A stretch of DNA of 49,964 nucleotides, the filler included, from Streblomastix strix (lineage: Eukaryota), in assembly GCA_008636045.1 (NCBI GenBank). It is 3 parts of 3 records of this genome, joined end to end, with 100 filler letters (N's around TTAATTAATTAA, not from the genome) between each part and the next. Parts side by side here need not be neighbours in the genome. Positions count along the whole stretch, not along the records: positions 33,382 to 49,964 come from SNRW01000792.1; 2 more parts are not named here. The stretch is one strand, 5' to 3'. Below the pieces are notes generated by a model. That model was given only the letters and a program-made list of their open reading frames with translations. It was not told the origin of the DNA and searched no databases. Shown one piece after another: positions 1 to 49,964 of the stretch. The first letter of the stretch is position 1. Every line of letters starts with the position of its first letter. A program made the translations under genes and the position numbers.

Positions 1-2
1 TT

Positions 3-722
3 TGCATAAATATTAATACAAAATATTTAGTGGTATATCCATTGATTGATAAATCAGCCGCATAAGTAGTTGGATAATTGCAAAAATTAATTAAAGATTA
101 TTACGTAAATAATATTCGTGGAGATGGTGAAAAAAGGTTTAATGGTTCTTATTTTACTTTATTTTGTTCAAGAAATAAAATTAATGGTTATTTCACAGAA
201 TCAAAATTCACAAATCATAATCGAGTAGTCGATTCAGTAATTCGAACAATAAGGAATGCGTTTGGTTATAAATTTAATTAATTTTCAACGAATCACTAAA
301 TGTAAATAGTCGTTGGTATATACAATAATACACCACATCTTGCGGTTCAAAATAAATATTGTTCATATTAGGATTAATTGTCTAGAGATTTAGAAGGATA
401 ATATATACATTCATAATTGAAGAAATTAGAGCGATAATTAGCAAGACAACGATAACAGGGCATATTATCATTTAAGGCTGGAAATATAATTCTAATACAT
501 CTTGATTTTTAAAAAACATAATAAAAATTTATGAAATAAAGAAAAAATTTTAATTAATTAGCGGAGTTTATTCGATATGTGAATGGCAATGTTTTATGCA
601 GATTATTGAATCATTCTTATAAAATAAATATAATCAAAAAACCTTCATATTATTGTAAATATGTTAGTGAAAATAAAGAATCTATACCAGAATATTATGC
701 AATAGAGTTTTTATTTAGATGA
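3..722 (+). CDS. Retroviral-type (rve/c-int) integrase, 5'-partial, 239 codons in TAR=Gln code
   Basis: Frame is open from 3 to TGA 720-722 when TAA/TAG=Gln. Motifs: ININTKYLVVYPL..KS, NIRGDGEKRF, NHNRVVDSVIRTIR, YNNTPH. Confidence 0.8.
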
Positions 723-771
723 AATATTAAAAATTTATTTATATTTTTTTTAATTTTTTATCGAATAATAA

Positions 772-1131
772 ATGACAGCTATTGAGACAATCAACGAGAC
801 AGTCAATGAAACAATATAAGCCGAATCATCACAAACAGATTCATTTAATTCAGCAAAATAAGGACGTCCAAAGAAATATACCGATAAAGAATAAACAATG
901 ATTGCAGCTAGAGAGTAACGCAGAAATGCAAGAATTAGATATAAATAAAATTAAACAAATTATGTTTCAAAAGTCAATGACATGCAATTATTGATAAACA
1001 AAAAACTTAAAAAATAATCGTAAATATTAATGATTTGATTATTATAAATGAGTTGATTAAAAAACTATGACAATAAAAAAGGCATCAACGAAGATGCAAA
1101 TGAAGATGCAAATGAAGAGGCTAACGTTTGA
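772..1131 (+). pseudogene. Small basic protein with AT-hook-like GRPKK motif, frameshifted
   Basis: MTAIETINETV...KQGRPKKYTDKEQ..AAREQRRNARIRY. Frameshifts in A-runs near 1010-1065; acidic tail ends at TGA 1129-1131. Confidence 0.5.
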
Positions 1132-1163
1132 AACATTAAATAAATTTATTTTTTCCTCAATTA

Positions 1164-1646
1164 TTGGCCAGTTGTCCAGTTGGCCACAGCTTTTTATAAA
1201 AATTTTTGACTCAGAACACTCGGAACACTCGGAACACCTAAAAGTCATTCAATACCTATTCCATTTATGCGTGCCAATTTCATAAAATTCATCGGTGTTT
1301 TATGACTCGGAAGAGTCAAATGTTCATGGATTCACCAATGAATTCACCAATAAATTTTAGGTTTCCGTTAAACAAATGTTCAAAATTTATACAACGAAAT
1401 CAATTAATAAATTGGCCAGTTGTCCAGTTGGCCACAGCTTTTTATAAAAGTTTTTGACTCGGAACACTCGGAACACTCGGAACACCTAAAAGTCATTCAA
1501 TACCTATTTCATTTACGCGTGCCAATTTCATAAAATTCATCGGTGTTTTATGACTCGGAACACTCGGAACACTATAAACGTTCAAAATTTAATGTTCAAT
1601 TTATAATGGTTTTCACTAACGAATTCATCAATAATTTTAGGTTTCC
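1164..1646 (+). repeat. Two tandem copies (period 248 bp) of the viral intergenic/subterminal repeat, variant A
   Basis: TTGGCCAG-TTGTCCAG-TTGGCCAC...TTTTTGACTCGGAAC-ACTCGGAAC-ACTCGGAAC-ACCTAAAAGTCATTCA at 1164 and 1412; same element at 39077. Confidence 0.9.
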
Positions 1647-1714
1647 AGCCGCAAGGCGAAGGTCGGAAGACCGACATAATAAAATTCATCAACCAAATCC
1701 ATTAGTCTCATCAT

Positions 1715-1982
1715 GTAATTATGAGAATATGGAGAGTGCCATACGTTCAAAAATCACCATTATTAATCAACATCATTAATCAACTTCATTAATTAATATC
1801 AATAATTATAGTTAATATCATACATTCATTAATTCAATTTCAAGTGCTTATTTTCTTTTACATTATTTTAATATAATTATTTATTTTCATTATTTATTAT
1901 TATTATTTATTATTATTATTTATTTAACATTATTTTATTTTATTTTTCAATGTGGGGCACTCTCCATATTCTCATAACTACT
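1715..1982. repeat. ~40-bp imperfect inverted repeat (1715-1755 vs 1941-1981) formed by the element terminus and an internal inverted copy
   Basis: GTAATTATGAGAATATGGAGAGTGCC (1715-1740) is the reverse complement (1 mismatch) of GGCACTCTCCATATTCTCATAACTAC (1956-1981). Confidence 0.85.
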
Positions 1983-2430
1983 GTCGCCATTTTATTAATA
2001 TTGGAAAATGTGGTCTTGAAAAAATTAAAATGTTCTCTGAAAAATAACCCCTGTTCATTCAATGGGAAAATGCGCTTGTAGCGCTATTAGACATAAATTG
2101 AAAGTTTTAGTGTCGTGGCCGATGATCTGTGGTCATTTCAAATTTTAATAGGGGTTAGATGCTAATCTTGCCATCCATATATGATCTAGAAAAAATAAGA
2201 AAATTTTGACATGAGCCCCAGCCATTATTAAAATAAATATTAATAAAAATTAATTTTATACAACAACTAGTAAATTTTTTAAAAGATTATTTATGATTTA
2301 TATATATTTTTTTTGTCCATCGTGATTTTATCTGAAAATAAATATATTATTGAAATTTCGTTTCTTCGGGAAATTATTGTTGAATTATGGGGAACATTGT
2401 CCTTTATCCTTTAACCTTCAAGATGATTTT

Positions 2431-3353
2431 TCATTTTTAAATTTTCTTTTTTTTGGTTTTCCACTAAGTTTCATCGCTAAATTTTCTTATTCTGTTGACG
2501 TGGATATAAATTGTGAAATTTGAATGTAATTTTTCTTCATACTTATAACCAGGCATATGAGTTTCAAACGGATTTCTACCGTAGATATCATTGAATGGTA
2601 GTCTACCCCAGTCTAAAGCACCAATATCATAAACTATATTAAAGTTTTCTGATTTTAGAATATCTTTCAAAATTATTTATCGTTATCTTTCAGTTAACTT
2701 CTCTTATGCAACAGTTTGATCTGGTTATTAATCTTAAAATTCAGTACTTTATCCAAAATTTTCTTAAAATTCCGTTGGATATTCTTGATTTAACTATTAA
2801 CTTTCAATTTCTTTCTATCTGGAACTTTCACGGTTCATAATATCATTTAATTTTTACTCTTCTGTTATAACTGGCCTTACGATCCCAAATTCATTGTTTG
2901 TTGAAACTGTCTAGCTTTAAAGTTATATTCAAATATATACGCATTTTCCACAAAATTATCATATATTAACTTACTTTCATTATTTATTCTGATCTCTGTT
3001 TCGAATAAATCTTACAATAAAATATTCGGAAATCCTGGATTAAAAACTATCCGACTCGCTTTATGATCCGTTAATTCAAACTTTCCAGCAAATGCGTCAA
3101 CGGGTCCTATTGATGAGTCAGTTCTACAAATTTCTTATTCAATTACAGATTATTATTCTCTTATCATTCCTTTCTTTACTTTTAGTCCTCTAGATTACAA
3201 AATTCCAGGTATTTTCGATATATTTGTAGGATTACACTTCTACTTATTTATATATCTTTACACCTTTTTGTTTTGTGTCTTTTATTACCAATCTGCGTCA
3301 CTTTCATATTATGATAAAGCACTTTTTGATTGCTTTTTGTCTTTCTTAGACAT
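2431..3353 (-). pseudogene. Uncharacterised viral-family-B protein (MSKK... family), homologue of 17172-18224
   Basis: MSKKDKKQSK...EQSVIEQEICRTD...NIVYDIGALDWGRLPFNDIYGRNPFE matches the contig-2 copy NIVYDIGALDWS*SPIKDVYGRKPFE; frameshifts present. Confidence 0.65.
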
Positions 3354-3393
3354 TTATTATATATATAAACAAATCGATATTAACCAAAATTAC

Positions 3394-3690
3394 ATGATAT
3401 TGGACAAATTAGTTACAATATCTTCTTGCATATTACTTATAGAATAGATTGTTGTATTATGGGATAAGAATTATTCTTGAAAAATGAGGTATTTTTGATT
3501 CTTCGAAATGTTAAATGCATATTATAGTAGAACAATTTCTTGTTTATTTAAATTTCTTTAATTCATTATTATGTGTTGCCACTAAATAGTATCCAGAAAT
3601 TGAGTCAAGATTCATTTTAAGATAATATAATAAGCGTCTTAAGCATGCATAAGATGTTAGCGGATAAGAAGCATCTTTGAAACTTATATA
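3394..3690 (+). pseudogene. Small protein with hydrophobic N-terminus, homologue of 18269-18654, truncated by DIRS-like sequence
   Basis: MILDKLVTISSCILLIEQI...PEIESRFILRQYNKRLKHAQDVSGQEASLKLI vs MSWDNLITISLCILLVVQI...PEIELRFLL*QFNKRLK...AQETSGQDASMKLI. Confidence 0.55.
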
Positions 3691-3729
3691 CTCGCTATGT
3701 GAGCGCTCAACAAAGTGAGTACTTCCTAT

Positions 3730-5380
3730 ATGAAAGATGATTATATATATATATTATTTTTGCGACTGCATAAGCTAGTCGCTAAATTGTAAGGAGCAAC
3801 AAACAAGATATCATCATCTTCCGAGCCAATTGCAACTAGAATGCTCCAAAGCGAGTAACTCTAACAGACTTGAGGTGAGGAACCTGAGTCAGTTGTAGAA
3901 GCAATAATTATAAAGGTAGCTGCAAGAGTAGAAGAGATGATTAAGAAATAGAATGAAATCTGGCTTGAAAATGCCTTGAAGATTGAAAATGAAAGAATCT
4001 CTGCTTAGCAGATTCTTCCTGCAAGTTCATCAATCCAACCTGTATTTTAGTCCTAAGTTCTTTAAGTCAAACTGAACTAACTCGAAAGTTCACAAAGACC
4101 CTCCCTAAACGGGAAAGGAGGCTCCAATTAATAAAAAAGAAGGAAACAACTGATATATAGTTCGAGTAAAGCATGACATAATTGCTAGAAGACTTTGTGT
4201 AAGTAGAAAAAGGAAATTTCAATCCATTGAAAAATAGGAATAGACCTGATTTCGAGGCAGAGCTTGTAAAATACAAATGGATGAATTAATCGGTTTGGAA
4301 AACTGCTAAAACTAAACAAAAGTCAGAAGAAGAGCATAATGAATAATATACAAGGCTTATCGAGACGCTTATGGCAGCACAGGGTACCACATTAAATGTA
4401 ATTCACTCTTTTTTAGGCAACGAGCCTACAGGGGAAATGCTTCTACACATCAACAAACTTTTAATATGGGCTACAGATTATAGTTCGAAAATCAGGGGAA
4501 AAAAATCAACGTTCATGCCAGTGACAAAGACATAGTTGATGGAGCTACAAGCTCAAAAGATGTCCTATCAGATGATTCAAGACAAAGGATTGAAGAGAAA
4601 AACAAGTCAAAGCTCTCAGAGAGTGTTCGATCTTTGATTATGTTGATGGCTTAACAACAGCAGTAGCAATAGCGGAACAATTTAAGTAGCAGGATCAGAT
4701 CAAGATAATAGAATCACAAGGTAAAGCTAGTCAAATGAGATGAGCGTTTAGACCCAAGTTATTCTTTATTACGTACGAAATAATAAACAGATGCTGAAAA
4801 AGATAATAAAGAAGGAGTGATTTTCAAGGGGAATCGAAATGATTCTCTTGCTATAGCCTCTTATCCAATTTTATTTAAGAGGGTTGATTTCCAGGATTGA
4901 CAGAATTCTAGTCTAGCTATAGCCCCTCAATACTCATATAGGGTTGATTTCCAGGCTAGTCAAACATCTAGTCCTGCTGTAGCCCCTTTTTACTCAATGG
5001 GAGCCGATTCCCCTGTTACTGTGAAGTCAAGTCCTGTTGTAGCCCCAGATTTTAATTCCTAAAGAGACGAATTTCAAGAATTAGTGATGATCTTTAGTAC
5101 AGATATAGACGCTTCCGGCTAGGTTCCTTTCTCCAATTAAATTCTATCTTGTTGATAAAACGTTATATCATCTTCGCTGAACCCCCCTATTTAAGACGCA
5201 TGCTGTTAGTCCTCTGATTAATGATCCAGATTAAACGCAAGATCATCACTTAAGTTGCATTAGTTCCAATGAGACTGCCTCTAAGTAGTGTCTTTAACAT
5301 GATTGGACGAAGGTTTCTGTAATTCCTTCCCTTCTTGAAACAAATTAGTGCAAGTTAGTTAGTAATCAAGAGTCTAGCAT
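3730..5380 (+). mobile_element. DIRS-like (tyrosine-recombinase retrotransposon) gag-like ORF1 plus start of RT, degenerate
   Basis: Long TAR=Gln frame (...EQYTRLIETLMAAQGTTLNVIH...VLSDDSRQRIEEK...QQQQ). It ends in MIGRRFLQFLPFLKQISASQLVIK, the IGGRLxxFxxxWxxIGA motif that precedes DIRS RT. Confidence 0.55.
4814..5050 (+). repeat. ~60-bp degenerate coding tandem repeat (about 4 units; xDFQxxxxSSxAxAP)
   Basis: GGGTTGATTTCCAGG...CTAGTC..GCT.TAGCCCC recurs at ~4881 and ~4941, with weaker units at ~4815 and ~5000. Confidence 0.75.
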
Positions 5381-6300
5381 CAAATTCGCTTTCTGATATA
5401 TAACTGCAGGAATTTGAGGATTCCCTCAAATATTATATCAAATATTGGAAATCTGAATATATTAAAGAACATATTATTTATATCTGTTGTTAACTCAATG
5501 TTTTCGCTAAAGTCATATTTGAATAAAGAAAAATAAACATAATCATTTATTTTATCATTTGTTCTTAAAGATCTCATATTGACTTTACCATTTATTAAGA
5601 ATTATGAATTCATATTAATTAAGAGTTCCACATAATAACATGATCTCATCAAAATCAAGATTCTAAATTGAGTTTTCTTCATAAGCTTGTTTCAAATCAC
5701 TTTCGTTAAGATTTATTCCTAAACATATAACATTAGATAATATTCTTGCTGTTTTAATCAAGAAACTTAGGTGTCATGCAACAAAAAACCAGAGTATTTT
5801 TGCGATGTCTACTGTCAGAAACTACATGAATAATTGTCTTTATTATTCAATAACTTGATATTGCTAAATTATGAATTTTATCTCCATCAACAATTTGTCT
5901 TGATTTATGACCAAATATATTATTAATTGGAAACTTAGCTTAATTTTATAAATCAACTAATGAACTGTTCATTTTTCAACATAATGTTTCAAAGGATTCT
6001 ATCTTATATAAATATTCAACTCCATTCAATAAAACTTGAAGCAGTTATGAAATTTTTTTTTCATTCCATTTGCCAAAAGTTGCAATTATCATTGCTTACA
6101 TTTCTAACAAAATACAAAATTAGTTTAATTATGAGAAACATGTTTCAATTTTATGAAAGGATATTTTCATTTTTTTCTTCATTCTTACTATTTTCTTTAA
6201 AATTCATCATTAATAACAAAATTTTCATTCAATTTTCAACTGTTTTTGCCCAGTTTTTATTCAAATAAATTTTTGAATTATTACTTGGTGCATGCGTAAT
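5380..6300 (-). pseudogene. Highly decayed DIRS-like tyrosine recombinase/RNase H remnant
   Basis: Minus-strand fragments FLIKTARILSNVMF..., HVIMWNSQLI and DLQEQMIKQMIMFIFLYSNMTL resemble the DIRS YR N-terminal half; many stops. Confidence 0.3.
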
Positions 6301-6329
6301 TAATATTGAAATTCAAAATAGATCAATTT

Positions 6330-6850
6330 AATTGAAGTTGATCAACGATTATAGAACGAGCTAAGGGATATAAATATGGTTTAATTACATATGAGTCAAA
6401 TTTAATATACATTTCAATAAAATAAGAATAAGATATGATGATGGCAAATTAGATAAATTTTTCTTGACTATTAATATATTAATATTATTATTTAATATAT
6501 TCAATATAATTCATAATTCATATTAATATATATATAATATTATGTTATATTTTGAGTAGTAAAAAGAGCTTGAAATGGTCAATTTAGAAAAACAAGATAA
6601 AGATGAAATAGAAAGTATGATGAAAGAAGATAAAATTGCATTGTTCATGAAAGGCGAAGCAACAAAATAATTTTATGTGGATGATTCAATATGAAAGAAA
6701 CATTAAATAATAATATTATTTAATATAATCATATATTTTTTTTTATATTCTTATTACTCAGGAAGTAACTGATTTACGGAAGGAAAGAAGATATCGTATT
6801 GCAGAATCAGATCGACATACCTCATTCAAAATTCTTCCTCAATTTATACA
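6330..6850 (+). pseudogene. Possible intron-containing monothiol glutaredoxin relic
   Basis: EIESMMKEDKIALFMKGEATK is followed by TGT GGA (C-G). After an AG acceptor (6760-6761) comes ...RHTSFKILPQF, resembling the Grx LFMKG...CGFS and S.WPT.PQ motifs. Confidence 0.35.
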
Positions 6851-6879
6851 ATATATTATTGATTAATCAGTGACCAATA

Positions 6880-8800
6880 GTAGATCTGAGTAAGAGAAGA
6901 CGCAATTGGACAAAATGATAACGCAGGAACTGTAATAGGGCATAATAAGGACAATATATAAAGATCATGCGTTATTATCGAATAGAACTTGAGCAGTTCG
7001 CAAATAATCAGGAGGATGGAGGCAATTGGAGCTGCTCAGTGGATCTAAAATCGATGATTATTCATGTAGCATTATTCCAAGAACTTCAGATATAGCTAGC
7101 CTTCTTTCATTGGCGAATTCATTACACGTAGGTGGGGAAGCCATTCGGAATATAAACTGCCCCGTTCACATTCACTAAAACGATATAAATATTGATTAAT
7201 AGAATCGGAATGCTATCGAAAGTAAGGATCATTAATTACTTGGATGATGTATTGTTTCTTTCTCAGCAGAACGAACAATTGGAATAAGAAATGGAGCGGA
7301 TAATACAAGAGTTTATGGACTTTGGATGTATTATAAATTGGGAGATGTCGTGACTAAAACCAGAGCAGAAATTTATGTTCCTTGGTTGGCAGTTTAATAT
7401 GCAGACTTTGGATATATAATCAACGAAGGAGAAAAGATGGGAGCTGATGAAATATGTATATTAACAAATCAGGATGATACAAAAACAAAAGAGAGAAGTA
7501 GTAAGAAACGTAGCAAGTTTGATTGATAAAGTTAGGTTCACCGTTCCAAAATATAAACGAGGAGGTATACACCTTTCAGAGATAAACAAAGAAATGATAA
7601 TGATGTCAAGGAAAGTAGTGTGGTATGGGCTGCTGATAGTATCAAGAAAATGCCTAGGGAAAATGTGTTGATGGCTGAATTAAATATAAAATAATCACCC
7701 AATCAGAATCTAATCTAAGAATCCAGAAATAATAATTAGAACAGATGCGTCAATGAAAGGTTGGAGAGCAGTTGCATAGAAAGAATAGGAAAAGATCTGA
7801 AAACTAATAGTTGCAATTCTGCAAATGTTCGAAGATAATGGGTAGGCTTTGACGATAAAACATATTGTAGATAAGAAAAATTACGAAGTGGACACGATTT
7901 TGACATAACTATTAGCCAAAGATTCAAAAGCGGAGGAAAAAGATTTGTTGGAAATACCATAGAATTTGGAATTTGCACCATTCTGTCTATCATAACCAAT
8001 GATAAATAGAGTGATTAATAAGGTTAAAGAAAAGTAGACTCAAGATGAATTGATTATACGATTAAAAGAAATGTTAGATACGGTGGATAATACTTTAAGA
8101 GATAATGGTGTGTGTAGAGCAAGTGGCGAATATCGAAGAAGTCTTAATTAGAGGAACGAGAATAGTGAAGAAGAACATGAAAGCACCTCTGGGTAGGATA
8201 TTAATTTTAGACCTAGACTGCGCTAAGAAGGAACAAGGCTCTTTAGATATGTGTAGAAATAGTCAAAGTTATCAAACGATGCAGTTCAAACGATAATTGA
8301 TAATATGTAAGGAAGCTGGAGAATACAGGCATATGTATTGGCAGCTTTCAAAGAATATTTTGATTCAAAAAATAACGACTATTCAAGATATAATAGTAGT
8401 TAAAAAAACTTTATGTAATGATAGTAGAATATATTAATAATCTATTGAACAAACAATCAGGAGTATTTATGATATAAGTTAGAACGTCTGCCTCGACATT
8501 ATATAATCCACTAAGAAGGAAGTTTGAATGAACTTTGGAGAAATTTTTCTAAAGAAAAAGGATGTTCACCATATAGGTATTGCAAAAAAGTAAGAAGTTT
8601 AATGGCGTAAGCTGGAGTAGATAAAAAACATATGGTAACTTCAATCAGAAAAGTCGCAATATCAACAATGTAGAATAGCGATAAAACAAAATTATAAATA
8701 GATAGATAGAGCAGACATATTGAGGCTGCATATACGGAGAGAAAACTTTGATGAAAATATTAACGATAACATAAGGAAAGCTTAATCCGAATGCATCATT
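6880..8800 (+). mobile_element. DIRS-like retrotransposon relic: RT, RNase H, tyrosine recombinase C-terminus
   Basis: ELQQGII, SVDLKS, KPFGIQTAPFTFTK, IINYLDDVLF (RT YxDD), FMFLGW, IRTDASMKGW (RNase H), and AGVDKKHMVTSIRKVAIS...IDRQSRH (YR). Internal deletions and TGA stops. Confidence 0.85.
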
Positions 8801-9049
8801 AAAACAATAAGACCATCAACAAATGAAGATCTTCGAATTAGTTTAATAAATACAGATATATGAGTATTGTTATTTTAATTGGCAAGTAAATAAATAAACT
8901 CACTACAACTAGATTTTGGTCTTTTTCTTATGCAAATTCAGATTTTGTAAAAAAAAATAATAATTAAATATATGTTTTTATACGTTTAGTTCTTTAACAA
9001 TAAATTATTCATTTTATTAATGATTTATTGATAGATGCGTTAAAACAGA

Positions 9050-11150
9050 TATACAAACCCACTCAGAATCTGACAGAAGGAAGTAATTGTCAATCATATC
9101 GTTGCAATCATTGTTATGGGTGATTTGGACTCAAGAAAAGAGGCTCTAGAGGACCACTCTGCATTGAATTACTTGATTATTGATCTTGATGAATATTGAA
9201 AGGATTACTGTTTGAAATCATTTATGGGGAAGCATAATACTACTCAGATGTAGGTATGAATGGTATAAATCCAGATTGAAGTATCAGTTAATTGGGAATT
9301 TGCTATCTTTGTGCAGTTGAAGTTGTACTGATCATTTATTGACTTTAAATCTGATTCTATGGCAAGATGAAAGGTTATGGTTGAGTATCATTTCATTGGG
9401 AGTTGAAATTAAAGGATTAAATTGGTGGTGGAGAAAAATTATTATTTAGTTATGATGAAAATGATGAAGATCCAGAAAATTGAATTTGAGAGGGTTATGA
9501 TATATATCAATTGAAATAATTCTAGTTCTATGCGCTAGAATTTTAAAATGAAGTTAGCGCACAAGTAATTGCAAGGAGCGACACAGCGAAATAAGATGCG
9601 ATAGGAATTACGAATTTGTTATTTGGAATCCTGCAGCTGAGAAAAGCAAGAGTAAAAACTAAAAGGTTTGGCCAAATGACAGTATCAGCAATCAGGAAAC
9701 AAATAATAGCACCAATGTTAAATTAAACGAAAAACCAGACTCTCATACAAAATCAAGAAACTCAAATTACAAGAACACATAAAGATATGCCACCTCCACA
9801 CTCAGGACCACGAGGACAACCTCCATCAGGACAAGGATCAACAGGACCATATGCACCAGGAAACGCAGCGATACCATAGGCAACGATTTTCCCTCCTGTA
9901 TTAAAGGCAGAATAGGAAATACCAGAAATTCCGAATGTAATGACAAAAGAAACCATCAAAGATCACATGCGTAGATGGATGTTAAATGGATTCGAACAAA
10001 TACCAGTGGGCAAGGATGATGAAGTACAGTACTGGCCGAGCTTTGGTTCAGGAGTACCACATGCAACAGACTGATTGGGAAAAGTCAAACTAATAAGATT
10101 TAACATCTTCAAAGGATGAAGTCAGAGCGTTCTGAAAAGATTACAACTTTGATTTGAGAGTGGCATGTGAAAAGAAAGAGTATGACTCTGAAGACGACTC
10201 AGAAACATTACAACCGGCTAAAACAACATGATAGGAATTTAGAAATTGATTTAGAAGAAATAGAAACAGAATCTTATCACTGCACAATATGAAATTAAGA
10301 TATGACTTATTTGACAGAAGAAGTGAATCAAGATAAAGATCAGGATCAAAAGGTTATTCAAGATCTAGAGACTATTAAAGTTCAAGAGAAACTAGAACAG
10401 AGGCTGATAGAAATTATAATAGATTTGAACCCAGAAACGAACCAAGAGGTAGAGGACGAGCAACCTTTAGAGGAAGGGACTAGAACTATTAAGGAAGAGA
10501 ACAAAGTTACCAGGATAGAGATCAACCATATCTAGAAAGATATAGAGAAGCGTAACAATATAACCCATATACAAAATAGATCTTTAACAAGACAAAGAAT
10601 CCAATAAACTGGAACAGGACACACTAATATGACAATAAAAATAGAGGAAAAGGCTGGGATGACAATCCAAATAATGAGTGGATAAAACGCACACAATTGC
10701 AATAAGACCCGCTTGAGAACCATAGTGACAGAAACTCAAGCTGGACAGAGAATGAAGTTCTTCAAAATCAAATTACAACACCATAACCCAAATTGCATAT
10801 CCAACAAACATAACGAATTTAACAGAAATAAGTACAATCAAAATAATAGACCCCAATCCAAATACCAAGATAGAGATGTTGAAAAGATACACCGTCAAAT
10901 CAAGACGACATTGATGAATAAGAAATACTACAAGAAAATCTAGCAGCATTATAGAAAAAGAAAGAATAATATGGTATATCTGACTCATATAACGATTTGT
11001 AACAAGTAATTGTAGAAATATATGATAATAATTCTCAAACATTCAAATAAGTCTTTTAATAAAAACAGCAGCAAACAAATTAATAATCAGACGTTAATTA
11101 AACAGCAAAATATCAAATAAAATAATAAACTGCAATCACTAAAAATTAAC
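9050..11150 (+). pseudogene. Gag-like ORF of a retrotransposon (Pro/Gly-rich then RS/RG/Gln-rich), disrupted
   Basis: MPPPHSGPRGQPPSGQG..., RSESRQRSGSKGYSRSRD, RGRGRATFRGRDQ; purine-rich strand bias, lies next to DIRS relics, contains in-frame TGA. Confidence 0.45.
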
Positions 11151-11159
11151 AAAAGACAG

Positions 11160-12776
11160 CTTCACCTGTGCCAAGAATGATTATTTCCGGGATGAAGAAG
11201 GGCAAACCAGGTAAGCCCCATTTCATAAGTTGGTTAAAAAAATTCACTTTATGCTTTGAGTCATACAACTTCTTGGTTATATAATAGTTATTGAATGTCG
11301 ATATTCTTGATATTCAGGAAAATGTTGGACAGCTAACTGGTTTGTAATCGAGTTCTGGTGCCCTGAGCTCAAGCTTAAATGCAGGGTTGAGGCTAAAAGA
11401 AACGGGATCAATAGAGGTTTCCGATCAGTACCAACCACCCTGTTTTTATTTTGAAAAAATATAATATGATTTATGTCAAACATAAGTTGGAATCGTAAAA
11501 TCTTCAGAAATGCATCGTAGCGAAATTGCGCAAAAATTTATTTTTGAATCGTGAGCAATCGGCAGTTTACATATGTTAATGAATTCCATTTAATTTATTT
11601 TATTTAAATTTAATAATTAATATTACTAATATATGTGATATTTTTAGGCACTGGCGCAAGCTAAAACAAAGATTTTCTTTATTTTTTTATTTTTCACATC
11701 ATTCAATATTTAATTTTAGTTTGTTATGACAATTTATGTAAATAAACCATAAAATACAAATTATAAAATTCAAATATTATATTTATTTCGACTAAAGTGC
11801 AAATGTGCGAAAAGGAAAAAACTAAAATCGCGAATTTGCGTCATGTAGATTAAAAATTATCAATTTTATTATATAAAATTTAATTAAAAATTAAAAAACA
11901 TCAAATTAAATACTAATTAATAAAAATAATTATATGAATGTTTCAAAAAATGAAAAATATAAAAAAAAGTTTTTTTTCTCCATAGCTAGTGCTTAAAAAT
12001 ATAGCAAATATTAATAATATTTAATAAAATATTTTTATAAAATAAAATATATAAAATTCAAGAGTATATACAACCTGCCTCTGGCTAGCGAACCAAAAAG
12101 AAAATTTCGCACAACTCCATCATGGTGGATTTTTAAACATTTTACAATTCCAACTTCTTTTAATTTAAAATCATGTTACATTATTTTTAAAAAAAGTTGA
12201 GGTGGTTGTTTGTGACCGGATACTCCCAACATCAGCCAGTAATAAGGAAAGAACAGAACCTTAAATGAATGAATGCTAAGAGGATAATGCAGAAGAGGAA
12301 GAAGATGAGTAAACCGATGAAGCAGCATTAAACCAAAACAAAGACTATAGAGTTAATATAATCTCATAGCTCCCAGTTTAAGAGAATCTTGGTTAATAAC
12401 CATAAAATGACCAGGGCTTAAATGCTATGAGTTAAACAGAAAAAAATGATATTGGTCCTGCTCAAGTTGGAGTACAGGAGAAGCCTAAGAAAGGGAAAGT
12501 AAGCAAAAAGACAAAAATAGCAGGTTTAAATACCTCTTACGAACCAAGCTAGGGAAGCAATGCACAAACTCAAACTAAAATATCTTTAGCAGTTCCATAA
12601 CCTAAGGTTACGCCCAAAAAAGGCACGAAAAAGCCTAAATAAGTTAAATCCGAACTAAAAAACTCTAACGATGATGAAGACGGTGAGTAAAGCTCCTGAT
12701 CAGGCAGGGATACTCCAACCAAGGGAGATCAGCGTTGAGATCTCCCTCTGGGACAGAGAAAAGGAGTGCGCTAATG
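11160..12776 (+). pseudogene. Second gag-like/low-complexity ORF fragment split by a foldback element
   Basis: Removing 11414-12231 joins ...LNAGLRLKETGSI to SASNKERTEPQMNECQEDNAEEEEDEQ...QEKPKKGKVSKKTK in frame. Confidence 0.5.
11414..12227. mobile_element. 814-bp non-coding foldback (palindromic) MITE-like element with GRG termini and 4-bp TSD
   Basis: The arms are degenerate reverse complements over ~300+ bp (e.g. AAGTTGGAATCGTAAAAT / ATTTTACAATTCCAACTT). Flanks are AATA/AACA, and excision restores the host frame. Confidence 0.8.
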
Positions 12777-13611
12777 AAGAAAGCTCCTTAGGAGATGGGG
12801 GAAAGGACTGGAGAATTGAAATATAAAGAGAAAGACAATGGAATGGGGGGAAAGACTAAAAGATTCATATAAGCATGGAAACAAATAGGGAAAGAAGATT
12901 TCATAAATACTGAATTTTATTAGAGAATTAAAGATTAAAATGGAGCTGAGTTTTAAGTTTTCCACTTTTCCGGTAACTAGCATTCACACTATTAAAAAAA
13001 ATTACAACGTATAAAATTATGAAACATTGACATGTTCAAAAAAATATTATAGACCGTTCTTGAGAAACCCTCTTTTTAAAACTGCAAACATTATTATATT
13101 CAAAATTGTTTAAAATCGTAATTTACAACAGAACTAATTTATTAATTATTTTATTTATATAAATTTTAATTTAAATTCATAATTTTAAATAATTTAGTTA
13201 ATTATTATTCATTATTTACAATCAAACGATAAAGATGCAAATAACAAAATAGTTTTTTTCTATGTTCTAAAAATTGATAAGATAAAATATATGTAAAATT
13301 CATTCATTATTTCTATAATAAATATTCTTATATGATAAATATTTTAATTATAATATTTCATTATTTGTTTGAAAATTATTACTAATTTCATAAATTTTTA
13401 TTTTGACTTTTTCTTTTTATTTATTGAATCTTATAAATTTTTAGTTTTAATGTTGTAATTATATTTAATTTTAATTTTTTGATAGAATTGAGTTATTTTC
13501 TATAGATAATTTTTACTAATTATCAATGAATTTTTTCAAATAATTTTTTTTTAATTTTTTTCATTTTTTTCTAATTATTTCAATATTGATGATGTTCATT
13601 ACTTTGATTAG

Positions 13612-14958
13612 ATACATATTTGATGAAATGTCAACTTATTTGGTTATTAAACAGATATTGAAAGTTGCTCGATTTATTCTTGATTTGCAAACTGAATTAA
13701 AGTAAGTATCTGATTTAATAATATTTTTTTCTTATTTAATATATTATTATATTTAATATATTAATGCGTAGTTATTTATTTGTGGTTGATCATGATTTAT
13801 CAGTTGTTGAATATACAAGTGATATAGTGAATGTAGTTTATGGGAAAGGAGGTGTAATATAATATATTATTAATTATATAATATATTATTAACTAAATGA
13901 TATAATATATTATTAACTAAATGATATAATATATTATTAACTAAATGATATAATATATTATTAACTGTATGATATAATATATTATTATTTTATATAATTA
14001 TACCATTATATTATATGATTAGGTGTTTATGGAGTTGTTACTCTTCCAATGCACGTTAGAGATGAAGTTAAAGTATTTGTATAAGTTAATTTAACAGATA
14101 TTAAATAATTGAATAATATTCCAGCAGAGAATCTTCGTTTTCGTGAATATGAATTGTCTTTCAAAGTATACAATATTAATTAATTAGTAGTTTATTAGAT
14201 AATTTTATTATTAATTTTATTAGAATACAATTCAGTAATAAACTAGAGATGAAGTTGGAAAAGAAAAACCGATATAAACTGGTATATTTCATAATATTAT
14301 TCTTTTTGATTATATTGGTTAATTAATTATTCTTATTTCAATTACTTAAAAAGGAGCAACAACGCATCATCCTGAAATTCATAAGATAATTGGTCCTTTT
14401 GAAATTGTCTGTGAGTCTGGAACATTTCAAAAAGGAGAAATTATTGTTTTATTGGGTGAGAATGGAACTGAGAAAACTACTTTCTTGAATTTAATTGCTG
14501 GTATACTAATTGTAAATCTAATTTATTATAATATAATTCATTATATATTATAAAATTCATTATATATTATTTTGTATTGAATTGGTTTAGTTGCAGTAAA
14601 TGGAGGAGTTGAAGTTCCCAGACTCAGCATATCATTCAAACCTCAGCATCTTTCAGTTTATCAATCAAATCCATCAATATATCCTTCAGTCTATTAATAA
14701 CCAATTCAATATGATGGAATGAATTAAAGCGCATCTTCTCCACCTCTGGGATAAATAGTGACTAAAGAGAACTAATCATCCAATTAAAATGCATAATAGA
14801 CTACTGGAAAAGAAGTTAAAGGATCAGGAAAGGATAAATTAACTTAATAAGAGAAAGCAGCTTTGATAGAAAAAGAAAGAATTGAGAAAGAAAAGATTGA
14901 AAAAGAGAAAGATAAAGAGAAAGAAAGAGAAAGAGAAAGAGAAGCATCTCATATATCA
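13612..14958 (+). pseudogene. ABCE1: ABCE1/Rli1 internal fragment with spliceosomal introns, degenerate and fused to unrelated sequence
   Basis: Exons encode YIFDEMSTYLVIKQ, VVDHDLSVVEYTSD..VYG, VYGVVTLP, IPAENLRFREYELSFK, GEIIVLLGENGTEKTTF and VEVPRLSISFKPQ. GT-AG introns, e.g. 13702-13771. Confidence 0.85.
13862..13990 (+). repeat. 24-bp intronic minisatellite (ATATATTATTAACTAAATGATATA), ~4-5 copies
   Basis: Units start at 13881, 13905, 13929 and 13953. Confidence 0.85.
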
Positions 14959-15699
14959 GGTATATATAGAATATTATTGCAATTATATTAATTTATATTT
15001 ATATTCATTATCAAACTATAAATAACATATTTAATCATAAAGAATAATTAAACTATATCTAAGAAGGATTCGAATTGAGTATAGTTAGCTAATATGATGT
15101 TTAATTTTTTGTTAATTTTCTATGATAATAAGAAATAAATTGTATATTTATTGAATTTATTACGAAATTTGATTATTTAATAATTTATTGCATACAATTA
15201 TTGACGATAAATGAATAAAATTTAGATAATTAATATTTTTAATTAAAATTCTAGAATAATTATCTTATTTATATTTATATGAATATTTAAATTGCAATAA
15301 TATAATTTAATTTTTCAAATTGTATAATTAGAAAATTGAATTATTTTGAAAAAATTGAATATTCAAATATTCAATGTTCTATTTTAATAAATCAATATTA
15401 TTTATAAATGATAATAATGAATTTAATGATATTTATAAATTATTTAAATTATAATTATAGATTAATAAATTAAATACAATTTTATTGATTTTGAAATGGA
15501 AAAATAAAAAAAAAATTTAGAGTAATTTTTATTATATTAAATTTCAATAATTTTACCACTAAATTAATATAAATAAAAATTATGATACTGATTTTGCTAG
15601 TTACCAAAAATACATGATTTTGTGGAAAACAAAAAACCTGACTCCATATCATGTAAACTCGCTTCACTAGAATCATTTCTGTAAAAAAAATTCTTCATA

Positions 15700-16591
15700 T
15701 CTTGATTTATGCTTGCAAGCCAATCATAACCATCTTACGGATGTTCAAAACGGAATTAACTCATATCAATCTATAAACCCAATTAGTCGTAAAAGCCAGA
15801 ATCACGTACTTCTGCTACAATATCACCATTATCAAGAATGAAGATTTTCCCGCTACGTTCACCGTACGCGACCACCAATTGATGTGAATTCATTTTGTCG
15901 TCACTAATTTCGATAAGTTCTTCATCGCTATGTTTTGAATTATCAGTAACATGCGCTGGAGACTGGAAATCCTTTTGTTACGCAGGTTTATCCCTTCCGA
16001 AAATACGAATCGTATCACTGTCCTTCGTTTTCTCCATTGTAACTTTAGACGAAGATTAACTTGCGATTGGAGCGTCCAGCGCCAAGGCCACTCGCGAACT
16101 CTCGCACAGTTTCAAAATTGACTGGACCCACAACACCATCTGACAGCCTCAAGTAAATGGATCATTCTTCAAAGTAGTGGACGCGTTGATAATCACGTAA
16201 TAAAATGAAGCGGATATGGTGCAAAAAGACTTGATATTGATTCAGATACCTACATCATTCACAAAATCCATACATCTGTGAATTATGGACGTGATGTCAC
16301 ATTGGATGCATTAATTTGCATCGTCCTCGATGTGTCATCACTAAATGCAGTAGTAAATCCACCAAAAAGGACCATGAAAATGATCATTAGAACATCTGCA
16401 ATTTCTAAATTTACTTCACCAATCACTGAAAATCTGTGTTAAGCTTAACAGAAGATCAATTAACCAAACATTAGAACAAGCATATTACCTACAGATTTCA
16501 GAGAGTATTCACCACCCATAACTTACTTTTCAATTCCAAGAAGATCATCCACGAATGTTCCAAACATCGATACACTCTAATCTGATACAAA
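15700..16591. other. GC-richer coding-like segment of unknown identity, probably a repeat-element fragment
   Basis: Abrupt rise in GC; long TAR=Gln frames on both strands; no motif recognised. Confidence 0.3.
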
Positions 16592-16691
16592 NNNNNNNNN
16601 NNNNNNNNNNNNNNNNNNNNNNNNNNNNNNNNNNNTTAATTAATTAANNNNNNNNNNNNNNNNNNNNNNNNNNNNNNNNNNNNNNNNNNNN
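16592..16691. other. Artificial contig linker
   Basis: N44-TTAATTAATTAA-N44, exactly 100 nt. Confidence 0.98.
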
Positions 16692-17171
16692 GAAATGAGA
16701 AAATAAATGAGAAAATTTGGTGATAAGTAATTTGTGATAAATTATTGGAAAAATTGTGGGGCTCAAGGGCTCGGGGCTCGAGGTCACTTTGGTTTATAAA
16801 AATGAAATTGAAAATGGTTTTGACATGAGATTATACGCTGTAAGATATGTATTCTTGAAAATGGTGCTTGATAAGAGAATTGAGGTGTGAATACTGAATA
16901 AATAAGAGATTTGACTATAGAATAAGAGTTTAGGAAGTTAAATCATGGGGCAAAAATATTTTTCTTTGTGAATTCCTGTGTGTTTCATTGTATGTATCGC
17001 TATGTTAGTTTGCATTAGAACTTTATCATAATTCCCTTCTGTATAAAAATAATAATTTTTAATGAATTTACTATGGAATTATAACAATTGACAATGATTT
17101 ACGTATGTTATTGATGTAAAGATCATTTTTTCTTAACAATTTTAGTTGACTCTGTTAATTTATTGTGTAAA

Positions 17172-18224
17172 TCAGCCTATACTTTAGCAGTTTTTATTAG
17201 CTATGAAGTTGGAGTATAATTTTTTTTTCATGTTATTATTTTTCTTACCGATAAGTTGTGTTGGTTTCTTCATGTAAACAATAGAATTACCAAATTAATC
17301 ATATTTATAACCAATATCATATATTTCAAATGGTTTTCTACCATAAACATCTTTAATTGGTGATCAACTCCAATCTAAAGCACCAATATCATAGACTATA
17401 TTAAGATTCACAGATGATATGATATCTGATTCAATTTTCTACCGTTATGCTTCAGAAAGTTTTTCCTAAGCTAAAGTAAATTCTGGCTGTATATCATCAA
17501 GCACAGATGATTATCCTAGATCTGTTGCTTAACTTTGATTAGCAAATTTATCATCTAATTATCTGCTCAGAACCTGTTTTTAACGTTGTGATCCCTCATT
17601 CATTATCTCATTTAATTATTACTCTTCTGTAATCACAAGTCATCTAGATCCTAAATTCATTGAAGGCTCAACTGATCTTGCATTAATATTTTCTGTACAT
17701 CTCTTATTACTCTCCAAATATTTCTCTTCTATTAACATACTTTCTCTATTTACTCTAATATTTGTTTCATAAAGCTCTTATAATAAGCTATTAGGAAATC
17801 CTTCTCCATAAACTCTACGTCTAACTGCTCTATTAGATATTGCAAATACACCAGCATGTGCTTCAGCAGCTGTTATTGTAGGATCCATACGACGAATTTC
17901 ATCTTCAATTATCTATTATTCCTTTTATGTTATTCCTGTCTTAATCTTTAGGTCTCGTTATTTCATTAACTACGGTATCATATATAACTAATCAGTTGGA
18001 ACTCGTTGATAATTTATTTATCTAAATTTCTTACCTTATATATGAGCTTCCCATTATGAATCACTTTCAGACTCTGATTATTTCTATTTCCTCCTATTCT
18101 TAGTAGCATTTTAATTTATTATTGATTATATTTTACCTCCAAGATCATACACTGCATTATCTGAGAGCTTATAATCAACTTTTGGTTTCTATGATTTATT
18201 TGCTTTCTTTCCTTTCTTAGACAT
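17172..18224 (-). pseudogene. Uncharacterised family-B viral protein (~350 codons, Lys-rich N-terminus), two in-frame TGA
   Basis: MSKKGKKANKSQKPKVDYK...IIEDEIRRMDPTITAAEAHAG...GFPNSLLQELYET...NIVYDIGALDW; homologue at 2431-3353. Confidence 0.7.
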
Positions 18225-18268
18225 TTGCTTACTTTATTTTAAATATAAACAAAGTAAGTCAAATTTCA

Positions 18269-18654
18269 ATGTCTTGGGATAACTTAATAACAATTTCATT
18301 ATGCATATTACTTGTTGTACAGATTATTAATTTTCACAGTAAAAATATTTGAAAACTTAGGTATTTTATATATTTTTAAACCAAATGCACATTATAAGAG
18401 AAGAATTCCTTGTTTATTCTAATTTTTTTAGTTCATTATTATATGTTGCCAATAAACCAGACCCTGAAATTGAACTCAGATTCTTATTATGATAATTCAA
18501 TAAGCGTCTCAAGATATAATAACTCAAAGAAATCATTAGTATTGCTTAAGAAACTAGTGGATAAGATGCTTCAATGAAACTAATCTAATACCTTAATGAG
18601 AAATGAACACAGTAGTATATTTACTCAGCTTTAGCTGATTAATCACATACGTGA
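18269..18654 (+). pseudogene. Small putative membrane protein, divergently transcribed from the MSKK gene
   Basis: MSWDNLITISLCILLVVQIINF...; homologue at 3394 in the same divergent arrangement. Confidence 0.55.
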
Positions 18655-18674
18655 GTATTTTTGATATTAAAGAA

Positions 18675-20973
18675 ATGTCATCATTTAGCTTATAAATCAT
18701 CTGTTCTGACTCAGATTCTGATTATGTAACTTGGTAAACATCAATTCCCAGTGGTTCTAAGTCATTTTAAGTAAATTCTCTTAATAACATGCCAATAAAT
18801 CTCACTTATTATTTGAATCAAGATTACTTAGATATAGCACATGATATGAAATCATCAGTAAATAAGAAATACTTTGAATAATCAATGAATCCTAAAGGAA
18901 CATACAAATTAACAGAGATAACTGAGATTCCTACTATAAAAATCAATTTCAATATTACTATCAACAATAGATACACTAATGAATAGAATTATCAAGGATA
19001 TTAATATGCTTCCTTAACCATGGTTATAACTTCAGCATAGTTAGATAAGTTCATAGATACTTAAGAATAATAGTTTAGAATGATAAACACCAGTAATCGT
19101 AGAGCAATTTGCTTTAATAATGCTTCTAATGAACAAACTTAGAAGTTATCAGATGGAAAATACTCATTGAGCATTAATTATGGCTCCGATATAGTATCTT
19201 CTGTAATAAATTATATTAATCTGAGATTAGATTCATTTCTATATAAGTACTTTATATCATCTAACGGTTGTTACTACAGATTAATTGGAATCATTAGTAT
19301 ATATTACACTACGATAAATAACTTCATAACAACAACAGAACCATTCTTAACTACATATTCAGTTCATTCAGTTAAAATACAATATTTATATGGAAAATAA
19401 TATAATATCAATGATAATTATACAATATAAGAAGTAATAGCTTTACCAATGAATATTTTATAACCAACTATGTAATCAATCATTAATAGTATCAATACAT
19501 ATCCTGTAAGAATTATATCTTCAATTCCTGGTTAGAATTCTAAAGATTGGAAAATTATATATACTACTGTTAACAGACTCTAATATTATGGATAGTATGT
19601 TCCTGATGTCTTAACTCAGTTTTCAACTATGAATTATAAAACTAGCCCTCAAATTCTATAATAACCAAGGAGATTAACTTTATCTCCTAATTTATTCATA
19701 TAATTAACAGGTGCATTAGATTTATATGATGGTCTATCTGTGAATGCTGCAAATCCTATCATTAATAATGCTTCATCAGTGAAATTTATTGATTTATAAA
19801 CTTGATATTATAAAACTCAGTATGATTCTTAGAGTTCATTAGCTGATACACCTATTTAATGTCCATTCATTGGTAATTTCCAATAATTTCCTCGGATGCT
19901 TATTATTTCTGTCTCTAACTAGTTATAAGGTATCACATTGTAAGGAATAGGTCGTTAAGGATTCTCAAATGTATGTTATAAGTAAAATCTTATTGATGCA
20001 CCAGTATTATGGGGTTAAAATATGCTATATTAAGAATGTATAATAGGCTAAAACAAAGATGTTATATTCACTTTATATGATAATTACGGTAGAAAAATAC
20101 CTAATTAATTCATGGATATGAGTGTTTCCATTCATAAACAACACTGCATTTTTTAATTTTTTAAAAATATTTATAATAATTTTAATAACAATATTTGAAG
20201 TTATAATTTTCTTAATTGCGCGGCGTTGCGGAAATGGTCAAAAAATATAACTTCGTTTTTTTACAATGGAAATGGTATCATTATCGTTTTAATTTTATTT
20301 AAAATATATAAAAAATATTTTTCAGGTATAATTATTGGCAATTGGTGAATTTTCAGCGGCACACTTCTGAGATTACAATTTTTTTACTTTTTCAGTTTTA
20401 CGGCCAAATTTAAATTAATCTCCATTTTTTCTAGTTAAATACATTATTGTTAATTATTTAATATATTTTAATTTAATAAAAATTAAAATTTTTTCAGTAA
20501 TTGTGGAGCAAAATTGATTTTATTTTTTTTTGACAATTTGTATCTCGTATAGAAATGAAAGTTGAACTTATTAACTTGTATACTTTAATTTTATTATTTA
20601 TTAATAAAAAAATAAAAAAAATTAAACGTTTGAAATGACAAATTGAGTAAAAAATGAAAAAATTAAAAAAAAATTAATTTTATGTAACTCTCGCGGTGGA
20701 ATCTACAATATTTGTAGTTATACCTATTTTTAAAATAATTTTAAAAAGTTTACAATTTAATTAAAGTGATAATTATTCCATTTTGATTGCGAAAAATCTA
20801 AGTTATATTTTTTGGCAGTTTCAGCAAAGCCACATAATTTCGAAAACTGTAACTCCAAATATTGTTACTAAAATTATTAAAAATATTTTAAAATAATAAA
20901 AACAAATGTGATCCTACTGAATGGACACACCCATATGAATAATAATTTTCTATTAGAAATATAAGCTTAATGA
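18675..20973 (+). pseudogene. Minor capsid (penton)-like protein with large internal insertion domain, interrupted by a foldback element
   Basis: N-term MSSFSLQIICSDSDSDYVTWQTSIPSGSKSFQVNSLNNMP. C-term DVIFTLYDNYGRKIPNQFMD|MNNNFLLEIQAQ* is rebuilt after removing 20120-20936. The hxhxLxDxxGxxI pattern is typical of Polinton/virophage pentons. Confidence 0.55.
20120..20932. mobile_element. 813-bp foldback MITE-like element with ATAT target-site duplication
   Basis: Ends GAGTGTTTCCATTCA... and ...TGAATGGACACACCC with long degenerate inverted arms. ATAT at 20116-20119 and 20933-20936; excision restores the penton frame. Confidence 0.88.
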
Positions 20974-21131
20974 TAATTAAATTTATTTTATAAATCAAAA
21001 TTTTATGCTCGAGCCTCGAGCCGCCTAAATTAAATTAATTTTCTTATTTTTACTTATTAATAATAAGAATAAATAATTCATTTTAAATTATTATTTATTA
21101 ATAATTATAATCCATTTTACAATTATCCAAA

Positions 21132-24100
21132 ATGGCAGAAAAAAAATAATAAGCAAGTCAAACTTTGAAAAACAAGCTTAAAAACTAAAGACAACAGTAG
21201 AATCGTCGATAGCATCAGCTACAAGCACGTAAAGAACGACTTAAAGATCAGAAACCTATTATTTAACATGAACCTGTGGTAAAGTACATTCCTAAACCTT
21301 AACCTCAACAAACTGTTTATAATCAAGTTCCAAGAGCCATACCTAAGGATTTCATTAAGTAATAATAAGAAGCAAGTAAATATACTGTTTAAAAACAAGC
21401 TCCAAGGGCTTTATCTAAAGATTTCGTAAACCAATAGTAAGCTGCAAAAAAATCAAGAGAGAAACCAGCATAACCTATCAGAATTATTAATAAACAATAG
21501 AAATATGCTGATAAACGTAGAAGACATTATTAAATAAAATATCAATAAAAATAATTAGAGAGAGAATTTATAGATTAAGAATTCAACATGGAAATGATGG
21601 TACAAGAATAATTATAAGCTAGATCCTAGAGATTTGAATCTGGTTTATTGCCTTAAGAACGTGATATTCTAATTAGGAATAGATTAGAAATTCAACGTAT
21701 GAATCAATAATATTCAGATAGAAATGTCTATAATTTTGGCTACGATAATTAATAAATCATTCTTCTGACAGAACCAGTGAGATATGATCTATTATCATAA
21801 GTTATTGAAAATAAATGAGCGAATTTTAAAGATGAATAGATTGAATATGCTGGTAGGAGTCAATAAACAGCAGTTACAGTAATATTCTTTAATAATAATA
21901 TTACTTCACCAGAAGATTGTGATGCTTTTATAGAAAGAGTCTATTAACATAAGAATGGTAGATTATTCAAGTGTGGATTTGATTTTGGAACAGCTACTTA
22001 AAGATGCAAATTCATTATTGATCCTAATTATGCAGGAAGAGATTTTGTTGAAGCATTATATCCAGGAAGAACTCGTTATAAACCATATAAGACAACAGTT
22101 TTGAGTAAATTTAGAACTCCAATGGATTTTGAACAAGATTCTGTGAATAATAAATAAGTAACATACAGAATTAGACTTCCAGATGAGAATCATATTTAAA
22201 ATCATACGCTAACTATACTTTACAGCAGAAAATCTATTAATAAATTCAAACAATACGTAAGATCATCTATAATATGGATGTAAGAACGTACTGAAATGAT
22301 AGATACTAAAGAACTTATGGTTGCTATCTATTCAATGGAAGAAATGTCCTATAGAATACCATTTCCTGGAAAGAATATGGAAGAACTCATTAAGATTCAT
22401 AAAAATAAGAAGAATATCATAAGATATATATTCATTCCGATGATGTTTATAATATTTGCTTCTAATATAACTTAACTTGTATAACAATGCCTGATTCAAA
22501 AGGTATTGAAATCGATCGTCATTTAAGAATTGCTGAAGGTAAAAGATTATTATTTGAATTCTACAATGTCAAGAAAGAAAATCAACATGAATTTCTTAAG
22601 AATTATCCTGGATTTAACTGGGATGATTCATTGAAAGTATGTTAGAGATACAATATCAATATCAATTGTTATGAATTTGATGATAAGAACGTTGAAATTC
22701 CTTATAAATTATTCACAAATTATCATATCGATAATTAATAAGCCAAGGATTATAATATTCTTCTTCTTAACGATGATGACGGAAACTAACATCTCATATA
22801 TATTATCAGCGTTGAGAAGTTATTAGGAATTAAAATCTATTCAATATGTAATAATCATGCTATATTCGCCAAGGATCCTAATAATAATTCTAAGAGAAAG
22901 ATGGATACTCATATTAAAGAATGCCAGTAAAACAATGGTTAAATCAAGAAATATATTACTTTAGAGAAGTTCCCCAAGCCATTTGTTCAACACATAACAT
23001 CAAATAAGACATATAGATATCTCTTAGCTCATAATAGAGAATCAGAGTATAAAGCAACTTTGTATTATATAACATTCAGGTTTTAAATAAAGTTATTGAA
23101 AATTCGTAGTTATTAATATCCTATTCTTGTTCCAACAGCTGTAGCATCAACTATTAAAGCCAAGAAATATATCAAGACTATATCCTATGACAATTCTTAA
23201 TAAGGTTTCGTTGAGAAATGGATTGACCAGGTGTTCATTGAAGCATTGTAAATTCGTGATGATAATAAATTTGCCGATGATGTTCCTTAACGATATGAAG
23301 TACATGTTATTGGATTTGACTGTTTGAAATCAGCTATGACTCTAATATTTAAGAACATTAAATCAATGTAGTATAAAATTAACGATAGACCAGGTTCAAG
23401 GAGTTGTCAAATACACATCATTGTTAAATCCACTGATAACTCCATTCATCTAAAATTTATTGATGCTAAGAACTATGTCAGTGCTAATATTGAACTCGAT
23501 GATTTTCTAAGAGATATTGGTAAAGTCGAATTAAGCAATGAATTAATATGATAATCATAGTTATTATTATCAGCAATTGATAAAAAAATTAATGATTATA
23601 TTCTATATCATATAGATCTTCTATAGAATACATTGTTAGCAAAATTATCTTGCTTAAAGAAATATGCATTTGCCTATAAGAATTTTAATATTTCCTCGTG
23701 TATTGATCCAATTGATAATTCAAATCCTTATGATTTATCATTAGAATACTGGAAATCTAAAGTTAATTCTTACAATGAGTAGGATAAATGAAAGAAAAGA
23801 AGAACAGATCATAATATCACTTATGATGATTACGAATATTTTCATGATGCATTCTTAAAATAACGATGTTACATGTGTTAAACAAGATTTACTTATGATA
23901 ATTAGCCAACACTAGATAGAATAGTTAATGATAAATCTCATACAAAATCTAATGTATTACCTTGTTGTCCAAACTGTAATAAGTATGCTTCTAATAAGGA
24001 TAAGGAATCAGCGAGATTAATGATATAATTATGTAAGTATTGCGAATTATATAGCTTACCAATGACTATTTCTAATCAAGAAGTCTATAATTCATTACAC

Positions 24101-24320
24101 AATGATATTGTTGGTGGTAATTCATTCGTTAATCATAGAGAGAATATCGCTGGAAAGACTAAGATTCATAAATTTAAACTATAAGATGATCAAGTAATAT
24201 CTAATGTGCTTCTTCATATCGTTGAAAATATAATATGTCTAGATTTTAATAGTTTCTATGGTTCTTGTATGAGTTCAGAATAGCACCCACTAGTTCCTTA
24301 TAAACTAGTGGACAAAATTA
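21132..24320 (+). pseudogene. Protein-primed DNA polymerase B (family B), internally deleted and truncated after motif A
   Basis: FKCGFDFG, YNICF...QHLIYI, VIGFDCLKS (ExoII-like), LKFIDAKNY, RCYMC...PTLDRIVNDKSHTKSNVLPCCPNCN, DIVGGNSFVNHR, ICLDFNSFYGSCM; collinear with 44653-49594. Confidence 0.88.
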
Positions 24321-24952
24321 CGGTCAAAACGATCTATCAATATTTCTGAAGATATTGTTGGTCTTCTACAATAGATTTAATTTATTGTTATATATAATTA
24401 TTGTTATTACTAATCTAGCATGTAATATTGAAATCAAATTTTATTCATCCATTTCTATTCTTTTCCAGATATATAAATTTATTAACCTATATCACTTTTT
24501 TGATTGACAAAATTACGGTCAAGTTGTAATAATTATTAAATTTTTTATCCAATAATCAGAACTATTTTTATGAATTTATACAAATTGATTACATGTATTA
24601 TACTTAAGTAAATTATTAAAAAATAAATTGTCTAATTTAATTTCATTACAATCATTTTTAAAAATATTATTTAATTTTTCTAATAATTTTTTTTAATTAA
24701 AAATATTTAATTAAATTTTATAGTATCATAGGAATGGTACAATAAGCAATTAAGATACTTACATATTTATTTAAAGTAAATATATATATATAATAATATA
24801 TATCAACCAATTTCTATTATATAAAATTTATAAAAAAATTTTTAAATTTTTTAAAATATATATATTAATATAAATTTTATATTAGAATTTTTCAATTGAA
24901 AAATTTTAAATATTTTAATTTATTTAGACGGAGTTCTAGAGCAAAGAATTAA

Positions 24953-25899
24953 ATGGACTATTAATCTTAGAGAACTAGTAATTTCTAATATCAGAAAAAA
25001 ATATTATAATTTAAATAAATTTCCTTCAGGAGATTCAGGTGTGTAAACTTTGAAAAAAGAAATTTCTATCATATAGTTGACGAAAAAGTATTGATTGTCG
25101 TCAATGAGATGACAAATTTTGGAGAGAATAAACGAGCAAATAATGAAGGTTTAAATTCAATCGAATAAGAGTTCATAAAAGTAAACATGCGAGTGTTGTT
25201 TAGAAAGAATTATCAGAAGAAGATAAGGCGAGATTATAAGCCATTGATGACGCGATTACAATTGGTTTTAGGAAAGCAATTGAGATACTGCAGCTTTAAA
25301 TTCCACGGAACTAGCTCCAACCTATATTTTCACATGAGCTGAGTACCCTGATTTAATCATGTGAATTCAACATCGATGAATAAGAATAAGAGGAGGATCT
25401 ACAAAGAGGAATTTAAACAGATCGTACACGAAGACTTCGTTATAATATTAATAAATATAAAGATGTTCCACGTGAAACTGCTTAGGTTGAACCAGAATAA
25501 GTTGTTAAGGATACATACTTATCTCATCCTAACTTAGAAGTATAGAAATTCATCATAGATACGATTTGGAAATGTGATGATTCACGAAAGAAAGGTGAAG
25601 ATTTCATATTTAACTCTGATAACTATATAAAGCTATGGTCATTAATAACATAAGAAGAGGAGAAAGATATCGAAGTTGTAATGGAAGAACCACTGATGAG
25701 ATAACATTCATGTATTGGCAGAAGATCATATAAAAAGAAAGATTTAATTCGCATTTTAGATGTTCTCATTAAAAATGTCTCTATTTCCAACATAGATAAC
25801 GTATTATGGAATAGTATCGAGAAGTTGTACCGTGTTAACAAAGACTATGTTAGATTATCATAAACAATAGAATCTGACATTGGACCTGATGATTTTTGA
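24953..25899 (+). pseudogene. Remnant of D5-like/SF3 primase-helicase with large deletions
   Basis: IVDEKVLIVVNEMTNFGENKRANNEGLNSI resembles the Walker-B region of D5-like helicases; no Walker A retained. Confidence 0.4.
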
Positions 25900-25938
25900 A
25901 AAAAATTTTGAAAAATATTATTTTTATTAAATTCAAAA

Positions 25939-26464
25939 ATGATAGAAATTAATGAGTTTATACCTTTAGTCGTAGGTAATGATTATGAAATTTTAAATGT
26001 TGAGCCATATACTATCCGCAAAAAGTCAAATTGATTTATTCCTGTTATTAACACTGGGGCAAAAGGATATAAAAGAATAGCATTTAATTACAAGGAGCAT
26101 AATTATCATCGAGTATTAGCGATATAATTCATTTCTATTCCTGAAAATTTACCATAAATTGATCATATAAATCATATTAAAACGGATAATAGATTAGAAA
26201 ATTTAAGATGTTCATATTCAACCATTTGAATATTTTGATGATTTACCTGAAGGAAGCCAAAATTTGAACAAATATAATGAGTATGAACTGGAAGGATATA
26301 GTTTTGATTAAAATTTTAATGTTTATTACCGCAACAGATTAAAGTTTCGAAAGTTAAATGTTACTTTAATAAAGTACTATTCTGAAAATTTTAGAGTTTA
26401 TGATATAAGTAACAAATGCATAACAATTACACTTGATAAACTTAGAAATGGAAACTATGAATGA
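25939..26464 (+). pseudogene. HNH homing-type endonuclease
   Basis: DYEILNVEPYTIRKK...GYKRIAFN...YHRVLAIQFI..PENLPQIDHINHIKTDNRLENLR; one TGA and a deletion/frameshift. Confidence 0.85.
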
Positions 26465-26501
26465 GCATCTGATAAAAATTGTTTATTTTTGTTGAAAACA
26501 A

Positions 26502-27190
26502 ATGGAAGAATAATAAAAATAAATAACTGATCTTGAGGATCCATCAGAAGAAGAACTATAATAAATGAAATCAGAATATGAGAAGATGAAGAAATAATAA
26601 TAAGAAATAGAATCACTATAAAAGATGTAAAAATAAATAACTTAATAAATTGATAATGAAAATATAAAATATTTTACTTATTCTAGCTAATACTTTAAGA
26701 AATAATCAATATCTCATTTAGTAACAGTAAATACAGCATAAGTTATTACAGGAGTCAAATCATTTACATAGCCTATCACAGCTAATAGAATCATTAAATT
26801 AGGTTGAACAAATAATTAAATATTATTAGCTAATGGAGATACTATTGATAAAGATAAGCTAGACTATTAACTTATTGAAGATGCAACATAATAATCAATT
26901 GCATATGGAATGTATGAACAACGAATATTGGGTACGCTAACAATTTAGAATGGTAGAGTATATATTTCACTGCAAATAACTCACTCAGATCCTAATGCAT
27001 TAACGGAATCAGGATATACAATGTTTTCTATTATTAATAATGCTATAAAACCTAAATTTACTGGAACAACTAGAAACATTCCTTTAAATGCTGTTATGTT
27101 TGCGTAAAAAGTTCTTGGATATCCGATATGCTGGAATGGAGCAATTCCTATTGATTGTTTTATTAATCCTAACGGTACAGTTTTAATAAT
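26502..27190 (+). pseudogene. Fibre-like protein: coiled-coil, tail-fibre repeat, beta-rich head, truncated
   Basis: LVTVNTAQVITGVKSFTQPITANRIIKLG*TNNQILLANG is the same module as in 33520-36849. Head region: GTLTIQNGRVYISLQI...IKPK...DCFINPNG. Confidence 0.55.
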
Positions 27191-27946
27191 TCTGAATTTT
27201 ATTTGAATAATTCTGAATTTTGCAAAGACACTTTTTCTAATTTTATGAAAACTCATTTATATAATGTTATTGTTCATCATATTACTATAACTTCTTAACT
27301 CGGATGTTTTCTCAAAAGTACCTCAGGAGCTGTGGTAAATCAACATTTAATGAAATTGATGCATTTCATAATATTTATCATAAATTTTTATAAATAAATT
27401 ACAAAATTTAAATTGTAATTTCAATATGCAGTATATAAAATAATCAAAATAAAAAAATTTTCAATATTGAGTAAGATAATTAACTTTTAAATTATAGACC
27501 CCATAAATGTTGCAATTTTTAAAAAAAATATTTATTGAACATTAATTTCATTTATTCTAATAAAAAACTATATTAATATATATATGTGAATATAAAATTT
27601 ATATTAAACTTTAAGAATATAATCAATGAAGAAAATAATTTTTTTCATTAAAAAATATAAGTGAATTTTACTTCGTTTCTCATGGGAATATTTATATCAT
27701 ATATAATTTGACATATATATTAATAGTTATTTACATTTTATTCGCAAATAGTTAAATTATAATAAATAATTATACATTTTTCAATTATCAATTTCAATAT
27801 TATTTATTTATTATCTATAAATTCTGGATTTTTGTTTTAATACTTTAAATTTATATTTAGACGATCTATTTATTTATATATATTACTCAATTAAACTTAT
27901 TTTCATTTATTTTATATATATTCATATATTATATATCATCAATTAG

Positions 27947-30900
27947 AGAAAAAAATATAAAGATGCTGTATTATAATATTCTCAAGAAAATACTGAGTTT
28001 GAATGGAAAATTCACTTCTATCTGAGCGATTGCGTGTTGCAGAGACACTTCAGTAACGCTTCAGAGATGAGAGTGAAGGAAATGTTATTATGGCTCAAAG
28101 AGAATTATAGCGTGAAAGAGATATTCAATAAGAGAGAGAATATTCACATGAGAGAGAATCAGAATATACGTGAAGAAATCAACAACTTGGTCACACAACT
28201 TAGAAATGCTCTAGAATAAAATAACTTTACAAATTAACGTTTATCACAATTTGATAATGAAAGAGAATAAAATATGAAAGATTCTACATCTAAAAAAAAG
28301 ATTAGAAGTAGAAAAGAGAAAATAAAAGAATAATCATAAGAAATAGAAAGTTAAAGTGATGATGAAGTTGAAGAAAGATTTGAAGAAATTAAAAGAAATA
28401 AGAATAAAGAAGAATTTGAGAAAAGAATTTCTGATTTATAAACTCAAATAACATAATTATAATAAAGTGCAAAATAAAAAGAGAATGATTGGAATCGTGA
28501 AAGAGATACAATTACATCATCCAAACAAGGTATTGAGAAGGAAAGAATAACATTAACAAAGCAAATTACTATTGAATAAGAAACTAAGATTCAGCTTTAA
28601 AAAGATAATTAGAGAATTGAGAAAGAAAAGAAAGATACTTTTGAATAATAATCTCGAGAAAAGGCTGAATATGAAACATCAATTGCAAAAGCAGAACTGG
28701 AAATTTAAAGTTTGACAGAATAATTAAAGCAAATCAATAATTTCAAACAGTACAATAAGAAATTAACCAATGATCTAAGAAATGCAACAGAGAAATAATC
28801 TCAATTTGAAGAAGCGACATAAACAACAATTAGAAAATTAGATAAAGATAAGAATGAATTACATGAAAGATCAAAAAAAGCGTAGAAAGATCTTTAAGAG
28901 AAAGAAACAGATATTGAAAAGAAGAAATAATAATATGATGAAGAAAGAGAGAAATTATAAGATGATAATCAAACATTATAAGTTAAGATTAGTTAATTAA
29001 CAAGAGATTAATAATAGAAAGAAAGAGATATTGCATCTAAAGCATTAGATAGAGAAAGAGAAAGAGCTTTATTATAAGCAGATTTATAATAATCAGTCTT
29101 AGAAACCAAAAGAGCAAAAGAAGAAACTGAGAATTAAAGGAGAATATCATAAGAAGAGATAAGTGAATTGAAGAAATAAATTAGTAATGAATTGGAGAAT
29201 CAAAGATAGAATTGGATGAAATAGATTAATGAAATGAAAAGTGCTTTGGAAAGAGAAGCTAATTGGAAAACAGCTGAATATGAATCAAGAGAAAAAGAAA
29301 TGATATCAAAGAGCACAACTATTATGGCATAATAATAACAAGAATAAGAATCATAAACGTTATAATATTAAGCCCAAATTGAATAAATTCAAAATTAGTT
29401 AAGAAATTAAAAGAGCAAATCGGATGCAATTAGAGAGAAATTAGAAAAGGATCATGAAAAATAAATGAAGAAAGTTAAATAATCCGCGGGAGAATAACTT
29501 ACTCGTTCAATAGTTGAGTTGAAATAAACGAATGAATAAAATATTTCAATAATTATTCAATTACGTGATCAAATACAAAATCAATTATAATAATTGCAGT
29601 AAAATATATCAAATAGATTCATTTAATAAGAAAAGGATACAAAGAATGTTATTGAATAGAAAGAAACTGGATGGCCGAAAAGATTTGCTGATAATTGTTA
29701 GAGATTAAATAATTTGGATAGAAAACATTAGATGAACAGAGAAATTAGTATGAATGAGATTAATGATAGAAAGTTAATATTTATTTATTATTATTCATTT
29801 ATTTTTACTTTATTAGAAATAGCAGACTCACCAATTAATTATCACAACTCCATTCTGAAAGAGAATAAGTTCGAATCACAGCAGAATAAATCATTAGAGA
29901 GATTCTTATACAGAAATAAGAATCTGAAATTGTATTTAATCAAAAGAGTTAATCTTCAGCTGCAGCTTTCTCATAATTGGCTTAATTAATAACTGGATTT
30001 GCTGAATGGTTCTTTAGAAGCACCCATGTTGCTAATTTACAAGCTGGTATGAATAATAAATGAAAGAAATAATAATATTAATTATTTATTATTTATTCTA
30101 ATAAATATTATCTAGGAGCTGCACTTGAATCAGCCAGTTATGCAAAAGGTAATAATGAGGAAGAAGAAGATGGTAATGAATAAGAAGAAGGAGAAGATAT
30201 TGTAGAGAATGCATAAAGAAGAAAGAAAAGAATGGGTAAATATCCAAAGAATACAATTTATCAACTTGAATAGACATTAGATAAAGATAGAGAAATATAA
30301 AGTGAAGAAAAAGATAAGAAAGAAGAAGAAGATGATGATGAAATTGATGGGAAACAAAAGAAAATAAGAAAATCAAGAAGTAAATCTCCCATAATAAAAC
30401 CAATCAAATCACCTCCAAGATCTTTCTCACCATATCCATGAGTTAATAAAGACTCATCTTAATCAATTCCAGCTTCATATGAATAATTATAGTTGTTAAA
30501 CAGAGAAGCATAAAGATGGTAAGGATTTGCTTTAGGAGGATAAAATAATGGGAAATAAGTAAGTGGAGATACAAATAATGCAGCTGAATAGATTATATAG
30601 AGAAATTGAATAGATGAATAAGCAACATCATATTTATAATAGATTGATTCACAAATGATAGAAAGAATATTCTAATTCAGATACAGATAATAATAATAAT
30701 AAATAAAATAGAGGAATTGGTTAATAGAGGAAGAGGAGGAAGAGTTAGAAAGATATCTCTTAATGGGAATCTAAATTACACTAAATTAGTCAAGTATCAA
30801 CATCACCAATTAGAACACCATCTATATAAGCTCTATTCCAATTGTCATCTTCTTCATTAACAACTGTATCTCATTTACATTCACCCATTTATTCTGTATA

Positions 30901-31755
30901 ATAAACATAATTATAATAATCTAATAATTCACCATAAATTACACCATTTGAATAAAGATTCTAACCTTAATTCAATTTTAAACAACTACAACAAAGCCAT
31001 CTTCATCATCATCATCATCATCATCATATTTATCATATGAGAAAACAGCATCTTCATTACCATATCAAAATCAAAGTATAACATCAGCATCTCCATTATA
31101 TTCTTCTATTCATTCAAATACTTAATCTAAAATATCTTCATCTTTTTCGTATACATCATCATCATCATCATCTATTATTTCTGCATTACAGTCCTTCTTC
31201 CCTCCTCATTCTCCTCCTTATTATATATCTAATTATTCATCTTCATCTATTCCATCTATTCCATCTAAATCTATAATTAATAATTAGATTAATACAACAT
31301 CTTATTCTAATAACATATTAAATCTTAATTCTACAATTTATTCATAATATGGATCAAATTTCCTAACTACTTCATACAATTCAGCCAAATATGATCATCT
31401 ATAAATATCTGTTCTTCCATCAACAACTGCCAATACTCCTCATGCATCAAAGGCCTATCTAATATCACCTTCATTATAAGTACCTCCTCTAAGTCCAGCT
31501 TATTCATTTCCTTCTTCATTCCCATTTGCTCCTGTTTCTCCTTCTTCCTCTTAATTATCTCATCCACATACTCCTCCACATATACGAATGTCTGGTGTAT
31601 AATAACAGTAACATTATATATGGAACTTCTCAGAATTAACATCTGGATACCTATCTCATAATAATTCTATCTTCAATATTTCATTACCATCTCAAACTAA
31701 TTCTCCATTTTTACCTCATTCTACATCAGCATAACATCCTAATTAATTATCTTGA
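27947..31755 (+). CDS. Host gene (partial, possibly pseudogenised at 3' end): long coiled-coil protein with Ser/Pro-rich tail, introns
   Basis: ~608-codon exon 27947-29772 is open only with TAA/TAG=Gln (E/K/Q-rich heptads). GT-AG introns at ~29773-29816 and ~30047-30115; downstream low-complexity part has frame disruptions. Confidence 0.65.
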
Positions 31756-32229
31756 TGATATTCTTCTAAAACTCAAAATTCAAATCCAAATAACTTCACT
31801 TTTTCTAAATCTCCATCATAATCATATTCTCCCTCTAAAGAATATTTAGTATTCACTTCTTCATTAACTTCTTTCTATTGTTCATCATCACCATAATTAT
31901 TACCTTCTACTTCCTTTTTTCTTCATCTTATTTGATACATAAAATAATTAAAAAAGAAAGAATGAAGAATATAGAAAGATAAAAGTTAATTTTTATGCCT
32001 TTAATGGTTGAAACAAATACTATTTTTAGTATTTCTTTTTTATCTTTATCTTCATATCATTAAATAATTTAATAAATGAATAATTATTAAATTAATATAA
32101 AGAGAGAATGATATTGATAAGAAATTTAGATAGTAAATAAATATATTAATTGAGAAGTAAGATAAATAAAAAATGAAAAGAAAACATGCGAAAGAATAAA
32201 TACATTTTTATTAAACAACTATTTAAAAG

Positions 32230-33281
32230 TCAAACAACATTAATAGTGGAGATATAAATTATCATACTGCTTTCTTCATAGACAGATAGTGATTATTATT
32301 AATTAAACCTAGATATAAAGCTTATTCTTGATCATAATCTTCTCCATTCACAATCGGTTATTATCTGTTTCGAGGATCGTAAATAATAATTGATCTTTTA
32401 AGCTTTTGGGTTAGGAAAGTCTGACAGATAGAGACCAAGATCTCTTAGCGTTTCTTTCATTGTTATTTCTCTCAATTGTGCAGGAGTGTTTCCACCAATT
32501 ATATCATGAATTGAACTTATTATATTTTAAATAAATTAATTTAATTTTTGTATTATAAATAATAATTATTAATTATTTAAATTTTATTTATATTTTTCTT
32601 ATTTCAAACTTATACAATCAGTTTTTATCCCCTTTTATCTTTCTATTCAAAACTAGTCCAAGTTCTGATGCAATTTCTGTCAAATATTTTTATTCCAAAA
32701 ATTGTTATAATTGAATTTTATTAATAATAAATTATTATTTAATATTAATTTTTATTAATATTAATCAATTAAATGAATTGTATTAATATATGCATCATCA
32801 AATATCCTTACTGGATCAATATCATTAATTATATCTCCTACTCTATCTAGCTATTCTTAATTATTTATTTGTATTTCTATTTCTATTTATTTCTATTTAA
32901 ATTTCTATCTTTCAATTGAATTTTTTGTATTATCATTTTCTATTTAAGTTTAAATAATTCTCCTTCTTTTTCTTTTCTTATTTTATTCTTAAAATTCATC
33001 ATCAGTTTAATAATCTTCATCAATTTCTACATCTTCACTCAAATTTTATTTCTCTGCATTGTATTCTTCACTATTAATTTAATTGTCATCTTCACTGCAA
33101 TTTAATTTTTCTTTATCAATCATATTTTCTTTCATTCTTTTTTATTTATTCTTCCCAATTTTTTTCTATATTTTTCTTTTTCTTTTCTTATTGCCCTTAT
33201 TCACAGATCTTTTTCTCTTCAGTTTCTTCATATTTTAATCACTCAATTGATTTTCTTATTCTTTATCATTTAACTCAATTT
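32230..33281 (-). pseudogene. Fragment of an intron-containing host gene, K/E-rich, unknown product
   Basis: Minus-strand frames DVEIDEDYQTDDEFQEQNKKRKRR, TEIASELGLVLNRKDKRG and ISSIHDIIGGNTPAQLREITMKETLRDLGLYLSDFPNP, separated by AT-rich introns. Confidence 0.4.
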
Positions 33282-33381
33282 NNNNNNNNNNNNNNNNNNN
33301 NNNNNNNNNNNNNNNNNNNNNNNNNTTAATTAATTAANNNNNNNNNNNNNNNNNNNNNNNNNNNNNNNNNNNNNNNNNNNN
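33282..33381. other. Artificial contig linker
   Basis: N44-TTAATTAATTAA-N44. Confidence 0.98.
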
Positions 33382-33487
33382 ATAAAAAATAAGAAAAATA
33401 ACAAGCATTTTAGATTTGGGAGAGATAACAAGCAAAATTATTGGTGCTGTATCCAAAGGTTTAATGATTGTGCTAAATAAAATTTGA
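33382..33487 (+). CDS. 3' end of a small amphipathic protein (partial)
   Basis: ...KKITSILDLGEITSKIIGAVSKGLMIVLNKI*, followed by TGAAACCGTTA as at other viral gene ends. Confidence 0.4.
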
Positions 33488-33519
33488 AACCGTTAATTAA
33501 TGATTTTTATTTTTATAAA

Positions 33520-36500
33520 ATGGACGGAGATTTACATATGTTTGATGTTGTTTTAAATCATGATTAAGTGCTTTATGGCTCAAGTAAGTATAACACCATT
33601 GGCTTAATCAGTGAGGTAAAAAATATTGAAAATTTAATTAATATAATTAATGAAGCACCTGAAACTTATAATCGTGAAGAAATTGATGAAATGCTAGATA
33701 AAAAATTAAATATATCTGATTAAATTGATGCATACATCAAATAAGAAGATGATGCACTGCTGCTGTTGAAGGCTGATAAATCAGAGCTCATTGATGCATA
33801 TTCGAAAACTGAAGATGATGCACTACTCGACGACAAATTAAATATTACTGATTAAATTGATGCATATAATAAATCTGAAGTCGATGCACTACTCGACGAC
33901 AAATTAAATATTAATGACTTAATCGATGCTTATAGTAAGTAAGAAGATGATGCGTTGCTGTTATTGAATGCTGATAAAATTGAGCTAATTGATGTATATT
34001 CGAAAACTGAAGTCGAAGCACTACTCGACGACAAATTAAATATTACTGACTAAATCGATGCATACAATAAAACTGAAGCCGATGCTCTGCTATTATTGAA
34101 GGCTGATAAATCAGAGCTCATTGATGCATATTCGAAGACTGAAGCCGATGCTCTACTCGATGAAAAATTGAATAAATCCGATTAAATTGATGCATATAAT
34201 AAAATTGAGGTCGATGCTCTACTCGATGAAAAATTAAATATTTCTGATTAAATCGATGCATACAATAAAACTGAAACCGATGCCCTACTCGATGAAAAAT
34301 TAAAATATTTCTGATTAAATCGATGCATACAATAAAACTGAAGCAGATGCTCTACTCGATGAAAAATTAAATATATCCGATTAAATTGATGCATGTAATA
34401 AAATAAGAAGATGATACGCAGCTGTTGTTGAAGGCTGATAAATCAGAGCTCATTGATGCTTATACGAAAATTGAAGTCGATGCCCTACTCGATGAAAAAT
34501 TAAATATTACTGACTAAATCGATGCTTATAGTAAATAAGAAGATGATGCTCTGTTGTTGTTGATGGCTGATAAAACAGAATTAGCGGATTATGTTGATTT
34601 AGCTTCTACTCAGACGATAACAGGCCAAAAATAATTCGGAATAATTAGTGTTTCAAGCATATCGAAATAAAATAAAAAATGATGCTTCTATTCTTCTTGC
34701 TGGCGGTGGTGATATGCTAGTAAGTTCATTGATATCATAGCCATAACTATAAGAAGTTCGAAATATTGCATCAGGCAAATCAAAAGGATATGTATTTATA
34801 ACAACGGATGAGATGAAAACTTGGATGGAAGATTAAGAAAACGTTACAAAATTAGCAATTTGTGATAATTTATATATAGTTGATAAATAAGTCATGGACT
34901 ATTGGTGGGATGGCTCTAGTCTTCCAGCACTAGAAACAGAACTGCCAGATATGAGCAACGTCATGACCATTCTTGGTGCTGCTACAGGAGGCGACAATGC
35001 AATAACAGATTTATCATTTGATGGAAATACACTAATACCCGCGAAAAATAGTTCTTTTATAACGACTAACTATGATGAAACTATTACAGGTTAAAAGACG
35101 TTTTATACAACTATTCACTCTGTCGGAATATCTGTATAAAATTACGATAATAATTCTGTTGTTTGTGCTGATGGTGGTGTTAAGGCCATATAGGACATAA
35201 ATGCAAGCGTCGATTTTTCAAATTATTATAATAAATCATAAACATATTCATTAACTGAAACAGATTAAAAATTAAATCTAAAATTGAATATTTCCGATTA
35301 AATAGATGCTTATACGAAGACATAAGATGATGCGTTGCTGTTGTTGAAGGCTGACAAAACATAATTAATTAATGCATACAATAAAACAGAAGTCGATGAC
35401 CTACTCGACGACAAATTAAACGTAAGCGATTAAATTGATGCATACACAAAAGGAGAAGCTGATAATCTACTAAATAATAAAGCTAATTCTGGGGTTTCAT
35501 ACATTAAAGGAGAAGATGACGCTTTGCTATTATTGAAGGCAGACAAAACATAATTGATTGATGTATACACTAAAGGAGAAGATGACGCTTTGCTGTTGTT
35601 GAAGGCTGACAAAACATAATTGATTGATGCATATACAAAAGGCGAAACCAATAATCTTTTAAATAATAAAGCCGATTCTGGGATTTCATACACAAAAGGA
35701 GAAGCCGATAATCTGCTCAATAGTAAAGCCAATTCAGGAGTTTCATACACTTAGGGAGAAGATGACGCTTTGCTGTTGTTGAAGGCTGACAAAACATAAT
35801 TAATCGATTCATATAAAAAAGGCGAAACCAATAATCTTTTAAATAATAAAGCCGATTCGGGAGTTTCATATTCCAAATAAGAAGACGATGCGTTGCTGCT
35901 GTTGAAAGCAAATCAATCAACAACTTATACCAAAATAGAAACTGATTAATTAATATCACAAATTGAAGTTGGAGATGTTGATTTAAGCGGTTGTATGACC
36001 TTGGGCACTTCATAGACAATAACAGCAAACAAAACATTCAATAATGCTTGTAGATTTGTAAGTTCTATCGATGGAATGGCAACAATTACAGGCACATAGT
36101 TTGTTAAATCTGGCGCTGACGATATTGTTGTATAACTTGGAGCTGGTGGCACTAAGCAAATTTCTGAATTCGCTGGTGCTCCAGCTGATTTATCAAACTA
36201 TTACACAAAAACATAAACATATTCAAAAACAGAAACTGATAATAAATATGTAAGATTGGAAGGCTCCATTTAATAAACAATAACAGGAAGATTAAAATAT
36301 GTTAGCCCATTTGGTGAGACATATGATGAAACATAAGACCCTGTAGCTAACACTTATTTAACTTAGTCAGAAGTTGATGCAAAACTAACAAATTACGTCA
36401 ATACAGTTAATAATTAAGAAATTAATGGCACAAAAACATTCAATGCTAATGTTAATGCGACAGGATTTGTGAAAACAGGCAAAGATGATACATCGGTTTT

Positions 36501-36849
36501 ATTGGCTGGTGGTGGCGACCGATTATTATCTTCATTTGGAGGGATTAAAGACTTAACATCGTCGGCATTTTCTGGTATGAATAGTGCAGTAATATAATAT
36601 AAATTAATAAGAATTGGAAATCTTTGTATATTTTCATTACTCGCTAATGTACGAAATTACAATATGGGAACATTTAACACTGACTACTTAGTTTAGGATG
36701 ATGTTGCTGTTATAACATATATACCATTTCCGAATCACACTTTTGATAAAGGCGGTTATGTATCGATTACTCATTCAACTGGACTTATTACCTGTAAATC
36801 AACAACTAATACATATATATAATGTGTATCTGCTACAAAGTTTAAATGA
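33520..36849 (+). pseudogene. Long fibre-like protein (~1100 aa): 22-aa and 19-aa shaft repeats, four tail-fibre modules, C-terminal head; frameshifts in A-runs
   Basis: Shaft repeats IDAYxKxExDALLDxKLNIxDQ / EDDALLLLKADKxEL and GVSYTKGEADNLLNNKANS. Modules QTITGQKQF..SILLAGGG and QEINGTKTFNANVNATGFVKTGKDDTSVLLAGGG. Head KLIRIGNLCIFSL...GYVSITHSTG. Confidence 0.75.
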
Positions 36850-36896
36850 AAACCTTGAAATTGTTTGGATTAATTTTTTATTTTTATTGAATATAA

Positions 36897-38475
36897 ATGT
36901 TGAATGTTTATATTGATGAAAGATTATTAGACGCAGCTGGTTTATCGGACTTCCCAGAATTATACGCATATATCAAAGAACGTTATCCTAAACTCATTGG
37001 TGAATTACCGCAACCTGTTCCAATTGGGGACCAAACTCTGTAATAGCAAGTGAAAAATAATGACGATATTATCTACGCATCAAACGAAGTATTCGAGCCA
37101 CCAGTGCCTAATGCAATAACGAAATTGGATTTGAGTTCGTAATTAGAGCGAAATAGTTTTTTAGCATCTAGTGGTTCAGATCCAACATTAATCGTTTATG
37201 GCGATAGAATCACATTGACAGCGTCATACGCAACAACAGGTGTATTTCCGAACGGATATTTATTTAAAAGCTATCCACAAGAAGCGAGACCAAAACAGGG
37301 TGATTAAGTGATTGCATTAGTTGGAACCGACGCATCTAATACATATAATATATTTTGTTATATCGATTAAGGGGGGCTATTTATTATAAGCAATAGATGG
37401 CTACCGTCAAATACTGCTCTCGTGCTTAATATCACATATTATAAAAATTATGAATCATCGAAAAAATTAAATTATGATGCCAATAATGATGGAAAAATAG
37501 ACATTATGGACACGTGGAATGTAAATGGAAAAGGCTAATTTGAAGCGTAATCGTATGTCTATGAAACTGTGAAAAATTAAACAAATTTAATCGAGGCGGG
37601 AGTGTAAGGGCTAAATAGAACTAATTATTTGAACAGTGAAATAAAACTAGTGGATGAATTAGCGATATATAAAGCAGATAGAGCAGCATATTTTAATAAA
37701 GACGATCCATTTATCACTTATAGCTTTGGGGCAAAATTGGCACAATTAGGCGCCAATTATGAAGCATAATAGACTGTATATAAATTATTTTCGACAATCA
37801 GCAAAAAAGTTCTACCGCCTAATACGAAATATATGCCTATTCATGTAGAATAATAAGAATTTTCCGCTATGTGTTTGTTCAAGGATATGTATGTTAAGTC
37901 GTCAGCTGTATAGGTGGCCGTTAGTGGATAATTAAATATGCTAGATTGTGAATTTCAAGGAACTTATATACTTGATAATTATACAAATGAATCAGCATCA
38001 AATGAAGCATTACCTGAAGATGTAGAATCTCACATCGACGAAGTAATAATAAACATGAAAAATAATTAGGTTCATCACCACAACCACAATATACGATAAA
38101 TAATGTTTATAATCAGTTTATGATAAATGATTTTTCCCCTCATCAGCATATAATACGTTCTATATCATTGATGATGTCACTTGCAGAGTATGCGTATTCA
38201 ATCTATATTTCGAATCTAAAGGTTTAGATGGGAGAAAGTAAGAGGTTGGTCGTATTCCTGATTCAATATTACCTGCAGATGGTAAAAGTTTAGGCTTCGC
38301 TGCGGCTGTATATAGAACAAAGGGCGGAAGATAGAATAATTTTTCAGTGAATTATTTTATTGTAAATTCATAATTTAAAATGCTATACTTTTAAATATCT
38401 GAACCATAAGAGTCAATACCAACGGATTCAGCTGATGTTTATAAATATTGTGCTAGTGGAATGTATTATTTGTGA
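36897..38475 (+). pseudogene. Protein with tandem fibre-head-like beta domains and a DxNxDGxIDxxD (dockerin/EF-hand-like) motif; frameshifted near 38080-38140
   Basis: TLIVYGDRITLTASY...YPQEARPK...FCYIDQGG, YDANNDGKIDIMD, RVCVFNLYF...VGRIPDSILP...SGMYYL*. Confidence 0.6.
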
Positions 38476-38500
38476 GAAACAGCACCTGCAACATCAACGA

Positions 38501-38626
38501 AAAACGATATTTTGGCATGCATAAATGGTGTGGTTTATGAATGACATTTAGCTGCACCGAGTGCATCGAGTGCATCGAGTCAAAAACTTTCATCAAAAAT
38601 TGCTGCCAGCCTGCCATTCTGCCAGA
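38501..38626 (-). repeat. Intergenic repeat, variant B, reverse orientation
   Basis: GCACCGAGT-GCATCGAGT-GCATCGAGTCAAAAAC...GCTGCCAG-CCTGCCAT-TCTGCCAG. Confidence 0.9.
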
Positions 38627-38707
38627 AATGAGAAAAATAAATAAAAAAATCATTTATTCAAATCCAAAATAATACACATAAAATTTTATTTTTATTATAA
38701 ATAAACG

Positions 38708-39022
38708 ATGGCTGTAGGTATCTTTTCAAAAATCAAATAGTTAGTTTAAAAGGTATGGAAGGGTCTTTAATGGGTGAATGATAACGTTTATAAACCGTTC
38801 ATAAAACCATTTGCAAAGCCGATACTTGGAGCACTAGGTCCCATGGGCTAAACAATAGGCAAAGGTTTAGATGTTGCTAGCTCATTTCTTGATTATTGCT
38901 ATGGTGCAGATAAAAATGGTTAATTTAGATAAGATTTTGAAACATTGAGAAATGATGAATATTTAAGATAAAAATTACCAATTGATATACAGAGTCGAAG
39001 AATACAATTATAGAACCAATGA
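38708..39022 (+). CDS. 104-aa protein with N-terminal amphipathic helix (adenovirus pVI-like membrane-active candidate)
   Basis: Intact ORF MAVGIFSKIKQLVQKVWKGLQWVNDNVYKP...LGALGPMGQTIGKGLDVAS, directly upstream of the MCP. Confidence 0.7.
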
Positions 39023-39076
39023 AAAATATAAACATTAACGTTTGAGCATTACTTATTTTTTATTTTTTCTAAATTA

Positions 39077-39203
39077 TTGGCCAGTTGTCCAGTTGGCCAC
39101 AGCTTTTTATAAAAGTTTTTGACTCGGAACACTCGGAACACTCGGAACACCTAAAAGTCATTCACTAACTGCATCAATTATCCGCGCCAAAATATCGCTT
39201 TTT
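39077..39203 (+). repeat. Intergenic repeat, variant A, forward orientation
   Basis: Near-identical core to 1164 and 1412. Confidence 0.9.
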
Positions 39204-39279
39204 CATAAATGATTTTTCCAATTATCAACGTTTTTATATTTCATTAAGTATTTATTTAACTATTTCATTTTTTTATTGA

Positions 39280-41002
39280 ATGTAAAAGATGAATAGATTT
39301 CTAATGAAAGCCACACATTTACAACAAGCAGGGACCATTGAAGAAACATTATTAGGTACTGCTGTCGTTCCATTCACTATTGACGGAGAACTTCATTATT
39401 CAATCAAGGAAATCAAACCAGAATCTTAAATGCCAGCGTTATTTGATAAGGAGATTATTATAAGTTTATCAGACACAGACCACGACATCACATAGATATA
39501 AAATTCGTTCTTGTCGGTAGTGCTAACGGCTAATATCTAACTCGATGATAAATTTGATAAAATTGATGAATCATATAAAGACGGATTGGTTCTATTTGTT
39601 GGTCTCAAATCGGGTTCAAATCTTATTAGAGAATACACCATCTATCATAGAGGTAAAACCATCTATGGAAGCTTATAGAATGACGCAACAACTGAATCAT
39701 TCATTTATAACACAATCAAGCCGAAAAGTGAGAAAAATAATAGAAAACATATACATTTTTTATACGAGAACATTCATAATTTTGATACGTCAGCGTGTGG
39801 AACATATATAAGTATGCGAGAGATTGAAGAGCTAATAGGAAATCAGACAGCGGTTCCTTATACAATTCCAATACGTTTTAGAGTCAGTATTCCACTTGAT
39901 GACCTCTTGATATTCTCTGCATTCACTGATTACCCTAATGGCCTATTTGGTGATTTAAAAATAAAATTCAAAATTAATCTTCATGCATTTGTTTTCTGTC
40001 AAGTGAATCCAATAATTTCAATGGCTAAATATTATATAATGAATAAAGATGAATTATTGGGTAGTAGTCAGTAGAAGCTAATGGATAGTGATTTGATGTT
40101 CAGAAATTGGAGTCTGACATTCTAATACACTAAATAATTTACATAATTGGGATGCATTGCTGATTTGATTACAGGACTACATGCGGAACCACTTACTGAA
40201 TCAGGACTGAAGAACTTAATATGCGACATCAAACCCGTTACCATAAGCATAAAAAAATTATTTCATTACTGAGGTTGCTGCACACATGGCAGGTTATAAA
40301 GCTACTGATGCATGCCTTAATCGAGTCCGTTAATTCTACAGCTAACTTCCATTTGTTGTTCCCGCTCAACATGTGGAAGCATGACCATTTCCAACGAGTG
40401 CCGCACTAACGGGAATACGAACATCTTAAAATATTCCTCTATCTCACGTAACCGACTTCTTCCGTCTATTTCTTAAAGATGCAAGAGCAACAACTTGCTT
40501 AGATAATCCTTGCTATTAGAACATGTTTTTAATTACCTGTGGCCGCAATTTCCCAGATATGCCTATGAATACTCTTGATCAATAATTCTTCCAATTATAA
40601 CTCAATGCATCAAATCTTGACCTGTTATTCGAAGCCACTGATGAATTTGAAGATGCTTTAACAACACCAAGAAATACAGCAACCCGAAGACTGAACCCTC
40701 ATACAGATTTAACAAGCTTTTTGATAACTCTTTAATGTGAAAGGAACAGCAATGGAGCACTAACTTTTGATGGATTAGACACTCAGAACTAAAACACATC
40801 TGTCGAACTCAGAGAAGCACCAATATATTAAGGAGCAACAGATTCATATTATAATGTAGATACCAGCGGAAAGAGACCGCCACCTCCGATTTTATGCACT
40901 GTTCATGATACATTTTTGTTGTTCTCACCCGCTGCGGGCGGAAGCTGCATATATGATACAAACCATTCATTTGATGAAGTTATCGGACCACATAGTGCAT
41001 GA
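39280..41002 (+). pseudogene. Major capsid protein (double jelly-roll, ~570 aa); one frameshift (~40255) and one in-frame TGA (~40382)
   Basis: Beta-rich sequence: DITQIQNSFLSVVL, SNLIREYTIYHRGKTI, FRVSIPLDDL..F..FTDYPNGLFGDLKIKFKI, CGRNFP, TFDGLDTQNQNTSVEL. Size and position beside penton-like gene and ATPase support the call. Confidence 0.75.
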
Positions 41003-41135
41003 AATAATTGAACCGTTATTTGATAACATTTTTATTTTTTTATTTATATATAACTAACATCTAAACATTAATATAGTTAATTAAATAGGTCATTGGTTAT
41101 ATTTCTAATAACTATTTTTATTTATTTTATAATAA

Positions 41136-41531
41136 ATGGCTTCAAATATGACATCAGCATAAAACTTAAAATATTACACTTTGACATAAGATGATGGAAT
41201 TGTAATCGGAGAAAACAGATAAAATGGAGTTGGTTTTGCATTACCATATGCGTTTGTAAATTCAGATAATTAAAGAAAAATAATATTCTGCTAATGTCAT
41301 TGTTCAAACTAAGGCACTAACGAGGACATAAGCGTTCATAGTTCAATGGTTCAAGAAGAATAATATTTCGATTAATTTCTAGGCTATTGTAATGAATAAC
41401 GAGTCTATAAACCTTTCATCCAATATTCGCACAACAGATATTTATATGTATCGTTCCGTTAAAATTAAGAATTATTGGATATATATTAAAATTAACTAAA
41501 ATTTGTTCTGGAGTTGATGCTAGAATATTGA
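41136..41531 (+). CDS. 131-aa minimal penton/minor-capsid-like protein
   Basis: Intact ORF ...GFALPYAFVNS...KIIFCQC...ISVHSSMV...YLYVSFRQNQELLDIYQNQLKFVLELMLEY*. The C-terminus fits the single jelly-roll penton pattern; directly follows the MCP. Confidence 0.55.
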
Positions 41532-41536
41532 GAACG

Positions 41537-41561
41537 TTGCTGGCTCAAAAATGAGCTAGCA
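41537..41561. terminator. Stem-loop just after the penton-like gene stop
   Basis: TGCTGGCTCA-AAAA-TGAGCTAGCA. Confidence 0.35.
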
Positions 41562-41657
41562 CATTAACAGTTTTATTTTTGTTTAAATCATCGGGCCACG
41601 CTACCAACTAAAAACACCCACCCCTAGAAAGTTGATGGGCTAAATTAGCCGGACAAG

Positions 41658-41994
41658 GAAAAATAAATTAGACAATAGAATTGAAAATTTACGTTGGGTA
41701 AATAACTCGGAAAATCAGAAAAATAAGGGTAATTACAGGTAAAATATTATATATAACATTATAAATGAATTATCTGATGACGCAATAGTGGTAAATGATT
41801 ATGGAAAATATTAATTTGAATTTATTTGTTTCGATAACAATAAATTTTATTTCTATAACGGATTATAATATCGTGAATTGCATATAAATGAGCATTAATC
41901 TGGCGCGTTATTTGTCTATGCTTTTGATACAGACAAGAAATAACGGCTCATTTACCTTAACAAATTTAAGAAATTATATGATATTCAAATTTGA
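41658..41994 (+). pseudogene. 5'-truncated HNH endonuclease
   Basis: NKLDNRIENLRWVNNSENQKNK...ELSDDAIVVNDYGKYQFE...FYFYNGLQYREL...YLNKFKKLY; same family as 25939. Confidence 0.8.
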
Positions 41995-42028
41995 ACAACG
42001 TTATTTATTTTATTTTTGCAGAAATAAA

Positions 42029-42388
42029 ATGGAAAGAATATTATTTGACAACAGAAAAAACAATTAATTTACTTCAAAATTATAAATAGAAACGGATGAA
42101 TAGGATGAAATGCCACTCGAGGAGGGGGTCGAAGGTTAGACTAACGGACATAAATATTTTGAGACTTTAAACGATTTCAAATAATTTATTTCCCAAAATA
42201 AATAATAATTATCTAAACTATCAACGTAAAAACTAAATAAATTATATAAATTGGAAGGTTATAAGTTATCAAAAATAGAAGGTCAAATATGTATAAGAAC
42301 TTGTGCGAAAGACTAATTGAATAAGATTGAGTATAAATTAGACTAGTTTTTGGATGTTCTGAACCATTTGGTTTAAGCGCTGAAATGA
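42029..42388 (+). CDS. 119-aa uncharacterised viral protein
   Basis: Intact ORF ...KYFETLNDFKQFISQN...LSTQKLNKLYKLEGYKLSKIEGQICI... with C-terminal coiled coil. Confidence 0.65.
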
Positions 42389-42476
42389 ATGACTTTTAGC
42401 TGCACCGAGTGCATCGAGTGCATCGAGTAAAATAGGTTCTATGAAAAATGCCAGTCGATCCGCCAAATAGTCGAAA
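42386..42476 (-). repeat. Intergenic repeat, variant B, reverse orientation, partly degenerate
   Basis: TGAATGACTTTTAGCTGCACCGAGTGCATCGAGTGCATCGAGT. Confidence 0.85.
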
Positions 42477-42500
42477 ACGTTGATATTGAACATATGCGTT

Positions 42501-43288
42501 TCAGATTATTTTTACAACTGTTCCACTCATTTCATATTAGACCACTAATGCTTATTATTTGGTTAATCGCACATACTCATACCATATTGTTTCTTTATCT
42601 GATGGTATAGAAGATTAATAAAAAATTAATTAAATTTTAATCTGTTAAATGAACCGAAGAACCATAATGAATCAAGATTTGATTTAATCGCAGCATCTAA
42701 ACCAATAATGTCCTATAAACAAAGAAAGTAAGTTATTCTGGGCTATCGGTTCTTAAATAATTTTTTAAATTGTGGATTATTTTTATTTTTAAATATACTC
42801 ATTGCATCGTCAAATAAAACAATCGTTTGGGGAAATTTGACATCAAAATTACCTCCTCCGTTAGCTCCAAATACATTGGTTAATATATCATTTTATGACT
42901 TTTCAGTTAGTTCTTTTTATAATTATTTTTCTTAAATTTCATCATACGCTTATTTGCATTCAATCAAATCATTTAGCACTTAATCCGCTTCGGCATATGG
43001 AATAATTTTTGTAGGGATTTTAATTAAGTCCTTCATCTTTTTATAAATGGTATCATTATTTGAGTCGCTGACGTATATGAATAAGGTATAACAATGTTTT
43101 TTTAACTGACTTAACTTTGTTAACTCTTTGAAGACATTATACATCTTGCCACTGCCACGCTAACCTATCAATAAATTTACAGAGTTATATGTAAAATTTA
43201 ACTCTTTATGAATAATAGTTTAAATTTCGTGCTTATTCACTTTTATTTCTTTTAACATGTTATCAACTTTTTATTTTAAACTCGCCAT
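42501..43288 (-). pseudogene. A32/FtsK-family genome packaging ATPase; one frameshift near 42625
   Basis: Walker A LLIGQRGSGKM, Walker B TIVLFDDA, arginine finger/sensor KNRQPRITYFLCLQ, IKSNLDSLWFF. Confidence 0.88.
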
Positions 43289-43327
43289 TTTTATTATATA
43301 AAACTTTTTTTATCGATAAGAAATAGA

Positions 43328-44376
43328 ATGTCAGAAATGCTCGATTTAAAACAAATTGAAAAAGATCCAAGATAAGAATTTGAAGTAGAAAAAAGCGAAG
43401 GTGGTAGTGGTGCAGGTGGGATGATGGACATTGATGGAATGGAGGATGATTACAATTATTATGAATCATAAGCATCAAGATAGGACAGGATGAAATCACG
43501 AGCAAAACCGTTTGATAGGCTACCGTTCCATCCCAGTATGATTCAGAGAACAAGAAAGCATGCAGGCCCATAATTTAGAGAAGAGGCGGGGATGTCCTTG
43601 CTACACTCGTTGGTTATTTGAATAGAGATATAAAGAAAATTAATAGGTTATCATCAGCCGTCAGTGCTCAAAAATATATATAAGATAAGCATTTAGACAA
43701 ACGATTTAGTGTATTGGAATAGGACTTAGATGATAATGTAGCCATTCCTGATAATGTGGTTGTGTTTGATAAGAAAAAGAACGCAATTTATTCAGTCGAT
43801 GGTTATACAACAACAGTAGGATTTGGCGACCCATAACATTAACATAAAAGAAATTGGAAGAAAAAATATTATTCGGATGTTAATGATTTAGAACGAGCTG
43901 CATTGGCAGCCAAATTAAAACAATAAGGAATAAAAGGCGGCCTTTACATGAAATGGTTATCAATGACTAAGCCGCATAAGGTAAGAGAAATAAAGAATTA
44001 TAGTTTCAGAGCATTTACCGTCAATGCTAAAAAAGTCATAGACGCTAATGGAGGCGCATAATTGCCAATGGCAACCAAACAATAAATAATGGCATCTGTT
44101 TGGAATTCAGTTCTTATTAGTCCTGCTGTAGAAATATTAGAAATATAAGACGGAAAAATAGACATATATAACAGAAGTAATAAAACTAAAATTTAGTAAG
44201 GATAATACGAATATTTACCACTTGCTAAAAGATTGTATAAGAAAGAATTGGCTGCCGTTATTACTCAACTATATTAAGCTGAAGATGTCGATGCTAGAAT
44301 TAAGGAAGCACTTGGATAAGCTATGTAATATTATGGTCAAATGTTAGCATAGATAGCAATAAATAGGTGGTTATGA
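43328..44376 (+). pseudogene. Uncharacterised ~350-aa viral protein (possible core protein), one frameshift
   Basis: MSEMLDLKQ...SEGGSGAGGMM...SAQKYIQDKHL..FSVLEQDLDDN..PDNVVVFD...IYSVDGY; divergent from the ATPase with only 39 bp between starts. Confidence 0.6.
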
Positions 44377-44450
44377 ATTAGCTAAATACAAATTCATTTA
44401 AACCAAACAATGATTTAGCATAAATTTATTTTTAATTATTTTTCTCACTT

Positions 44451-44604
44451 CTGGCAGAATGGCAGGCTGGCAGCAGTTTTTGATGAAAGTTTCTGACCCG
44501 ATGCACTCGATGCACTCGGTGTAGTCAAAAGTCATTCATAAACAACTCCATTTACGCGTGCCAAAATATTGCTTTTTATAAAAGTTTTTGACTCGATGCA
44601 CTCA
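44451..44604 (+). repeat. Intergenic repeat, variant B, forward orientation, with partial second unit
   Basis: CTGGCAGA-ATGGCAGG-CTGGCAGC...GACCCGATGC-ACTCGATGC-ACTCGGTG...ACGCGTGCCAAAA. Confidence 0.9.
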
Positions 44605-44652
44605 ATAATCCAATTTATTTATGTAATTATTATTTATTTTTATTATAAATAA

Positions 44653-47600
44653 ATGACAGATAAATAGGGGTATGACTCGTAAAGACGATCAACGCCTCCG
44701 ATTGTGCATCCAATTACACCACAAATTCAAGCACTACCAGAATTATAACCGCTTATTTAATCACCTAGATAAACGCAGTCATAAATGACGTAAATGTAGG
44801 ACTATATTACATAAATGCAAATGCGCAACTATCAACCATCGCCAGAATTATAAATGGAACATCAGCAATAGTAATTGATGCAAATGTAGAATTATATTAC
44901 GTAAATGCAAACATATAATTACCAGCAAGCCCCTTCGGGCCCAGCCGAAGGCTCGCCTAAACTGCAACCCGAATAAGGCGGAGCTCAAGATGTGCGGCGG
45001 ATTATCAAGTGAATTTAAGGCACCAAAAACTAACACCAGAAATAATATGAGAGTTAATGACTTTATGTGACCCTGAAATTTAATAGAAAATAAACATTAA
45101 CGAATTAAGGTCGTAATTTTCATTAATTTTAGATAAAATTCATTTAGAAAAGGGTAGAAACAATAGGGATATAGTTCGAAATGCCATATTATAATCAAGA
45201 CCATTTGCATAACGGGTAAGGTAAGATACTTAAATAGGCCTTCAAAATGAACAAATAATAGGTAAAGTTTATGCTAAATAATTTTTTCAAGAAAAAAATA
45301 ATACGTAGAATATGTGCACTTAAGACGAATAGAGCAAACAACACAATTAATAATGGGAGCAAATGATGGAAGATTAGCGAGAGAGACATGTAGATCTATT
45401 AAAAGAAATTAAAGAATAAAAAATAAACCTTAAATAAAAATAAAATGTTGATGTGTTTAAAAATGTTAGAGATGAAATATAGGAGTTTAATGAAGAAAAT
45501 GAGGCAAGAATTATAGGCGAATTAACGCCCTGCAGAATACGATTATGTTATGTGAGCCACAACTCGAATAAGAATATGAAAGAAGAATTAATTTTGAGCG
45601 AAAATATATGTAAAATTAACACGTAAAATACGACCCATTTTATGTTCATACCATCAGCCCTACAAAAGAATATTACAAAAATGATTTGAAAACGATTGAA
45701 GATCTCGATGCTTACATAGATGAAATATATTAACGAGAAAAAAAATTTGCATTCAAAATTGCATTTGATTTTGGAGTGATTATTGAACGAGTTGATGGCT
45801 AGGAAAACGATTAATAAATAGCATATAAAATTAATCGTCCCCTTGAAGCTAGGACAGAGATGAGAGCTCCAACAACCATACGCACCCAAATCGACCTTGT
45901 CGATTATAAACGATTCATTAGAAACCACATTATTCAAATGTAAGAGAAAAACATTATGGACACAAAAGAGAAAATAGTTGGTATATTTTCAATAATGATT
46001 TATGTGTTTAGGCTTCCACACGCAGGCGCTGGAGGTGGTCGAACAATACCATCATTAAAGAAGCACATTATGAGGCGAGAGATTCGATATGTTGACCCTG
46101 AGAAAAATAATTAAAATTTATGTTTATTTCTAGCATATTCTTTTACTATGATGCCAGTCATTAAGGCTGATGTTGCTGCTGACGGTTCCGCTATTCCTGC
46201 AAAGCGTTATAAGGAATATTCACGTATTGCTGAAGCAAAACGATTATTTTAAAGAATCTATGGCAAGAAAATAGATGAAAATTATAATGGGTTTAATTTT
46301 GCAACAGAAGCGGATTAATTTATTTAAAATGAAAATTTAAATATTAATGTGATCGCTTATGAAGAAACAACGGCAACCTCAACGGCAGCACCAGCCAATT
46401 CAGGCAGTTATTACCTATGGAAGCAATATAGAAGTAACGAACAGAACGAATAAACTAAAGATTTTAATGTTCTTTTAATAACCGACACAATCATCGAACT
46501 ACAAACGGCTCACGTTTTTTTATATTAATGATGTTGAGGCGCTAACTGGTTTAAAATATTGCCCTATTTGTGGTGTGTAGGCTTATAAGACCAGAGATTC
46601 AAATTTGTAGTCAAAACTAAAAAGACACATATAAAAATGTTAAAAAAATGAGGGAAAGATAATAAAGAAAGTATATTTAGAAAAATTTCCAAGGCCTTAT
46701 GTTCCTTACATATTAAATAATGTTAGCTATAAGTATCTACTGGCACATGGTCGAGAGGATGAATTTAAACCTACTAAATATTATGTAACATATGATATTG
46801 AAACTGTAGAAAGAATCTTAAATGAAACATTCGGTGATAATTCAACATAAATTTCAATTCTTGAACCCCTTTCGATTGCAAGCACAATAAAAACAAAAAA
46901 AGGAAGTCATTAATGGTTCAAATAACGGTTCCGTTGATTAAATTTTTTCGATTTATTTTGACATTCGAACCCCTAACTTTATTAATGTTTGGATTAAATA
47001 GTTATTTAAGGAAGCCCGAAAAGTTATTGATTCAAACAAATATGAAGATGAGACGATACCATAGCATTATGAGGTTCCAGTAATTGGGTTCAATTCTTCA
47101 AAGTTCGATGTGGCTCTAATTCTTAAAAATTTATAGAGCGATGAGTGGCAAATCATTAAATATCTTGGTAGTGGTTCAAACGTTAAATAAATTATTGTTA
47201 AGCATAACATATCAGGAATAAAATTGATGTTCATTGATGCGATGATTTATTCTACAAAAATGAAATTAAAATAATTCATAAAAGATTTCACACCAAAAAG
47301 ACAGCAACAACGGAAAAATCAGAAATTCCAACCAAATTAAAATTTCCATATGAATTCATCAACTATGACAATTACTATGAAATATTTAATAATCCTTAAC
47401 CATTTCCTATTGAAGCATTTAGAAACTCAATTAAAAATAAAAATATAAGTCAAGAAAAATATTTAAATTATTTATCCATAGCTTTGTAATTTTCGAATAG
47501 GTGGGATTACCTCCGACACTATAACCTCTAAGATACTCGCTTAATGATTGAGCCACTTGATTACTTAATTGATATGTTCTTTAATTATAAAATTGATATG

Positions 47601-49594
47601 CTGCAGTTTATGTCGATGTCAGCATGCGCTAATGCTATCAAATATGCTCTTGCTTATTGGGACTTCAAACTAGATTAAGACTGCACGCCAAAAGATGATT
47701 ATGCTTCTTTTATTTTGACATAAAATTATTGGAACATCAAAGTTTAAAATTATCTAGAATAAGATAAAAAAAGAAATAGAGACACAAGCAATAATATTAA
47801 AGAATCAGATTGTGCGTTCTATTGAAAATTATTTCTATCAACAGGATGCCACATATGCAAGGCACGATTCACAAGCAAAAATCTTCCAACATTAGATAGA
47901 ATCAACAACAACATGGGCCATTCTGCAGATAACGTAAAACCTTGCTGCTTATTTTGTAATAAATTTAAGTCAAATAAAGACGAAAATTTAACAAGATTAG
48001 TAATACAATTAAAAAATTTCTGTTTGTTGAAGTCGCTACCTATGACAATAACCGGTGAAGAAATATATTAAATTTTACGTTCTGGTATCACTGGTGGATT
48101 ATCATAAGTCATGCATCGCTATAATGTTGCAGGTGAAACTAAAATAAATAAATTAAAATTTATTAATGGAAAGGTCATTAGTCAGGACACAGACCACACA
48201 ATGACCCATCTTTTGACTCTAGATTTCAACTGTTAATATCCCAGCGTTATGAGCTCAGAGCCGCATAAGTTCATCAAATATACAGGTAATAAATTATACA
48301 TGGCGGGATAAATATTGGATAAAATTACTGATAAATAAACAGCAAGAAATTTAATTTATAATCCAAATCGATTTAATGACGTTGAAGGAATGCCGCTATT
48401 TATCGTAGCTGTTAAAGGACACATCGACGAATAGCATATAAATGATTTTATTAATTTTCTTCCGATATTGAGAAACATTGACATAATGACCGATGAAAAA
48501 CATTAGGGTCATACATGTATAACCTATTACTGAAAAATAACATGTTGCACGACAAAAATGAACGAAAATTAACAAATTTATCATCGACGCATGGATAGTT
48601 CATGTCGTTCAATAATTATTATTTGTGGCTTCTCATTGATGATTTTCATTTCATTATTGACGATATTTAATGTCTTATAACGTTCTCAAAGCACGATAGA
48701 TTTAATCCATTCGTTAAGGAATTTATGAATCAAAGAATATAGGCAATAAATGAAAAAAATGATGGAAAAAAATAAATCTATAAATAAGCTATGAACTTAA
48801 TCTATGGAACTGATGGGATGAATTAAGAAAAATATTAACAAACGAAATTGTTGAGCTCTGATAGGACATGGTTGTCTCATCTCTAAGGTTCATTCGTTAA
48901 TGATTAACAATTAACAGATGATTTATATGCTGTATAATTGAATGCTGAGAGCTGCAACTGCAACACCTGCCTACATTCTGCTTATTTCGTGGTAGATAAT
49001 AGCAAATACTGGTATATAAATTTTATCTATAATTTTATGGCCAAAGCTTTCGATATGAACAGGATGCACTATATTTGTGGTGATATTGATTCGATGACAT
49101 GGGCCATTAGCGGCAACCCAGAAGATGATTACAGACAGAAATTTAAAAATATCATCAATGACTAAAAATTTTTCGATGAAAATTACCCATTATTCTTCGG
49201 TTAGTATAAACAATTATTGGGAGTCAGTTATGAGGCAGAAGGAACTGCTTGCATTGCTCTAGCTCCAAAAATTCGTTACATTTATAATCCTCTACCTAAT
49301 GAGAATGAAAAGGATTATAATTATTGTTTGAAAGGAATAATATAAAAATAAAATGTTCATTTAAACGATGAAGCATTTAAATAATCATTGAATGGAGAAT
49401 AAATATAAGCTCAAAATATTATTCTTGGTTAAAGAAATAAATAAATGTCAAAAATATAAATAAATAAAGTTGGTTTATCATCCATTCATAATTAAATGGT
49501 TGTGCTTGAAAATCAATGTTGTGCTCCGTTCCTTTACATTAACGGATAGCAATTGAGTTCAGATAATTATATAATTATTAATGATGAGCACTGA
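44653..49594 (+). pseudogene. Protein-primed DNA polymerase B with long N-terminal extension (Gln/Pro-rich, terminal-protein/OTU-like region) and embedded HNH module; several frameshifts and TGA
   Basis: ExoI VTYDIET, ExoII IGFNSSKFD, KFPYE, ExoIII YLRHYNLQD, SGITGGLSQVMHR, motif A LDFNCQYPSVM, motif B KQAMNLIYG, motif C ICGDIDSM, IALAPK. Confidence 0.93.
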
Positions 49595-49611
49595 TGATAG
49601 GCACTAAAAAT

Positions 49612-49726
49612 AAGCGTTATTTTGGCACGCGTAAATGGATTGGTTAGTGAATTACTTTTAGCTGCACCGAGTGCATCGAGTCAAAAACTTTCATCAAAAA
49701 CTGCTGCCAGCCTGCCATTCTGCCAG
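49612..49726 (-). repeat. Intergenic repeat, variant B, reverse orientation (two 9-mer units)
   Basis: TTTTGGCACGCGTAAATGG...GCACCGAGTGCATCGAGTCAAAAAC...GCTGCCAGCCTGCCATTCTGCCAG. Confidence 0.9.
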
Positions 49727-49799
49727 ATAGTCGAAACATTATTTGAATCATTAACATCTCCATTAATGCCTTTAATTGTTTTATTTTTGCAAGAAATAA

Positions 49800-49964
49800 A
49801 TGTAAAACGAAAATAAATTGTATGAGGATATCCTTAAGACTTTTGCAGGTGAATAATATCAAAGGGAAGAATATGAATTTGAAGTGTAATAAGATATCGA
49901 TGATAAAGCATATAAAGTTCATTATAAAATGAGTCTATCAGAGTTCATAAAAAATATCTTTAAA
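49800..49964 (+). CDS. 5' end of next viral gene (partial, unknown)
   Basis: MQNENKLYEDILKTFAGEQYQREEYEFEV..., preceded by the T-rich/ATAAA leader seen at other viral starts. Confidence 0.5.

Follow-up and report, generated by a model that had tools for sequence, protein, structure and literature searches.

A probably decayed Maverick/Polinton-type virus of the Metamonada group, with TAA and TAG read as glutamine, on a contig filed under Streblomastix strix

Introduction

The Metamonada group of viruses, whose major capsid proteins (MCPs) form cluster 40 in the survey by Bellas et al. 2023 (PMC10120064), brings together elements from the oxymonad Streblomastix strix, a termite-gut protist, and the Maverick-Polintons of Trichomonas and Tritrichomonas. 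The sections of that paper dealing with S. strix report 820 hits, list reference MCPs that stand at about 32% to T. vaginalis capsids (Table S5), record that these elements use TAA and TAG for glutamine, and accept such a code as a sign of host origin; they contain no gene map and no description of a polymerase or repeat. Metamonada capsids fall outside the Maverick-Polinton clade or are unplaced in the relevant portions of the published papers, and a 2026 preprint, in its passages on Trichomonad/Metamonada capsids, could place them neither in Polintoviricetes nor in any other group. A KilA gene has been reported for parabasalid polintons. According to a separate paper, the endonuclease inserts of polinton pPolBs are diverse and sit at differing positions. 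Jeong et al. (10.1101/2023.08.22.554363), where they treat pPolB2, describe an HNH domain that is unique to oomycetes and terrestrial nematodes and absent from all 'other pPolB2s', those of Metamonada among them.

Here we describe a contig that is very probably the inner 16.6 kb of a Maverick/Polinton-type DNA virus of the Metamonada group (cluster 40), using TAA/TAG as glutamine, likely integrated in S. strix, and likely decayed and not working alone. At the family level nothing separates it from that group: capsid family (66-85%), fold, code and labelled host are all those of cluster 40. With Polintoviricetes (animal Mavericks/Polintons/adintoviruses and Gosseviruses) it shares a pPolB whose exonuclease is preceded by a vOTU-like region, a double jelly-roll (DJR) capsid and a gene-dense layout, together with a putative packaging-type ATPase. 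On this contig, which is incomplete, no Ulp1/adenain-type protease was found among 24 pieces scanned with Pfam and no integrase in Pfam and PHROG scans; nor, in contrast to parabasalid polintons, was KilA seen among the 24 pieces.

Results

The contig and its genetic code

The window, the whole stretch of 49,964 nucleotides that was analysed, consists of three contigs separated by artificial N44-TTAATTAATTAA-N44 spacers. They appear to be sorted by size (16,591, 16,590 and 16,583). Our subject is the third contig (33382-49964), which is open at both ends. It shows neither flanking host DNA nor a terminal repeat nor a target-site duplication, and both element ends are missing; integration of this copy is therefore not seen directly.

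Under table 11 only five ORFs of at least 90 aa are found on the contig, each of at most 129 aa, so that the standard code yields fragments alone, as a sequence-only reading of this DNA had stated. Only with TAA and TAG as glutamine does the contig become a virus gene array, about 91% coding. When it is read with table 6, stop-free frames of at least 300 codons occupy 52% of it, against 12% in shuffles; with tables 11 and 4 the share is 0%. When the capsid gene was compared with 10 distant homologues, glutamine stood opposite TAA/TAG in 70 of 182 aligned pairs, opposite CAA/CAG in 26 of 75 and opposite other codons in 2.8%, figures slightly biased by alignments built under table 6. TAA and TAG account for 168 of the 217 glutamine codons (77%) in 13 gene pieces, close to the 63 of 87 in a gene of contig 2 that is likely the host's. 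These results confirm the non-standard code that had been proposed. Standard-code pipelines miss such elements, and their genes are stored in databases as hypothetical host proteins.

The features of the contig are as follows.

33520-36849, + strand: long repeat-rich gene, putatively fibre-like; about three frame switches, near 34307, 34400 and 34674
36897-38475, + strand: gene in which head-like segments recur; two frame switches, near 38050 and near 38130
38500-38647, + strand: intergenic repeat r1, subtype A
38708-39022, + strand: 104-aa ORF with an amphipathic-looking N-terminus, candidate pVI-like
39053-39216, - strand: repeat r2, subtype B, 90-92% to contig-1 copies
39289-41002, + strand: MCP (DJR capsid), from homology and the fold of a relative; one frameshift, one stop
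41136-41517, + strand: short gene, about 130 codons in two frames, candidate penton
41551-41994, + strand: free-standing HNH endonuclease ORF (Pfam, PHROG), start probably damaged
42029-42388, + strand: 119-aa ORF, no function found in Pfam and PHROG scans
42385-42451, + strand: intergenic repeat r3, partial, subtype A
42490-43288, - strand: packaging-ATPase-like gene, putatively A32-like from its motifs; likely frame switch near 42619
43328-44410, + strand: gene divergent from the ATPase gene; one frame switch around 43587 and an uncertain 3' end (44376-44410)
44429-44603, - strand: intergenic repeat r4, subtype A, plus an extra partial unit
44653-49594, + strand: pPolB, by homology from 45512 on, probable start at 44653; at least seven pieces
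47847-47960, + strand: zinc-binding insert of HNH/endonuclease-VII-like type, placed in pPolB after Exo III and before Pol A (PHROG_1035, PHROG_3118)
49609-49743, + strand: intergenic repeat r5, subtype A
49800-49964, + strand: beginning of one more gene, truncated where the contig stops; no match found

The capsid belongs to a published family

Along its full length, taken in two pieces, the window capsid shows 79/85% identity with KAA6401509.1 and 66/72% with KAA6381728.1, both given as confirmed MCPs of cluster MMPC_40 in the lists of Bellas et al. (PMC10120064). Membership of the cluster is set at 25% identity over 30% of the length with the group's confirmed MCPs, and by that measure the window capsid falls in cluster 40. 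Among the best 120 of 242 capsid matches, all 119 named proteins bear the label S. strix, the remaining row being the window's own. A quick tree of 59 rows (19 from the S. strix group and 40 unnamed near-full-length proteins, hand-picked) sets the window inside the S. strix group with both published MCPs (19 rows, SH-aLRT 100).

The fold was checked on P0004, an intact protein 92% identical to the window capsid. An alignment of only 42 close relatives gave a pLDDT of 36; with 87 rows the result was a double jelly-roll model at pLDDT 91, which Foldseek matched to PBCV-1 at 1.5e-14 and to Sputnik at 7.7e-14 (Z 20.4 against the PBCV-1 capsid). Through this relative, which was modelled in place of the broken window gene, the MCP-like gene that had been placed at 39280-41002 is shown to encode a double jelly-roll. 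It has that fold in common with the capsids of Sputnik (3J26), mavirus (6G45) and PBCV-1 (Vp54) at Z 16-20, but at 5-11% identity, so that the likeness is one of fold alone. No Pfam family matches any of the 87 capsid relatives (DUF4106 is absent), and a PDB sequence search is blind to the family. Two capsid relatives share one 56.9-kb contig, which exceeds the size of such an element, so some copies sit in larger DNA.

A polymerase with an HNH-type insert

The pPolB gene likewise bears out the earlier reading, although it is broken. Its region from about 45500 to 49594 matches Pfam DNA_pol_B_2 at 1e-5 (25.1 bits, slightly below the cut-off of 25.8), and its pieces are 33-56% identical to long relatives. 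Its order is a vOTU-like Cys/His region, Exo I-III, the HNH-like insert and Pol A-C. Catalytic motifs are altered: Pol B reads NLIYG as against N[GS][SA][YF]G, and Pol C GDIDS as against DTDS in most relatives.

The insert matches PHROG_1035 (endonuclease VII, 1.9e-7) and PHROG_3118 (HNH, 4.7e-5), and its motif is present in 28 of the 36 rows of the relatives' alignment; judged by that alignment, it appears to be conserved across the gut-associated clade. None of the 61 pPolB matches is labelled oomycete or nematode. Like the pPolB2 domain in the account of Jeong et al., it is a Cys4 zinc-binding HNH-type domain inside pPolB, but it belongs to an oxymonad-labelled clade, and the two are likened by description, not by insertion site or ancestry. 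In a literature survey that took in part of the Bellas supplementary tables and the main texts of preprints, neither this insert nor the repeat treated below was found described for S. strix.

Other genes

The 33520-36849 gene has repeats of about 20-40 aa by direct inspection and matches PHROG_5004 (function unknown, 1.9e-18) and Pfam BppL_N (8e-4). Its neighbour at 36897-38475, by its motif a candidate second fibre- or adhesin-like gene, has no significant match in Pfam, PHROG, NCBIfam or PDB. The sole match of the 104-aa ORF is a PHROG tape-measure family (residues 4-45, 7.7e-5); no match in Pfam, PHROG, NCBIfam and PDB searches of the contig's genes names either pVI or a fibre. For the candidate penton there is no Pfam match in either frame and no PHROG match for the second. 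The HNH gene was correctly recognised, matching HNH_3 at 4.5e-5 (below the Pfam cut-off) and PHROG_99 at 8.1e-6. As for the proposed A32 ATPase, a packaging-type ATPase is weakly supported by the Walker A (GQRGSGKM), Walker B (IVLFDD) and RQPR..CLQ motifs seen by eye and by the best profile match, a terminase ATPase (PHROG_2666, 6.3e-5); the A32 assignment itself has no profile match.

An alternating intergenic repeat

A repeat of about 130-160 bp fills the four largest intergenic gaps and part of a fifth, in alternating orientation. The repeats show read depths and short-sided joints that we do not count as a measure of copy number or as proof of rearrangement. Rfam has no match within the window. 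A structured-RNA or hairpin reading was rejected because the five copies show no folding signal (z -1.7 to +2.0).

Breaks and linkage

The dense gene array described from the sequence is real but not intact: it contains about 15 frame switches and three in-frame TGA codons, and residues are altered in Walker A and in two polymerase motifs, Pol B and Pol C. Most breaks lie within or adjoin A/T/G runs. Related copies have indel differences at nine in-gene places, among the 12 rows listed. Zero-difference contigs in run X1, possibly the window's own source and so not independent, back the window's letters at 40467-40570, 41679-41882 and 41853-41978. The contig spanning 40467-40570, a stretch in which conserved residues of the capsid are replaced in the window, has a depth of 34.

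Three of the 19 pPolB relatives on contigs of at least 8 kb lie on a contig equal in size to that of a listed capsid and at most four locus tags from it, where 0.7 would be expected (p ~0.03, from a partial capsid list). An exact look-up of 10 window proteins matched none (0/10). Pattern searches for related loci gave 57 matches in viral_contigs, none confirmed, 0 in a second search there and 0 in each search of metagenome_contigs; these blanks say little, because exact patterns were used.

Discussion

We interpret the contig as likely one decayed, integrated copy among hundreds, and not as a new lineage. Capsid, pPolB and code support the part of the sequence-only reading that saw a DJR virus of Maverick/Polinton type, adapted to a protist with code 6. 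By analogy with established Polinton biology, DNA synthesis in an intact member would begin at the genome ends with the N-terminal protein of the pPolB as primer, and the vOTU-like domain may then cut the primer protein off as the linear genome is copied. The ATPase would pack this genome into a double jelly-roll capsid bearing fibre-like spikes, and the insertion of new copies would fall to an rve-type integrase.

It is conceivable, if improbable, that the element is an intact and possibly active member of the known group whose breaks arose as errors when near-identical copies collapsed. The clustering of breaks at homopolymer runs fits this, as do the many relatives annotated whole (capsids of 555-573 aa, polymerases of up to 1,448 aa); multi-copy elements do assemble with false frameshifts, artefacts of this kind being documented for other protists in the pertinent part of Bellas et al. 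(PMC10120064). Against it stand the in-frame TGA codons, the substituted catalytic motifs and the window letters backed in run X1, although that backing does not extend to the frameshifts. Decay of this copy remains the preferred reading.

The host name rests on the labels of relatives in a single-cell metagenome assembly. That assembly carries 'MAG' labels, the contig lacks a host flank, and all five listed runs are from termite-gut or unnamed samples, as might be expected if the virus belonged to a different termite-gut protist with code 6, or was a free virus amplified along with the host cell, and had been filed as S. strix. We regard either as very improbable, given the S. strix label on hundreds of diverged copies, the closeness of TAA/TAG use to that of the likely host gene on contig 2, and the acceptance of the code as evidence of host origin in the cited sections of PMC10120064.

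The core claim is already published and adds little as discovery. What the contig supplies is a gene map, with polymerase and repeat, for a group that still had no taxonomic place in 2026 and is known almost solely through its capsid; in addition, the HNH-bearing polymerase puts a published 'unique shared trait' to the test. A joint reading, which we offer as speculation with a low chance of being right, is that the Metamonada viruses found in oxymonads and other gut protists, so far without a place, make up a separate lineage of high rank, that one HNH insertion is common to their polymerase and the oomycete/nematode pPolB2 (the trait would then have a greater age, or have been exchanged more widely, than the literature has it), and that the repeat is terminus-derived and bounds gene cassettes, enabling inversion or swapping between copies.

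The least credible account is that of the sequence-only reading itself, an undescribed lineage with its integrase and terminus on contig 1: the 87 Pfam-less capsid relatives, the 5-11% identity to solved capsids and the integrase-like fragment and r2-like repeat on contig 1 speak for it, but family, host and code are in print in the sections of PMC10120064 cited above, the contigs are separate, without overlap and apparently size-ordered, the supposedly linking repeat occurs five times within contig 3, and the fragment, seen by eye, has no significant match in Pfam, PDB, PHROGs or NCBIfam. Close identity to a described family, which that reading had itself named as removing the novelty, is what the capsid has; its sense of divergence was fair, since the relevant passages of the 2026 preprint still leave the group unplaced. 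The contig-1 fragment is at best another copy. The r2-like repeat on that contig ends in a 5'-AG short tandem run.

Affiliation of contig 3 and its capsid

The virus on contig 3 is real, and its group is already known together with its host and its code. The element under study is the whole of the third contig, and the spacers that join the contigs are artificial (N44-TTAATTAATTAA-N44):

1-16591, contig 1
16692-33281, contig 2
33382-49964, contig 3

Since the contigs stand in descending size (16,591; 16,590; 16,583), their adjacency looks like size sorting rather than biology.

In the available text and tables of Bellas et al. 2023 (PMC10120064), capsids of S. strix and five parabasalids make up a 'Metamonada group', and the S. 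strix elements are said to use the same altered translation table. The authors count 820 hits in this species (Table S4) and model one of its capsids, which matches Sputnik (Table S3); among the rows for their capsid cluster MMPC_40, KAA6381728.1 and KAA6401509.1 are listed as confirmed MCPs (Table S5). Both proteins are present among the cluster members of our capsid search matches. The window's two capsid pieces are 66 and 72% identical to KAA6381728.1 and 79 and 85% identical to KAA6401509.1, and in a quick tree they all fall within a single S. strix group (SH-aLRT 100). With group, host and code thus already described, the new virus lineage proposed by the sequence-only reading does not stand. 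What is left of interest is a gene map for an unplaced group, an HNH-bearing polymerase and the internal repeats. In the accessible parts of two preprints, Metamonada elements are still ungrouped (June 2026, 10.64898/2026.06.19.733378) and a Trichomonas capsid falls outside the Maverick-Polinton clade (October 2026, 10.64898/2026.10.13.758929).

With the N-terminal capsid piece as query, 242 relatives were found; the best 120 comprise the window's own protein and 119 entries annotated as hypothetical proteins of Streblomastix strix. Intact relatives (555-573 aa) align to 39289-41002 across two frames; two lesions interrupt the gene there, a frameshift near 40255 and, at 40382, a TGA. A profile search added 547 further proteins at E<=0.001, and the ten examined are metagenomic or NCBI records. 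The intact relative P0004, 92% and 84% identical to the two pieces, was modelled from an 87-row alignment (pLDDT 91). Double jelly-roll capsids provide the best structure matches of this model, namely PBCV-1 (1.5e-14), an iridovirus, Sputnik (7.7e-14) and mavirus, with a structural alignment at Z 20.4 and rmsd 4.6 over 365 residues; its matches in the viral structure library are of this kind too, so that the fold expected for 39280-41002 is borne out as a prediction on a relative. Outside the S. strix group, the closest capsids (P0190, P0192, P0193 and P0197; 41-42% identity) are long and unbroken; should they have been predicted under the standard code, the change to TAA/TAG=Gln would fall on the branch leading to the S. 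strix group.

Genetic code

Under table 11, contig 3 holds five ORFs of at least 90 aa, the longest no more than 129 aa. Stop-free frames of at least 300 codons cover 52% of it with table 6, against 12% in 20 shuffles and 0% with tables 11 and 4. When the capsid is aligned with 10 distant homologues, Gln is faced by TAA/TAG in 70 of 182 pairs, by CAA/CAG in 26 of 75 and by other codons in 2.8%; for the polymerase and 20 homologues the figures are 119/1,016, 49/311 and 2.1%, all from alignments built under table 6 and thus slightly biased toward this result. Because TAA/TAG face Gln much as CAA/CAG do, they behave as Gln codons, and the altered code assigned from the sequence is confirmed by frame coverage and codon counts together. 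Across 13 gene pieces of contig 3, TAA/TAG account for 168 of the 217 Gln codons, a share close to that of a likely host gene on contig 2 (63 of 87). With gene bounds set in the analysis, contig 3 is 91% coding. A TTT(T)ATTTT tract, a motif picked after the proposed starts had been inspected, lies 6-36 bases upstream of 7 of these 12 starts and of 9 of 763 other ATGs.

Polymerase and its HNH-like insert

Long S. strix relatives of the protein-primed family B polymerase (pPolB) can be aligned over 45512 to about 49576, split among at least six frame segments; a start at 44653 is suggested by the tract upstream and by a TGA in frame at 45048. The family alignment shows every one of the motifs Exo I-III and Pol A-C. 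In contig 3, NLIYG and GDIDS take the place of N[GS][SA][YF]G and DTDS, the forms found in most relatives. A region with Cys and His ahead of Exo I, kept in most long relatives, may at motif level correspond to the vOTU domain described in the available text of PMC11161782.

Between Exo III and Pol A lies an insert (CxxC...TLDRIxN...H...N...CxxCN) matching PHROG endonuclease VII (1.9e-7), PHROG HNH (4.7e-5) and, at 0.083 only, Pfam HNH_5. The strict pattern occurs in 28 of 36 rows; two of the 36 are window pieces that stop short of the insert. Key residues are conserved in 29-34 of the 33-34 rows covering it. An HNH-type domain is likewise present in the pPolB2 of oomycete and nematode Polintons, to which the accessible text of Jeong et al. 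(10.1101/2023.08.22.554363) calls it unique. No oomycete- or nematode-labelled protein is among the 61 polymerase matches, and polinton pPolB inserts are diverse and at differing sites (PMC11161782, same text); shared ancestry of the inserts is therefore no more than a possibility.

Contig 2 carries another pPolB of this clade (20970-24349), which is truncated and further decayed; it has the same HNH-like insert, with 48% to the contig-3 piece. An inverted repeat (20116-20936) brackets it upstream, and a nearby 376-aa Ser/Thr/Asn-rich ORF (18675-19805), without Pfam or PHROG name, is possibly a structural gene of that element. Two same-clade polymerases carry prokaryotic labels (P0427 and P0438; Methanobrevibacter sp. 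and Alphaproteobacteria bacterium) and are probably protist-virus DNA binned into gut MAGs.

Other genes

Two further genes can be described:

42490-43288, minus strand, ATPase-like gene with a Met-bearing Walker A, Walker B and an R..Q motif
from 41551, HNH ORF

The HNH gene is upheld by profile matches. The packaging ATPase is a candidate: the motifs can be seen by eye, although Walker A usually has Thr or Ser in place of the Met, and the sole profile match is a terminase ATPase at 6.3e-5. Repeats are obvious in the first fibre-like gene, which matches an unnamed phage family at 1.9e-18. For the second fibre, pVI and penton labels the profile scans gave no naming match; the penton candidate comprises about 130 codons only, split over two frames. 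On inspection by eye, ORF 25943-26464 has a C-terminal part similar to the end of the HNH ORF, with no BLASTP match between the two at 1e-4.

Decay or assembly error

The dense intronless array first envisaged is interrupted by about 15 frame switches and three in-frame TGA codons. Contigs of four runs carry small indels relative to the window, and of the 12 places listed out of 18, nine are in genes and three intergenic. Most of the nine sit at switches found independently by frame walks, so open-frame copies likely exist. Zero-difference contigs of run X1 (depth 30-39) back the window's letters in three stretches, one with unusual capsid residues; X1 is possibly the window's own source, and these stretches speak for the letters there, not for the frameshifts. 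Most breaks lie in homopolymer runs, consistent with slippage and assembly error alike, and PMC10120064, in its available text, warns of false frameshifts from assembly. Real decay is nonetheless well ahead of assembly error, and contig 3 is likely one broken copy.

Repeats and linkage between contigs

A repeat of about 130-160 bp, with an internal 9-mer three times over, fills the four largest intergenic gaps of contig 3 and part of a fifth (five copies, r1 to r5, orientation +,-,+,-,+), and has two further copies on contig 1. Copies r1, r3, r4 and r5 form one subtype (85-97%), r2 and the contig-1 pair another (90-97%), with 72-84% between subtypes. Neither an Rfam match nor a folding signal was found for it. 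The alternation is only suggestive, since five copies would alternate by chance in 1-in-16 cases. Polinton ends bear a short tandem run starting 5'-AG; because the outer contig-1 copy ends in such a run, also beginning 5'-AG, we tentatively favour a viral cis-element with its origin in the terminal repeat. The rival reading is a mobile repeat of small size that is tolerated nowhere but between genes.

Being internal to contig 3 five times, the repeat by itself neither marks a terminus nor ties contig 1 to the contig-3 copy, and the integrase and terminus placed on contig 1 through it lose that link. By eye, ORF 3-722 of contig 1 resembles the C-terminal portion of an rve integrase, but Pfam, PDB, PHROG and NCBIfam searches gave no significant match. 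Linkage of pPolB and capsid in other copies has modest support: 3 of 19 pPolB relatives on contigs of at least 8 kb have a listed capsid relative on an equal-sized contig at most four locus tags away (0.7 expected, p ~0.03), modest because the capsid list takes in only 53 contigs of that size.

At 3-1573 the integrase-like fragment is followed by a small ORF (starting about 769), two direct repeat copies (97% alike) and then apparently non-viral DNA; this stretch may represent the right-hand end of another copy. A broken gene family common to contigs 1 (2431-3810) and 2 (17172-18677; 67-71% DNA and 41-58% protein identity), with no Pfam match, could be another repeated element. Contig 1 also holds a diverged inverted duplication at 11244-12268 (40-50% at protein level).

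Follow-up and report, generated by a model that had tools for sequence, protein, structure and literature searches.

A recurrent intergenic repeat at gene-block borders of a Maverick-Polinton-like element in Streblomastix strix

The termite-gut protist Streblomastix strix hosts an endogenous virus, a Maverick-Polinton-like element that uses genetic code 6 and is present in multiple copies. Code 6 Maverick-Polinton elements of S. strix are known from earlier work, as the accessible part of that paper describes (PMC10120064), and the elements of the Metamonada group are still ungrouped in the available portion of a recent preprint (bioRxiv 10.64898/2026.06.19.733378). Within one copy of this virus the same repeat returns at five sites between genes, in alternating orientation. 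What is the function of such a repeat, and does it rearrange the gene blocks that it separates? The window analysed here (49,964 nucleotides, filler included) consists of three joined contigs, 1-16591, 16692-33281 and 33382-49964, with N-spacers between them, and the five-copy region is the last of these (SNRW01000792.1).

The element and its gene blocks

The element shares pPolB, a double jelly-roll major capsid gene (MCP), an ATPase, an HNH gene and a fibre-like gene with Maverick-Polinton and Metamonada-group viruses (Table 1). Hallmarks of Maverick-Polintons include terminal inverted repeats and a 6-bp target site duplication (TSD), but both ends of our contig cut across the element and its termini lie outside 33382-49964. 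Terminal repeats are described in the accessible literature on these groups, whereas an internal repeat between blocks is a feature of the S. strix element; the first-pass annotation knew of no such architecture in Polintons, and in the Polinton literature available to us we likewise found no report of an internal repeat between gene blocks. Scans of viral-contig and genome-contig collections gave no match to DNA of relatives, and 119 of the best 120 capsid matches listed bear the name Streblomastix strix.

Gene labels proposed from the sequence fared unequally. The MCP was borne out by the fold of an intact, 93%-identical homologue (pLDDT 92), which matches the PBCV-1, Sputnik and mavirus capsids with E about 1e-13, and by Atlas values of 0.96-0.97. 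The pPolB and HNH labels have Pfam matches, both slightly below the curated cut-offs. The ATPase is supported through its homologues, two of which exceed the Pfam cut-off for the ATPase family PF05707 (other ATPase families also matched, and 35 of the 43 are named S. strix), but no A32 family match was obtained. The pVI-like label stays a lead, and all 24 homologues of this protein are named S. strix. A Pfam scan of the 41136-41517 ORF gave no match. No rve-type integrase was seen in 33382-49964, and the 29 ORFs scanned gave no match to recombinase families, the element ends lying beyond the contig. On the first contig, two ORFs that precede further repeat copies are presumably integrase-like and AT-hook-like, judging from sequence motifs; Pfam and PDB lent no support to the integrase-like candidate (3-722), and the AT-hook-like ORF had no Pfam match. 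An early fold built on 22 close sequences had a pLDDT of 36.5 and its fold search was uninformative, and PDB sequence searches returned nothing useful.

Table 1. Genes and repeat copies in the window.
Feature	Position	Strand	Remarks
Fibre-like repetitive gene	33520..36849	+	Frameshifted here; weak PF18338 match below cut-off
36897 gene, function not assigned	36897..38475	+	Frameshifted in window copy
Repeat copy, head A / 9-mer A	38500..38629	-	Profile search and blastn
pVI-like 104-aa amphipathic protein (lead only)	38708..39022	+	Atlas 0.80 to adenovirus pre-protein VI
Repeat copy, head B / 9-mer B	39074..39198	+	Between pVI-like gene and MCP
Double jelly-roll major capsid gene (MCP)	39289..41002	+	Frameshifted in window copy
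Small beta-rich ORF	41136..41517	+	Frameshifted; candidate penton
HNH endonuclease fragment	41551..41994	+	PF13392 E 5e-5, 23.2 bits vs cut-off 24.8
119-aa ORF	42029..42388	+	3' end runs into 42386 repeat
Repeat copy, head C / 9-mer A	42353..42477	-	Between convergent 3' ends
P-loop ATPase, likely packaging ATPase	42527..43288	-	43 homologues
Gene in pieces, function not assigned	43328..44376	+	Divergent from ATPase, starts 39 bp apart, without repeat
Repeat copy, head A / 9-mer A	44448..44572	+	Ahead of 44653 ORF and pPolB
Incomplete tandem copy, spacer B-like, 9-mer A	44571..44604	+	Profile search
119-aa Gln-rich ORF	44653..45012	+	ORF call
pPolB gene, in pieces	45057..49594	+	PF03175 E 9e-6, 25.3 bits vs cut-off 25.8
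Repeat copy, head A, two 9-mers	49614..49729	-	About 20 bp past pPolB stop
Two full B-type copies, 248-bp spacing	1161-1283, 1411-1531	+	Other contig
Partial copy	1547-1573	+	Same contig as 1161-1283; all three same orientation

Anatomy and mosaic make-up of the repeat

The five copies first noted at 38501, 39077, 42386, 44451 and 49612 were confirmed, with their strands, by profile search (38629-38505 for the first of them; E 1e-28 to 1e-38, values that serve location only because the profile was built from the same five copies) and by cross-copy blastn (E 1e-6 to 1e-55); a spaced core pattern matched four times in the window and never in 100 shuffles. That list had missed the partial tandem copy at 44571-44604, which one run contig skips (joint 44564-44616), and the copies at 1161-1573, which sit after the integrase-like and AT-hook-like ORFs. 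Orientation does alternate among the five (-, +, -, +, -), although strict alternation in one element is weak evidence, since its chance for five copies is 2/32. The four longest gaps between genes (138-276 bp) are those that the repeat occupies; it is lacking from the 133-bp gap after the MCP and from all five short gaps (33-47 bp). The 38501 copy has its tail 24-34 bp past the stop of the 36897 gene and its head about 80 bp ahead of the pVI-like start. Read depth over the repeats showed no large excess, and the HNH bins lay far below their neighbours, depth here not being copy number.

The anatomy originally described (three 8-mers, a T-rich spacer, 9-mers, AAAAGTCATTCA and a CG(C/T)GCCAAAA tail) is complete in the 39077 and 44451 copies and nearly so in 38501, with one change each in AAAAGTCATTCA and the tail. 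It does not hold for the 49612 copy, with its two 9-mers, or for 42386, which has a different head without a clean 3x8 array and a tail degraded where it runs within the 119-aa ORF at its 3' end; the core includes the stop codon of this ORF.

Copies form subtypes, and neighbouring pairs in the window are, in order, 71, 59, 58 and 87% identical, the last three values being those of the pairs that bracket the capsid, ATPase and polymerase blocks. Heads or spacers B and C each occur with both 9-mer A and 9-mer B, as read by hand in 42386, in the metagenome locus L002 and in the gene models P0171, P0174, P0177, P0183, P0191, P0278 and P0418, and subtypes are mixed at four of the five sites. Among the joints listed, an A-type repeat before the MCP is present in runs from three studies, and one X1 contig (two joints of equal depth, 832.7, taken as one contig) carries a B-type repeat at the 44451 site. 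All this leaves the period and the core in place (TGGC; CAC-C every 9 bp), and variation falls on the intervening bases. Such mixed combinations of head, spacer, 9-mer array and tail point to recombination among repeats and are a sign that these may be recombinant mosaics whose parts differ from copy to copy.

Layout in other copies of the virus

Repeats bridged on both flanks kept the order and orientation of the window in six of six cases, four of them gene models and two from the joints listed (15 of 699 and 15 of 50). P0184 and P0242 read 36897 gene, tail-first repeat, pVI; P0191 and P0418 read pVI, head-first repeat, MCP; in all four the repeat scores above all 200 shuffles. X3 record 12 spans 42271-42934 in the window layout with 111 differences, and the sixth case is the X1 contig with the B-type repeat. 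A head-first repeat follows pVI in 6 of the 7 models reaching that far. Of the 33 fused gene models that contain pVI, 24 run from pVI to MCP without a change of strand; such fusions favour genes that are neighbours on the same strand. Six models fuse the fibre or 36897 gene to the MCP without pVI and do not show its orientation. MCP and ATPase lie one or two genes apart on all ten contigs that hold both (adjacent on 7, two apart on 3), as matched by eye from locus tags; in X3 record 11, of a divergent subfamily, MCP leads to ATPase without an aligned repeat. The repeat thus stands nearly always at the same sites and in the same orientations in the other copies that could be checked.

Pairwise identities of MCP and ATPase correlate with rho 0.88 (11 copies) and those of pVI and MCP with rho 0.69 (24 copies), against 0.85 for a control within the MCP, all resting on non-independent pairs. 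The module comparison that the first-pass annotation had proposed therefore gave identities that mostly co-vary, with one discordant pVI/MCP pair in 24 copies, suggesting that the modules are mostly co-inherited. That annotation had also held that random positions and orientations with an invariant gene order would speak against its view; of these, the invariant gene order was seen, yet positions and orientations were not random.

What the repeat may do

The reading that we favour, with about as much doubt as confidence, is that the repeat is a putative protein-binding regulatory or boundary element at block borders, comparable to the homologous regions (hrs) of baculoviruses and reshuffled by gene conversion, not by block flipping. 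One or two proteins would bind the arrays of 8-bp and 9-bp units and the tail of inverted TGGC type, since period and core persist while the intervening bases vary. The element would work at a distance or mark block borders, and would not be a core promoter, as the 42386 copy separates two genes that converge with their 3' ends, and no copy stands at the divergent start pair of the ATPase and the 43328 gene. A directional core promoter was also rejected because no orientation faces sense genes at all five sites; the ORF 37998-38522, which has its start within the 38501 repeat and runs on the minus strand, was dropped as a promoter target because homologous gene models run on the plus strand. 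An E2F-like consensus is matched exactly in one of the five copies. The many integrated copies may act as donors for non-crossover recombination, which would mix heads, spacers, 9-mers and tails and leave gene order unchanged. On this view the alternating orientation would have been passed on by descent, and perhaps retained because a single block is safe from deletion when the repeats on its two sides are inverted.

Invertible segments and shufflons are gene blocks flanked by inverted repeats, an arrangement that the S. strix element shares, and the repeats could likewise be sites at which recombination inverts blocks, exchanges them or excises them, with the pVI block as the invertible one. 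The hybrid repeats attest recombination within the repeat itself, and the order is broken in 3 of the 33 fused models: in P0176, pVI is followed by the antisense of the end of the 36897 gene (82% over 50 aa), as expected from an inversion between 38501 and 39077, and P0181 and P0171 likewise depart from order. These three are 3 of 68 pVI-matching proteins, against 2 of 258 MCP proteins with a strand switch inside them (a third MCP case stands at E 0.036), so the rate is higher near repeats. Exchange is suggested by P0255, whose pVI is 84% like that of P0108 but whose MCP is 89-91% like another group. Some of the joints listed 'go back' or 'skip' from one direct copy to another, and one-flank joints (e.g. 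44541-39188, 39162-44599, 42476-38628), which weigh against the reading favoured above, may also be deletions or circle junctions formed by direct copies. We nevertheless consider this reading unlikely. All six two-flank cases hold the window layout; none of 472 fetched proteins links pVI, MCP or the 36897 gene to the 43328 gene or the polymerase block (neither used as query); unlike those of invertible segments, the repeats are poorly matched (58-71% between neighbours, the polymerase pair excepted), no recombinase was seen in the ORFs scanned, and the second orientation appears only in the three suspect models. These could be rare inversions or amplification fold-backs: some single contigs hold identical genes more than once, one of them in mirror order, and inversions make up more than 85% of MDA chimeras according to the abstract of PMC1855051. 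The 44541-39188 joints hold 20-23 letters that match neither window copy and so represent diverged copies, not fresh crossovers. The cassette inversion first proposed is thus unsupported as a routine process, with 24 of 33 models in order; cassette exchange finds some footing in the mosaic repeats and the one discordant pair, against mostly co-inherited modules. We regard as very unlikely the bolder scheme of a modular Polinton with the repeats as active junctions, in which 38501 and 39077 would flip the pVI block, the other three blocks (capsid, ATPase, polymerase) would be swapped or cut out at the repeats across hundreds of endogenous copies, and a quasi-segmented virus would reassort in one host genome.

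Could the repeat be unrelated to viral function, a MITE-like or host-dispersed element lodged in the virus's sole tolerant sites, now neutral and homogenised by conversion? L002, the one copy found outside a recognised virus module, lies between two 270-bp inverted arms, and beyond the repeat it matches no viral gene of the window and none of the 472 proteins; it came from a metagenome scan with three loci, the other two (L001, L003) being chance pattern matches without a blastn match to the window. The tandem copies on the first contig and a 7-8 bp imperfect inverted symmetry at the repeat ends also fit. This is quite improbable, however: no TSD of a common length, as would mark an ordinary MITE, was found in six copies (best matches 4-6 bp, A/T-rich, at varying offsets), similarity fades into the flanks without sharp ends, other virus copies keep sites and orientation, and the 3' flank of L002 resembles that of the viral copy before the MCP (P0191). 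To a similar degree we doubt that the repeats are relic or working terminal repeats, either of a fused, once-segmented genome of bidnavirus or Vesanto type or as internal origins. In favour, the 3.4- and 5.3-kb blocks have repeats in head-out/tail-in arrangement on either side, identity within the polymerase pair reaches 87%, and the tandem copies stand at a possible element end. Protein-primed polymerases start at genome ends, which makes an origin role doubtful; a hairpin origin was rejected, as z-scores ran from -2.4 to +0.5, with one of seven below -2 and no consistent fold. Bidnavirus and Drosophila Vesanto virus, as described in the accessible part of PMC8363768, combine pPolB with segments (3.3-5.8 kb in Vesanto) that have similar inverted terminal repeats, and blocks between similar inverted repeats occur likewise in the S. 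strix element; there, however, each segment owns its pair, whereas here every repeat is single, common to two neighbouring blocks in continuous DNA, so that end polarity is reversed from one block to the next and not all blocks can be segments. The pair of the capsid block is only 59% alike, and blocks are linked on contigs in several subfamilies.

Returning to the hr-like border element, the original comparison with hrs or iterons agrees with the fixed intergenic sites, the direct-repeat arrays, the conserved period and core, the lack of a TSD and the lack of an RNA family (neither 38300-49964 nor L002 matched Rfam with E up to 1), while its origin part is doubtful. The late promoter motif of mavirus is short and tied to gene starts, whereas the S. 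strix repeat measures 125 bp, takes either orientation, once lies where two genes converge and is missing where two genes start divergently. The mavirus motif is a common cis motif by which a trans factor activates the integrated virus, according to the available portion of bioRxiv 10.1101/068312. Baculovirus hrs are related repeats at several intergenic sites, some reversed, that act as enhancers and origins, and some hold conserved positions beside given genes, as far as the accessible part of PMC2830988 reports; the S. strix repeat is also multi-site with partly kept positions. The hr unit is an imperfect palindrome of about 30 bp in circular genomes of 100-kb scale, whereas the S. strix units are direct 8- and 9-mers in a five-part module of a roughly 20-kb pPolB element, whose copies within one element are mosaics, 58-89% alike.

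To our knowledge, little is known of the cis-acting control of Maverick-Polintons beyond their terminal repeats. An internal element conserved at several sites, in a Metamonada lineage that is still ungrouped, would offer a concrete target in the search for the factor that activates these integrated viruses, and the mosaic nature of its subtypes may serve as a record of recombination between endogenous copies. Should inversion or reassortment of blocks take place at the repeat, it would provide a link between unsegmented Polintons and segmented pPolB viruses.

Genes of the host element

The window consists of three contigs with N-spacers between them. Judged from its sequence, contig 3 carries one copy, now decayed, of a multi-copy Maverick-Polinton-like element, with ORFs open under NCBI code 6; elements of this kind with that code are already known from S. 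strix, according to the accessible part of PMC10120064. The block labels of the first-pass annotation fared unevenly. MCP was borne out: the 39289 ORF has 239 homologues (the 120 matches listed comprise 119 that carry the name Streblomastix strix, plus the protein of the window itself), the predicted fold of an intact, 93% identical homologue (pLDDT 92) matches the capsids of PBCV-1, Sputnik and mavirus at E around 1e-13, and Atlas gives the same identity (0.96-0.97). The ATPase label is supported by homologues that match ATPase families, and for pPolB and HNH there are Pfam matches, yet slightly under cut-off. Penton and integrase are putative labels. Relatives of the capsid (33-43% identical) and ATPase (37-49%), namely P0325-P0344 and P0131-P0162, come from metagenome assemblies, on contigs all of 1-6 kb.

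The HNH fragment is possibly an optional insert, as it is missing from one diverged run contig that leads from MCP to ATPase. Joints (breaks between aligned stretches) that skip or repeat units of the fibre-like gene are present in run contigs. Contig 2 carries a second, distinct Polinton-like element, with pPolB pieces about 40-49% identical to those of contig 3. Its inverted pair, with arms 410 bp apart and no gene between, divides the polymerase block from a region that we take, from a motif, to be penton-like. The pair may be a comparable internal element, or else two termini that abut.

Coordinates of features in the window and in L002, a metagenome locus with one repeat copy
Feature	Location	Coordinates	Remarks
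Repeat copies	contig 3	38501, 39077, 42386, 44451, 49612	~125 bp each
Element	contig 3	33382-49964
Fibre-like gene	contig 3	33520-36849	tandem units of 66 bp and 57 bp
pVI-like gene	contig 3	38708-39022
MCP	contig 3	39289-41002
HNH fragment	contig 3	41551-41994
pPolB	contig 3	45057-49594
End of element copy	contig 1	1-1600	holds tandem repeat copies at 248-bp spacing, plus partial copy
Integrase-like ORF	contig 1	3-722	presumed from motif; no Pfam match
AT-hook-like ORF	contig 1	772-1038	presumed from motif; no Pfam match
Homologous ORFs	contigs 1, 2	2835-3566; 17640-18536	minus strand, function unassigned; linked by 131-bp DNA repeat (79%); the second adjoins the contig 2 element
ORF pieces	contig 1	6967-8421	resemble reverse transcriptase-bearing retroelement; YLDD motif presumably its sign
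Inverted pair	contig 2	20151-20321; 20732-20902	171-200 bp, 78% complementary
Inverted arms	L002	257-522; 986-1250	270 bp, 78% identical, around lone repeat copy

Anatomy and placement of the repeat

Sequence comparison located all five copies at the sites and on the strands first claimed; strict alternation among five copies has a chance probability of 1/16. The module runs from a head of 8-mers through a T-rich spacer, 9-mers and AAAAGTCATTCA to a tail, and in the window heads come in three forms (A, B, C) and 9-mers in two (A, B). Loose ends of sequencing runs X2 and X3 add another 9-mer type, which agrees when hand-translated with a peptide in the public protein P0184. Neighbouring copies are 71, 59, 58 and 87% identical. 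Two copies depart from the pattern of three 8-mers and three 9-mers: 42386, where the head is of type C and a 119-aa ORF overprints the tail, and 49612, with two 9-mers. A partial tandem copy directly follows 44451.

The repeat occupies all four of the longest intergenic gaps (138-276 bp); another copy follows pPolB, and one copy sits between convergent 3' ends. A profile search of the window found none in five short gaps (33-47 bp), in the 133-bp gap 3' of MCP or between the divergent ATPase/unknown gene pair. Neither the repeat region nor L002 had an Rfam match, and no ORF scanned matched a recombinase family. Contig 1 holds three copies in one orientation, behind the integrase-like and AT-hook-like ORFs; its start is where a further copy of this element family ends, and these tandem repeats may form a subterminal array.

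Layout and mosaicism among copies

Constancy of layout was assessed by three indirect routes: run contigs, fused gene models, and locus tags with identity co-variation. Run contigs were aligned to the element twice (four runs each, five in total, three studies). Among the joints listed (15 of 699 and 15 of 50), 7/15 and 4/15 touch repeats, as do 4/12 and 8/10 of the rows with letters between. Throughout, these joints can be read as a different subtype that occupies an unchanged site in unchanged orientation; most are one-flanked, and deletion or circle junctions explain them equally well. Both flanks are present in two run contigs, each in window order: record 12 of run X3, spanning the 42386 repeat, and a contig of run X1 whose 44451 site holds a B repeat (two joints of equal depth, taken as one contig).

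Public gene models that fuse neighbouring genes or read into the repeat were also examined; more than one feature was matched by 27/321 and then 13/144 mapped proteins. Twenty-four of the 33 fused models containing pVI run on into MCP on the same strand, three enter a head-first repeat, two are joined to an upstream partner alone, in the order of the window, and one skips MCP; order is broken in P0176, P0181 and P0171. The repeat 3' of pVI is head-first in 6/7 models. In four models a repeat is spanned together with both its flanks, and every one has the orientation of the window and scores above 200/200 shuffles; three further linkers tested against shuffles held no repeat. Two-flank evidence on orientation covers blocks other than the polymerase block. 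Locus tags matched by eye place MCP and ATPase on 10 common contigs (seven adjacent, three two apart) and pVI and MCP on two (adjacent in both). Pairwise identities, in which pairs are non-independent, co-vary across repeat sites for MCP/ATPase (rho 0.88, 11 copies) and pVI/MCP (rho 0.69, 24 copies, P0255 alone discordant), about like the control within MCP (rho 0.85). These indirect data show fixed repeat sites across copies; as to the suggested switching of modules at repeats, layout is mostly kept and 3/33 gene models break order.

The indirect data likewise show that the repeat recombines. Heads/spacers B are found joined to either 9-mer type, A or B, and so are heads/spacers C (by-eye reading of the window, L002, P0171, P0174, P0177, P0183, P0191, P0278 and P0418), and 4/5 sites have more than one subtype among copies. 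Runs from three studies show an A-type repeat 5' of MCP that includes 20-23 letters absent from both window copies; it is therefore an old variant and no amplification artefact.

Possible roles of the repeat

That the repeats are inversion or exchange sites seems unlikely. P0176 has the structure expected from inversion of the pVI block, and the rate of odd models is higher near repeats (3/68 pVI-matching proteins vs 2/258 MCP proteins that switch strand internally). However, pVI models frequently have a spurious final exon and therefore sample downstream DNA more; identical genes recur within single contigs, on one in mirror order; and inversions make up >85% of MDA chimeras (PMC1855051, accessible part). 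We infer that the S. strix gene models derive from amplified DNA, because PMC10120064 cites, in the portion available, a 'single-cell metagenomics' reference. Slightly less probable is a MITE-like neutral element: no TSD of common length surrounds the copies, and their comparison gave no sharp ends. In its favour, the L002 copy sits outside recognised modules, so the repeat may be scattered outside the virus too; against it, the 3' flank of that copy resembles that of a viral copy. We doubt as strongly that it is a terminal-repeat relic or origin, as no consistent hairpin was found across copies and every copy is common to two blocks, for which reason paired segment ends were rejected. Each L002 arm contains an ORF start, and neither arm matched any viral gene of the window.

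With moderate confidence, we favour an hr-like protein-binding array at block borders, which would serve as enhancer or boundary and hold its sites while conversion reshuffles it. Baculovirus hrs (PMC2830988) would be closest in working; they have a palindromic unit, which the repeat lacks, and it is thus not classed as an hr. The mavirus promoter motif (bioRxiv 10.1101/068312) and Vesanto segment ends (PMC8363768) differ from it, as far as the accessible parts of these sources describe them. No internal Polinton repeat of this kind appears in literature listings or in the available portions of PMC10120064, PMC12220804 and bioRxiv 10.64898/2026.06.19.733378, a comparison confined to open main texts; the supplementary genome maps of PMC10120064 may show one. 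Under the hr-like reading, the 8- and 9-mer arrays would bind protein at block borders and the repeat would act there as enhancer or boundary, while conversion among many integrated copies would reshuffle the repeats and leave their sites in place. The repeat itself is a real, family-level feature of the element.
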